64,000 bases of DNA, from assembly GCA_965240325.2 (NCBI GenBank), contig OZ251225.1, positions 1,612,001 to 1,676,000 of the forward strand, read 5' to 3'. How positions within the stretch are numbered: the first letter of the stretch is position 1; each line of letters starts with the position of its first letter. This document shows positions 1-64,000 of this stretch, in pieces. The notes under the pieces were generated by a model. That model ran no database searches. It was not told the origin of the DNA and worked only from the letters and a program-made list of their open reading frames with translations. Made by a program: the position numbers and the translations under genes. The stretch comes from Rebecca billardiae RCC1528. Lineage: Eukaryota > Protista > Haptophyta.

Positions 1-1083
1 GGCGCGCAGATTTTTCACGAACCCACCACAATCACATTCTTCACCCGGACAAATTCAAGCGCAGGCGCACAAGTTTCGAATCCGTCAGAGGAAGCAAAAA
101 GCATTTTGACTAACCATATCGTACCCGCATTTGCCTATCATTCATTCAACGACTACGCGATAAAATAATGTTTAGCGGGAACTCTTGCCCATCTACCCAA
201 GTACCGTACCCATCAAAGATCGAACATGAAAAAATAGAGAGGGCATTGTACCATTGTTGGACACTTGGACTAATGAGGTGTATGATAATGTAGGTACCGA
301 TGGGCGTCTTACTTACTTACGGCAATCGAAGCTTCCATCGGGACAAACCGCCAAGATAGGGGAATCCACGATCGTCCAACCTTCCGCTCAGAAGCTCCCC
401 CCCTAAGACGCTTGGGCCCGCCCGGCCCGTGATGTGCATGCGCAGCGGAGGCGCGCGGTCGAAGTCGCGCTTCGCCGCGTCTGAAAAAGCGCCGTGGTAC
501 CTTTGCGCGCGCTGCGCGCCACTGGGCGCACGGTGGCGGCCGCGCGCCGCCGCGCGGGCCGCATCCTCGCGGCCACTGCCGCCACCGCGAGGCCGCGCGC
601 TCGGGCTGGGTGGGCTGCCAGCCGCGCGTAGGAGCCCGCCGCGCGCGCCCGGCCCGGCTCGCGGCCTACTCGCCGCCCGTGCGCTCGGCACGCGGCCGGC
701 GCGACCCGGGCGGCGTGGCGCGCGAGGTTCGCGCGCCCGCTCGCCGGGCGCGTGAGCGAGTCGGGCGCGTTCGGTCGGCGGCGCCTGAGGGAGCGTGTCC
801 CTCACGAGCTGTAGCGAGCCGGGCTCCCTCGCCTCGACGCCCGAGGCGGTGCGCCGCGCGCGTTCTGTGCCGGTCTGCGGCGGCGCAGTGGCTGCGCTCG
901 CGCACGGATGGCCGCTGGACTTGGATGGGCGCTCTCGAGCGCGTTTGGCGGCGGATCCCACGCGGAGCGCTGGTGCATGCACAGCGACCCGCTCTGTCCG
1001 CCCCCAGCCCGCCTCGTGACGGAGGCCTTGCCCATCGACCGCTCGCGCGCCTCACCGCCGGTGCTAGACCGGAGTCGGGCATG

Positions 1084-1125
1084 GGCCGCACGCGCCGCGC
1101 GGGCCGCACGCGCCGCGCGGGCCGC
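1084..1125. repeat. 18-bp GC tandem repeat (~2.3 copies)
   Basis: ggccgcacgcgccgcgcg repeated. Confidence 0.7.
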
Positions 1126-2359
1126 GCGCGCGCCCGGTCAGCCCACGAAGGTGGCGCGGCATCTGGCGGCACGCGAGGGCAATGCATTTGCAGCAGCCTA
1201 CAGTACCTTTCAGCTGGCATCTCTGCTCAGCCGGTCGCACTCGTTTCTCGCCTTGCTCAGCGCTCGTGCATCTTCATGCCTGCGGTGCTGGAGGAGTGCC
1301 CTCCTGCTGCAGTCATGACCACTGGCTGCAGCCCTTTGAGTGCGCTAGCTGGCAGCGTTCACAGACATGCGGCGCGCGGCGCGTGCTGCTGTCCGCGCCT
1401 AATGAGCCCACAGCTGTGCTGACCTTGGCACAGCAGGGCACAAAGCGCTGCTATTGCCCATAGCAGTGACAGTGTGCCGAGCCGACTGAGCACCGGCTGC
1501 GCATGCGCACAAGCTGAGCTAGCAGGCCCAGCTAGAGTGTTGGCGAGCGACATGCGCAGTTGATGCAGCCTGGGCCGCCCGAGCGCAGCCGCACACGCCC
1601 GTCTCACGGCCGTGCTAGGCATGCCGTGCCCGTGGCTGTGAGTGCGCGCTGTTCACTCAGCAGTTAGCTGCACTCTGAGCTCTGTACTCACTGAGTCACT
1701 GTAGTGTGCGCGAGCCCGCGCGTGTGCAGTGCCGACAGCTCTGCCAGACTCGCCAGAGCCCGAGCAGCAGCACGGATGTAGGGAACGTACAGCACCTGTT
1801 GAGCGGACGACGCTGCTTGACACCCGTTGCCATGCGCACCTGGGACCGCACCACCCGGGCCCGGCCTGCTGATGAGTAGTGTCGACCGCAACTCAGGCAG
1901 GCGACGAGCAGATAGTCGATTGCTGACATCTGCTTATTGACAATCTGCTTCGATTTCCAACTCCAAGACCAAGTAGCCTGCTGGCTGACTGGCGCCTCGG
2001 CCTCGAGCAGCAGACGAGCAGACAGCAGTGGCTCGTCCGTGGCTTGACGGAGCGGTGCGTACTGGCGTACTGCCGACTGCGCGCGTACGGATGGACTCAG
2101 ACGACTCCCAGTCATGATGATGATGCCTCGCATGAGTCATCACGGATGCACGCCAGTCGCCAGACAGCCTCACGCGCACAGCTGCACGCAAATAGATTAG
2201 ATCGCGGCTCGGGTTGGCGCCCCCCCACTCGGGCAGAGACGGCGACGATGACGCCGGGCCGCGATGGCAGCATTCGCCGCGTGGCGCGTGGTGCCCGCGC
2301 GGCGTGCTCAAGGGCCCAAGGCCGCGCGGCCATGTGGAGCACGCAGCTCGCCCGGTCGT

Positions 2360-3025
2360 TCAGTTGGCCGCCGCGAGCGCGCCGCGCTTGTGCGGCTTCG
2401 CGGCCGCCGGCCTCCCCTTGGCCTTGTCGCCCCCCTCAGGCTCGCTCGAGTTGATGACGGTTCGCGAGACAGTGGAGACGCCTGCGCGCGCCCAGAAGCG
2501 CGCGGGTACGGCCGACCACAGCGCCGCCCCTCAGCTGGTGCGCGCGCGACGGCGCGGCCCGACGTGACGGCGCTGTCGGAACGGGGGGCGCGCGCGCGCG
2601 CGCGCACCGTCCACAAACTGCGTGCGGAAGATGACGTTGGCGTTGTTGAACATGCCCTCCTTGAGCGAGACGATGACGAACTGGGACTGGGTGAAGTGGC
2701 GGCGGATCATCGTGCCGATGTTCTGCGTGTGGGACAGGTCGAGCGCCGCGTCCACCTCGTCGAGGATGTACAGCGGCGCCGGCTTGAAGAGCAGCAGCGC
2801 GAGCACGAGCGAGAGCGCCACCAGCGAGCGCTGCCCGCCTGAGAGCTCGAGCAGGGAGCTCTTCCACACGTCGCCGAGCGCCACGTGGATGCACAGCCCG
2901 TCGTGGATGGTCTGGCCGTCGGGCGGCTGCAGCTTGGCGTTCGAGTGCGGCAGCAGCGTCGAGAAGATCGCGCCGAAGTCCGTGTTCACCTTGGCCCAGG
3001 TCTTCTCGAGCGCCTCCTGCGCGGC

Positions 3026-3059
<34 letters not shown>

Positions 3060-6000
3060 AGAGACGGCGCCGCCGCGGGCGCGCGCGCAGTCAGCCAGCC
3101 GCGTGGCGCGGCGCCTCGGCGGCGCGCGTGGGCGCGGACGCTCGAGCCGGGCGGGTGTGCCGCGCGCACCTTCTTCTTCGCGTCGAGCTCGGCGATCACC
3201 TTCTCGATCTTGCCCTTGTCCGCCTCGATGATGGCCTTCTTGCGGCACAGCTCGTCGTGCTCCGCCTCGGCGCGTTCAAACATCGCGAGGGCCTTCTTGT
3301 TGATCCGCTTCGAGAGCGCGTCGTGCTCGGCGCGGAGCGAGGCGAGGCGCGTGGCGGCGGCGCCGACGTCGCGCGCGCCGAAGTCGTAGTCCGTGCCCGC
3401 CACGCCGAAGTACTTCTCCTCCTCGCCGATCCACGCGTGCTGCCTGAGCAGCGCGCTCACCGCGGCGCCGGCGCTCTCGGCCTCGCGCTTGGCGCGCGCA
3501 AGCTTCTGCTCGCTGCGCTTCGCGTCGAGCTTGGCCTCGTCGACGCGCTTGGCGAGGGCGGCGGCCTCGGCGCGCAGGCTCGACGCGCGCTGCGCGTGCG
3601 CCGCGAGCTGCTCGCGCTGGGCGCCCAGCTGCTCGTCCAGCTCCGCCGCGCGCGCGCGCTTGGCGGCGAGCGCGGCTTCCATGGCTGACGCCTCGGCCGC
3701 GATCGCGGCGGCGTCGCGCTCGGCCGCGTCGGCCTGCGCGAGCAGCGCGGTGCGCTCGTCGTCGGTGGAGGCCTGCGCGAGGCGCGCGCGCTCGGCCTCG
3801 TCGCGCGCGGCGCCGAGGCCCTTCGCCAGCCGCGCCACCGCCTTCTTCTCCTCGCCGATCTGCTTCTTGAGCAGCTTGAGCTGCGCGCCGTGGTCCTTGG
3901 AGAACGCGTCCTGCTGCTGCCGCAGCTCGGCGATGCGCGCGCGCGCACACGCCTCGGCGGCGTGCGCGCTCGCCTGCGCGGCGTCGCACGCCTTCGCGTC
4001 GGCGGCGAGCGCGTCGCGCGCGGCGAGGAGCTGCCCGTACGCCGACGCCGCCAGCCGCTCACGCGCCAGCTGCTGCGCCTGCTCCGAGAGCTGAAGCTCG
4101 CCCTGCAGCCGGGCCGCCTCGTCCGCCTCGGCCGCGGCGCGCTCGAGCCGCGCGCCGAGCTCGCGCGCGCCCGCCTCGGCGGCGTCGGCGTCGGCGCGGA
4201 GGGTGCGCAGCTGGCCCATGCGCGCGAGGAGGCCCTCGCCCGCGGGCGCGCGCGAGCCGCCCGTCAGCGTGCCCTGCGGGTTGAACAGGTCGCCCTGCAG
4301 CGTGACGCACGCGACGCCGACTCGCTTGTCGAACGCGCACGCGCGCGCCGCGTCCGCGTCCGCGCACACGAGCGCGCCGCCGAACGCGTACTGCACGGCG
4401 GCCTCGAGGTCGGCGTCGTACTCGAGCAGCTCGAGCGGCGACCACACACTGCCCGCGCCCACGAGCTTCCGCGCCGCCTCGAGCTTCGCCGCGGGCACCG
4501 CCTTGGCCGCGATCCGGTTGAGCGGAACGAACGTCGTGCGGCGCGCGAGCTTGCCGCGCTCCAGCAGCTGCTTCGCGGTGCCGTCCGTGTCCACGACGAC
4601 GTGGTGCAGCCGGCCGCCGGCGGCGACCTCGAGCGCGACGGCCATGCGCTGCTCGGTGACGCGCACCAGCTCGACGATCGGCCCCTTCACGCGCGACGCG
4701 TCGAACGACGACGACGGCTTGGCGTACTCGAAGCGCGCAGCCGAGAGCCGCGCGCCCAGCGCGTCGGCCTTGGCGCGCGCGCCCGCGGCCGCGGTCTCGC
4801 GCTCGCGGTGCTCGGCCGTGAGGGAGGCGACGGCGGACTCGCTGGCGGCGAGGGCAGAGAGGCGCTCGCGCGCGGCGGCCTCCGCCGAGACCAGCCCGTC
4901 GAGCTCCGCCTGCAGCGCCTCGCCCTCCTTCTTTGCGCCGCGCAGCTTCTTGTCCGCGTCGCCGAGCTCCTTAGCCACGTGCTTGGCGCGCAGCGCCGCC
5001 TGCTTGGCGGCCGAGACGGCGGCGGTCTGCGCGTCGGCCGCGGCCTGGATCTGCGCGGTGAGCGTGTTCGCCGTGGCGTCCGCGCCCACGCCCAGCTGCG
5101 CCTCGTACGTCGCCTCGCGCTGCCGCAGCTGCTCGGCCGCCGCGTCGTGCTCGGCGGTGAGCGCGTCGACACGCTCGCTGAGCGCGCCCGCGTCAGCCTC
5201 GGCGCCCTGTGCCGACAGCTCCTTGGCAGCGGCGCGATGCGCCGCGGCGGCGTCGCGCTCGCGCTGCGCGGCGTCGCGCTTGTGCGTGTACGCGGCCGTC
5301 GCCTTCACCACCTCGCGCTCGAGCTCCTCCGCCTCGCCCTCCAGCGCGCGGAACGCCGCGCTCGTCTGGCGCTCGCGCTCGGCAAGAGCCGCCTCGGCGT
5401 CCGCCTCGCGCGCCGCCTTGTCGCGCGCGGCGTTCTCGATGGTGAGCAGCTGGCGCGCGTGCTCGGTCTTCGCGGCGTCGGCGGCGGCGGCGGCACCCTC
5501 GCGCGCCTGGCGTGCCGCGTGGTACTCGTGCGCCGTGCACAGCCGCTCGAGCCGCTCGCACTCCGCGGAGGACGCGGTGAAGGCCATGAACTGCGAGCGC
5601 TCCGAGCGGAGCTTGTCGAGCGTCGGCGAGATCTCGTCCTCGAGCACCTTCTTGATCTCGTCGACCTTGGCGTCCTTCTTCTCGATCGTCTTGACGGCGG
5701 ACTCGCGCTTCATCTCGAACATCCGCGTGCCCGCCGCCTCCTCGATCATGCCGAGCACCTCGGGCGGCTTCATGTTGATCACCTTGGTGATCCGCCCCTG
5801 CATGATGAGGAAGTGCGGGTTGTTCACGTTCAGCTGCACGGAGTGGAAGAGGTTCTGCACGCGGCTGAGCTGCGCGGTGTGCCCGTTGATCAGGTACTTG
5901 TTCCGCCCGCCGATCACCACCTGCCGCGTCACCGTGATCTGCTCGAACTCCTCGTAGCCGACCGGGCTGTGCTCGCGCTCCGAGTTGTTGAACACGATCG

Positions 6001-6238
6001 TCACGCTCGCCTTCGTCACGCCCGCCTGCCCCTGCTTGTACACGAGCTCGTTCAGGTTGCCCGCGCGGACCTGTGAGAGGTTCGAGATGCCGAGCACGAA
6101 GCAGATCGAGTCGAGGATGTTCGACTTGCCCGACCCGTTCAGCCCCGTGATCGCGTTGAATCGGCGGTCGAAGCCAGCGATGACTGTGCGCGTCGCGTAC
6201 GACTTGAAGCCGTCGACGATGATCTCCTCGATGTACAT
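2360..6238 (-). CDS. SMC2: Structural maintenance of chromosomes protein 2 (condensin SMC subunit), 3 exons: 6238-3170, 3016-2608, 2481-2360 (~1199 aa)
   Basis: N-terminus MYIEEIIVDGFKSYA...FNAITGLNGSGKSNILD (Walker A); hinge with VTLQGDLFNPQGTLTGGS; LSGGQRSL signature; PAPLYILDEVDAALDLSHTQNIG; GT-AG introns 3017-3169 and 2482-2607 restore FVDGVSTVSR. Confidence 0.97.
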
Positions 6239-6487
6239 GGTGCCACGCAGGCCTACGCGCGCTGCCGCGCTCGCTCGCCCCGCCGCTGCTGCGAGCCTGC
6301 CGCTCGCTCCTCTCCCCGCGCGCGCTGCCGCACGCTTGCAGCGCCCGCGCTGCTGCTGCTCTCTCGGGAGCAACCGGCTGGTGCACACACCTCTCCTCCT
6401 CGCCAGTTCAAATGCCGCAATGGCGGCCAGAGTCCGGACCAGCCACTCTGATAGCCGGACTTTGTCTGGCAGTGCCGGCCGGCCGCC

Positions 6488-7129
6488 ATGGCCATGCGCG
6501 CGCTCGTCGTGCTCATGCTCGCGCGGGACGTGGTGAGTCTGCGGCACTGGCCGAGCGTCCTGACGAGGGGCACGCGGCTGAGCGCGCAAGGCAGCGGCAC
6601 GCGGATGCTCTTCGGCCTCGGCCGGCCGCCACCACCTCAGGCCGAGGTGACGAGCAGGTGCTTTCTCGACGTGTGCGTGCTCAGCCCGGCTGGAGACAGC
6701 AAGTTCGAGGTGGGTCGCCTCGAGCTCTCGCTCTTTGAGAACGACGCGCCGCTCTCGTGCGCGCGCTTTCGGGCGTTGTGCTCCGGAGAGGGCGGCGCGT
6801 CCTACAAGGGCTCCACGTTCCACCGCACGCTCAGGGAGTTCATCGTGCAAGGCGGGAAGCTCGACGAGGCCGTGGAGCCCTTCGTCGAAGCTGCCAACGG
6901 GTTGCGCCACATCGAGGGCGCGCTTTCCATGAGCAACGACGGCGGATCATCGACCTCGGAATTCTTCGTCACGCTGCGGGAGGCGCCGGAGCTCGACGGA
7001 GACTTTTGCGTGTTCGGGCAGGTGAGCGGCGGCATGAAGGAGGTTGTGCGCGACATCGACCGGCGGGCGGGCTCGGTCGACGGCGAGCCGTGGTGCACGT
7101 ACGTCATCACCGGCGGGGGCGTCTTGTGA
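6488..7129 (+). CDS. Cyclophilin-type peptidyl-prolyl isomerase with N-terminal targeting presequence
   Basis: FRALCSGE, YKGSTFHR, FIVQGG, GALSMSN, FFVT, LDG..VFGQV motifs; hydrophobic N-terminus followed by an R/S-rich segment. Confidence 0.9.
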   Translation: MAMRALVVLMLARDVVSLRHWPSVLTRGTRLSAQGSGTRMLFGLGRPPPPQAEVTSRCFLDVCVLSPAGDSKFEVGRLELSLFENDAPLSCARFRALCSGEGGASYKGSTFHRTLREFIVQGGKLDEAVEPFVEAANGLRHIEGALSMSNDGGSSTSEFFVTLREAPELDGDFCVFGQVSGGMKEVVRDIDRRAGSVDGEPWCTYVITGGGVL

Positions 7130-7679
7130 GCGCGCTACCAATGCGCTTCGACTGCGTTCCCACATGGCGCCGGCGAGAGCCGAGGCCGGCTTCAAATTCG
7201 GCGAGCGCGAGTTCTGCCGTGTGCGTCGGCCCCCCGCCTTGGCCACCCCGCTGCTTAGTTACGAGACGCGCGCCCGCGCCTGCCCGCGGCCTGGGCCATT
7301 CTGCATTCACCGCAGATATGTTACATACATCGGCCAATTCATCATGCATGACAGTCACACTCGTAGCAGCGGCACCGTCAGCGTCAAGCGATCCACTTAG
7401 GAGCCGCTGCAGCGACGGAGTTGGCGCGCCGGTTGGTCACAAAGGCAAAGCGGTCGCCTCGGCATTATCGCGCTTTTCCGCTTTTCCGCTTTTCCGCCCA
7501 ACCGGCAACCGTCTTCCCCAATAGGCGCGTTCAGGCTCAGGTTACTTAGTAATTCGGCCGCGGGGCCACCGGACTTCGCCGCGGCCCTGCACTGGCTCCA
7601 CAGCTGGCGCACGCGTGCGTCCACCTTGCCCTGGGGTTCGCCCGAGGGTGGTGTTCGCTCGGCGAGTCCAGCCCCCAGG

Positions 7680-10600
7680 ATGTCGCACACGCGCACGGAC
7701 CTCGAGTTCCTATTCACGGGGAAGAAGGGCAACACCCCGCTGTGCATCCTGTGCTGGGCGCGACCCTATCAGAACGACAAGAAGGAGACGATCATCTACT
7801 TTGAGGACCGAACAGTGGTCGAGGTCGAGAACAGCCTCACATTCCGGGAGATCAAGTACCGGCACTCATATCCCGCTCCTCCGCACAGGGTACACCCCGC
7901 GACCGATCGCACCTGCCGCCGCGCGCCGCCTCTCACGCCCGAGCCCTCGTACCGCGCCGCGCTGCGCCGGATGTTGTGCCGCGGCCAGGTGAGGATCCTG
8001 TGGTCGAGGCTGAGATGCGCATGGTCGTGCATGGAGTCCAGGAACAAGTCGCTGCCCGCGGCCGAGTTTGAGAGCTCCTTCACGGCCGTGACCGACGAGG
8101 TGCGCATGCGGGCGCATGGGCCCAGACCGACCCGCGCACGCGAGCCGATCACGCGCGGTGGCTCACGCGGAGCGCGCGCGCTGGTGTGCGCTCACGGCGC
8201 GCGCAGAAGGCGAGCCTGGTCTCGATGGGCTTCGACGGCTCGGAGGTGCTCGTGCTGCAGACAACCTCGGGCGAGATCGAGCCGTCGCTGGACCTCGTCA
8301 CGAGCATGAACCGCGTCCTGTCCCACACGGGCGACGCGAACGGCGCTGAGCCGGCCGGCGCGGCGAGTGGCGGCAGCGGCAGCGGCAGCGGCAGCGGCAG
8401 CGGCAGCGGCGCCGGTGGGGCCTCCGGCGGCGGAGGCGGCGGTGGTGCGCGCGGCGCGGGCGCTCGCGCGCGGCGCGAGCCGGCCGGCGCGCCGGCCGAG
8501 CCCACTGAGGAGGACCGCGAGGAGGAGGCGCGCCGGCTCGCGCTGCAGATGGAGCTGATCGAGGCGGAGGCGGCCGAGAAGGACCGCGTGCAGCGCAAGA
8601 AGGAGAAGAAGAAGAAGCGGCAGCAGAAGCAGCGGGAGAAGAAGAACACGACGAGCGGCGGCGCCAAGGCCGAGGACGGCGCGGGCGAGGACGACGGCGC
8701 GGACGAGCACGACGCGGACGGCGAGCCCAAGCCCGCCTCCGACGGCAGCGGCGCGCCGGCCGCCGCGGAGCAGGACGCAGAGGAGAGCTCGTCGGCTGGT
8801 GAGGATGGCGAGGAGGACGAGCTGCTGGGAGAGCTGCTGAGCGCACGGCGGGCGGCCGGCGCACACGGCGCGGGCGCGCACGCGGCCGCGGCCATCAAGC
8901 CCCGCTTGGCCCCGGCCGCCACGACCAGCTCGCACGCGGAGCGCTCCGGAGGCGGCGGCCGGCAGTCGGCGACCGCCGGCTCTCCCGGCGCGTCGGCAAA
9001 GTCGGCGGCGGCCGCATCGGCGCGCACGCTGGGAAGCCCACCCGCGCGCGCGGGCGCGACGCCATCGGGGGGCGAGTGGGGCAGCTCGCCGCAGTGGTTC
9101 TCGTCGCGGAGCACGGGCGGCGCCTCGCCGTCCCCGCCCGCCGCCGGCGCGTCGAAAGCCGCGGCGCGCGGCGGCGGCGTCACAGAGGCTGCTGCGCGGC
9201 AGCCGCCAAACAGGGCCGCGGCCGCGGCGGCCGCTGCCGCTTGGCCCTCCGCCGCCGCCCCAAGCCCGCCGCCCGCCTCGCACGTCTCGCCTGGGTCGAC
9301 GTGGTCGGACAAGCTCAAGCGAGCGCCGCCCGCCTCGTCCGCGATGCCACAGGCAGCGCAGATGACGGAGCAGCCGCGGCTGCCCTCGGCCGCGCACGCC
9401 GCGCCGGCGCCTCCGGTGGTCCGAGCCGGCACACCAGCGGGCGCCCACGGCGCTGGCGGCGGCAACTGCGACAGCAGCTCGGGCAATGGCGGCAGCGGCG
9501 GCAGCGAGCCGGCGGCCGCTTCGGATGCCTCGCCCTCCGCACCGCCGCCGCGCCTCGCGCCGCACCAGCTCGGCGCCGACCCTCCCCGGCCGGAGCGGCG
9601 CGCTGCCAGCTTCAGCGGCGTGCTGCCCGTCGGTGCCGCGGCCGGCGCCTCCACCGCCGCGCAGCCTCCGCCTGGCTTCGAGTCGATCGTCGAGCAGATC
9701 GGGAACGGCGATGCGAGCGGCATGCTCGACCAGGTCGGGCTGCAGCCCCACGGCAGCTCCGCCGTGGCCCCCACCTCCGCTATGCGCTCACGATCGCTTG
9801 ACTCGTACTCTCAGCCGGCGGCGCTCGCAGCCTCGGGCAGAGACGCGCGGAGCGGCGCCGCGGGCCGTTCGGCGGAGCACGCGCCTTCCGCAGGGCTCGG
9901 CGGCTGGTTGGCGTGGCAGCCCGGCGCGGCCGCACGGCCACATGCCGCTGACGACGGCGCCACCGCGGTGGCGGAGCGCGCCGTTCTGCAGCAGCGCGTG
10001 GGCGATCTCGAGCAGGAGCTCATGCGCGCGCGCTCGGCTGCGGGCGCCCTGGAGGCCCGGCTTGCTGAGACCGAGGTGTGTGTGCGCACCCGCGCGGGGG
10101 CGGGCGCTGTCCACGGGGCTTGGCGCGCGAACGGCCAGTCGCCGTGGCCTCGGGGCGACCAGCGCGCCCACGCACCACGCCCGCGCGCGCTCATCGCGCC
10201 CGCGCGTGCGTGCGCGCGCTCCCGTGCCCCCGGCGCCCCGCGCGCGCGCAGGCCAAGCACCGTGCGGAGGTCTCGGCGCTGCGCGACAAGCTCAACGTCG
10301 CGCTGCAGTGGGCCATGCAGGCCATGGGCTCGGAGCAAGCGATGCAGCTGCAGGTCGGCGCGGCCCAGCCGCCGCCGCTGTCCGCTCGCGCTCCTGGCTC
10401 GTCCGTGGGCGCCGGTCCGGCCAGGTCAGCAGGCTCGGGTTGCACCAGTTGCGCGGTCGGTGCTGCGACTCACCACGGCGCCCCCAGCGCTGGCCTCGTG
10501 CCGACCTCGCAGCAGCACCTCGCCGCCGCTCAGCCCGCGATCAGTCAGGTGGCCGGCCCAGCGCTGGCATCAGCGCACCGGGAGGTCGATCCGGGCAGCT

Positions 10601-10683
10601 TGGCCTCCATGCGCGCCGGCTGGGGTGGGATTGGCCAGGTCGCCGGCATCGGAATGACGAGCAGCAGCCTATGGAGCGCATGA
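7680..10683 (+). CDS. Hypothetical multi-exon protein: globular N-terminus, K-rich coiled coil, long low-complexity region, C-terminal coiled coil
   Basis: Coding-like codon usage from ATG 7680; GT-AG introns 8100-8206 and 10076-10251 join the frames; a probable first intron (~7856-7993) has uncertain boundaries. Confidence 0.65.
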
Positions 10684-12285
10684 TCTGAGTTCCGCTGCCT
10701 GAGCCAGCAAGCCGCTTTGCGGCGCTCGCCGCTCGCGTTGCTCGATTGGTACACAGCAACTGGACGGTAACTAGTAGCCAGCCTGTCGAAGCGAGAGTCA
10801 GAGTGTGAACGCCTGCCAGTCAGGCCAGTGAGTGTGAGTTACTTCAGTTCAACTGGCATCAGGCCGGAGCCAGGCTGCGCGCGCGCACGCGGCTGCCAGG
10901 CGCCGCACGGCAAGGCTGCCGCCCCGCTGCTCAGTCAGGACTTCCGAGAGTCTCCCGCCGCGCTGCTCCCGGGGTACCCGGGGCCCCGGGGGAGCAGTTC
11001 CGCTGACTCACATTCGTCAGCTTATATTTCACTGCGCATCACAGTATCAGAGTGCTCAGTGTCACTGATTCAGTGACTCAGATGAGTGTGACTGCTCCGA
11101 TCGGGCCTTTATTCAGACAATCAGACGTCGTGCTAGACCGGGCCGACCGACGTTGAACTACAGCCATCCGCCAGGGAATCTGACCGAAGAGCGGCTTGCA
11201 CCTCAATCTGCCTGACGCGGCGGGCATCGGTCGCGGACTGTGTGATGCCTTCAGATGCGGCGTCTAGCTCATTAACTACCGCTACGGAGTTCGGAATACA
11301 GATATTGGACCCCGACTCCGCTCCGACGACACTACGACTGAGTCTGAATCGTGGCACCAACGTCGACTTGTTGTCGATCTGGCACTTCCCGCCGACGAAT
11401 CCGTCCGCAGCGCCGCCGGCCCCGGCTCCGTGGCGTCTGTCATAAGCCAGGTGGAGGGGGTCCATGGATGAGCTCTGTAGAACTCAATTGACTACTGCTA
11501 CTGGTCACTGTATCCACCCCCCGTACTGCGGGCAAGGTGCGCTCAGAGTCAGGGCACCACTGCCACTGGCCGTGAACGCGAGGCGGCGGGCAAAACGACG
11601 ACGACACTGAAGAGCCGCTGCATCCATCGTCACATGGACGTTTTTACTACGGTAGATCCGGGTACTTGTTTGCACGTCATCGTCCGGCTCTCATCGGCTT
11701 GCTCAGAAGTGCCTACCCGTACTGTACGGTCAGGCTCGTCGCCACGTCGACTTCGCGAAGCACTTTCGGACGGTACGTGCACACTCCCCAAGCACTTTCG
11801 GTACGTCGCCCCCCGCCCGTGCGGCGGGACTCCTGCCGCACCCGCGCTGCTCAGCACAAGGGATGTTTTGCTAGGGTAATTTGCAAATGACGAGTCATGA
11901 CATGATTCCACTTCTCACTGCAAGGCTGATGTGCAATGCAGTTCGGTGCGCGGGTCGGACGCACGGAGCTTGCGCGTGCCGTGTGCGGGCTCGCGCGTTC
12001 TCTTAGGTACCCGTGTTTTGATTCAGCCAGCGCCAATACCCCCTTGTGCCCGCGGGCGTTCCCAGCAGTCGTGGACTGATGAGGCCATTCACATCGTGAT
12101 ACGTGGTGGCGTGCACGTCATCGAACTGGCATGCATTCAGCCTGCGGCTGGTGCCAACCGTCACCGTGTGACCCGTACTCGGCCCGACAGCAGTACGGGT
12201 GCCCCCAGTCATCATCGGACTGAGCCGTCAGACTTCAGGCCATTCACTCTCGTCATTCAGCTCGGGTGGTGGGCGTTATTGTACA

Positions 12286-12310
12286 ATATATATATATATA
12301 TATATATATA
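12286..12310. repeat. Short (AT)n microsatellite
   Basis: Direct reading. Confidence 0.95.
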
Positions 12311-12370
12311 CATACTACATAGGATATACCGCCGACCGTGCGCGGCTGGCCGCCATCATGATCATGAATA

Positions 12371-12495
<125 letters not shown>

Positions 12496-12670
12496 GTAGA
12501 ATTAGTATCCGCCGTGCCGGCGTGCCGCCACCAGGCACGCCGCAAGGGGGCGCCGCGGGCGCAATCCGACGGACATGCATCAATCATGGCAGCGCATGCA
12601 GTCTGTGAGCCCTCAGGCTGAGCACGAGTGCCGCAGCCGGCGCCACGGCGACGGTGGCGACTGGCGAGGC

Positions 12671-14137
12671 TCAGCGGCGCGGCGCCTCCAACGCAGGTCG
12701 CCGTGGCCATCTGGCGCGGACCGCGTCGTCGAGGACCGCGAGGGTCGTCTGGTACGCCTGGCCGTACTCGCCATCCCAAATCATGACGCGGTGCCAGCGC
12801 TCCAGCCCGCGCTGCAGCGCCGCCAGCCGCTCGGCGGGCAGTTCGCGCAGAGCAGTAGCGAGCGTGGGGATCTCGCGCTTCCGGAAGCGCAGTGCGAACT
12901 CGTCGTAGGGCACGCGCGCCGTGCCTTCGAAAGGCCAGAGCACGTCTTCGGCAATGACCACCGGCACGCAACCCGCCGCCACGTAGTCTGGCACGCGCGC
13001 GGCAAAGCCCGCGCCAGTCGCATCGAGGCAGAAGCGCGCTCTCTGCATGGCCTTGAAGTAGTCGGGGAGGTGCCCGTCGACTATGACGCAGTCCGGTTCA
13101 GAGCGCAGCGTCAGCCAGAGCGCCGCTCGCACGCCCATCGAGTATGTGCCGCGGCACTCCGGCCGGTCATTCTCGGGCCGCGCGCACGAGTCGGCCGGGA
13201 GTCCGGCCGTGGGAGAGCGCGAGTGGTTCGCCGAGGGGAGGCGCGGGGCACGCACGTCGCCGGCGAAGAGCGCGAGCGTCGGTCGAAGCGAAGCGTCCGG
13301 CTCGAACGGTGCAGCAAACGTGGCCGCTGCCCGCTGCGCGAGCGAGCGCTGCCGCAGGGGCATGCGGTCGGCGACCCACGCCCGGCCCTGGCAGCAGTTG
13401 GGATTGACTGGCGGCAACACCACATCGCGCCCAATGCGCACGCAGGGCTTGCCGTGCTGATCCCCGGGTCGAGGGTCACGCAGCTCGCCCCAGAGGCCGA
13501 GCACGAAGCCGCGCCGCACCTCTGCCGGCATCGCGCACGTCGACGTGTCGCCCAGGGCGAACCAGATGTGCCGCTCGAGCGGACCCTTGAGCCCGCCGCC
13601 CGAGATCGCGCGGAGCGCGTGCAGCGGCGCGCCCGAGCCCCTGTTGGAGACATGCCACCGCCCGAGCGCACAGCAAGGCGCGCCAGTCGACAGCAGCATG
13701 CCGTTACGCACGACGGGCACCGGCGCGTACAGCAGGTCGGCCTCGGCCGGCTCGCGCGTCAGCGTGGCCGAGTCCGAGATGAGGTGCGACAGGAAGAACC
13801 AGTCTGCGTTGTGGATCAGGCGCGGCGTGCAGTTGCGCTCACGCACCGCCCGTGCGGCCCGCAAGCGCGATGGGCAGCGGCGGCGTGAGAAGGCGTTAGG
13901 CACGTCGTAGACGTAGATGCGCAGCCGGCGAGGCCCTCTTGGAGACATGGCGGTCGCTGCATCCGGTGTCCCTGGTGAGACGGTTGGCGAGGGCTCGTCA
14001 GCTAGAACCAGCTTTGAGGTGCGTCCAACCTGCAGCACGTGCTCGCGGAGCATGGTCCGAGCCTGGAGTGCTGCGATGAGGCAGGTCACAGCCGACAGCA
14101 GGGCCAGACCAGCGGCACGCCCGGCGCTTGGAGTCAT
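12671..14137 (-). CDS. Exostosin-family glycosyltransferase (GT47), type II membrane protein
   Basis: N-terminal TM anchor; LRIYVYDVP; [11 protein letters not shown]; [29 protein letters not shown]. Confidence 0.9.
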
Positions 14138-14577
14138 CTTGGCAGGGCAGGGCGAACCCAGCCGGCAGCCATCGTGACGTTGGACGGTTGGTCACTCGTT
14201 TAATCAATATCACAGACACAGTCGTCGTCTCGTCACTGAATAGCTTACTGATCAGGACACGGACAGTCGTGGGGTGCCAGGCTACGAGCTAGCCTGGTTC
14301 TGAGAACAGTGCGGGCGGGGGCACGGAGCACACTGCCAGTGACGGCACGTATGACACAGGTGACCGAGGCGCACCGCAGTCTGCTGCCAACTTTGCAGAA
14401 TGGCAGGCGCGGCGGAGCCCATTCGACGGGCTCGCAGTGAGTCGCATCCGTGAGAAGTCATAGAATTGGAGACCGTCGAGGCCACGTCGCCATTCGACAT
14501 GAAGGTAACATTGGCGTGTCGGTGCGCCCACGCCAGTGGCAACGCGCGAGGGCGAACGTCCATCCCGGCGTGCGGAG

Positions 14578-15375
14578 TCAGCGCTTCCGCTCTTGCTTCC
14601 ACTTGTAGACGACGCGCTTGGCGTCACTGCCGTCGGCCGCAGCGACGACTCGCTTCCGCTTCGAGCCCTTACCCATGAGGGCGCGCTGGACGTCGACCTG
14701 CTTCGCCTGCTGCTCGAGCCGCTCTTTCCGCTGCGCGCGCTGCTCGAGCTCCGAGTACGCCGCCTGCCGTTGCCTGTGCACCTTTGCCACGTGCTGCGAG
14801 ATGGCACGCGGGTCCTCTTCAGCGGCAGCGTCCACGTGCCGCGGCAGGATGACCGCGCGAGAGCCCGCGAGCGCCTCTGCCCGCGGGCGGTTGAATGCGC
14901 GCTCGGCGAGCTCGGGCGCGGTATCAAAGTGGCGTGCAGGGTCGAACGCGTCAGCGTCGGCCTCGTCGTCGAAGAAGATCGTGTGCGTGCTAGGCCGCTC
15001 AGCATCGAGCTGGTGCAGGGACGCGTTCAGCTTCTGCACGCGCTGTGCCTCGGCGTTCCGTTTGGTGATGAGGTACGCGCTGTCCTGGGCCTTGAGGACG
15101 CGCATCGTGCGCGTGGGCAGCGGGGCTTTCTGCGGGCCCGCATCGTGCACGCCCTCCTTCGTCTTCGACCGCACCATGCCAAAGTAGAACTCCTCGGGGT
15201 TGCGTGTCGCCGCCTTCTCGCGGAGCAGCTTGACGCGAGCTTTCTTCGAGTTGTAGTTCTGCGCACGCAGCGAATAGTCCTTGTGCTTCTCGAGCAGCCC
15301 GAGGTGCTGCCGCGCCTTCGGCTGCGCGCGCTCCTTGTACGTCCGCCGCTTGACGGCATTGCGCAGCGAGCTCAT
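14578..15375 (-). CDS. UTP11: U3 snoRNA-associated protein 11 (SSU processome)
   Basis: MSSLRNAVKRRTYKERAQP..RQHLGLLEKHKDY; RNPEEFYFGM; C-terminal YKWKQERKR. Confidence 0.96.
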   Translation of the reverse strand: MSSLRNAVKRRTYKERAQPKARQHLGLLEKHKDYSLRAQNYNSKKARVKLLREKAATRNPEEFYFGMVRSKTKEGVHDAGPQKAPLPTRTMRVLKAQDSAYLITKRNAEAQRVQKLNASLHQLDAERPSTHTIFFDDEADADAFDPARHFDTAPELAERAFNRPRAEALAGSRAVILPRHVDAAAEEDPRAISQHVAKVHRQRQAAYSELEQRAQRKERLEQQAKQVDVQRALMGKGSKRKRVVAAADGSDAKRVVYKWKQERKR

Positions 15376-15566
15376 ACCGTCGTCGCCGCGCTGAGCTTGT
15401 CCACGTCCACCCTGCTCGGGATCCCCCGGTTGCTCACAGTGCTCACCACCGCTTGCGCACCCGTCCGGAGTTGCTTCCCGGACTTGACCCGCAGTCTCAC
15501 ACTCTCGCGACGCCATCGTCATCGTCGGCTGCGAGGTCGGCGCGGCGCGCGGCGCGTGCAAGAGCC

Positions 15567-16035
15567 ATGTCAATGGCCAACCGCCCCGAGAGCTTTGAGC
15601 TGGTCGAGCTGCCTGATGGCGTGGACAAGTGCGTCGCACGGCCCTGCGCACGCGTGCGCCGGCAGCCCCTCGTCCTGCGCTCCGCGAGGGCTCACCGCGG
15701 CCGCTCTCGCGCCACCTCGCAGGGTGACTTTCGAGAAGGACAAGAAAGTGGAAAATGCTGGCAAGTTCGTCGTTGAGCGGGAGGACCACACGCTTGGCAA
15801 CATGGTACGCATGCAGCTCCTCGAAGACGAGCGCGTATTCTTCGCCGGCTACCGCATGCCACACCCACTTGAGCACAAAATTGATATCCAGGTGCAGACC
15901 AGCGCCGACTCGACCCCGGCCGACGCGATGCTGCACTCTTGCAACAAGCTCATTGACAAGCTAAACCGATTAGAGGAGAAATTTGATGCCGAGGTTGCCA
16001 GAAAACAGCACGAGATGAGCGCCATGAACTACTGA
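15567..16035 (+). CDS. RPB11: RNA polymerase II subunit RPB11, 2 exons 15567-15628 and 15723-16035 (124 aa)
   Basis: NRPESFEL...; EREDHTLGNMVRMQLLEDERVFFAGYRMPHPL; GT-AG intron 15629-15722. Confidence 0.93.
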
Positions 16036-16292
16036 ATCGTGCGCGCACCGGCTCCGCGGTCCCAATCATGGCACTGCGCTGCAGCGTCAGCGCTCAGGCG
16101 GACGTTCACGAGTCGGGAGTGCTAGCTACATTGCTACTGTGAGATGATACTGCAGCGCCAACCAGTAACTAGTCTGTAGTGGCTGTTGCTGGCAGCGTTA
16201 ACAGCAGACTCACTCATCACTCATCTGATGACTCTGATTCTAGTCATGCTAACTAGTAACTTAAACTAACTAGCTAAGTGCTATTATTAGAT

Positions 16293-16317
16293 AATAAATA
16301 AATAAATAAATAAATAA
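16293..16317. repeat. (AAAT)n microsatellite in convergent intergenic spacer
   Basis: aataaataaataaataaataaataa. Confidence 0.9.
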
Positions 16318-16510
16318 TATATTATATTTTAATACTAATTACTGATTAGAGCAGTCACTGTCCGTCAGTGAGTCAGACCCGCGTCAATTAATTGTCAATT
16401 GATGGCGGCACAACGCTGCCCCGGCAGGGGCGGGCCAGTGACAACATCAGACTCCTCCTCACGGTTCAGACCTCAAGACCTCAAGTCTCACTCACTCGGA
16501 CGCAGTAGCT

Positions 16511-19500
16511 TCAGTACTGCAGCCGGTAGGTGGACGGTGCCATCGCGCCACCGAGCGAAATGACGCTCACCGCAGCCGAGCTGCGGCGTGCGGCTCCCCG
16601 CGCGTGCGCCGGGACAGGGTCGTGCGCGCCGTGGTGCGCACTAGGCGCATACACGCCACCCGCAAGCGAGTGGCGGCGCTCCAAGCCGCCCGTGCTCGAG
16701 AGCGCGCCAGCGTGCTGGAGGCGCGAGCTGCGCGGCAGCGCCCGGTGCGAAGGCGGCAGCCGGCGGCCGCCCTCCTGCAGCGATGACGCCACGGGCAGCT
16801 GCCGCGGCGGCTCGGTGAGAGGCTGCGTCCGCGCGGCGACGAGGGGCGGCGGCTGCGCGCGGTGCGCCGCCGAGCCCATCGACGAGCTGAGCGCGTGCGC
16901 CCGCCTTGGGGACAGCTGCGCGAGCCCGGACCCCGGCATCGCGGTCGCGGCGAAGGACGGCGGCGCGCCGGCAGGTGGCCCGTGGGTGGGCTGAGCTGCG
17001 TGCCCCGGCCTGTAGTACGCCGTCTGCTTGGAAGAGCTGCGCTCCGGGCCCGCGTGCTGCGCGCCGCCGAGCTGCGCGCCGGAGGGCGGCGCGCCGGCGG
17101 GCGCGCCCTCCTGCCGCGTGCCCAGCGGAGCCGCGGCGGCCGCCGCACTCGGCAACGCAGGCTGCGGCGCCATCGACGGCACTGCGCTGGGCGCGGCAGG
17201 AGCACGACTCGCCATGCCGCCCACGGATGTGCCCGCCTCCGCCTCGCGGCGCACCGAGCCGTAGGCGCGCGCGTGGTACACGAGTGGCGGCGCGCCGAGC
17301 GCCTCGGCCGTCGTCGTGGCGCAGACGCGCGCCGTGAGCACCCAGTGGTCGCCCGCGAGCATGGCCTGCTCGGCGGCGCACTCCATCGTGCCCTGCACGC
17401 GCGCGTCGAGCTTGGCGCCCGCGCCCGCCCCGCCGTCGCTGTCGAGGAGCACCGGCTGCGCGAGCCCGCTCGTGCTCAGCGTCCACGCCACAGGCCCGAA
17501 CGTCTCAGCGTCCGACATGCCGCGGCGCGCAAAGTGCCGCGCGAGGGACGACGAGCCCTCGGCGAGCACGTGCAGTGAGAATGGCGAGCCGGTCGCGCGG
17601 CCGGCCTCGCCGACCAGCAGCGCCTCGGCGCGCGAGCCCACCGCGACGTTGAGCGAGACCATGGGCGGCGTCATCGAGCAGCACGTGACGGAGGAGACGG
17701 TGACGCCGATGCGCCGCCCGCGCGCGCGCGCGGTCAGCACGCACACCTGCTGCGCCGTGTGCGTGAGCAGTGCGCGGAGGTTGGACTGGCACTCCGCCAG
17801 CTCGGACGAGCTCATCGGCGCGCCGGCGGGCGGCGCGGCGGAGGCTGGGGCGAGCGGCCGCGCCGCGGGAGCGCTCGCGCCGTCCGCGGGCGCGTCCGCC
17901 TCTGCGACCGGCGCGCAGCTGAAGGCGACGGCTGAGCCGCCGGCGCCGGCGCCGCCCGTCGCCGCAGGCCCCGCGGGCCCCGTCCAGAGCTCCGATGCGG
18001 AGGAGGAGGACACGGACACGGACGGAGAGCGCAGGGCGGAGTGCACGGCGGTCGACTTGGCGCCGCCGATGCCTGGCGGGGGCTCCAGCTGCCGCCGGCG
18101 CTGCCGCGCGTGCCAGCCCGTCGCGGCGAGGATGAGCGCGCACACGTGCCTGCGCAGCGCCGCGCGCGCGCTCGGCGAGTCTGCCCCCAGCACGGCGCTC
18201 AGCCGCGTGGCCGTGGCACCGCCGCCGCGGAAGCTTCCGCGGAAGCTTCCGCGGAAGCCCCCGGGCCCGGTCTCGCCAGTGCCAGCGGCTTCGAGGCCGA
18301 GGTCGACGTGTGCTGAGTGGTCGACCAGCTCGGCTGACAGCGAGCGCGCCAAGAGCTCGTCGCTCTCGCCCACGCCCGTCCCGCGCATGTCGACCTCCTC
18401 CTCGTCCTCACTGCGCGCGCCCGCGCTGCCCGCGCCATCTGCGTCGTCATCGTCGGCGTCGGCTCCGCCCTCATCGGTCGCGGGGGAGCCTTTCTCGGCG
18501 GCACCGGCGTCGAGCGCTCCGCCCTTCTTGCTCGCGGTCCTTCGGAGCACGCGCCGAGGCTTGGTACGCGCACGCGACTGCTGCTGCTGCCCCGACGGCT
18601 GCTCCACCCCGTCTCGGGCCGCGGCGGCCACCGCCTCGAGTTCTCGGCACCGGGCGGTGAGCGAGCGCTGCTGGGACAACACGTTGGAGTACTTCTTCTT
18701 GAACACCTGTGCGCGCGACGGGGGTGGCGGCGCGCGCGCAGAGGGCGCGTGAGTGCGGGTGTGCCACGCGCGGCGGGCGGGCGCGGCATACACGCCATCG
18801 CTCACGGGGCTCCAGCCGCGCAACCCCACGCGCGCCGGCAACAATCGCGGTTTGGGCGGCGTGGGGGGCCCCGATGGCTGTTTCGCGGGCAAGGGCTGTC
18901 GGGTCGTGTGTAGTGAGCGGTGCGCGTGACTCTGCGCACGCTCGTCTATTCCACGCCCCGGTAGTGTGTTCTGGCGCCGACGCTCTCGCAGGCTCGCCCA
19001 TCGCCTCGAGGCAGCCCGCGCCTCTAATGCGTTGCGCTCGCGCGGTGCCGCAGTGGGCGGAGGACCCCGCGCGGCGCGCGCGCTGGCGTGGGGAGTGCTG
19101 GCGCGCACCTCGCCCTCGCGCACGGCCGTCTCGAGCTCCATCTTGGTGCGCTCGAGCTCCGTCACGCGCGCCTTGAGCTGCCCCGTCGCCACGAACGACT
19201 TCTCGTGCTCCTCCCGCAGGCGGCGCGTCTCAGTGCGCATCGACCCAATCTCGCGCGCCTGCCGCTTCGCGTCCGAGCGGAAGGAGGCGACGTTGACGAG
19301 GCGGTTCTCGTCCTCGTCGGCGCACTCGATCACAGCCGTCGACCCCTCCCAGCGCACGCGGCCGTGGCCGCGCAGGTGGTGCTTGGACACGGTGCAGTTG
19401 CACGTCTGCTCGGGCGGCGTTCCCTCGTACGTCTCAAACCCAATCAGCGTCTTGAAGTTGACGTGGTCGGCCTCGGCGCACGGGGAGCCGTCGCAGGTGT

Positions 19501-19597
19501 GCACGATCCAAGGCAGCCCCTTCTTGCCCTCCGCGCGCAGCGGGAGCGGTATGAAGTGCACGAAGACGGGCGCTGAGCCCGTCGTCGCCCCGCCCAT
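16511..19597 (-). CDS. Multidomain protein: His/Cys-rich N-terminal domain, coiled coil, flavin reductase-like domain; probable in-frame intron 18707-19108
   Basis: VCVLTAR..GVTVSSVTCCSMTPPMVSLNV..FSLHVL..LARHFA..AGDHWVLTARV..PLVY is the Flavin_Reduct pattern (~17260-17785); GAG|GTGCGC and ACAG|GTG splice sites flank a non-coding-like segment. Confidence 0.75.
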   Translation of the reverse strand: MGGATTGSAPVFVHFIPLPLRAEGKKGLPWIVHTCDGSPCAEADHVNFKTLIGFETYEGTPPEQTCNCTVSKHHLRGHGRVRWEGSTAVIECADEDENRLVNVASFRSDAKRQAREIGSMRTETRRLREEHEKSFVATGQLKARVTELERTKMELETAVREGEVRASTPHASARAARGPPPTAAPRERNALEARAASRRWASLRERRRQNTLPGRGIDERAQSHAHRSLHTTRQPLPAKQPSGPPTPPKPRLLPARVGLRGWSPVSDGVYAAPARRAWHTRTHAPSARAPPPPSRAQVFKKKYSNVLSQQRSLTARCRELEAVAAAARDGVEQPSGQQQQSRARTKPRRVLRRTASKKGGALDAGAAEKGSPATDEGGADADDDDADGAGSAGARSEDEEEVDMRGTGVGESDELLARSLSAELVDHSAHVDLGLEAAGTGETGPGGFRGSFRGSFRGGGATATRLSAVLGADSPSARAALRRHVCALILAATGWHARQRRRQLEPPPGIGGAKSTAVHSALRSPSVSVSSSSASELWTGPAGPAATGGAGAGGSAVAFSCAPVAEADAPADGASAPAARPLAPASAAPPAGAPMSSSELAECQSNLRALLTHTAQQVCVLTARARGRRIGVTVSSVTCCSMTPPMVSLNVAVGSRAEALLVGEAGRATGSPFSLHVLAEGSSSLARHFARRGMSDAETFGPVAWTLSTSGLAQPVLLDSDGGAGAGAKLDARVQGTMECAAEQAMLAGDHWVLTARVCATTTAEALGAPPLVYHARAYGSVRREAEAGTSVGGMASRAPAAPSAVPSMAPQPALPSAAAAAAPLGTRQEGAPAGAPPSGAQLGGAQHAGPERSSSKQTAYYRPGHAAQPTHGPPAGAPPSFAATAMPGSGLAQLSPRRAHALSSSMGSAAHRAQPPPLVAARTQPLTEPPRQLPVASSLQEGGRRLPPSHRALPRSSRLQHAGALSSTGGLERRHSLAGGVYAPSAHHGAHDPVPAHARGAARRSSAAVSVISLGGAMAPSTYRLQY

Positions 19598-20797
19598 GGG
19601 TTCGCCGGCAAGGGCGGCGGCAGCCCTCCTCCGCGGGCGGGGGGAGAAACAACTCGCAGCGTCCTCTCGAGACGTTTCACGTCCAACTTGTTCCAGCTTC
19701 AGACCCGCGGACGAACCGGAATCGGGCTCGCACCTTTCAGAGGCCTCGCGAATCCACGATGGCTTCAGCCCCGCGTGCGTGGGACGTCGCGCACAAGGCC
19801 ATCGTCACGGGCCTGTTTGCGACCACGATCCTGGCGGGCTCATTCGTGTTCCTCAATGTGGGCAACATCTTCCAGCGAGCGTACACACGGCGACAGGAGC
19901 AGCAAAAATAGGTCGTAAGACGTTCATGGCCGGCGCGGGTTTGGCAAGGCAGCACCGCGGCTGCCAGCGCCACGGCTTGCGGGTGGTGACCTCTTTTTGC
20001 ACATCGCTGCTGCGCCAGAAGCTCCCATCAGGGACGCCGGCCCCGGCACAGAGCGCCAAATGCGCATCCCCCTACCACCAGCTGCACACCAGATGATGCA
20101 CTGTCCATTTGCTGTGGCTGGCCGGCGCCGATATCAGCGCCAGCTAACACAAGCTGCGCAGCTAAATGGACACGGCGAGCCAATGATCCCCGCTTGGACC
20201 TAAGGATTCAACGTTGTGATCGAGCCCACGATCGTGACCGGGCTGAGTCGTGGCCGGGCGGTTGCCGGACGCTGGTCGCTCGCCACTCGGTGCCACGGTG
20301 CTCGGCAGCGGCCCGGTCCGCGGCCCGCGGTCTGCGCACTGTGAGAACAACGCTTTCAAATGGCATGCTGGGCCCGAGACCGAGTCGCTGACCAGACTTT
20401 GTCATTGTTGGCAGCAGTCGTTGGCATTGCCGCCGCGCGGCCGAGTCGGAGTGCGAGCTCAACGGTGCGACTGACGGCGACATGTCTATCACAGATTATC
20501 AGGCATCAAGTACTCAATTACTATTACTAATGCTGTGCGCATATATGACCGCGTTCCGCGGTCCTTTTCTGCATAGAATCAACGCAGTTGGGGGCCCGCG
20601 GTGGCCGTGCAATCGCGGCTCTCCGCCGTAGTGGCAGTTCGCCAGTTGAAGTCGGTTCTGAGATGACTGAAGCTATATTAGTCCGACCGTCGCCCTGCCT
20701 GCGCGACCGCGAGACTCACTTCACACTTCACACAATCACAGCAGCGGACCTGAGACCGCACCCGGCACCGGTCGTCAAATCGGACGTCCGTCTGACA

Positions 20798-20945
20798 ACT
20801 AGCTGCCAAATGTCCAACTGGCTGATCAGCTCGGATCCGACCCGTCCGCGATCGTGCCATCGGCATCGGAATTACTACTAGTAGCTGCCAAACTGTGTCC
20901 AACTCTGGCTGATCAGCTCGGATCCGACCCGTCCGCGATCGTGCC
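20798..20945. repeat. Imperfect ~60-bp direct repeat, 2 copies (20798-20858, ~20882-20945)
   Basis: tagctgccaaa..tgtccaact..ggctgatcagctcggatccgacccgtccgcgatcgtgcc occurs twice. Confidence 0.9.
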
Positions 20946-22103
20946 GAGTGAGTCGTGCCGCGGAGCTCGGAGTACTGAAGGAGTCGGGTGTGACAGCAGG
21001 GTGCTTTAGCGCTGCGGCCCGTGCCAGCCAACGACCAGACGTACTCTGGCCACTTGACCCGTTGCACGGGTGAGTGACCGTAGTCCGTACGCCCTGCCTA
21101 GTGCCTACCGCGCGCGCCGCGCGACCGGCGACTCGGGGTGATGGAGAGCGGATGGCGACAGCAGCAGCAGTCCTCATGAAGACGATGAAACTGGCGGCAC
21201 GGGTGCACGAGGTGGCAGGCGAAAGCGCGCCGACGAGACCGCATTTGACACACCTGAGCCGCACGCGCGTGCCGTCGCCGAGCGGCGAGCGCTGCAAACG
21301 CGCAACCGTACCGCGCGCGCCACGACGGCGCGGCACTAGCTGATGCAGGCCGTACTGCCGGCACTGCTTCTGCGATCATGCGCCACGGTCGCAGCTGACT
21401 GCGTGAGCAGCAAGCGGGAGGCGGGTCCGGAGGCACGTGCAGGCGCCGTCCCGCATATCCGCCATCGCCCATCGTGCCGGGGCACGTCACCTCCGACGAT
21501 CCGGATGTGGCCCAGTCCGGACGTCACGCGATCCGGGAAGACGAGTACGATTCGCTCGTAACGAACCGTTACACTAATGTCACGTCCAGCTGACGTCCAG
21601 ATCGCACTTTACTTAAGGGAATCAGCTGGGCGCGGGTTTTTTTGGCCTGATAGACCTCTCAATGCGATCTCAAAAACTCGAAACTCGGTCTCCGCCAGCC
21701 CTAAAAATCGCCCCCCGTCCCTTTTTTTCCGCCGCCCCCCGTCCCTTTTTTCTTGATCAAAGATCTTTTTGAAACGTGGTTCGGGCCCGCTGGTGCGGGC
21801 TCCACGCTGCGCGCTCCGCCCTGCACCGCGGGCCATCATCATCAAATATGAGCGCCTAATCGGCAGCAGTAATTAATAGCAACGTTGATTATTCATCTCA
21901 GATATGTGACGACTGACGATCAGGAACTCAGTCGTATTAAAGTTATTATTAGCTGCTTACCAGGTCCATCAGGGGCGTTCCCCGCACTACTGGTCATATA
22001 CGCCGTGATATACGCCACTTAATCGAACGGCGAACGTTCCTATTGAAATTGGCTTCCTCTATTTCAAGCGGGTACATTTGATTACGGCCCGCGCCAGTCC
22101 GGT

Positions 22104-22145
22104 AGCAATGCCCCCCCCCCAGGGGGGGGGGGGGGGGGCATTGCT
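22104..22145. repeat. Inverted repeat agcaatg-C10-a-G17-cattgct
   Basis: Direct reading; the arms are reverse complements. Confidence 0.85.
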
Positions 22146-22613
22146 TTCGGGAGCGTGTGGCAGGATCCCGGGAACGCCCTCGGTGACATCTTCGCCTGAT
22201 GATTCAATCAGGCAATCAGCAGCAGTATTATTGATGACTCGTGAGCTATTAAGCGCGCGATAGCGAGTCCGCGGGCGCGGCCGCGCCTGCGTTGAGTCAC
22301 ACGCCCACAGGAGGCTTCAGCAGTAGTACGAGTCACGTTACTGGTAACTGCTGGTGACTCGATGTCATACCGTACTAGCAGTACGACTACCCATCTCGGA
22401 TTTAATCGGCGGGCCGCGGGCGCGGGCCCCGCGCGGGCCGGGCCGCGGTTAACTTCGCGGTCAGCGCGCGACATCTCAATCTGTGATCTGACGAGACGAA
22501 TAAACGGCGGTACTGTACCCGTTTACTACTGGGGCGGCGGGGCCATCAAGTATGAGCGCGGCGCGTCATCATCATTATGACGATTATCTCAGAGACAGAG
22601 TCATAATGAGCCG

Positions 22614-23555
22614 CTAGCGCATACGCTTCTCCAAGAAGCGCTGCTTCTTGAGGTACCCGATAGGAATGTCCTCGGACGCGTCCGGCTTGCGCTTCGGTGC
22701 GCTCGGTTGCGGCCCGCCCCTCGGCTCGGCGTCGCGCTCGGTGGGTCCTGCACCCGCGCTCGGCCGGAGCACCTTGCCGAGGACGGCCTTGTCCAGCGCG
22801 GGCGCGCTCTCGGCCGTCGGTGCGGTGAGCACGGGCTTCTGGCCGAACATGCGTCGCACCCGCATGGCGCTCGCCGAGCTCGACGCGCCATCGGCACGTC
22901 GGCCGGCCGCGTCATCATCCCCGCCCGCATCCGCGCGCTGCGCCGCTTCGCGCGCGCCCGCCTCGGCCTCGGCCTTCCCGCCTCCGCCCGCGCCGCGCCC
23001 TCGCTTTCGGCTGGCCATCGCGTCGATGGCCTTGGAGCGGCTGACCTGCTGCATGTAGAAGGTGTTCTCGCGCTTGGCCTGCGCGAGCTCAAGCCGCAGC
23101 TTCTGCTCCCGCACCTTCGCCTCGTGCGCCAGCCGCTCGGTCAGGTCGTTCCACTTGAACTTGGGCAGGTACTTGATGTTCCACAGGTCCGAGGCATAGA
23201 AGCCGCGCTTGTTGCCGCCGATCGCCGAGTTGTTGAGCGTGGTGGCGAGGCGCTTCGCGACGCGCTTATCGGCGAACTCGACCCAGCCCTCCGTGAACAT
23301 CTGCTTCCGGTTCCCTCCCGACCGGATCCGCTTGGCCCGCACGGTCTTGTCCTCGGGCGCGAGGTAGATGCGCAGCACGTCCGTGCCAAAGCCGGAGAGG
23401 AGCTGGCGCAGCTTCTGCGGCTTGAGGTAGGGCGGGACGCGAGCGATGTAGCAGACGCCCTTTCGCTCGTTCTCCTCGTTGAACTTGACCAGGCGCTTCT
23501 TCGAGAGGTTCCTGAGCGGGGCCACTCGCTTCGCGACACCTTCAGCGTCTGCCAT
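22614..23555 (-). CDS. ESF2: Pre-rRNA processing protein ESF2/ABT1
   Basis: GVCYIARVPPYLKPQKLRQLLS; RIYLAPED; FTEGWVEF; DLWNIKYLPKFKWNDLTE. Confidence 0.96.
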   Translation of the reverse strand: MADAEGVAKRVAPLRNLSKKRLVKFNEENERKGVCYIARVPPYLKPQKLRQLLSGFGTDVLRIYLAPEDKTVRAKRIRSGGNRKQMFTEGWVEFADKRVAKRLATTLNNSAIGGNKRGFYASDLWNIKYLPKFKWNDLTERLAHEAKVREQKLRLELAQAKRENTFYMQQVSRSKAIDAMASRKRGRGAGGGGKAEAEAGAREAAQRADAGGDDDAAGRRADGASSSASAMRVRRMFGQKPVLTAPTAESAPALDKAVLGKVLRPSAGAGPTERDAEPRGGPQPSAPKRKPDASEDIPIGYLKKQRFLEKRMR

Positions 23556-23758
23556 TCCACGCCGCTGTGCCCAGCCAGGCTCCCGACCAGAACTGCACCG
23601 GACCGGCCGGACTGATCAGGAATAACGGCATTCGGTTACGTCCAGCTCTTATTGATTTCCGGGCGATGCGCCATCGTCACCGCGCTGCAACTTCGCGACC
23701 ACTACGGTCGGGGACTCCGCCACCCCCGACACAGCGCGCACGCGCGCGGCCGGGGAGG

Positions 23759-26700
23759 ATGGCCGAGGCCGTGAAGGTCGCCGTGCGCTGCCGGCCGTTC
23801 AACGGTCGTGAGAAGGAGCGGAATGCGACGCTGATCATCGACATGATCGGGAACACCACCAAGATCACCGACCCGGCCTCCGGCAAGCACAAGGAGTACA
23901 CGTTCGACTACTCGTACTGGTCGCACGACGGGTTCCACGAGCGCGAGGACGGCTACCTCGAGGCGGACAAGGGGTCGAAGTACGCGGACCAGCAGCAGGT
24001 GATGAACGACCTCGGCATGGGCGTGCTGGAGAACGCGTGGAACGGCTTCCACTCGTGCGTGTTTGCGTACGGGCAGACGGGCTCGGGCAAGTCGTACTCG
24101 ATCGTCGGGTACGGCACCAACAAGGGGGTGATCCCGCAGACGTGCGCGGAGATGTTCCGGCGGACGGACGCGGAGGGCTCCGACGAGCGCCGCTTCGAAG
24201 TCGAGGCCTCGATGATGGAGATCTACAACGAGAAGATGCGCGACCTGCTCAACCCGAAGATGTCGGACAAGCTCAAGATCCGCGAGACGAAGCAGCTCGG
24301 CGTGTACGTGGAGTCGCTCACGACGGTGGCGGTCAAGTCGTACAAGGAGATCGAGCACCAGATGGAGGTGGGCACCGCGCACCGCACCATCGGCTCGACC
24401 AACATGAACGCCACCTCGTCGCGCGCGCACACGGTGTTTGCGATCACGTTCAAGCAGTTCACGCGCCAGGGCACCGCGTGGGGCGAGACCAAGTCGGTGA
24501 TCAACCTGGTGGACCTGGCGGGCTCGGAGCGCGCGGAGTCGACGGGCGCGACGGGCGACCGTCTCAAGGAGGGCGCCGCCATCAACTCGTCCCTCACCGC
24601 GCTCGGCCAGGTGATCACCGCGCTCGCGGAGAACTCTGGCAACTCGAAGAAGAAGACGTTCGTGCCGTTCCGCAACTCCGTGCTGACGCGGCTGCTGCAG
24701 TCGGCGCTCGGCGGCAACTCGAAGACGGTGATGGTGGCGGCGCTCTCGCCCGCCGACATCAACTACGACGAGACCCTCTCCACCCTCCGCTACGCCGACA
24801 ACGCCAAGAAGATCAAGACGGCCGCGGTGAAGAACGAGGACCCGACCGCCAAGATGATCCGCGAGCTCAAGGAGGAGAACGAGAAGCTCAAGAAGATGCT
24901 CGAGGGGCAGGGCGGCGACCTGAGCGCGCTGGCGGGCTCGGGGCTGCAGAACGAGCAGCTCGAGGCCGCGCAGGCCGCCGCCGCCGCCGCCGAGCAGGAG
25001 GCCAAGGCGGCGAAGGAGGCGATGCTCGCCGCGCGCGCCGAGGTGGAGGCGGCGCAGCAGCAGATGTCCGAGTTCCAGCACAAGATGAAGCTGCTGGAGT
25101 CCGAGTCCGGCTGGTCGGACGAGCTGAACGCGCTGCGGAACGAGCTCGCGTCGAAGGACTCGTACATCGACCAGCTCAAGCAGGCGGGCGACGCCGAGGC
25201 CGTCGTCGCCGCGCAGCAGGCGAACGCGAAGGAGGTCGAGCGGCTGCAGCAGGAGCTTGCGGCCGCGCAGTCGAGCGCGACGAGCGCCACCGCCGCCTTC
25301 ATCAAGGACGAGGCGAAGGCGGCGGTGAACCAGTCGGCGCTGTACGTGCTCGAGAGCTCGGGCGCGACGAACGAGGTCGAGCAGCGCCGCGCCGCGCGCG
25401 ACGAGCTCGCGCGCCAGCTGCAGCGCGCCGGCTCGACCGTGGACGAGGCGCAGGTGCAGGCGGTGATGGACAAGATGGGCACCGCCTCCAGCCTCGCCGC
25501 GATCGGCGAGGGCGCGGCGGCCGACCTGCTCGCGATCCAGCAGCAGATCTCGGCGGACGCGGAGAAGTCGGTGTCGGCGGCGAAGGCGGCCGAGAAGGCG
25601 CTCGAGAAGCTCGCCGCCTCCAACGCCGAGATCCGCGAGCTGCAGGAGCAGGAGGCCGCGTCGTTCGAGGCGCGGTCCGCGGCCGAGGAGGCTCGGATCC
25701 AGGCGGCGGTCGAGAAGGCGACCGTCGACGTGCTCTCGAAGGTGGAGGAGAAGGCGGGCTCGGGGCAGGCGACGGCGGCGGACGAGGCGGCGCTGCGCGC
25801 CGAGCTCCTCGCCCAGCTCGAGGCCGAGATGAAGGAGAAGAAGGACTCGGCCGTGATGCAGGCCGCGGTCTCGCGCTCGGTCGGCAAGCTGATCGGCGCG
25901 GCGCACGCGTCGAGCGCGGGCGACGCGGCCGCCAAGGCGGAGATCGCCAAGGTGCGCACGCAGATGCAGGGCGAGGCGGACATGGCTTTCAAGCAGGCGA
26001 AGGAGCTCGCCTCCGTCGCCGACCGCCACGCGCGCGAGGCGGGCAAGCAGCGCGCCGCGCTCGAGGACAAGGCGCAGCAGGTCGCAGCGCTCAAGAAAGA
26101 GCTCGCCGAGTCGACGGCGGCAAAGGACGCGGCGCACGCGGCGCTCACGCAGTCGCGCATCGACCGCGCGGCGCTGCGGCTGTCGCAGCAGATCGAGTCG
26201 GGCGAGCTCTCCTCCGCCACGCCCACCGCCGACCTCCGGCGCAGGCTCATCACCGAGGTGCACGACGCCGGCGTCGGCGCCGCGCCCATCGACATGGACT
26301 CCTCGGCCGCGCAGGCGATGCTCGACGCCAACGTGATGCGGCTCGAGGCGGCGTGCCAGAAGGCAAAGGTGTCCGAGTCGTCGCGCGCGCAGGTGGAGTC
26401 GATGCGCGACACGCTGCGCGCGGAGGTGCTCGAGGCGCACGCCGCGACGAAGAAGGCCAAGGAGGAAGCCGACGCGCGCCTCGCCGAGCTGCAGAAGGCC
26501 AAGTCGGAGGCCGACTCGCGCAACGCCGAGCTCGAGTCGCTGCGCATCGAGCTCCAGAGCGTCGGCAAGAACGCCACCTCGACCAAGGTGGCGTCGGCGT
26601 TCAGCGGCGCGCAGCTGCAGGCGGAGAAGCAGCGGCTGCGCGCGAAGCTCGCCGCCGAGATGGAGGCGGCGCAGGCCAAGGTCGCCACCGCGCAGCAGTC

Positions 26701-29700
26701 CGAGCAGTCGAACGCGGTCGCTTCCAAGGCGGCCGAGCAGGCGGAGCGCGCGGCCGCCGAGTCTGCGCGCATCGCGCGCGAGGAGCTCGCGGCGGCGCAG
26801 GCGCTGGCGCAGGAGCAGGCGGAGCAGCTGAAGGAGCTGCAGAACAAGTCCGCCGCCGAGCGCGAGCAGCTGCTCAAGGAGCTCGAGGCCAAGTCGCAGG
26901 AGGCCGCGCAGCAGGGCGACGTCTCGAAGAAGCTCGACTTCCAGCGGCAGATGAAGCGCATCTCTGACCGCAACAAACTCGAGTCTGAGATGAAGGCCAA
27001 GGCGCGCGAGCAGCTCGAGGCGAACGAGAAGATGGTGGCCGAGCTGGGCAAGTCGTGGGAGGAGAAGCTGAAGCAGGCGGAGGAGCTCGAGTCCGGCCGC
27101 AAGGAGCTCCTCACCAAGATGGGCCTGCACGGGCTGGGCGAGGAGGGCATCGACGAGAAGACGCCGCACCTCGTGAATCTCCACGAGGACCCTCTGATGT
27201 CCGGCCAGCTCATCCACTTCCTCAAGCCGGGCGTGACGCTGGTGGGCTCGAAGGAGGACGCGGGCGTCGTGCTCAACGGCGTCTCGATCGAGGCCGAGCA
27301 CTGCAAGCTCACCAACGAGGCCGGCGCCGTGCACATCGAGCCGCTCGGCAAAGCGGTCACGTTTGTGAACGGCAAGCGGCTCGAGAGCCGCCGGCCGCTC
27401 GAGCACTCGGCGCGCGTGATCATCGGGCAGAACGCGATCTTCCGGTTCGCCGACCCGACCGAGGCGGAGAAGCAGCGCGCCGCGAGCGGCGGTAAGGCGA
27501 AGGACGCCTTCTCCGGCGTGATCGACTGGGACATGGCGCAGAAGGAGCTGCACGAGGCGCTGCAGTCGTCCGTGCAGCTTAAGGTCGACGAGGAGGTCGA
27601 GCGCGAGCGCAAGGCGATGGAGTCGCGCCTCAAGGAGATGGAGGAGAAGCTCGCGCGCGAGCGGGCGGCGTCGGAGGCGGCGGCGAACGCGGAGAAGGAG
27701 GCGATCCTGCAGCAGCTCCGCGAGCGCGAGAAGGCGATGGAGGAGCTCCGCGAGAAGCAGTTCGAGGCCGAGAAGAACGCCGTGCGCAACGAGGCGCGCG
27801 CACAGGCGCTCGAAGAGGAGCGCGATCGCAACAAGGGCAACGCGGCGCCGGGCGGGCCGAACGCGGGCGCGGTGGGCACGATGGGCCTCGGCGTGCAGCG
27901 GCCCAAGGCGGGCGGCGGCATGCTCGGCGCCGTCCGCCCGGGCACCGCCGGCGGCGCCGCACCCCCGGCCGGCGGAGCGCTCGACCCGAGCGCGGAGCTG
28001 CTGCAGATCAAGGCCCAGTACGCGGCCGTGGACAAAAGCCACACAGCGCGCATCGACGCGATCCAGATGGCGCACAGGGAGAGCATGGACGAGGTGGACA
28101 AGTCGCGCTCGTCGATGGACCAGGGGCTCGGGCAGTACAAGCTCGACCTGCAGCGCATCGAGGACGAGCTGCGCACCGCGCACCCCGCCGTCGTCGAGGC
28201 GAACGCGATCGCGGACGCCATGGGCCGCAAGGTCGAGGTCCGTACTCACATCCGCATCGAGACACCCGAGGTGATGGGTCTCTCTCCGATCCAGGAGCTG
28301 CTGCAGGTGCGCCGCGCGCACCTCGAGTACCAGCTCGTGATCCACGGGGACCAGAAGGGCAAGCAGCGCGTCACCACGTGGGCGGCCGACGAGTTCTGGC
28401 GCCGCGTCGACCGCTTCCGCGACGCGCACGCATACTACCTCAAGCACAACAGGCAGCCGTTTGAGACGCGCGATGAGGACCCTTTCTACGCGCCGCCCGC
28501 CGCGGAGACGCTCGGCAAGGCGGTGCTCTTCCTCAAGCCGCTCGCGCACCGCATGCGGCTGCAGACGTGGGCGCCGATCTTCGACCCGTCCGGCGCCAAG
28601 ATGGGCGAGCTCCAGCTCGCCTTCCAGCCCACCGAGCTCGACTTTGTGAGCGCGACGCGGCCGGTGCTCAACCCGAGCGACGCGGTCGGGCAGGCGAGCG
28701 CGGCCATCCTCAGGATTCAGCAGGCGCGCGGGCTGCCGCCGCACCACTGCACGAACGTGTTCGTCAAGTACTCCGCCGACGGGATGGAGGAGCGCTCCAC
28801 CGCGATCGTCTCGGGCAAGAACGCCACGCCGCGCTTCGACCACCGCGACCACCTCGCCTTCGGCGAGATGTCGCCCGCGCTCATCTCCTTCCTCACGCGC
28901 GACGCGCTGACGCTCGAGGTCGTGGCTGAGCCCGACGACATCGAGGAGGGCCTCGTGACCGAGGCGCCGAAGACCGCGGCGTCCGCCGCGGGGGCGAACC
29001 CGTACGACGGCGGGGAGCTGCCCCCCGAGGTCTTCGACTTCAACATCGCCGTCGACCTGCTCGAGGGCACGGCCGACGCGGACGCGAGCAACTTTGAGCG
29101 CTGCCGATTCGACGGCGGCTCCAACGCTCTCGGCGTGCCGAGCGGGTGCGCGCGAGCGCGCGGCGCGGCGCGGCGCGCGTGCACGTGCGCTCGAGCCGGC
29201 GCGCTGCGCCGCTGGCCCGCCGAGCCAGACCCGCTGACGCGACGCCTGCCCCGCCGCCCCGCCGTGCGCCGATCGCGCGCCGCACCGCGCGCCCTCGCCG
29301 CTGCCGCGACGCGCCCGGCCCGGCGCTGCGCGACGGCGCCGTCTGCGTGTGCGCGCAGCATCTTCACGCTCACGCACCAGCGGCCGCGGCGCATCCTGCT
29401 CCAGTGCGTGCAGGGGACGACCCAGGCGTACCCGATCAAGCACGTCGTCTCCGCGTGGATCGGCCGCGTGCAGGACCCGTACGGCAACGAGGTCGAGCCG
29501 CAGCAGGTCCCGCTGCAGGTGCTCTCCATGTCGACGACCGCGGACGGTCGCACGACCAACATCGTCGCCAACTGGTTCCGGGGCCCGCCGCTCCTCGACC
29601 AGGTGCGGCGCGGCCTGCGCGGCTGGCGCGTGCCGCGCCCGCGCCCGCGCATGCGCACCGCCCGAGCACGTGCGCGCGCCTCCCGACCCCGCCCTCCCCG

Positions 29701-30405
29701 CGCCGTCCCGCCCGCAGCTGAGCCCCGAGGGCACAGTCTTCTTCCCGACGGTCACGCTCGAGGTCGAGCTGCGCAACCTCGACCTGGCCGCTCCGATCGC
29801 GCTCACCAAGATGTTCGCGCTGCGCGTCGAGGACACGAAGCCGGTGCAGCGCAACAAGTCGTACTTCTTCTCGCGCAACGCGTCGTCGAGCAAGCGCGGC
29901 GGTGGCAGCGCGGCTGCCACGCCGGGCGGGCCGGTCAACGACAAGATGCAGTTCGATGACGAACACGTGCGCCGCCTCGCGCGCGACGCGTGCGCGGCCT
30001 TGCTCGCGCGCGCGCGCGTCGGGCCGCGGCGGCGGCCGCGGCGCGCGCAGTCGCGGCCGGCGGCGCGCGCGTGACGCGCGCCCCGCCCCACCCCCTTCCG
30101 CGCGGCGCGGCGCGGCGCGTGCGCAGGCGAAGCAGCGGCTGCAGCACACCTCCACCATCCAGCAGGTGAAGATGGGCTCGCTCGAGCGCTCGGACGACGC
30201 GGTCGCGAAGCAGCGCGAGGAGATGAAGCGGCTGCTCGAGAAGGAGACGCAGGTGACAGCGGCCGAGGGCAAGAAGAAGCTGCTCGGCGACGCGTCCAAG
30301 ACGATCGAGACGCTCCAGAAGGCGCTGCAGGCGGAGGAGCAGCGGCAGGACTCGGAGCTGCAGCGCGCCATGCTCGCGTTGCGTCAGATGGGCGGCGGCG
30401 TGTGA
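23759..30405 (+). CDS. Kinesin-3 family motor (motor, long helical insert, FHA, C2-like); exons 23759-29145, 29359-29602, 29718-29966, 30127-30405
   Basis: VKVAVRCRPFN, FDYSYWSHDG, FAYGQTGSGKSYS, SSRAH, LVDLAGSER, LSPADINYDETLSTLRYA; FHA from PHLVNLHEDP to IFRF (~27164-27448); GT-AG introns. Confidence 0.93.
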
Positions 30406-30845
30406 GCACGCAGTGCACGCACTGCCGACTGCCGCACTGCTGACTGCACGGCGTTCGGACTGCTGCAGCCTCAGGGAACACCAGGAAGTATATATATATA
30501 TGCGCTGTATACGCGCGATGACTACACTCGCGCCTCGCGTATATGATACGCGTCATCAGCAGCACATCAGACTCTGCTGGTGTTGTCAGAGTCATCGTCG
30601 TCGTGACTCACGTTGTCATCATCGTCGTCATCAGATACTACTCGCGTCAGCAGTGTCATCAGTGTGCATCATATCATCCGACGAAGCTAGCGCGCGTTCA
30701 CTATGAGTGACTACGAGACCGAGAGTACGACGACTGCTCCTCCGTGACCGTCCTCGGCGACTGACCTCGTCGGCCGGCTCAGGGCAGGCATGATGACGGC
30801 GCACGCAGACCGATGGGGCGCTACTCCCACGGTATGACAGCAGTA

Positions 30846-31964
30846 TCATCGCCGCCCGGAGTCGGCCTCCTCGTCGTTGCGCGCGGTCTCGCCGGCTCCT
30901 CGAGGCGCCTCGATGCGCGCGAGGAGCGATCGGACGATCTCGCCCGCCGCGACCCGCGCAGAGCCTGCGCCCGCCGCCATCTGCGCGTGCTGCGCCCGCA
31001 CCAGCTGCTGAACGTGCGCGCTGTGCCGAAGGCGGCTCTCGAGCTCGCCGAGCACCCCCGACCAGAGCAGCTTCAGCCGCTGCTGCTCCCGCCGGCGCGC
31101 GTGCTCGCCCGACGCCTGCGCCGCTCGCTGGAACTCGCGCAGCACCGCGAGGACGCTGCCGACCGACTGGTCGCACCTGTTGGAGCACGTGAGCACGCGC
31201 GGCTGCCACGACGACGAGCGTGGGCGCACGAGGGAGAGCGCCGAGGCGAACTCCTTCGCGATGCTTCGCGCGGCCGGCAGCAGGTCGCCGTCGGCCTTGG
31301 TGACGACGACGATGTCGGCGAGCTCCACCAGCCCGCGCTTGATCGCCTGCAGCCCGTCGCCAGCGGCAGGTGGCAGCAGCAGCAGCATGACGTCCACCAT
31401 GTTGTCCACCTCCACCTCAGACTGGCCGACGCCGACCGTTTCGATGAGGACGTGATCGTGGCCCGCCGCCTCGCAGAGCGTGATCGCGTCGTGCGTGCGG
31501 AGCGCGACGCCGCCCAGCGTGCCGCCCGCAGGGCTCGGCCGGACGTACGCCTCGTCGCGCATCGAGAGGGTCGACATGCGCGTTTTGTCGCCGAGGATCG
31601 AGCCTCCGCTCGCGACGGAGGACGGATCGACGGCCAGCACCGCCACGCGCCGGCCCTCGCCGATGAGGATGCAGCCGAGCGCCTCAATAAACGTGGACTT
31701 GCCCGCACCCGGCGGGCCGGTGACGCCGATGCGAAGCGAGCGCCCCTGCGGCCGCTCGCCGATGCGCGAGAGCATCGCCTCCGCGCGGTCGAGGTCCTGC
31801 GGGCGCGAGGACTCGACGAGCGTGATGGCGCGGCTCAGCGCTGCGCGCTCGCCAGAGAGCACGCGGTCGGCGAGCTCGTGTGGCGGCCAGCCGTGCACCC
31901 AGCGCCTCGCATGTGCGCCATGCACAGAAGCGAGGCTTGCCAGCCGGAGTCTTCGAGCCGCCAT
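30846..31964 (-). CDS. MMAA: Methylmalonyl-CoA mutase-associated GTPase MMAA/MeaB, likely mitochondrial
   Basis: RAALSRAITLVES; GVTGPPGAGKST; VLAVDPSS..GGSILGDKTRM; ETVGVGQSE; IKRGLVELAD; TKAD; R-rich presequence. Confidence 0.96.
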   Translation of the reverse strand: MAARRLRLASLASVHGAHARRWVHGWPPHELADRVLSGERAALSRAITLVESSRPQDLDRAEAMLSRIGERPQGRSLRIGVTGPPGAGKSTFIEALGCILIGEGRRVAVLAVDPSSVASGGSILGDKTRMSTLSMRDEAYVRPSPAGGTLGGVALRTHDAITLCEAAGHDHVLIETVGVGQSEVEVDNMVDVMLLLLPPAAGDGLQAIKRGLVELADIVVVTKADGDLLPAARSIAKEFASALSLVRPRSSSWQPRVLTCSNRCDQSVGSVLAVLREFQRAAQASGEHARRREQQRLKLLWSGVLGELESRLRHSAHVQQLVRAQHAQMAAGAGSARVAAGEIVRSLLARIEAPRGAGETARNDEEADSGRR

Positions 31965-32173
31965 CGTGATCGAACGCGGCCCGACTCAGACGTTGAGATC
32001 TGGATCCGGTTCGCGCGATCAAGGGATGCGGGTACGCTCGCTATATTTAGCCCTATGCGGCAGTGACCAAGATTACATAGATGCCCCTGGCTCTGCGCCG
32101 GTCAGCAAGCAAAAAGCAAGGAGGGTGGCCGCTGCCAAGGGCCCGAGAGGGGGCTGCACGCCTTTCGGGCGCC

Positions 32174-35100
32174 ATGGGCAGCGCGCGCGGGCGGATGCGC
32201 GCCCTCGCGCTGCTGGCGCTGGTGCCCGTCGCCTTTGGCGCGACCAAGATCTGCACGCCCTACGCGGCGAACATCGGCCCGACCTTCATCACGGTCGCGT
32301 GGGATGGGCTCGTGTCTGGCTCGTTCTCGGACTGCTCGCTCACGGGCGTCTCGTTCACCAAGTTCCGCGTGGTGCAACTGGCTAGTGGCACGCGCGCTTC
32401 TGTGCGTGGCTTTGCGCCTGCCCTTTCTCGCCGGCCGCCGCCCTCGCTGCCTCGCCGTCCCCCTTGGCAGCGCGGCGCGGCCGCGAACTGAAGTGGCGAT
32501 GCGCCCTGCCCCGCGGTCTCGGCCGCCACCGCCTTGCGCTGCGCAGGTGAGCTACGAGACGACGGGCACGGCGTTGTACACGTTGGATATCGCGAACCTC
32601 GTGTCTTCCACCACGTACGAGTTCTACGTCGTCGCCGTCGACGCGTCCAACGCGGCAATATCGAGCACGCAGAGCTCGAACAGCGGGCTCATCCAGACGG
32701 AGGCGGCCGTCACGGGCGAGATCGCGTCGTACTGGTTCCTCTCGGCGCGTGAGGCGGTGACGCAGAAGCTGCGCTTCTTCGAGAACAACTTCCCGTTCGT
32801 CATCGAGAACGACTACAACGCGGCAACCAATGCGCTCGTCAACAAGCTGTCGTTCAAAGCGAACAGCGTCACCGCCTTCACCATCATCGGCGCAACCAAG
32901 CGCACGCAGTTCGAGACTGCGGTCACGATGAACGACGTGCTCGAGTTCGGCAGCTCGGGCGGGACCGCGATCAGCGCATCGACGATCGGAATCCCCACCG
33001 GCGGCGTGCTGCGCGTCGGGGGCGCCCTGACGGTCGGCGCGGCGAGCGGCGCGGGTCAGCTCGTCTTTGCAGACGGCCTGCTGAACGTGACAGAGGCTGA
33101 CCAGACGCTCGAGTTCGGCGAGCTGATCACCGTGAGCGCGACGGCGGGCTCGATCGAGTCGACGTCGCTGCTCGTCACCGACGGCGCCTCGACGCTCACG
33201 CTCAGCGCCGCGGGCGCCGCGCTCAGTGGCAGCGCGGACGACGTCGCGCTGAGCAAGGCGGGCGTGGCCAACGCGCTCACCGTCCAGTTCGGTGCGGATG
33301 GCGCCACCTCGGGCCCGGCGTTCAACACGCCGCTCAACCAGCTGCGCGTGGATACGGTGCGTGGCCCGTCGGACGGGACGCTCACGCTGCGCGACGCCAC
33401 GAGCATCCAGGCGCCCGCCTCCGACGGCATCATCACGCTCAGCGGCGACGGCGGCGGAGGGTCTGCCGTCGTGGTCGACACGGGGGCGGGCTCGGTCACC
33501 GCCGCCCAGCTTGACGCGACGGACATCACGACGCAGACGCTCGAGGCGCAGACGGTGTCGGGGCTGACGACGGTGGCGTTCGACAGCACCGCGGCGACGT
33601 CGATCTCCAACCTGCAGGAGATGCTCGGCCTCGTCACCCTCTCCACCGCCAACCTCACCATCACCGGCGGGCTGGACGTGGCAGACGGCGCGCTGGTCGA
33701 TCTGGGCGATCTCGTGAGCGTCGACACCGGCGACGGCCGCGTGAACGCGGTGGTGCTGCAGCTCGAGGACGTGCCGGGCGGGGCGAGCACGGACACGCTC
33801 GTGCTCGCGTACAACACGCTCGAGATCGGCGACCCGACCGGCGAGTTCACCTTCACCGCCGCCGGCGCCGCCGGCAACGTGATGATCACGCCGGGCGTGG
33901 GGCTGCTCACGCTGGACCGCGTCGAGACGTCGTCCGTGCTCGCGACCGAGGTGGAGGGGCTCGCGACGGTCACGTTCGACGCGGGGGCGGACACGGCGAT
34001 CGTCAACCTGAAGACGATGGATGGCGTGCAGAGCCTCGGCGGCGTCGCCAACCTCAGCGTCACCACCTCGATGCGCGCGGACGTCGGCGCCGTCGTCGAG
34101 TTTGGCGACCTGGCAGGCGTGGACACGTCCGCTGGCCGCGTCGATGCCGACCGGCTGCGGCTGACCGACGCGCTGTCCCCGTCGGACCGGGCGGTGTTCT
34201 CGACGGCTGGGCTGGCGCTGGAGACGGGGGCGGGCACGTACACGCTGAGCTCCTCGCTCGGCGGCGACACCATCGTCGCCACGCCCGGCGAGGGCAAGCT
34301 CGAGCTCGTCGACCTCGTGGCCTCGGACACGGTGCGCGCGACGACGGCCGCAGGCCTCACAGACATCGAGTTCAGCGCCACGGCCGCGTGGACGTCGGTC
34401 ACGGGCCTCGACGAGATGCTCGGGCTGACGAACATGTCGACATCGTCGCTGCTCGTGAGCTCGGACTTGAGCGTGTCCTCCGGCGCCCTCTTCCAGCTCG
34501 GCGAGCGCGTGAGCGTGCAGACGGCGACCGGCGGCGTGCGCGCCGTCACGCTCGAGCTGAGCGATCTCGTGTTGGCCGAGAGCCAGGTGCTCGTCCTCTC
34601 GGCTGGCGGGATCGAGCTCGGTGCGGACAGCGGCGGCAACTTCACGTTCAGCAGGAGCGGCGGCGCGAGCGAGATCGTGCTCTTCCCGGGCGACGGCCGG
34701 CTCGACCTCGTCGACGTGGTCGCCTCCTCCTCGGTGCGCACGCCGCTCGTGTCGGACGTGCTCACGATTGCGTTCGACCCGAGCGCGGCCACGGCCATCA
34801 CCAACCTCAAGGTGATGGACGGTGTGGAGAGCCTCGGCGGGGTCGTCAACATGAGCGTGACGACCACGCTGTACGTCGAGCCGGGCGCCGCCGTCGGCTT
34901 CGGCGACCTCGTCAGCGTGCACACCGACGAGGGCCGCGTGCGCGCCGACAGCCTCCAGCTGCTGAACGCCGACAGCGGCGACACGCTCGCGCTCGCGACC
35001 AGCGGCATCGCGCTCGAGACGGGCACGAACGTGTTCACCTTCTCGCAGCCGGACTCGGCGGTGCGCATCACGCTGGAGCCGGCCGTGGGCCAGCTCAACC

Positions 35101-38100
35101 TCACCGACCTGCAGTCGACGAGCATCACCGCCGCCCGCATCGACGGCCTAGCGCTCGTCGAGTTCGACGCCAGCGCCAACGTGACCGAGGTCACCGGCCT
35201 GCGCCGGCTGCGCAGCCTCGAGGAATTGCTTTCGCTCGACGTCGAGGCGACCGAGCGGCTGCGCGCGGCGAGCGGCGCGACGGTCGAGTTCGGCGACCTG
35301 GCGCGCGTGCTCACCACGATCGGCGCGTACGAGGGCACGAGCCTGCTCGTCGAGGCCGGCACCAACGCCACGAGCGTGCAGCCGCACGCGCTCGAGATCA
35401 GCGCGGGCGCGACCGTCCGACTCGACCCGAGCTCGGTCGTGATTGATGGCACGGACGGCGGCAGCTTCACGTTCCGCGACGCGGCGAACGAGTCGAGCTC
35501 GATCGTGATGCGCCCAGGCGCGAGCCTGATGAGCTTCGCGCGGCTCGAGACCAGCTCGATCATCGCCACCTCGCTCGAGGCGCTGCAGACGCTCACGTTT
35601 GGCGACGTCGGCCTGAGCTCCATCGCCAACGTGGACGAGATCTCCGCTGGCGCGCTCGAGCTGAGCGCCGGCATCGACGTGGCGGCAGGCGCGTACGTGA
35701 CGCTGGGCGAGCTCGTCGCGGTGAACACGACGGAGGGGCGCATCAGCGCGGTCGTCCTGCAGCTCGAGGACAGCGCCGGCTCGGGCGACAACCTCGTCCT
35801 GTGGTCGGGCGGTCTCGAGGTGAACGTCGGCGCGGAGTTTGTGCTCAGCGCGGCCGGCGAAACGGGCAACGTCGTCGTCGCGCCTGGCGTGGGGCGCGTG
35901 ACGCTCACAAGCGTCGTCGCCGCGGACATGTTCGCGGCGACGATCGACGGGCTCGCGACGGTCACCTTCGACCCCGCGGACGACACGACCACGTCGATCG
36001 TCGGGCTGCAGCAGCTCGAGGGGCTCGAGCTTCTCGGCGCAGCCAACGCGACCGTCGGCCAGCGGCTCGAGGTGAGCGCGGGCGCGGCCGTCGAGCTGGG
36101 CACACTGGTGAGCGTGGACACGGTCGCGGGCGACGTGAAGGCGGCGTCGATCAGCGTCAGCGCGGGCGACGGCGGCGGCTCGACGGGCAGCTATGTACTC
36201 GCGCCCGGCTTCCTCCAGCTCACCTCTGGGAGCACGCTCCAGTTCCTGGACTCGCAGCAGGCTGCGCCGGCCACCATCTTCACGGTCACGCCGTCGACGA
36301 GCGCGCTCGACTTGCTCGCGCTCAACGCGCAGGACGTGCAAGCCTCCACGATCTCAGGCCTCACCTCCATCGACTTCGACGCGGTCGAGCCGAGCACGGT
36401 CATCACCAACCTCAAGGTGATGCAGGGCCTCGACACCTTCTCGTCGCAGAGCGTCGAGATCGGCGCCAACCTCGCTGTGACCGCGGGAGCGGCCGTCGAC
36501 TTTGGCGCGCTCGTCTCCGTCGACACGACTCTGGGCGACGTGCTGGCGAGCCGGCTGCAGCTCACGCCGACCGGATCCGGAGAGGACGCGCTGCACCTCA
36601 TCGCCGACGCGGAGTCGTTCTACTTCCGAACGCCCGACGGCGCGAGCAACGTGACCGTCACGCCGTCGGTCGGTCAGATTGACGCTGTCACGCTGCGCGT
36701 GGCCGACGTCGTCGCGCAGACGGTGCGCGGCCTGGAGATCCTCGAGTTCGACTCGGTCTCGGGCAGCGCGGAGATCCGGAACGTGGACGCGATCCTCGGC
36801 GTGACGGACATGTCCACGAGCAGCCTCGACATCCAGTCCTCGCTCGTCGTGGAGTCGGGCGCCGAGGTCCTGCTCGGCCCCGCCCTCAGCGTCGCGACGG
36901 GCACGGGTGTGATGAGCGCGCACGCGGCGATCGCGATCAACGAGACGCGCTCGTTGCAGATGGGCGCGGACGGGCTCACGCTGGGCGAGTCGACGGCGCA
37001 ATTCTTCCTCACCAAGGAAGCCACCGCCGCGGCGCTCACCCTCGCCTTCGCCGGCGCGGACGCCGACCCGGACGTGAGCGGCCCGGTGATTTTCCCCGAG
37101 GACAGCAAGATGCTTGTCGACACCGTGCAGGCGCGCACGGATCCGGGGCTGGCGCTGCTGCAGGTGCGGCAGATCAGCGCGGGCCAGAGCGGCGTGATCA
37201 CTGTCGGCGAGGGCGAGGGCGCCTCGAACGTCACCATCACGCCGGCGCTCGGCCTGATCAACGCGTACGAGATGCGCGCAGACGTGTTCAGCACGCCCGT
37301 GATCGGAGGCGTCTCCACGCTCACCTTCAGCGGGGGCGAGGGGGCGTCGGTGATCTCCGAGCTCGACCAGATCACCGGGCTGGGCGAGCTGGACGTGCAG
37401 CACATCGCTGTCTCGAGGAGCCTCAACGTGAGCAGCGCCGCCTCCGTCCAGCTCGGCGCGAACGTGTACGTCGAGCCGGCGGCGGGTGCGGTCCGCGCGT
37501 CGGTGTTTGAGGCAAAGGACCCGACCGTGCTGGCGCCCGAGCAGTCGGCTCTCGAGCTGCGGCCCGATGGGTTAGAGCTCACGGGCACGACGGAGGACAT
37601 TGTTCTGGGCAAGTCCGGCGTGGACCAGGCGCTCAACGTGCTGCTCGGCCAGGCGTCCCCGGCAAAGGCCGGCCCGGTGATCGACGTGCTCGGCAACGAG
37701 CTGCGCGTGGCCACGGTGTCCGCGTACGACGCGAGCGTTGGGCTCGAGCTGCAGCGTGTGCGGAACATCACGTCGGATGGGCGCATCGCGTTCCGCGCGA
37801 GCGACGCGGGCGCTGCGGATGCGCTGGTGCTGACGCACGAGAGCAGCGGCGTCGGCGTGAGCGTGACCGACCTCGAGTTCAACGCCGATCTGAGCTCGAT
37901 CACGATGGGCGCGCTGAGCATCACGGCGGAAGCCACAGGCCAGCAGTACAAACTCTCCGGCCTCACGGAGCTCATCGTGGGCGGGATCTCCGCCTCGAGC
38001 ACCGGGAGCGCTGACGTGCTCTCCGTCGGCCCGACGACCATCACCGACACCGCGCAGGTCGCCGAGCTCGCCTTTGGCAGGCGCGGCGTGTTCTCCGCGT

Positions 38101-40306
38101 CCGACGCGACGGAGACGGTGCAGCTGGGCGCGGACGTGGCCGTCGACACTGCGAACGGCGCGCTGAGCGCGGCGACGATGCGCACGCAGAACATCACGGT
38201 CCTCGCATCCGCGGGGGACACTGACTCGGTGATGGTGCGCGCGGCGTCTGGGCCGGAGCTCGTGCTCGAGCCTGCCTCGAATGCTCTCTTCCCGTCCGTG
38301 AGCGGCAGCTTCAGCGTGAGTTTTGGGCTGGGCTTCGACGGCTTTGGCACAGACGCGCCCTTCCTGAATGCGGCAGACAACGCGCTGTACGTGGCCAAGG
38401 TCGAGCCGTCGAACAGCGAGCAGCTGCTCTACCTCGGCCACGTCGACGTGCTCACCTCGGACGCGACGATCCGCTTCGCGACCCAGGACCAGCTGAGCCA
38501 GCTCGAGCTCGTGCCGTCATCACGCTCGCTGCTCGGCCTGCGCGTCCTGGAATTTGACGCGGACGGCGAGCAGCAGCTCCGCCTGGGCAACATCAGCGTG
38601 AGCGCGGGCGGCGCGCTCGACGGGGTGCTCACGGTGGGCGACGTCTTTCGCGCCTCCACCGACGGCAGCGTGCGCATGGGCGAGCAGCTCGAGGTCGGCA
38701 CGGCCGCGGGCGTGCTCACGGCACACACGCTGCTCGCGACGGATGCGCTGCAGGCCGGGAGCGTCATCTCGATCTCGTCCGCCGGCAGCGCGCCGAGCTC
38801 GGGCGCGGCGTCCGCCAGCGAGACGTTCCTGCAGCACCGCCAGCTGCAGCTCTCGCAGGAGTCCTTCCTCACGCCCGAGGAGCTCGTGCTGCGCTCGGGC
38901 GCGGGCGCGGGCGCACTCGCGCTCTGCAGCAGCGAACCGCTGTGCGAGCAGCCAGCTGTGCAGAGCGACACCGGCGTGCTCGACCTCTTCGCGAACGCGT
39001 CGGCGGCGAACTGGACGGTGCGCATCGGCACAGGCGAGTCGAGCTTCGACACCACGATCGACTCGCTCGGGCTGAGCGCGCCGTACCTCCGCTCGAGCTC
39101 AGGCGCGCTCACGCTGTCCGCGGCCGCCTCAGGCTTCAGCTTCGACATTGCGGGTGATTCGCTGCTCACGGCGTCGACAGACGCCATGGTGGTGAACTCG
39201 GGCGTCGCCACGTTCGCCGGCGAGATCACCGCGAGCGGCAAGATCGAGACGGTGCGCGCACGCGCGCGCGCTCTGCACCCACCGCGCGCGTCACCCGCGG
39301 CTGCGCGCGCGGCCGAGTGCGTGGGCGGTGCGGCTGAGCCCGAGCGTGCGCGCGGCCGCGCGTGTCGCTCGGCGCGCAGTCGGGGCGCATGGTCGTGGAC
39401 GGCGTGCTGCGCGCCAACAGCGGCATCGTCATGAAAGGCGACGACGTGATCGTCGCCAACAACCTCGCCTCGGACGAGTTCCACCCGCTCAAGCTCGAGT
39501 CGAATTACTACACGGGCATCAAGATCAAGGTGCGGCGCACCGCGCGCCGCACCGCGCGCACCGCGCGCACCGCGCGCACCGCGCGCACCGCGCGCACCGC
39601 GCGCACGCCGAGCGAGCGCCGGCATCGCTGCGCCTGCGTAGGCAGACCGAGCGGGGCGTGCGCGCGCGCGGCGCGCGGTGCGGCGCTCACGCGCGGCCGC
39701 GTGCCCCGCCTCGCTTCCTCGCGCGCCGCGGCGCAGGTGAGCGGCGACGAGATCATGATGGTCACCGCGTCGGGCGTGACTGTGAACGGCACGCTCGAGG
39801 CGCGCGGCGGCATCATCACGCCTAGCGTCAAGGCTGACATCTCAAACCTCACGCTCTCCTCCGAGTCGATGTCCGTCGAGTTCGAGGTGGGCAACTCCAC
39901 GATCGGCCGGGTGAGCTCGGGCGGCATCGCCGTCGACTCGGGCATGAACTTCACCGCGCCGCTCGGCTCCGCCATGCTCTTTGGCGACATGCCCATGTAC
40001 TCGGACGCGACGACGGGCAACTGGCGCGCCGCGTCGCCCGTGCTCGTGCTCGACGGCGCGCAGACGGGCGGCGGCTCGCTGCTCGTGTCCAACGACCTGC
40101 AGGTGGAGGAAGAGGCATTTTTCAACGGCTCAACCTGGTTCGGCGACGAGATCGTGCTCGCCGACCCCACTTCGAAAGCCCATCCACAGCCGCCATCGGC
40201 GTCGAGCGAGGGATGCGTCGTCGGGGCATTGAGATGGGACAACAACTACTTTTATTTGTGCGTCGAGGGCGAAACATGGAAGCGAGCCCCTCTCTCCACC
40301 TTCTGA
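32174..40306 (+). CDS. Giant secreted protein (~2,540 aa): signal peptide, FN3-like domain, ~10 beta-rich ~132-aa repeats, phage-fibre-like C-terminal motif; exons ~32174-32368(71), 32547-39251, 39380-39529, 39737-40306
   Basis: MRALALLALVPVAFGA signal; ITVAW..LVSSTTYEFYVVAV FN3 pattern; 6.7-kb open exon; recurring GL(A/T)xxxFD units; GT-AG introns join the frames. Confidence 0.88.
39535..39606. repeat. 9-bp tandem repeat (accgcgcgc)n inside an intron
   Basis: Roughly 7-8 copies; translates as RTA repeats in the ORF track. Confidence 0.9.
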
Positions 40307-40486
40307 GCACACGCTCTTCGAATCAGTCTGACCGTAGTAGTAGCGGTAGCCTTCTACTGATGACTGATTGAGGGCTCAGACTCAGTCTCAGAGGAGTCGC
40401 CGAAGCAGTTCTGAGAGGCGGACCGCGGAATTTCCGCGGGCGCATTTTCCGCACCGCCTGTTTCTCATCTCGCGTCCGGGAAAATC

Positions 40487-41920
40487 ATGACGATGAGGAC
40501 GAATGTGGCGAGAGTCGAGACCGCCCGCCCGGGTGCGGGCGCAAGTATCATCATGGTGGCAGGACGAGGTCCCGGCCGTGCGGGCAGCGGCGCGCCGGCG
40601 CCGCACGACGACGCCGACACCCCTCTCATGGTCGCTTGCCGCGAGGGTGACATGGCTGGTGCGCAGGCGCTGCTTGCGCGCGGCTCCTCGGCGGGCGCAG
40701 CGTCCCATGACGGCTGGACCGCCCTGGCGTGGGCCTGCGTAGCAGACGAGGTGATGTGCGCGGAGCTGCTCATCTCGCACGGGGCGAGCACGGATGGCGT
40801 GGACCACGACGGCCAGACGCCACTCCACCGCGCCGCCGCCGCGGGCAGCGACGAGTGCGTGCGCCTGCTGCTCTGCCGCGGCGTTCACGTGAACGCGCGC
40901 GCGTGCCTCAATCAGTGGACTCCGCTCATGGAGGCAGCGCGTGGCGCGCGCGCGCTGTGCGTGCGGCTGCTGCTCGATGCGCTGGCCGATGCGCGAGTGT
41001 GCACGGCGTCTGGCGACTGCGCCCTTTCGCTCGCCTGCGCGAGCTCGTGCGAGCCCGCTGTGCGCATGCTGCTGCACGGAGCGGCTCCGGACGAGCTCAG
41101 CGAGGCGGTGCACGCCGCAAGCCGTGCGGGGGCCGTCGAGTGCGCGCGCGCGGTGCTCGACGCGAGCACGGCGCGGCGCGACGTGGACGTGCGCCTCCTC
41201 GCCGACGGCCTCCGGCCGAGCCCGCCCACCGGCTGCTCCTCACCTCCGTCCGCGGCCGCGCGTGACCCACCGATCGTCGCCGCGTGCCGGCAGCAGCACT
41301 GGCAGCTGGCGGCGCTGCTCATCCAACGGCGCGCCGACGTCCGCGTGGAGGGGGTGCGAGGAGAGAGCGCGCTGCTGCTGGCGTGCCGCGGGCGGCACCT
41401 GCCCACGATCCAGCTGCTCAGCGCGCACGGCGCGCCGCGCGCCTTCCCCGGCGCGCGCACGACCGCACTGCGCGTAGCCGAGGCGTCTGGTGCAGACGGG
41501 CGCACGCTGCGCTGGCTCTCCGACACGCGCCGGTGGGTGAGCCCGCTGCACCACGTCGAGCTGCTCAGGGTCGACGAGGTGTACGAGCTGCTGCGGGCGG
41601 GCGCGGACATTCGGGCGCGCACGCGCACGCACGACGCGCCCACGCCGCTCGGGCTCGCGCTCGATGCGCTCGCGGCCGGGCGCGCTGAGCCTGACCCGAC
41701 GCGCTCGGCCGCCGCGCTCATCGCGCACGCGGCCGGGCCGTGGTCTCCGCAGACCCACGCGCTCTTCCCTCCGCGCGCGCGCGCGCGCGCCGTGCGCCTG
41801 CTCCTGCTGAGCTATCTCCTTGCAGCAGACGGAGAGCGCTTTGGGCCTGGGGCCGGTGCGCTGGCCGACCTTTTCCTCGAGAAAGTGCTGCCGCGCGTGA
41901 TCACGCGCTACTCGCGCTGA
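40487..41920 (+). CDS. Ankyrin repeat protein
   Basis: DTPLMVAC, GWTALAWAC, GQTPLHRAA, WTPLMEAA; C-terminal WSPQTHALFP segment. Confidence 0.9.
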   Translation: MTMRTNVARVETARPGAGASIIMVAGRGPGRAGSGAPAPHDDADTPLMVACREGDMAGAQALLARGSSAGAASHDGWTALAWACVADEVMCAELLISHGASTDGVDHDGQTPLHRAAAAGSDECVRLLLCRGVHVNARACLNQWTPLMEAARGARALCVRLLLDALADARVCTASGDCALSLACASSCEPAVRMLLHGAAPDELSEAVHAASRAGAVECARAVLDASTARRDVDVRLLADGLRPSPPTGCSSPPSAAARDPPIVAACRQQHWQLAALLIQRRADVRVEGVRGESALLLACRGRHLPTIQLLSAHGAPRAFPGARTTALRVAEASGADGRTLRWLSDTRRWVSPLHHVELLRVDEVYELLRAGADIRARTRTHDAPTPLGLALDALAAGRAEPDPTRSAAALIAHAAGPWSPQTHALFPPRARARAVRLLLLSYLLAADGERFGPGAGALADLFLEKVLPRVITRYSR

Positions 41921-43127
41921 CACGCTGTGATGTGCGCGCCTCAAACGTCACCGCTACGATCGTCTCACTCCGAAGGCCGACGGCGACTCCTCAATTGGAT
42001 GCTACGACGACCCATTCATTGATGCTGGCATCAATCCTGTCATCGTCGTCATGATATTGTGGTGACATCGTCAGCAGCAGCAACTTGATGCTGAGACTGA
42101 GCACTATAGCAGCTATAATCATCGACTACTAATCGTCGTCGTGGCCCGGACGACCCGACACTCTGACTACTGAACAGCTTCGCCGGCGCGGCGGCGCAGT
42201 CCCTGAGAGGCCTGAGACGCTCCAAATAAGGGCGGCGGAGTCATCGATCGTCGTCGCAGACAGAGTTCGACAGCGCAATAGTAGTAACTAGTAGCGGCTT
42301 CGTTGAAGCCGCGCGCCGCTGTCTAGGCTCTAGTTAGACTTGGTGGTAGTCAACACTCTCGGGCGCTTGAATCCGACAGCATCTCGGAACTTTAGTTTTT
42401 GCTGTACATGCAGCTCTCGTCGGACGGTAAGCCGCTGACTACCGCTGCGGCGCTGCCACCTTCCGGTGTGAAACTGCCGCCAGGCTGCTGTGTCGTCATG
42501 ATGCCACTGCGCTGATTCGGACTCAGTGGCGTTCAAAAATTGTAGTCTGTACTCTGTAGCTAGCTACTCGTAAGCCGTAGTAGACTGAGACAGTAGACTC
42601 TAGCTTACTCACGGGCCGTAGCCCGAAGGCTGTTATGCCGCCGCTGACGGACTGTCTCACGGGCTGGTGCTAGTGCCCCCTCAGGCCGTTCACTGCCTCG
42701 CACATGTCCTTTGAACATGGAGCACGCCACAGCGGGCATGCCTTGTCCCTTCCCATACCGCTCTCCTGGCCGCAGCGCACTCAGGTCAGTCGCCGGGCTG
42801 ACGACAAGCTGACGGCGCCCAACTAGTCCCAATATGGTCAACACGAGTCGGTGCGAATGGACTACAGGTTACCCCCATACATACAAAGCGTACTTCAAGG
42901 CACTCACACGGACTGATTGACGCCTTAGTCTGTCACAGTCCATTCGCCCAAGAAGCCGTCGCGCGCCGGAGAGGTGACACTTCCAGGGGCTGGGGGTGGG
43001 TTTGCGCGGGCGAGCGCGACCGCCATGCTGAGAATCAGCCCGAGGGATTTCGTTCAGAAATGGCGGCCGGCAGCAAGCGGCAGGCAGCCTTTTGGTGGCG
43101 AGTGGCCGAGATCGCCGGCGCAGCACC

Positions 43128-43894
43128 ATGTCATCAGGTCCGCGGCCGTCGCGCCCATGCGAGAGAGCTCGCACGCCCTCACCGTGTCACAAGCGCATCG
43201 CGGGCGACTCACGGATAGCCCTCCGTGACTGGCTTCGCTGCGCGCACGCCATCAGGTTACGAGCGCGTGGCTCTCGACAACACTGAGCAGGCACGCGCAA
43301 AGACAGTCTTCGAGCAGCGCCGCGACTGGCTCTTGCGCAAGTTCTGGGCGACAGTATGGGTGGCTTTTGCGCTCTTCGTCGCCAGAACAGTCGATCTCTG
43401 GGAAGTGATCGTGCTTGGTCACACTGTGGGCAGCCCCGAGTACCACCTGCACAGGTGTGTGCAGCGGGCACCTGCTGAGAGCGTGCATGTCCGCCGCGCG
43501 GTGCTCACGCATGCCCACGCGCAATGTGCGCAGGGGATACTTCAAGCTGGGGCTCTTCTGCTTCGGCATGTGGGTCGTCGTCGCTGCATACCTCGTGATC
43601 TGGGTCAAGTACGTGCTCAAGGTGGAGGAGGAGTGGGAAGACTACTCGCCGAGGGCCATCCCGTTCGCGACGCTATGCGGCCTGGTCGGCATCATCAGGT
43701 GCGCGCGTCTGCGTGCAGCCGGCCCCTGCGCGCGCACGTCGCGCGCGGCCAGCTCACCAGCTCGCCGCGCCGCTCGCCCGACTGCGCGCAGCTTCATCAT
43801 CTCGTTCTGGCCCGTGTGGGGCTTCCTCACGCTGCCCATAGTGTTTGTCTTCTTCATGGGCATGCTGCACCTGGCACATTTTGTGCCGCTGTGA
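43128..43894 (+). CDS. TMEM128-like four-TM protein; exons 43128-43137, 43256-43454, 43534-43698, 43792-43894
   Basis: Four hydrophobic helices; WEDYSPRAIPFATLCG and FWPVWGFLTLPIVFVFFMG resemble the TMEM128 family; GT-AG introns give a continuous frame. Confidence 0.75.
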
Positions 43895-45373
43895 TTACAG
43901 TCGCTGCCGGGAGGGCGTGGGGTCATCGCACTGCACTCCGCTCGCGAGGCTCGGCAGCTTCGGCGTACGGCGCCGCCGCTGACGTGCGCCCACTCTGTCT
44001 GAGTGGTCATGCATGAGACCCGTGGGCGTGGCACTGTCGACGTTATTGCGTGTCGTGCATGGCGTGAGACTACAATGCTGCTACACATGCCGCAGGCCAG
44101 CAGCCGGCAGCCGGCAGGTGCTCCGAGCGCTAAGACCTGCTAACTCAGCTAAATCAGGAGCCCGTGGCGGCAGGGCGCAGAGTGGCCAGCCGGAGCCTGG
44201 CCATATAAGCACGGGGCGCAATCGCCATCGGTTTCGACGGTCCGCCGATACCCGGGCGATAAGCTCAATAGTATTCAGCCAGTATAGTTGTAATAAAATA
44301 TACTAGTTAGCAGTAAGCTACCCGGATGAGTTATTCAGCGCTTGAATCATATCGGACCGTATATATATATTCTATCTGCAGGCGGCGGTCGCGCCGCCTG
44401 CTGACGCAGAGTCCTGAATTGATGCGCCAGCGGCTTCGCCTTCGGCGGTGACCGCTGTGAGCAGTGTGAGCCGATGATAGACGGCGGCCGCCGACGGCTG
44501 GCCGACCCGGTCGGACCGGTGCCCGTCGCCCCCGTAACTCGTACGTAACTCGTCGTCAGTAAGGCGTAACCGTCGTAAAGTCGTCCTGCTACTGAGCTAC
44601 TTCGTCCCGGGTCACTGAGTCAGTAGTCACTGAGTGCGTCCCGGCCGCCGGCGCCCGGCGCGGCACGACTGCGTATACGATTAACGGTGGTACTGTCTTA
44701 GTCTACGTAGTACGTGCATACAGCAATAAGTAACATGATGGGTACGACTGTTGACAGTGTTATTCATGTGACCTACTGCTCGGAGTCCCGAGGACGCCGA
44801 GTGACGGCACGGATGACGAATGACGAGTCGCAGTCGTGACACAATGAGTGACCGTCCGCCAAAACAGTATGAGCCGCCGAGTAGCTAGCTAACATAGTCA
44901 GGAATCGTCGCCGTCGGCCGCCTCGGCCGGTAGTTAAGTAGTCAGCTAGCTTGTAGTAGTTACTCAGTGACGGTCGTCAGGCCGGAGGCCCGCGCGAGGC
45001 CGAGGCCGCGGGCTAGGCCGTAGGCGGGCCGGGCGGCGTCGAGTAGTCCTCTCAGGGCCGGGGCCGGGGTCGTCGGGGGGTGAGAGCCCGTGAGTCGATC
45101 ACTCGATGACTCGATCACGAACGACGCCGTATCATAAAGACTGTGAGCGATTGTCTGCAATATTAATGTCAATTAATAATTTACTATTTGTATTATAAAT
45201 TAAGTTCAAGACGAACGCGACTCAATAAATGTACGATTATTCTAAATTAGCACTAGCGCTAGTCAGTAGCTACTGACGACCTATATCGTAGTGATGATCG
45301 ACGACCGACACGATCGATATAAATTATAATCACGACGTGGTGGCAGCACGACGTCCGACGGTGACGCGGACGG

Positions 45374-47678
45374 TCACGGAGTCGTCCTGCGCTGCGCCGC
45401 GACCGTCAGCGGCGGCTTGGCGAGACCGGCCTTCACGACGGCGCTCACCAGTCGCAGTAGCTTGGCGCTATCTCCTTCCGCAAGCTTGGAGAGAATCGTC
45501 CGGAACGCATCGATCCCAATCGAGCGCGAGTCGCCGAACTCGCGGCACAGCGCCCGCGCCTTGATGCGCGGGCTATGTCCGAGGGGCTCGATAGTGTCCA
45601 CGGTGGCCAAGAAGGCTGTGAGCTCGTCCTCGCTCACGCGCCCGCTGCCAGTCGCGTCGAGTGCCGCGCAGAGCAGCTCGACAAGCGGCTGCATGCCGCC
45701 ATCCCCGCTGTCGACCGCAAAGCTCTCCGAACTCGAGGCCGGCGGCTGACTGTCGGGGCTCACAGGCGGCGGCTGCGGCCGAGGAGCGACTGCCGTGAAC
45801 GCGCCGCTGTACGGGGCGTGCGTGAGGGCCGCCTCGCTCTCGTGCGCGTCGCGCGCAGCCGCGACGGCGGCGAGCCTCGCGGCGCGCGCCTCCGCGTCCG
45901 CGCCTGCCGCCTCGGCCGTGCGTGCGACGATGCGCAACTCCTCACACTCGAGCTCGAGCTCGGCCACTCGCGCCTCGTGCGCCGCCGCAGACTCGTGCGC
46001 GGCGTGGAGCTCAGCTCGTAGGCTGTCGTTCGCGCGCTGCAGCTGCGAGCGCAGCTCCTTCTCCGCCTGCGCCTCGAAGCGCGCCTCCTGCGACGAGGCC
46101 TCGGACTCAGCCTGCGGCGCACCGCAGCGCGCGGGCACGGGGCGCGCGCGACGCGCGCGCACGTGCGTGCGAGTGCGCGGGCTCCGTCAGCGCAGTGCAC
46201 GAGCCAGCTAGATCGCAGGCGCGCAGGCGCACAGCACGGGTCGGGCCGCGCACGGACCACGGCACGAGCGAGCTCCTCAGCCTCGACCGAGCGCACGCTC
46301 GTGAGGTGTCCGAACGCAGCGCCCAACCTCTCGCTCTCGTCGGCCGACATCGGGTCAGGGCGAGGCAGGTGGTAGCTCGGCTGCGGCGTGTGCGCGCGCA
46401 GCAGCTGACGCGCCTCGCCAGCCTCGGCCTCGGCGCGCTTGGCCTTGGCCTTGAGCTGTTCGCGTGCGCGTGCGAGCTGGGCCTCAAGTGCGCGCTCGCG
46501 CTTGGCCGCGTCTTCGGCCGCCTCAGCGCCCTGCGCCTCAAGCTTGGCGTGGCGGTCGGCAGAGCGCTTCACCTTGGCGTACAAGCGCTCCGCATTCTGC
46601 TGATTCAGCCTCGCCTCGTCTGCGCGCGCCTTGAGTTGGCGACCAACGTGCGCAAGCTGCCGTTGCAAAAGGGCGCGCGCGCGGCGCCACGGCCGAGGCA
46701 CGCACAGCCGGCGCCGCCAGGGTGATGCGATGGGGGTAGCTCAGTGTCAGTCGCGCGCGCGGATGGGCGCGCGTCGTCCGCCTTGAGTGCGGATCGCACT
46801 GCCCCCGCCCAAGGCACACCCAGCCGCCGCCGCGCACGCACCTGACGCTCCGTGCGCCGCAGCTGCTCGTCGAGCTCGCGCGCCGTCTTCTCCCAATGTG
46901 CCCTCTCCGCGCGCGCGGCCGTGGCGGCGGCGTACAGCGGCGCGAGGGAGGCCTGGTCGGCGGGGAATGAGGTGACGACGGCGAGCAGAGCGCGCGCTTG
47001 GGCACTCGCGTCCATGGTTGCGCTCGCCAACGCGCGCTCCGCCGCGCGCAGCGACTCGTCGAGTGCCGCGCGTGACGCAGCCGAGCCTTCCGCGTGAACG
47101 GTGGCCACGCGCCGCAGCCCGCCCAACCACTCGCGCCACTCGGCGTCCGCGCCCAGCTCGTCGCTCTGGGCGGAGCCGGTGGGCGGGCGGGCGAACTCCG
47201 CACCCTGCATCATCTCATCCATCTGCTCGCGCCGCTCCTCCGCATGCTGCGAATCAAGCTCGAGCTCCCCACGGAGCCGGTGGAGCAATGGCGGAATCGG
47301 ATCGAGCACGGCCTCGAGCGTCGCGAATGCGTCGCAGTGGCACACGGCGAGCTGCTCGGCCGAGCGCTCCTGCACGCGGCGGTCATGCTGATCGTGCGAT
47401 ACCTTGACGCGAGCGAGCTCGTCGCGCAGGCGCTCGAGCTCGGCACTCATCTGCCCGTGCACGCGACCAAGCGTGTCGCCGTACCACGCGTGCAGCGCAT
47501 CCTCCCGCCCCGCCGCGGGCGAGCCCGGCTCGGCCGAGGTGGGGTTGTCAGGAGGCCCATGGGGCGCCTGCGCGGAATGTGCGTGATCACTGTCGACGTC
47601 GGCGTCGGCGGGTGGTGCCACCCCGCCGATGCGCTGCCAGCGCACCTCGCCGGGCGTGGGCGCGAAGGCCGCGGCCAT
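45374..47678 (-). CDS. Coiled-coil protein with a C-terminal EF-hand-like motif; exons 47678-46842, 46656-~46258, 46111-45374
   Basis: Heptad-rich helices across three frames joined by GT-AG introns; DATGSGRVSEDE EF-loop-like sequence. Confidence 0.65.
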
Positions 47679-47932
47679 GGGCCCGGGCTTTCAAACCGGC
47701 AAAGCGACCTCCGGAAGAGTCCGGTCGCCGAACGGATCCAGATGAGTCCGGGCCGCGACGGATGGATGCACACAAAGCGCGCGCCAGCCTGGCCGCCAAC
47801 GGTTGCCCTTTTTTCCTTGCCCACGAACGGCGACGCCACCCGCCTCGTTTCGGTCGACCGATGGAGGAGCTCTCACCCGCGCGGGCGCCTGGACGCCCGC
47901 CACCGGCGCGGGCCCCGTCATGGAGTGCGAAG

Positions 47933-49805
47933 ATGACAAACGACGAGTACGATAACATGGTGTACCAGCTTCCGAGCCACCCGTCCCCGCTCGACTACGC
48001 GCTCCTTTACCCTCGCGCGATCGCGTCCTTCTTCCGGCGCGTGCACCGCGCGTTCGGATGGCAGTACGTGTGCTTCGTCGTCCTTGTCTACGGGCTGAAC
48101 CAAGGTCTGGGCGAGTCGTTTGGCTTCTTTGGCACCCAGTATCTCCTCACGGACGAGGCTCCGGCGGGTCTGGGGCTCGGCCCCGAGCGCTTCGCTGCCA
48201 TCGAAGGCTTTGCACACATGCCGTGGCAGATGAAGGCTGTGTATGGGATCCTCTCTGACCTGCTGCCGATCGGCGGGCTGCATCGGTCGCCGTACGTCAC
48301 GATTGCGTCGATTGTCGGCTCTGCCGCGTTTGGCCTGCTCGCCACACTGCGGGGCAAGGCGCTCTTCGCGCAGCTCGCCGCGGTGCTGCTGATGCTCGGC
48401 AACTTCTCCATGGCGAGCCCTGACGTGATGATCGACGCGTCGATGGCTGAGAGGACCGTGACCAATCCGCGACATGGCTCGGACCTGCAGGCGCTTGCAT
48501 GGGGCATGCTCTCCATCTTCTCGCTCGTCGGCTCGGCGGTCAAGGGCTCCGTCCTCTCCGCGTTCGGCACGCGCACGCTGTTTGCCGCATGCGTCGTCTC
48601 GTCTGCTGCCATGCTGCCGCCAGCGTTGCTCGGCTGGATGGGCGAGCGGCGCGACACCGAGGCCGCCAAGTGCTGCTGCGCGCCAACGACCGTGGCAAAA
48701 GTGCGCGAGGCGTTCGCCGACCGCGGGCGCGCCCCCGTGCTCCGTCTTTCCCTCGTCGTGTGCGCACTGTCCTTTGCGCTGGGCGGCACCTCGATTGCGA
48801 CAAACTCGGCTGCCGTCATCTGTGCGGTCGCCGTGACCGTCGTTGCGCTGGTGACGGCGTTCGTGTACATCGAGGAGCGCAAGGTGTCGAGCGTGCTTGC
48901 AAAGGCATCGGTGTACATCTTCCTCTCCGGCGCGCTCCAGCCGTCCACACCGGCCATGTTCTACTGGTGCGAGCAGCGCGCAGCGCGCCCACCGCGCGAC
49001 TGTGCGCCGCCTGCGGCTCACGACCGTGTGCGCGCCCGCGCCTGGCGCGAGCAGGTACAAGGAGACCGAGTCGAACTGCTCGCCAGCGGGGGAGGCTGAG
49101 TGGCGAGTTGGGGCGAACCAAGATGCGCACACTGGGCTCAGCTCTCTTTGGCACGCCCTCTTCGGCGACGCGCACAACGCCGACTCACGGCCATGCTTCG
49201 AGCCCGAATTCGTTGGGCTGATGAGCGTGGTGGGCTACGCGTCATTTGCCGTCGGCACGGCCGCGTACAATCGCTACTTCTCGGCGTGGTCGTACCGCCG
49301 CATCTGGCAGTTCACCCAGATCATCTTCGTCGTGCTCAACCTCTCGGACTACGTGTGGGTCTCGCGCTGGAACCTCGCGCTCGGCATTCCAGACCGGGTG
49401 TTTGTGATGGGCGAGGAAGTGCTGAGCCCGATGTTTGCTCGGCTCGCGGCCATGCCAATGTTCATCCTGGCTGCGCGACTGTGTCCGGAGGGGATCGAGG
49501 CAACGCTCTTCGCTCTGACAATGGGGCTGAGCAATTTTGGGAGCAAGATGGGCTCGTACGTTGGCATCGGTCTGCTCTCCGCCCTTGGTGGCGTGGACGC
49601 GCCGCACTTCACCAACCTGCGCCTCCTCGTGGTCGTGCGCTCGCTAACTCGCGCGCTGCCGATCGCGCTCATTCCGTTCCTGGTACCCGTCGGCAGCCCC
49701 AACGACCCCACGCCTCCGACGGATCCGAACGATGCGAGCGAGCACGCAGCGGCGTCTGACTCGCCGATCTCGCCGTCAAAGCCAGTCGGCGAGATGCGGG
49801 CTTAA
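47933..49805 (+). CDS. Folate-biopterin transporter (BT1 family, MFS); intron 48967-49054 (alternative start 47861)
   Basis: VYGLNQG; PWQMKAVYGILSDLLPIGGLHRSPY; DVMIDA; LGIPD; RLCPEGIEATLFALTMGLSNFG. Confidence 0.93.
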
Positions 49806-50011
49806 CTCAGGTAGGCTACTACAAGCGTACTTATCAGTACAATATATGATACTGCGGTCAATTATGTCAAAGTCAATCGGCCTGAGTCCGCCGACGTGAC
49901 TCATATTAGTCAGGCCTGCGGTCGGCCATGCGGACATGACGTAGGAGTGGCACCGGGGACAGATTCAAACAGGTAGCTCACCAGGTCCACGCAGCAATCA
50001 CCATCGTAGAG

Positions 50012-50293
50012 TCACAACCCCGGGACCCCCGGGACTGGCGCCTCGGGCTCCCCAGAAGTGGTCCGCTGCTCGGTGATCGCAATCGCCCGTTGAATCTGCG
50101 TGTGCTCAAGCTGCGCGAGCTCCTGCGCGTCCTGTTCGATTCTCGCGAGGATGGCGTCCAGGTCATACTGGTCTGTCGCACCAAGCATGCTCGACGGCGG
50201 CGCCTCGAGCTCGCGAAGCTGATCTTGCAACGTTTTTCGGCGCTCAGCGAGCTTGGCTGTAGCTTCGCTCGCGCCTGTAGCGGCCATCGCCAT
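50012..50293 (-). CDS. Small hypothetical coiled-coil protein (93 aa)
   Basis: ATG-initiated helical E/Q/L/A-rich ORF, head-to-head with LYAR. Confidence 0.5.
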   Translation of the reverse strand: MAMAATGASEATAKLAERRKTLQDQLRELEAPPSSMLGATDQYDLDAILARIEQDAQELAQLEHTQIQRAIAITEQRTTSGEPEAPVPGVPGL

Positions 50294-50387
50294 CGATCGT
50301 CGCGCGTTTGATGAGGTGCGGCAACGCGCCCCTCACCTGCTGCCTGCGCCGGTCTGTTTGTGGCGGTGTCTTTGTGCAGTGTTGGAT

Positions 50388-50562
50388 GGCGTCAACCACC
50401 CGTCCCAGAAAGCCCGTGAGCCCGTCTTCGGCTCAGCGGGCTCAAAACATTCCATGGAATGTTTTGAGCTCAGTGATTATGAAATGGGCTGGTAACGAAT
50501 AGCTGCGGGTATTTTCAAATACCAGGAGCCTTGATGTAGGGGGCTGGGACGGGTGGCACGCC
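50388..50562. mobile_element. MITE-like or structured element bounded by inverted repeats, with internal palindromes
   Basis: ggcgt..ccacccgtcccag / ctgggacgggtgg.acgcc; internal perfect 30-bp palindrome at 50440-50469. Confidence 0.45.
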
Positions 50563-50769
50563 TTAACCAAGTGTGCACGTTAAAACATAGTAAACTGTAT
50601 ACAATTAATTTGCGTGCGGGGCGTCACCGCACGCGTTCGTGAGCGACTCCCGGACCGCGCTGCACTCAGTGCTGCAAAAATCCGGTGCCTGCAACCCGAG
50701 GTCCGAGGTCGCTCGTCTCGGCCCGCAGTGGCGTCTTGCACGTCCACGTGGTCCAAGCGCGCGCAGCTG

Positions 50770-51594
50770 ATGGTCTTCTTCGTGTGCGAGGCCTGCAACG
50801 AGAGCCTGAAAAAGAACAAGGTCGAGTCGCACAGCTATTCCTGCCGTAGTTGCTGGATCCTCACCTGCGTGGACTGCAACAAGCAGTTCACCGGGGAGAC
50901 ATACGCCGCGCACGTGTCGTGTGTCTCGGAAGCACAGCGCTACGAGGGGAAGCTGTACGACGGGCGAGCGAACAAGGGCGAGGTCAAGCAGGCTGCGTGG
51001 ATCGATGGGGTGCGCGCGCGGGCTGCAGACCCGTCCGTGGATCCTAAGCTACGTCCGCATATCGAACGCCTGCTCGCGCACACAAACATCCCAAGGAAGC
51101 GCGCCAAGTTCGAGAACTTCGCCAAAAATTCTCTGCGCCTGCACGACGCGAAGGTGCTCGGCGCGCTGTGGAACATCTTTGAGGGCGCAGCTCCGCAGCA
51201 GGCCGCCCAGCCGCATGCGGCTGAGAATGCTAACCCTGGTGGCAGCGCGCTGGCAGCTGGGGCGAGCGGTGCTGCGCCCGATGCGCATGCAGACGAGGAG
51301 GTGCCAGCGCCGAGGGGAGAGAACTTGGAAAAGACAAAGAAGAAGTCGAAGCGCGAGAAGAAGGAGAAGAAGGAGCGGCAAGACAAGGGCGAGAGAGACT
51401 CCAAAAAGCTGAAAGGCGAGAAGAAGTCGAAGAAGCGGGACAGAGAAGCGCTCACGGATGCGGCCGCGCTGCCTGCCGCTGCGGCGAACGGTGCTGGCGA
51501 CAGCTCCGCCGACGCAAACGTGCAGCTCAAGAAGCGGCGAAAGGAGCCAAAAGCCGAGAAGGTGAAGAAGGACAAGCCGAGAAAGACTTCGTGA
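50770..51594 (+). CDS. LYAR: LYAR cell growth-regulating nucleolar zinc-finger protein
   Basis: MVFFVCEACNESLKKNKVESH..C..TCVDC..F..Y..HVSCVSEAQRY; NIPRKRAKFENF; K-rich tail. Confidence 0.93.
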   Translation: MVFFVCEACNESLKKNKVESHSYSCRSCWILTCVDCNKQFTGETYAAHVSCVSEAQRYEGKLYDGRANKGEVKQAAWIDGVRARAADPSVDPKLRPHIERLLAHTNIPRKRAKFENFAKNSLRLHDAKVLGALWNIFEGAAPQQAAQPHAAENANPGGSALAAGASGAAPDAHADEEVPAPRGENLEKTKKKSKREKKEKKERQDKGERDSKKLKGEKKSKKRDREALTDAAALPAAAANGAGDSSADANVQLKKRRKEPKAEKVKKDKPRKTS

Positions 51595-51935
51595 TCCGAT
51601 ATGTGCGCCGCGGGCTGCACGCTCGTTGCCCGCTGATTCGATTGGCCCGCGCGAGCTTGAGCTGCGAGTGCTCGGCATGACCTGCAGTCCTGCGGCGCTG
51701 CTCAGACTGCGGCCTGACAGCTGACTGCGGGCGGCTCGGGTCCGTGGGACCGGGGTCCGGGCAGCTTTGTGACATACAGCAGTATTGGAATATAGACCAT
51801 GCGTTAATGTTACTTACTGATTTCAGTGCGCCTATAGACGGCTCGATCATTGCTCAGTCCCAATGATCATCCTACATCAATCGCCACTCGATGACACTGA
51901 ATCTGATGCATTCGTTTCTGAAATGGGCAGCCGGC

Positions 51936-52493
51936 TCATGCGGCCAGCCACATCACTGGCCGAATCTCCGGGGAGAGCTCACGGCGACGCATTCGCTCGC
52001 AGCTGGGAGGCAGCCAGTCGCAGAGCGGAAGGGACCAATCGTCCTCCCATGATCGACCCTTCCGCGCTGACGAGGCCGTCGAAGCCGAGGCCGTTCCCGC
52101 CTCCAGCCGCGACTGGTCCTTGTCGCGCATGTGTTGCCTCACCACAACAGCACGTGAAATGGCACCGGGCAAGGGCCCAAAGTCTGCGAGCAGGATGGGT
52201 CGCGAGGGCATGCGAGGTTCAGCAGGTGCGCGCATCAGGGCAGGAAACGGCGGCGGCAGGCACGGGCGCGGACCTTCTGCCGCGGCGAGAGTTCGGCTAC
52301 AAAGCTTGCGCCAAATAGTCGGCGAGTTGGTGAGATCTCGGAGAGAACGGGACACGCGCGCGAGGCGGGCAAGGTCGTGAGCGTCAAGCTCCTCGAGAAG
52401 CGCAACCGCCACGTCGTGCGGCATCTCGTCGAACAGGCTCGCGCAGCGCGCCGGCTTGAGGACGTGACGCCCGGGCGTCCGAGCCGCTGACAT
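51936..52493 (-). CDS. F-box domain protein
   Basis: LFDEMPHDVAVALLEELDAHDLARLARVSRSLRDLTNSPTIWRKL. Confidence 0.75.
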   Translation of the reverse strand: MSAARTPGRHVLKPARCASLFDEMPHDVAVALLEELDAHDLARLARVSRSLRDLTNSPTIWRKLCSRTLAAAEGPRPCLPPPFPALMRAPAEPRMPSRPILLADFGPLPGAISRAVVVRQHMRDKDQSRLEAGTASASTASSARKGRSWEDDWSLPLCDWLPPSCERMRRRELSPEIRPVMWLAA

Positions 52494-52644
52494 CGTCGTC
52501 GTCACCTGCCGCTGACCTAATCAAACTGCTGGCGGGCGTGAAAGCGCATCACGGAGACGAAACGCTCGTCGCAGCGGTTGGAGTTTAATTTTTCGGCCTC
52601 GTAGGAACAGTCAAAAATAAGGCGCAAGAATCCCTGAAGAATCC

Positions 52645-53625
52645 ATGGCGTCCGCGCGAGCAAGCGGCCGTAGGAGCGATGTGGTGGTGGTGATTACGCT
52701 GCTTCTATTGCGCGCGGTGCCCTGGGTGACGTGTGAGGTGCTACTCCTCACCGCCGACTCACGCGAGCACGTGCTTGATGCGATTCGCTGCAACCGGGAC
52801 ACGTACGCGGCGTCACACGGGTATCGGTCAGTGCTGTACCGTATCGCGGACGCTGAACTCAGCCACAACAAGCAGGTGTTGCGCACAGGGCGTGCAGTGA
52901 AGCCACGCGTGATCTTGGATCATATGAAGGCGAGCCCCTCACCGGAGTGGATCTTCTGGCTGGACTCTGATGCGCGCATCGCGAGGCCCGATGTGCGCCT
53001 CGAGGAGTTCATCCGCGCGGCCGGCGAGGGCGTCGACATCATTCTGCCGCGTGAGCACAGCGACCGCTGCGTCTTCTCGGCGTTCGCGCTGCTCATCCGA
53101 AACACGCGCAAGATGCAGCAAATGGTGCAGCTGTGGGCGGGCATGCCTCCCGGCTGCTGGTGGGACCAGTGCAACCTGTGGAAGGCCATTGTTGCCGCCA
53201 ACACCAACAGCACATACCTCGCACGGGCCGAGTCCAGCGCACAGGCCGAGGCCGCCAAGACGAAGAGACCCGCGCAGTTCTGGATCCAGTGGTTCGATCG
53301 GACGCTCAGGGCCGAGGGCGTGAAATGCGACACGGGGGGCAGGCCCACGTGGTGGCACTCACCACATGTGAGCGCGTACTTCACCGCAAATATGCCCGAC
53401 CATTCCGACTTTGGGCTGTCGTTCCAGTGCCGCGGCACAAACAGGGAGTCCAAGTCGGCAGGCGAGCGCATCGGCTTTAGTGTGCACGCGGACAAGAAGG
53501 CAGCAATGCGCTTCAATGCGGCTGCGCAGGGGAGTGCGAGAAGTGTCCAGGCTGACAGCGGCCCAGAAGGACAACGCGTCTGCTCGCGTGACGAGATCGC
53601 GATCCGCGACCTCGGGTGCGCGTAA
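52645..53625 (+). CDS. Glycosyltransferase, GT34 (GMA12/MNN10)-like
   Basis: N-terminal hydrophobic anchor; YAASHGY; KPRVI; EWIFWLDSDA (DxD); LLIRNT; WWDQ. Confidence 0.8.
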   Translation: MASARASGRRSDVVVVITLLLLRAVPWVTCEVLLLTADSREHVLDAIRCNRDTYAASHGYRSVLYRIADAELSHNKQVLRTGRAVKPRVILDHMKASPSPEWIFWLDSDARIARPDVRLEEFIRAAGEGVDIILPREHSDRCVFSAFALLIRNTRKMQQMVQLWAGMPPGCWWDQCNLWKAIVAANTNSTYLARAESSAQAEAAKTKRPAQFWIQWFDRTLRAEGVKCDTGGRPTWWHSPHVSAYFTANMPDHSDFGLSFQCRGTNRESKSAGERIGFSVHADKKAAMRFNAAAQGSARSVQADSGPEGQRVCSRDEIAIRDLGCA

Positions 53626-54061
53626 TAATTCATCAGTGGCGTCTTTGCTGTTACCACCGCTTAGCGTTAGCAGCGCAATCAGCCACGCTGCTGTCGCATT
53701 ATAAATTAGTACTAATTGAGTGCTCAGAGCACTCAGACACCACTGCTCTTATAATACTATTACTTCACCACGCGCCGCCCTTGCCATGCCTTTCCGGGGT
53801 CTCCCAGAACTCTTCTTGATTGAGAGAGAGCAGGCGCGCCGACGATCCGAGTCCATCGTCGGTCGACTCTGAGCGAGGGCTACGCCTCGGAACTGAACGG
53901 TACTCTACGAGGAGGACGAGCTGCGCGGGCGACGGTGGTGCGTGACGTCCCCAGAGCTGGCCGTGCCTCTGCAACGCGTGCCGAGCCTGATCGAGGTGTG
54001 TCAGCTGCCCGTGCACGCGCGGCGAGTGCGCGAACCGGATCACCGGTGCCCTCGCACCTCG

Positions 54062-54354
54062 GCACCGTGCTCCCTCGGGCTGTCAGCTCCGCGTGGCCTG
54101 GCGTGCACGTAGAGTTGCGCTCATGCGTCGATCACGCCTCGCGCCCGCCTGTCGGCCGTCGCGCAGGCGCTGGTCGAACCCTACTCGGACCAGTGCATCA
54201 TCCCGGGCGCTGCCGGCGCGGGGGGTGACCCCGGGGACAGCGGTCAGCAGCAGCGGCCCGAACGAATCCGCGGCCCCGCACCGTGCTCCCTGGCTGTCAG
54301 CTCCGCGTGGCCTGGTGTGCACGTGGAGTCGCGCTCATGCGTCGATCACGCCTC
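54062..54354. repeat. ~80-bp direct repeat, 2 copies (54062-54141, 54278-54354)
   Basis: gcaccgtgctccct..ggctgtcagctccgcgtggcctgg.gtgcacgt.gagt.gcgctcatgcgtcgatcacgcctcg occurs twice. Confidence 0.9.
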
Positions 54355-55476
54355 GTTGCATCCGCCTGTACACAATCGGCGCCGCGCCGGCGGCTGCAAT
54401 GGGCCCGCCCGGCGCGGCGGGCGGCGGCGCGCCGCTGGAGTCTAGTTGTACGGGCATATGCAACTGGTCTGTCAATAGACGACTGCGACGGAGGGTGCAC
54501 CGCCACCGCGGGCCCTGAACTACGTTCGTTCTACGGAAAAGGACCGCGGAACGCGGTCATACTATTTTGAATTTATGATTATGTAAATAAATATATAACT
54601 AAATAATAAACGACGATACAGTTTATATAATTGTAGCGCTACTAAGCCGCGGTATTGCTAGACGCTAGCAGTGACGGTCAGTAGTCAGTGCGTGTAGTAT
54701 AACCCGGTCTCCGCTGAGTGATGACTTGCAGTTGACTCTCACGGTGAGTGATGCTGCTAATAACTTTGAAAATTTGCCTGCAGTCAACAGCATGCCGCCC
54801 ATATTGCCATAGGCGTAGTACAATGGTAATATATATGATACGTTATTGACAGTATTTATGTACTACGCCCTTATTTTGATGGCTTTTCTGCTGCCGTTTG
54901 GCGTTTAAGAACTCACAAGTCCCGGACACGGTGACGGGCCGACTCGGACGCTCGCGCCTCGGTCAAGTCAGACACTAGTGACAAGTGTCCGTCTGTGTCA
55001 CAGTCGGCTGGGCTAGTGGCGCGTACCAGCAGAGTGGCTCGGCTGCTGGCAGTTGCGGCAGTTGTTGATCACTTGATTAAGGACGACGAGTAGTTACTGT
55101 GGGAGCAAGGGAGAGAGAAAGCACAGCGGGGGCTCCGCGGGACCATCAGGCATCAGGTGTACCGTCCCGCGGCTCGGGAAGCGAGTGTCCTGAATGATGT
55201 CAGAACGAGCCGGCAAACGTGTTCGCTTTGGACGCTTTCTCATTGACCAGATTGCGCAGATTCATCATCAAGAGCCGAGATTTTGGGGCATTGTACGATC
55301 TCGCATGAGTATTGAATTGTAGAGCCATCTAAAGTATGATATGGCGGCCACGAAAAGCGGTCATCCTCCGGCGACACGTCGTCTCGATGAGAGCAAATTT
55401 AGGATTGGCGCGCGGCTTCGATCGCGAAAGCATAACGCGTGGGCTCGCTCGCGGTTCGCCCGTCGCCTGGTTTGCC

Positions 55477-56220
55477 ATGCCGAAGGAGCAGGTGTGGCCG
55501 GCCGTGGAGGAGCTGTCCTGGTTCACAGTCCACCAGTCGATTCGAAAGGACCTCGATGAGATGAAGGCCGCCCTCACGCGGATGTCGCGCGCGAAGCAGC
55601 TTGAGGCGTGGGAGATCCCGACGCTGAAAAAGTGGTGGCACGCGTTCGCGGACTTCGTCCACGGCCACCATGGCATCGAAGATGCCTATTTTTTCCCGGC
55701 GTTCTCCAAGCGGTTTGAGCTGCCGTCCGCACTCGGCCCTGCTCACGAGACTGTCGATTGGCACATGCTCGTCATCGGCACTGCCATTGACGCGTGTACG
55801 GAGCAGGCCGGCATCCCCTTCATCCTCGAGGCCTTCGTCAAGTTTGACAAGTTCTTCCGCCCGCACCTGCGGGAGGAGGAGCGCGCCGTGCTGCCGAACG
55901 TCCAGAAGAAGTTCACCTACGCGGAGTGGCAGAAGATCGAGCACAGCTTCCAGTCGAAGCTGCAGTGGTATGATCCCGGTCACATGTGGCGCACGTTTGG
56001 GGACGACATGGCGCGCAAGCGCCAGCACGGCATCCAGATTCTCGGGATCCCGCCGGTCGTATTCGACAACGTCATCAAGAAGCGCGTCGAGCGCTTTACG
56101 GTCGAACACGACTACCTTCTCCTCGAGCTCGTCGACCCATCGCTCAAGCCCAAGCACGATGAGCACCGCAAGCGGTTCATGAAGGGCGCCGGCAAGGCTG
56201 GGCCCTGTGTGGTGATGTGA
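55477..56220 (+). CDS. Hemerythrin-like (HHE cation-binding) domain protein with C-terminal CaaX
   Basis: H(QSIRKDL)..HHGIED..FFP..H(ETVD)..HLREEE..LP ligand pattern; ends CVVM-stop. Confidence 0.85.
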   Translation: MPKEQVWPAVEELSWFTVHQSIRKDLDEMKAALTRMSRAKQLEAWEIPTLKKWWHAFADFVHGHHGIEDAYFFPAFSKRFELPSALGPAHETVDWHMLVIGTAIDACTEQAGIPFILEAFVKFDKFFRPHLREEERAVLPNVQKKFTYAEWQKIEHSFQSKLQWYDPGHMWRTFGDDMARKRQHGIQILGIPPVVFDNVIKKRVERFTVEHDYLLLELVDPSLKPKHDEHRKRFMKGAGKAGPCVVM

Positions 56221-57796
56221 GTCGACGGACAGTCATTGGCGACTAGTTTCATCTCTGCTCCGGCTTTGGTCCCCCCCATAAGCACCGCCGTATCTTGGCC
56301 CCCAACTGAGAACTCCAGGCGGAGTGGCGGACCGCGTGCGCGGTGGAGACTGTCCCTGTCTTACGACACTACTTGGACCGGGCCGCGGAGCCCGGGCGGC
56401 GGAGCCCGGGCTGGGCGGCCGGGCCGGGACCCACTGGGACCCGACTCGGCGACTCGGGGCACTGGCTGACTCTGCATGAGGCGACCGTTGGCGACTGCTA
56501 CTGAGTAATGACGAGTAGACGAACTAGCTGGCCGCCGATTATATATCGGAGCGGCCGTCTTCAATTCGTAGAGGCGGGAGAGTGGGGAGAGTGGCAGAGC
56601 CCCACTGGCGGGGGGTGCGTGGCCCAAAATCCAACTTCCTGTCGTCTTGAGATGAGGCTCTCAAACTTCGGGATGTCAATATTCGCCTGAAATGAGCTGG
56701 GGTCACGCTGACAAGTTTTGCGAAAAAAATTCACATACTGGAGATATACGACCTCAATCTCGACGCGATCTCGGCAACATTAGTAGGGGAGATACACGAT
56801 CTCCAAGGTGATCTCGCTATTTGCACCAGAATCGCACTACCGTCTAGATCACATTTTGGCAGTCTGAAATTGGCACAGGCGGATTCTACACCCTGGAATT
56901 AAGCCTTAACGCCTACTAACTAGTTCGTCCAAGTAGTGTGATCGTTCATGCTAAGAGATTTCGGGAGATTGTGGCACCCGAGAGTGTAACGGTCGGAGCT
57001 CTGACCCCACTATTCAACTCTATAGGACGAATAATATATATATGGTATATATATGTACCACCATTATAATATATTAATATTTCATCTGACGAATGCGCGC
57101 GCGCAATGATATCGATTGAGACCGACGCAGTCGGGCTGTCGGCAGTGACAGCGTCAGACGTCAGCACTGCTCATGCTGTTCTACTAAGAGTGCGCGCAGC
57201 AGAATTTGAGTCTGAGAATAGTGATCCGGCCGCCGCCATCAACTCTCTGAGTGAACTCTGTCGTCAGTAACAGTCTCAGTGCTGCTGACGATGAGTGATG
57301 AGGCCCGTAGGCGCGTAGTACCGGGCCGTAGTTAGTACTTAGTGCCGATCGGACTGTGTCTGTGAGTGTCAGTGTGACTCACGGTCTCGTCAGAGTCTCT
57401 GCGGCTGCCCGGAGTCGGCTGACACTGACCGTACGGGCGTCACAGAGTCAGACTCTCTCGGATGCATTATGAGCACACGGATCGGATCGATCTAGCTTAT
57501 GAGAAATGAGACGATGATCGAGCGAGGCGAGGCGATGCTTGAGCAGCATGCCGTGCATGGCCCGATGGGGGAGTTGGGGGACGACGGCGGGCGCTTTGTG
57601 ATGGCCGTCGTCAAGCCGCCGGCTGCAAACTCGTGTGCAAGCGCCCACGCCGGACCTGCGATTGCCCAGCGACGTATTCGTCATTCGCGTTCCGATCTGA
57701 CTGAGGGCTGAGGCGTCGCGCACTGCCACTGCCGCACTGGCAGCACAGTGGCACAGGAGGCGGCGGTCGTGTAGCGTGTTGCGGCTGGCGGCCCAC

Positions 57797-60700
57797 CTAC
57801 CGCCCTCGAGTGCGCTTGGCGGCAGGCTGCGGCCGCGCAGCTCGTGCGCCGGCTGCCTTGCCCAGCGGCACGGCCGCTGGTGCCTCCTTGGCGGGCTCGT
57901 CCGAGCTCTTGTCGTTCACTTCGCCGAGCACCTGCAGCGCGCACGGACCAGGCACCGGGCGCGCCGCGGGGCGGCATGAGGCACGCGGCCGCGCTCGGCT
58001 GGCGGATCGCCCGCACATGCCGCGCGTGCACGGCGCACGGCGCAGCGGTGAGCACACGCGCGCGTACCGTCGAGTCCCGATCCACGTCGCGGCGTGAGCC
58101 GCGCCGCGCCGCGCGCTCGCGCACGCTGGGCACCTGCAGGTCCGGACCGACCGAGCCCGCCACCTCTGGAGACATGGCGAGCCGTCCCTCTGCGCTCGGC
58201 GTGCGCACTGTCTTGTACGGCGACGGCGCGGCGGGCGCGGGCCCCGCGCTGGGGGCGCTCGGCGGCGGCGCCGCGGCGGGCGCGGGCCCCGCCCGGCCCG
58301 CGCCGCGGCGCAGGTCGTACTCAATCTCGGCCGCGAGCTCCTTGTCGTGCGCGAGCGCGTGCGCGAGCGCGTCGCGATGCTCGCGCACGAGGTCGCGCAG
58401 AAAGGCCATGAGCGGCGCGAGCAGCGGCGAGCGCGCGTCGGTGAGGCGGCGGCGGAGCTCGATGGCGATGGGCACGATCGACTCGGCGGCGTGCTTCGTC
58501 GCCGCCGCGCCGAGCACCTTGGCGCGCGCGGCGGCGGCACGCGCGCCTGCCGAGCCCGCGTCCGCAGCCGTCGGCTCGTCCGCGTCGGCAACCGCCGCGC
58601 CCGCGCCGCCGCCGCGCGCGCCGGCAACGCGCATGTGCTTGCTGCCGAGCAGCGCAAGGGTGTCGGCGAGCATCTCGGCAGCTCCCGGCGCGGCCAGGCT
58701 GAGCGAGCCGTCCGCCGCGGGGCCGAGCACCTCCGCCGTCAGCTTGCCCACCGCCTGCAGCCGAGCCTCGTCACCCATACTCGCGCCGAGCGCGGCGTAC
58801 ACGGCCGCGCGGCGCGCGCGGTGCGCTGCGCCCGCCAGCTGCAGTCGCTGCTCCTGCGCCGCGCTGAGCGAGGCGGCGGCGATGGCGGCGCCGTGCGCGG
58901 GGTGCGCGACGCAGCCGTTCAGCCCGGCGACGAGCTCGACCACGTGCGTCGCCACGAGCTGCGGCTGCCGCGGCAGCAGCTGCTGCAGCAGGCAGTGTGT
59001 CGCCATCTCGCGCACGCTCGACTCGCGGTCGACGAGCGCGAGCGCAAACACGCGCAGCACCGTCGACTTCCAGCGGACGTAGTCGGTCATCAGCAGCCGC
59101 GTGAGCAGCACGGCGGTGTGGAAGCGCACGAGCGGCTGCGGGTCGAGCATCGCCAGCGCGACGAGCGGCACGTGCCGGTCCACCAGCGCCTGAGCCCACA
59201 CGCGCACACACACGCGCACACACACGCGCACACACACGCGCACACACACGCGCACACGCGCACGCGCACACACGCGCACACACACGTACACGCGCACACG
59301 CGCACACGCGCACGCGCACACACACACGAGAGAGAGAGAGAGGGGAGAGCGGAGAGGACGAGAAGGGCAGAGTGCGCGGACACGGAGCGGCCAGGGCGGG
59401 CCGGGGTGAGGCGCTGGGGTCGCGCGCGCGCGCGCGGAGGCTGCGTGGGCGCTGCTGCCGGCTGTCGCCGCGCACCGTGAACGCCTTGAGCAGGTCTGCG
59501 AGCACGAAGAGCGCGTTGTTGCGCACCGCCGCGCTCGGCGACGCGTGCAGCTCGCGCACCAGCACGGGCACCAGCCGCTTGGCGAGCGCGGGCCGCGCGC
59601 CGCACAGCTTGCCAAGCGCGACGATGGCGCCCGCCTGCACGTGCGCGCGCTCGGCTTCGGCGCCGGGCGTGGCGGCGGTGCTCGGCGCGGCGGCGGGCTT
59701 GGCCAAGCCGCTCGAGCCGGCCGCCACGCTCGCGTCGCCTGCCGCAGCCGCCGCCTCGGCTGTGCGCCCTGTCCCGTCGTCCTCGTCAGCTGCCGCCGCC
59801 GCCGCCTCGGCCGCTGCGGCCCTGCCGGCGGAGGCGAGTGCGGCCGGCGGCTGCGTCGAGGGCGGCGCCTCGTCCGGCGAGGCGGCCGCGCTCGGCTTGG
59901 GCGCGGGGACGGCGAGCGCCTCGAGCGCGCGCACGAGCCGGTCGGGGACCACTGACGCCCCCTCCGCCACGCCGCCGCCTCCCACCTCCTCGTCCGCCGA
60001 GATTGCAATCTCGCCAACGGCGAAGATCTGAGCCACGAGCCGAGAGAGTGCCGCGCCGCCGACGCCCGCGCCCGCGGCCGAGCCGCCGCTCGTCGAGTCG
60101 ACGCTCGCGGCCTCGAGCTCGCGCACGTGCGCGCACAGCTCCGCCTCGCACGCGCTGATCGGCGCGCGCCACGCCTCCGCAGGCGACACACCATCCGCCG
60201 CGCTCACGCGCGCGTACGCGTGCGCGAGCGCGCGCCCGCGCGCCGGGCTCGCGTCGAAGCGCATCAGCGCAGCCAGCAGCTCCGCGCCCAGACCGGAGCG
60301 GTCGGCGGGCGTAAGGAGACCGTGGCGGCAGAGCTGCACGATCACGGCGAGCGCGCCCGCCTCGTCCGACTCGACGCGGAGCGAGCCCGCCGGCGGCGCG
60401 CGCCACCGCCCGATCAGCCGTGCCGCGTCGATGGCGCGCGCGTGCGGCTTCGACGTGGCCGTCGTCTCGAGGATTGACCAGGCGGCCGAGCGCGCGCGGC
60501 TCAGAGCGGCCTCGTCCTGCGAGTCGTCGGCGGGCTGCGCGAGCGCGAGCTGCAGCGCGGCGCCGAGCGAGAGCGGGAGCGAGCCCGCACTCGCCAGCTG
60601 CGCGCACGCGCGGCGCAGGTGCTCAGCGTCGACTCGCTCACAGAGCGTGAGCACGCGCCAGGCCTCGTGATGATGCGCCACGGCAGAGCGGCTCGGGGCG

Positions 60701-62706
60701 GCGGCGTCCGCGCGGCCGGCAGCGGACGCGGCGGCCGTGTCGGCGAGGGGCTCGAGGAGGAGCTGCGAGAGGCCCTGCATGGCGACCTCGCGCACGCTGG
60801 CCTCCGGGTCCGTCGCGAGCGGCCCGACGGCCGAGAGCCACGCGCGCACCACCGCGGCCCGCGCCACGTCCGCGCCCGCGGCGGCCGCGGCCTCGTCGGC
60901 AGCCGTGTGTGCGCTCGCGTTCACGAGCGCGCGCAGCGCGAGCGCGGCCGCCTTGCGCACGCTCGAGGCGGTGTCACGGCAGCGCTCGGCAAGCATCTCG
61001 AGCGCGGGCTCGAGCTCGGACGAGCACGCCCCCGCGCCCTCAGCGGCCGGCGCCGGGGGCAGCGCGCGCGCGCTGAGCACGCCCAGCGCGCTCACGGCCG
61101 CGCGACGCACGGCCGGCTTGGCGTCTGCGCAGCGCGCGAGCACGAGCGACTGCAGGGAGCTGGACCCGGCGGCACCGCGGCCTAGGGGCGCGCGCGCGGC
61201 CGGCGTGATGGCCATCATCTCGTCCTCCGCGCGCGCGAGCCGCGCCGCGAGCACGAGAGCCGTGTGCGGCGCCGCCACCTCCGCATCCATCGGAGCGGGC
61301 GCGGGCGGCGTGCACGCGCGCGGCTGCGAGCCCTGCTCCGAGTCCTGGGAGCTGGCCGCCGCCTCGTCCGCACTGCTCGGCGTCGGCCCGGCGCGGCGCG
61401 CTGCGGAGGCGGCTGTCTCGAGGGCGTGCGAGAGCCACTGCGCGCCGTGGTGGCCCGCGCCGTCCGTCTCCATCTGAGACGGCGCCTCGTCAGCTTCAGC
61501 CTCAGCCTCTGGCGGCGCGCAGGACGCGGCGGGCGCGCCGAGCGCGGCTGCGAGCGCCGCGGTGCCGCACCGGTCGAGCAACGTGCCGAGCGCACCGACC
61601 GCGCGCGTGCGCACGCTGGTCGACTTGTCGCGGCTCGCGCTCACGACCACGCGCACCAGCCGCGCCGCCGCCGCCGGCGGCGGCAGCACGAGCTCCGCGT
61701 CGCGCGTTCCGGCCAGCAGCTCGAGAGCGCCTTCGCACGCCATCGCACGCAGCGGCGCCTTGGCCGTGCGCGAGAGCCGATCGATGAACGCGCAGTGGCG
61801 CGCGAGCTCGTCGTCGGGCATGGTGCGCGCGAGCGCGCCGACCGCGCGGCACACCGCCGCGCGGAACTCGGCCTTGTCCGGGGCGGCCGCCATGCTGTGC
61901 TGCACCAGGGCGTGCACGGCGTGCGCGAGCGGGCCGCCCGCGTGCCCGTGCGCGCCGATCGCGCGGCAGACGAGCGCGCACGCGTCCGCCTGCAGCGCGA
62001 GCGACTCCCGAGGCACCGCGGGCGCGGAGCTCGATTCCTTGGACAGAGCGAGGGTTGGCATCAGCGCGCGGAAGACCGTCTGCGCGTGGCCCGGCAGCAG
62101 CCGCTCCAGAGCGCCGAACGCCGCCGCGCGCACCGCGGCACTCCGGCCGGTCTGCCCGCGCAGCAGCTCGCACACGCCCTCCGACACACCATGCGCCACC
62201 TCGGCCGACGCCAAGTCGGACGCGTCGTGGAGGGCGAGGGTGAGGGCGTGCAGTGTGGCCTCCACGCTCGTCGTAGCGTGCTGCGCCTCGTCCTCCTCCG
62301 AACCGCCGTCGCCATCGGCGAGCTGTCGCGCGGTGCGCACAAAGCCGACGAGCACGACGGGGTGAAGCTGTGCGCGCGCCGTCGCGCTGAGATGCAGCCT
62401 GAACGCGGCGAGCGAGGTGGCTGGAGCGCCGTGCTGTAGGGCGAGCGTGAGTGCGAGCAGCTCACGCTCGCCCATCCCGGAGCGCGCGCTCATCTCCTGC
62501 AGCGCGGGCGCGCCGCCGCACGCGCGCAGGACGTCGCCGAGCTCGCCGACCACCTCCGCTGACATCTCCGACGCGGTGGCGTAGAGCGGATCTTCGGCGC
62601 TCGCGGGGGTGTCGCCGCGGTGCCACGCCTCAAATGACTCGGCTGGCACCTCGCTGAGGCCCAGAGCCCCCAGCATCTCCTCAAGCGCGTCGAAGGATGA
62701 CGGCAT
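57797..62706 (-). CDS. NCAPD3: Condensin II HEAT subunit CAP-D3; exons 62706-59476, 59189-58068, 57931-57797
   Basis: HEAT repeats (RDKSTSVRTRA, DAKPAVRRAA, RCRDTASSVRKAA); Cnd1 region ALGKLC..VRNNALFVLADL..T|ALVDRH..DPQPLVR..LTRLLMTDYVRWK; IAIELRR.L..RSPL; LAAEIEYDLR. Confidence 0.85.
59197..59341. repeat. Compound (CACACACGCG/CA)n plus (GA)n microsatellite in the CAP-D3 intron
   Basis: Direct reading, inside intron 59190-59475. Confidence 0.9.
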
Positions 62707-62846
62707 CGCGCGCGTCGTGCACGGCGGCCGGGCGGAGACGAGCAGGCCGAGCAAAGCGAGGCGGTTTGAAATTGGCCGGTCCGGCTCGCAGAGAACCTCC
62801 GGCGGAGTCCGGGCGAGTGCTCGCGCCTCGCGCGCGACACGCGCCC

Positions 62847-63446
62847 ATGGCGGCTCGCAAGCAAACCCTCAGCAGGCTGCAGCGCGAACTCATTATCGAT
62901 GAGGTCGTGCGACTCTTCGAGCGCTCGCAGCTGGTGCTAGTGTCTCACGTGGGCCAGGTCCCGCGGCCTGCGCTCGACAAGTTCCGCGCCGCCCTCGTCG
63001 AGAAGGGAGGGGGCGTGAAGTCGGTGAAGAGCTCGCTCGGCCGCGTGGCGGCGAGCCGCCTTGGGCTCGAGCACGTGGGCCCGCTCTTCAACGGTCCCGC
63101 CGTGCTCGTGCACTCCGGCGAGGAGAAGGGGGTCGATGTCGCCAAGGTGGCGCTCAAGTTTGCCTCCGAGCGACCCGAGGACTTCCTCATCCTCGGTGGC
63201 AAGCTCGAGGGGCAGCAGATCGCCTACTCCCACGTGCCCAAGCTGGTCACGCTCAACACGGAGCAGGTGCAGGGGGAGATGCTCGGCGCCATGCATCCCG
63301 GCGCCTACGCCGGCCAGCTGCTGTCGTTCATCGACCCGTCAACCCACTACCGCGCTCCACCCGTCTCGCAGCACCTCTTGGCCACCCTCGAGACGTGGGT
63401 CCAACAACAGCGCGACGGCGACAGCAGCGCAGGCGCGGCTGGCTGA
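62847..63446 (+). CDS. Bacterial-type ribosomal protein uL10, probably mitochondrial
   Basis: FERSQLVLV..LDKFRAAL..VKSVKSSLGRVA..LFNGPAVLV..FLILGGKLEG matches the L10 pattern. Confidence 0.78.
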   Translation: MAARKQTLSRLQRELIIDEVVRLFERSQLVLVSHVGQVPRPALDKFRAALVEKGGGVKSVKSSLGRVAASRLGLEHVGPLFNGPAVLVHSGEEKGVDVAKVALKFASERPEDFLILGGKLEGQQIAYSHVPKLVTLNTEQVQGEMLGAMHPGAYAGQLLSFIDPSTHYRAPPVSQHLLATLETWVQQQRDGDSSAGAAG

Positions 63447-64000
63447 GAGCCGCCTGTGGTACGTCATATGGCTGGCGTACACAGGAGGCTCCGTCAAGCT
63501 TGAACGCCAAACTCATATATGTCAAAAAGCGTCACAAACGCGGGTCAGATTGCATCTCGCGAGCAGTCCCCGGCGTACTCCGCCGTACATCTAATTTTCA
63601 CAGTGAACTACTTAGACTGAGTCTGCCGAGGACTTCCGATGATGAGGTAGCCTGTCGGACCGGTCCGGGCTCCGGGTTGAGGTCGAGGACCGGACTCGGA
63701 GTCGGAGGAAATCGTCTGATGACTGATGAGGTCATTGAGGAGTTACCAATAAGCAAGCACGGGTCCGGCCGGCCGCCGGGACCGGTCCGCGGCACTATCC
63801 GCCGGGCACTTGCCGGGGGCGGGCGCGGCCGCATCATCATGATGATTAAATCATGTGTAGGCCCAACCGCAATGGAAAGGAGGCCCGTGAGGCGACAGGC
63901 GTGACCAGTAGCTGAGCCTGAGCGGTGTCCGACGGGTCCCACTCCCAGCCTCCCGAGAGTGGCCCGTCAGCGCCGGAGGCCGTGATGCCGGTGCGCCGCC

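Follow-up and report, generated by a model that had tools for sequence, protein, structure and literature searches.

A nuclear pavlovophyte gene for a predicted giant secreted protein ends in a domain homologous to tailed-phage fibre ends

The T4 fibritin foldon and the procollagen C-propeptide are C-terminal units of long trimeric fibres that set the register of the chains, and the beta, gamma and delta sarcoglycans co-fold as a three-chain, beta-rich tower. In cyanophages, gp094 of Synechococcus phage ACG-2014b (a 1,730-aa 'structural protein') and the 190-aa 'virion structural protein' of Cyanophage S-TIM5 are encoded beside neck and tail genes and have neither introns nor a signal peptide. 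Klebsiella phages offer the 792-aa tail protein of phage Whistle, the 0507-KN2-1 tailspike and the K64-1 K30/K69 depolymerase; the shafts of the Klebsiella phage proteins are right-handed beta-helix enzymes anchored to the virion. Closer to the alga by host, the giant virus CpV-BQ1 of a haptophyte is reported to encode an 'FN3 domain containing tail fiber protein' and a 'WIAG-tail domain' protein (PMC12085832). Here, a gene of Rebecca billardiae RCC1528, found in a 64,000-nucleotide stretch of DNA (the window), is compared with these systems.

The gene lies on the (+) strand at positions 32174-40306 of the window and comprises four exons (66 + 2,235 + 50 + 189 aa, about 2,540 residues in total). 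Exon 1 (32174..32371; 66 aa) contains the start codon and a predicted signal peptide, then the opening half of an FN3-like domain, with two Cys, and its N-terminus is 54% identical to the start of P0002, the protein encoded by the homologous cDNA L003. Intron 1 (32372..32546; 175 nt, phase 0, GT..AG, GC 0.75) precedes exon 2 (32547..39251; 2,235 aa), which holds the second FN3-like half, a conserved N-terminal region, a repeat rod and, at its C-terminal end, a further conserved part of the rod; the in-frame translation upstream of exon 2 is Arg/Pro/Ala-rich and non-coding in appearance. Intron 2 (39252..39379; 128 nt, phase 0) is followed by exon 3 (39380..39529; 50 aa), which measures 150 nt in Diacronema lutheri as well, and intron 3 (39530..39736; 207 nt, phase 0, GC 0.86) by exon 4 (39737..40303, stop codon at 40304-40306; 189 aa), the C-terminal domain. 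All three introns are in phase 0 and have GTGC donors and GCGCAG acceptors. D. lutheri has the acceptor (3') boundary of intron 2 and the two boundaries of intron 3 at the same places, and the homologs in D. lutheri and L012 have an additional phase-0 intron within the phage-type module described below. A 9-nt microsatellite is present inside intron 3 at 39543-39606.

Transcripts of relatives bear on whether the last exons could belong to a separate gene. The cDNA L003 ends in a poly(A) tail, and its one ORF of 2,085 aa (P0002) runs contiguously across the homologs of exons 1-4, with exon 2 colinear to it at 29% identity (E 5e-102), and the MMETSP transcript P0001 (74% identity) reads through the exon 3/exon 4 junction; the homologous transcripts place the last exons in the same mRNA as the rest. 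In the window, the neighbouring genes encode kinesin-3, SMC2, ankyrin, HEAT, ESF2 and COX14 proteins, and the SMC2 is 65% identical to that of D. lutheri and 63% identical to that of Pavlovales sp. CCMP2436. The GC3 of the fibre gene (0.94 and 0.88, vs 0.98 in the kinesin gene) is host-like. The D. lutheri ortholog adjoins ESF2-COX14, and in the window ESF2 and COX14 are located 9-13 kb upstream and inverted, indicating rearranged synteny. Taken together, these data show that the gene is nuclear and old, and it is read as vertically inherited in pavlovophyte haptophytes. Because it is old, bears introns, is expressed in relatives and has been kept in at least four pavlovophyte lineages, it is considered functional and not debris. 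A viral or proviral setting for the gene was also considered, and is ruled out by the kinesin, ESF2, COX14, SMC2 and ankyrin flanks, the GC3, the introns and the synteny.

The original prediction described a signal peptide, an FN3-like domain and more than 2,000 residues of S/T/G/V/L/D-rich sequence almost free of Cys, with no membrane anchor. In exon 1, only residues 10-28 exceed a Kyte-Doolittle value of 1.6 (19-residue window, maximum 1.85), and this hydrophobic core is followed by small residues at -3 and -1 and then Ala-Thr-Lys, as expected from the signal peptide proposed. No second hydrophobic segment reaches 1.6 in any exon, which likewise agrees with the lack of a transmembrane anchor, and P0002 shows the same N-terminal hydrophobic layout. 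Judged by hydropathy, this is a secretory-pathway protein with a predicted signal peptide and no further membrane segment. The composition of exon 2 is also as described (A 13.4, L 11.5, S 10.8, G 10.4, V 10.2, T 10.1 and D 6.5%), with 2 Cys in 2,235 residues. The FN3-like domain fared less clearly: neither exon 1 nor exon 2, each queried alone as a half-domain, matched Pfam fn3, and the contiguous homolog P0002 scored against fn3 (PF00041) with an E of 0.016 and 15.8 bits, under the 25-bit cut-off.

The rod contains an array of approximately ten diverged tandem repeats of ~133 aa (33474..37646 on the + strand, exon-2 residues ~310-1700) with a 266-aa, two-unit super-period. No tandem repeat was found at the DNA level in this array, and the copies are therefore considered old. 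The part that follows (37914..39251, + strand, exon-2 residues 1790-2235) is not repetitive, contains both Cys of exon 2 and is kept in all four eukaryotic homologs; its profile had no match in the PDB. Protein length among homologs varies from 877 aa in D. lutheri through 2,085 aa to the 2,540 aa of the window protein, and the array is missing from the 877-aa D. lutheri ortholog, indicating that it grew within the algae. No solenoid-like short sub-period was detected in the rod above shuffled controls, and a monomer model of three repeats was unusable (pLDDT 41.6); the label of 'fibre' thus draws on composition, repeats and analogy. Exon 2 matched nothing in 50,697 phage genomes, in two IMG/VR pattern scans, or in Pfam, PHROGs, NCBIfam or PDB profiles, and by these comparisons the 2,235-aa body appears to be lineage-specific, with no relatives detected among phages, Pfam families or PDB entries. 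Overall, the gene probably encodes a secreted, anchor-less, fibrous protein of about 2,540 aa.

The end of the protein is of a different kind. A module of ~40 aa (40184..40303, + strand; exon-4 residues 150-189), whose conserved core stops 6 residues before the stop codon, was recognised by PHROG 17312 'tail protein' (E 1e-5) and, in a tblastn search of 2.3 Gb of phage genomes, returned 113 records, the best being a cyanophage structural protein (E 7e-6). An exhaustive phmmer search with the end domain, in a library clustered at 50% identity, recovered 131 cluster representatives at E<=1e-3. At 12 positions (P153, G163, W167, D168, Y171, Y173, C175, T180, W181, K182, R183 and L186) the window residue is common to 80-97% of these representatives. 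The module is the same as the C-termini of PHROG 17312 and 37350, with the signature P, G, W-D, Y-x-Y-x-C, T-W-K-R, L. The terminal motif that had been noticed in the sequence, and was expected to have viral and bacterial relatives, is thus present far above chance. Its carriers are phage tail fibres, tailspikes, virion structural proteins and some bacterial proteins, one relative being placed in a bacterial glycan-synthesis cluster, and the module is near-invariant across phages of Synechococcus, Klebsiella, Cellulophaga, Sphingomonas, Vibrio and Mycobacterium. In the phage examples it likewise sits at the extreme C-terminus: among the 112 proteins in which a simple pattern found the module, the core lies 6-7 residues from the C-terminus in 107 (6 in the window protein). 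Three proteins have two copies, and three others have a single internal copy.

Weaker similarity extends beyond the module over about 110-170 aa of exon 4. The lowest E among non-eukaryotic matches was that of P0005 (2.4e-8 over exon-4 residues 83-189), and phmmer also returned P0007 (E 3.5e-7) and P0018 (E 1.5e-5 over residues 17-188); the best phage, prophage and bacterial matches to exon 4 start at residue ~17-80. Exon 4 had no match of any kind in NCBIfam and none to a Pfam CBM at E<=1, and the Peptidase_S74 chaperone domain (PF13884) had no Pfam match at E<=1 in the window protein; in P0032, an S74 domain is located after the module, and the two are therefore distinct. These data show homology between the final 40-170 residues and the end domain found on tail fibres and tailspikes of tailed phages; this stretch, no more than 7% of the protein, is the only part with viral or bacterial relatives.

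Monomer models were confident only over the last 40 residues, where exon-4 residues 150-189 are predicted to form a three-stranded beta unit (pLDDT 91-96). In Foldseek comparisons with BFVD, in which both sides are predictions, this unit superposed on phage fibre and spike ends, Klebsiella phage ends included, with an rmsd of 0.6-0.9 A over 38-40 residues (probability 1.0) and 32-44% identity. The best 50 of at least 500 BFVD matches were to tailed phages throughout, except for one non-significant match to a chlorovirus. The motif had been described as typical of phage, bacterial and giant-virus fibres; phages and bacteria do carry it, but no giant-virus copy was present among those best 50. 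Comparison with the PDB by sequence or profile and by Foldseek gave no solved structure that matched the module, and all Foldseek fold matches had E>1.

Set beside the described systems, the algal protein shares 47.6% identity (E 7e-6) with ACG-2014b gp094 over its last ~42 residues, at the extreme C-terminus of the phage protein, and the Cyanophage S-TIM5 protein aligns by Foldseek to about 150 columns of exon 4 (E 2.4e-4). These cyanophages and the alga both live in marine habitats; however, the bodies of the cyanophage proteins have nothing detectable in common with the algal rod. The Klebsiella phage proteins, those of Whistle, 0507-KN2-1 and K64-1 among them, end in this module (41% identity over 48 aa, up to the last residue), but neither a beta-helix nor an enzyme signature is present in the algal protein. 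The foldon and the C-propeptide are analogous only to the role proposed for the module, with no sequence or fold match to any solved structure. Sarcoglycans gave echoes in Pfam (Sarcoglycan_1, E 0.17), in PDB profiles (E 0.36) and as the top Foldseek PDB row (tower entries 9c3c and 8yt8); because all of these scores are below significance, they are a hint on fold class only. The CpV-BQ1 proteins are long and fibre-like, and one has an FN3 domain, a likeness by description only, and an exhaustive protein search with exon 4 returned no long relative of the giant-virus tail-fibre kind.

With moderate confidence, we read the locus as a vertically inherited pavlovophyte gene in which an end domain of phage or bacterial type, serving as a trimer-nucleating cap, became attached to a secreted repeat protein evolved in the host, which forms an extracellular fibre. 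The end domain is old and probably derived from a phage or a bacterium; it would have been transferred horizontally into an ancestor of these pavlovophytes and then fused to the repeat protein, with host codon usage and introns acquired after the fusion. As in phage proteins, the module may cap the C-terminus, bringing the chains together in register and starting a homotrimer in the ER lumen; the rod, built from some ten old ~133-aa repeats of all-beta type in a number that differs between species, would then zip up from C- to N-terminus into a long extracellular fibre. The shafts on which the module occurs include collagen-like repeats, beta-helix depolymerase spikes, Mtd_N fibres and Peptidase_S74 fibres, and a trimer is proposed because every identifiable partner shaft is a known trimer former. 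A cap is preferred over a specificity tip because the module is near-invariant across hosts and fixed in position in nearly all of the proteins; a generic glycan-binding tip is less likely. Weighing against this reading, the family was present only in pavlovophyte-like sequences within the library searched, a partial sampling of protist genomes, and the relative in a bacterial glycan-synthesis cluster would allow for a bacterial donor.

The protein could instead be a monomeric secreted adhesin or matrix protein, its rod a string of beta-domains or a single-chain solenoid and its module a carbohydrate-binding unit. We regard this as unlikely, although the module is confidently predicted to fold alone, is three-stranded and rich in conserved W and Y, and has CBM5/12 chitin-binding tails (E 1.5-5, probability <=0.35) and CBM73 among its best, non-significant PDB echoes. 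The proteins with internal or double copies also suit a binding module over an obligate cap, Laminin_G_3 and a polysaccharide deacetylase are among its other partner domains, and a repeat length of 133 aa fits discrete domains. However, the absence of a Pfam CBM match and of any PDB fold match with E of 1 or below speaks against it, the strict C-terminal position (107/112) and the trimeric partner shafts suit an end cap better, and the repeats yielded no confident monomeric fold.

Less probable again is the proposal closest to the original prediction, in which the whole protein is a domesticated trimeric beta-fibre of a phage or giant virus, with introns and a signal peptide as later additions. 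The end module, the introns and the predicted secretion signal are in keeping with it, module-bearing phage proteins can reach the length of ACG-2014b gp094, and the CpV-BQ1 FN3 protein comes from the giant virus of another haptophyte. The body, however, has no viral relatives: its lack of matches in phage genomes, IMG/VR scans, Pfam, PHROGs, NCBIfam and PDB profiles leaves domestication of a whole fibre supported only in part, the array missing in D. lutheri points to growth within algae, and the leading structural matches of the end are nearly all to tailed phages. Chance likeness, convergence or contamination of the assembly from a bacterium or phage, to which a short (about 40 aa), compositionally biased common core might lend itself, is already refuted by non-eukaryotic E-values down to 2.4e-8 spanning 110-170 aa, the twelve conserved positions and the superposing predicted structures on the one hand, and by spliceosomal introns (one of them inside the module in two homologs), host-like GC3, eukaryotic flanking genes, D. 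lutheri synteny and the poly(A) cDNA on the other.

To our knowledge, there are few documented cases of a structural domain of a tailed phage entering a nuclear gene of a eukaryote, and our literature search found no report of a comparable transfer. The module itself is widespread (131 clusters, with cyanophage, Klebsiella, Cellulophaga and mycobacteriophage fibres among its carriers), yet neither Pfam nor NCBIfam has a model for it and its structure is unsolved. That it has persisted in a secretory protein of a eukaryote argues independently for a unit able to assemble or bind by itself. We know of no characterised surface or flagellar appendage proteins of Pavlovophyceae, and the gene is a candidate for an extracellular fibrous component of this class, which might, speculatively, be part of the fine hairs on the flagella, or of the surface material, by which the class is distinguished; a part in scales or as an adhesin is equally speculative. 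More tentatively, an ancient transfer from a phage or its bacterial host may have given pavlovophytes a fibre assembly cap that now works in the secretory pathway to build a lineage-specific extracellular fibre of variable length; if so, a tailed-phage fibre end domain would be at work within a eukaryotic cell-surface structure.

The fibre gene of R. billardiae lies at 32174-40306 on the + strand and is composed of exon 1 (32174-32371, 66 aa), exon 2 (32547-39251, 2,235 aa), exon 3 (39380-39529, 50 aa) and exon 4 (39737-40303, 189 aa, with the stop codon at 40304-40306). The exons are separated by three phase-0 GT..AG introns with GTGC donors and GCGCAG acceptors, and the gene is predicted to encode 2,540 aa. 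The product of an MMETSP transcript (P0001) is 74% identical to exon 4 and runs continuously over the predicted exon 3/exon 4 junction. Furthermore, a 6,385-nt cDNA contig with a terminal poly(A) carries a single 2,085-aa ORF (P0002) in which homologues of exon 1 (54% identity), exon 2 (29%, E 5e-102), exon 3 (56%) and exon 4 (48-50%) follow one another in order and with no gaps between them. Because these transcripts of relatives are continuous, the alternative that the last exons constitute a separate gene is refuted, and the last exons belong to the same gene as the body. No paralog of the fibre gene was found by tblastn elsewhere within the 64-kb window. The introns were also considered as copies of a dispersed element, and this was ruled out, the matches being GC-rich low-complexity sequence only. 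Intron 3 contains a 9-nt microsatellite (39543-39606, 7 copies, 98% matches) that reads in frame as a Thr-Ala-Arg run, which leaves the intron open and joins exons 3 and 4 as an ORF at 39362-40306.

Single exons, or parts of them, served as queries in all searches and fold predictions. Hydrophobicity rises above 1.6 (Kyte-Doolittle, 19-residue) only at residues 10-28 of exon 1, with a maximum of 1.85; small residues occupy positions -3 and -1 ahead of the mature end, and no second segment reaches 1.6 in exons 2-4. The signal peptide and the absence of a transmembrane anchor are thereby confirmed. Plastid targeting was rejected, as no bipartite plastid-targeting signal was seen by eye downstream of the predicted cleavage site. 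The body is likewise as biased and as nearly Cys-free as first described, exon 2 being rich in A/L/S/G/V/T/D with 2 Cys per 2,235 residues. The FN3-like domain of the original prediction fared less well: Pfam fn3 matches the contiguous homologue P0002 at E 0.016, below the Pfam cut-off, but neither half scores in the window, because intron 1 splits the domain.

Approximately 10 copies of a ~133-aa unit, with 30-35% mutual identity and a two-unit super-period, are arranged in tandem at exon-2 residues ~310-1700. These repeats are visible only when exon 2 is divided into chunked queries, as whole exon 2 compared with itself by blastp returned the self-match alone. The copies are old, since no tandem repeat survives in the DNA of the array. 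AlphaFold2 modelled three repeat units (3-row alignment) with a pLDDT of 41.6, and hydrophobic periodicity gave no sign of a short solenoid sub-repeat beyond that in shuffled sequences; the fibre fold is therefore putative.

The C-terminus of the protein was predicted to end in a phage-type motif, and several lines of evidence bear this out. In PHROGs, the last 39 residues match the last 39 positions of phrog_17312, a 'tail protein' (E 1e-5), and tblastn against 50,697 phage genomes matched 113 records, chiefly Synechococcus cyanophages and Klebsiella phages but also Cellulophaga, Sphingomonas and Vibrio phages. Two of these matches were inspected, and both lie at the extreme C-terminus, one of a 1,730-aa structural protein adjoining neck genes and the other of a 792-aa tail protein. 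An exhaustive phmmer search of 1.84 billion cluster representatives returned 131 at E<=1e-3; P153, G163, W167, D168, Y171, Y173, C175, T180, W181, K182, R183 and L186 are each present in 80-97% of these, counted as the share with the window's own residue at each position. Among the 112 proteins located by a simple pattern, 107 have a module core that ends 6-7 residues short of the C-terminus. AlphaFold2 of exon 4 was confident for residues 150-189 only (pLDDT 91-96, three short strands), and this model superposes at 0.6-0.9 Å, with 32-44% sequence identity, on the ends of many predicted Caudovirales structures, among them those of tail fibres, pectate-lyase-type spikes, collagen-like proteins and a mycobacteriophage minor tail protein. 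Foldseek of the exon-4 model against the PDB gave nothing below E 1.4; neither a Pfam or NCBIfam model nor a solved structure was found for the module, and NCBIfam had no match to exon 4. The reading of the motif as a product of chance was rejected.

The best non-eukaryotic matches extend beyond the module, spanning 107-172 exon-4 residues (P0005, E 2.4e-8; P0007, E 3.5e-7; P0018, E 1.5e-5). The genomic settings of the relatives are mixed, comprising a phage-like 58.7-kb contig, a site adjoining a phage integrase and an HNH gene, a small contig and a bacterial glycan-synthesis cluster, and PHROG support among the neighbours of module relatives is thin. The exon-4 domain reaches beyond phages, because a bacterial protein of 347 aa (8620-9663 on contig L005 and 8592-9635 on L006), related to the domain over its full length, lies within a glycan cluster of ABC-2 transporter, glycosyltransferase and WsaF-type genes.

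Searches with the body were negative. Exon 2 had no match in the 50,697 phage genomes, PHROGs or IMG/VR pattern scans, and in the protein-homologue search, the 8,000 candidates of which were filled by low-complexity words, only the window's own ORF (P0137) was among the matches listed. No PDB entry was matched by profiles built on the repeats or on the conserved C-terminal part of the rod, and when every exon and profiles A1, A4 and A6 were searched against Pfam, NCBIfam and PDB sequences, the sole results were echoes of sarcoglycan and BamA that fell short of threshold. Metagenome and IMG/VR contigs, pattern-scanned with exon 4 and alignments A2 and A5, yielded no relatives. Viral or bacterial kinship covers at most 7% of the protein, and the rest, as far as can be seen, is non-viral.

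The surrounding DNA is eukaryotic and nuclear, coding for SMC2 (2531-6910, -, single ORF), a kinesin-3 with an FHA domain (23567-29959, +, single ORF, 2,130 aa), a HEAT-repeat protein (58771-62754, -, single ORF), a flavin-reductase-domain protein and an ankyrin protein. SMC2 is 65% identical to that of Diacronema lutheri and 63% to that of Pavlovales sp. CCMP2436, with the next matches at 46%, indicating that the source is a third pavlovophyte haptophyte. GC3 of the fibre gene (0.94 and 0.88) is in line with that of the adjacent kinesin (0.98). The SMC2, kinesin and HEAT-repeat ORFs, of 1,300-2,100 aa each, are uninterrupted; introns appear to be scarce in this region of the genome, despite the three in the fibre gene. 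Very long ORFs, of up to 2,297 aa, run antisense to the kinesin and fibre genes and overlap them (23702-30595, 33056-36121 and 32382-34922, all -); none has a Pfam match, and they appear to result from GC3 near 0.94-0.98 and not to be genes. A 417-aa ATG ORF that separates the kinesin from the fibre gene (30813-32066, +), with no Pfam match, may be a gene or GC-rich noise in the region upstream of the fibre gene.

Homologues of the fibre gene were placed in other pavlovophytes. On contigs L009-L011 the homologue adjoins an ESF2 gene with 100% identity to D. lutheri KFE25_010227; the latter shares one 1.0-Mb contig with D. lutheri SMC2. In the D. lutheri genome, an 877-aa gene model (L013 6650-9918, JAGTXO010000012.1) lies immediately upstream of ESF2-COX14. 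The block of ESF2 (window 22692-23519, -), COX14 (19774-19899, +) and the next gene spans 19061-23519 in the window and 10001-14491 in L013; in the window it is inverted and upstream of the fibre gene, with the kinesin-3/FHA ORF between, whereas in D. lutheri it is directly downstream. The two fibre genes are orthologs in a locally rearranged neighbourhood. The D. lutheri protein retains the N-terminal region, the last ~450 rod residues, exon 3 and exon 4, and does not have the ~1,400-aa repeat array (window counterpart 33474-37646); the length of the rod has therefore changed within the class, by gain or loss, and varies approximately three-fold across pavlovophytes. The window gene and D. 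lutheri have in common the acceptor of intron 2 and the two ends of intron 3. An extra phase-0 intron interrupts the module at the equivalents of Q162/G163 in D. lutheri (L009 ~2359-2441) and in a fourth lineage (L012 ~4296-4522), and is absent from the window gene. The shared introns, together with the intron inside the module, exclude contamination and indicate long residence. Among the 1.84 billion cluster representatives searched exhaustively with phmmer, no homologues of the fibre gene beyond pavlovophyte-like sequences were returned.

Altogether, these data demonstrate that the protein is secreted, has no membrane anchor, is built of repeats and carries an end domain of phage type. The protein would form a homotrimeric extracellular fibre, the terminal module of which may nucleate and register three chains in the ER. 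This reading is favored because every recognisable shaft that bears the module elsewhere (collagen-like, beta-helix spike, Mtd_N and Peptidase_S74 fibre) is a trimer former, because the module is near-invariant across phages of unrelated hosts, unlike specificity tips, and because it is fixed at the very C-terminus. The sub-threshold likeness to the three-chain sarcoglycan tower is a hint only. A live alternative is that the module binds glycans as a small unit of a monomeric adhesin; this is consistent with its conserved aromatic residues, with structural echoes of CBM5/12 that are insignificant, and with the few proteins in which copies are internal or doubled. Two copies, some internal, are present in three metagenomic proteins, P0009 (755 aa), P0032 (745 aa) and P0038 (201 aa), which are relevant to the choice between a cap and a binding unit; in P0032 a Peptidase_S74 chaperone domain comes after the copies.

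Neither the module nor a phage-fibre gene of a haptophyte is described in the literature searched; tail-fibre proteins with an FN3 domain and of 'WIAG-tail' type have been reported from a haptophyte giant virus (PMC12085832). The viral-fibre origin put forward in the original prediction is partly supported: the end domain is of phage or bacterial type, but the body had no match in the phage genomes, PHROGs or IMG/VR scans, and the protein is not demonstrably a viral fibre as a whole. Taken together, these data suggest that a fibre end domain of phage or bacterium type was probably acquired anciently and became established on a giant secreted protein specific to the lineage.
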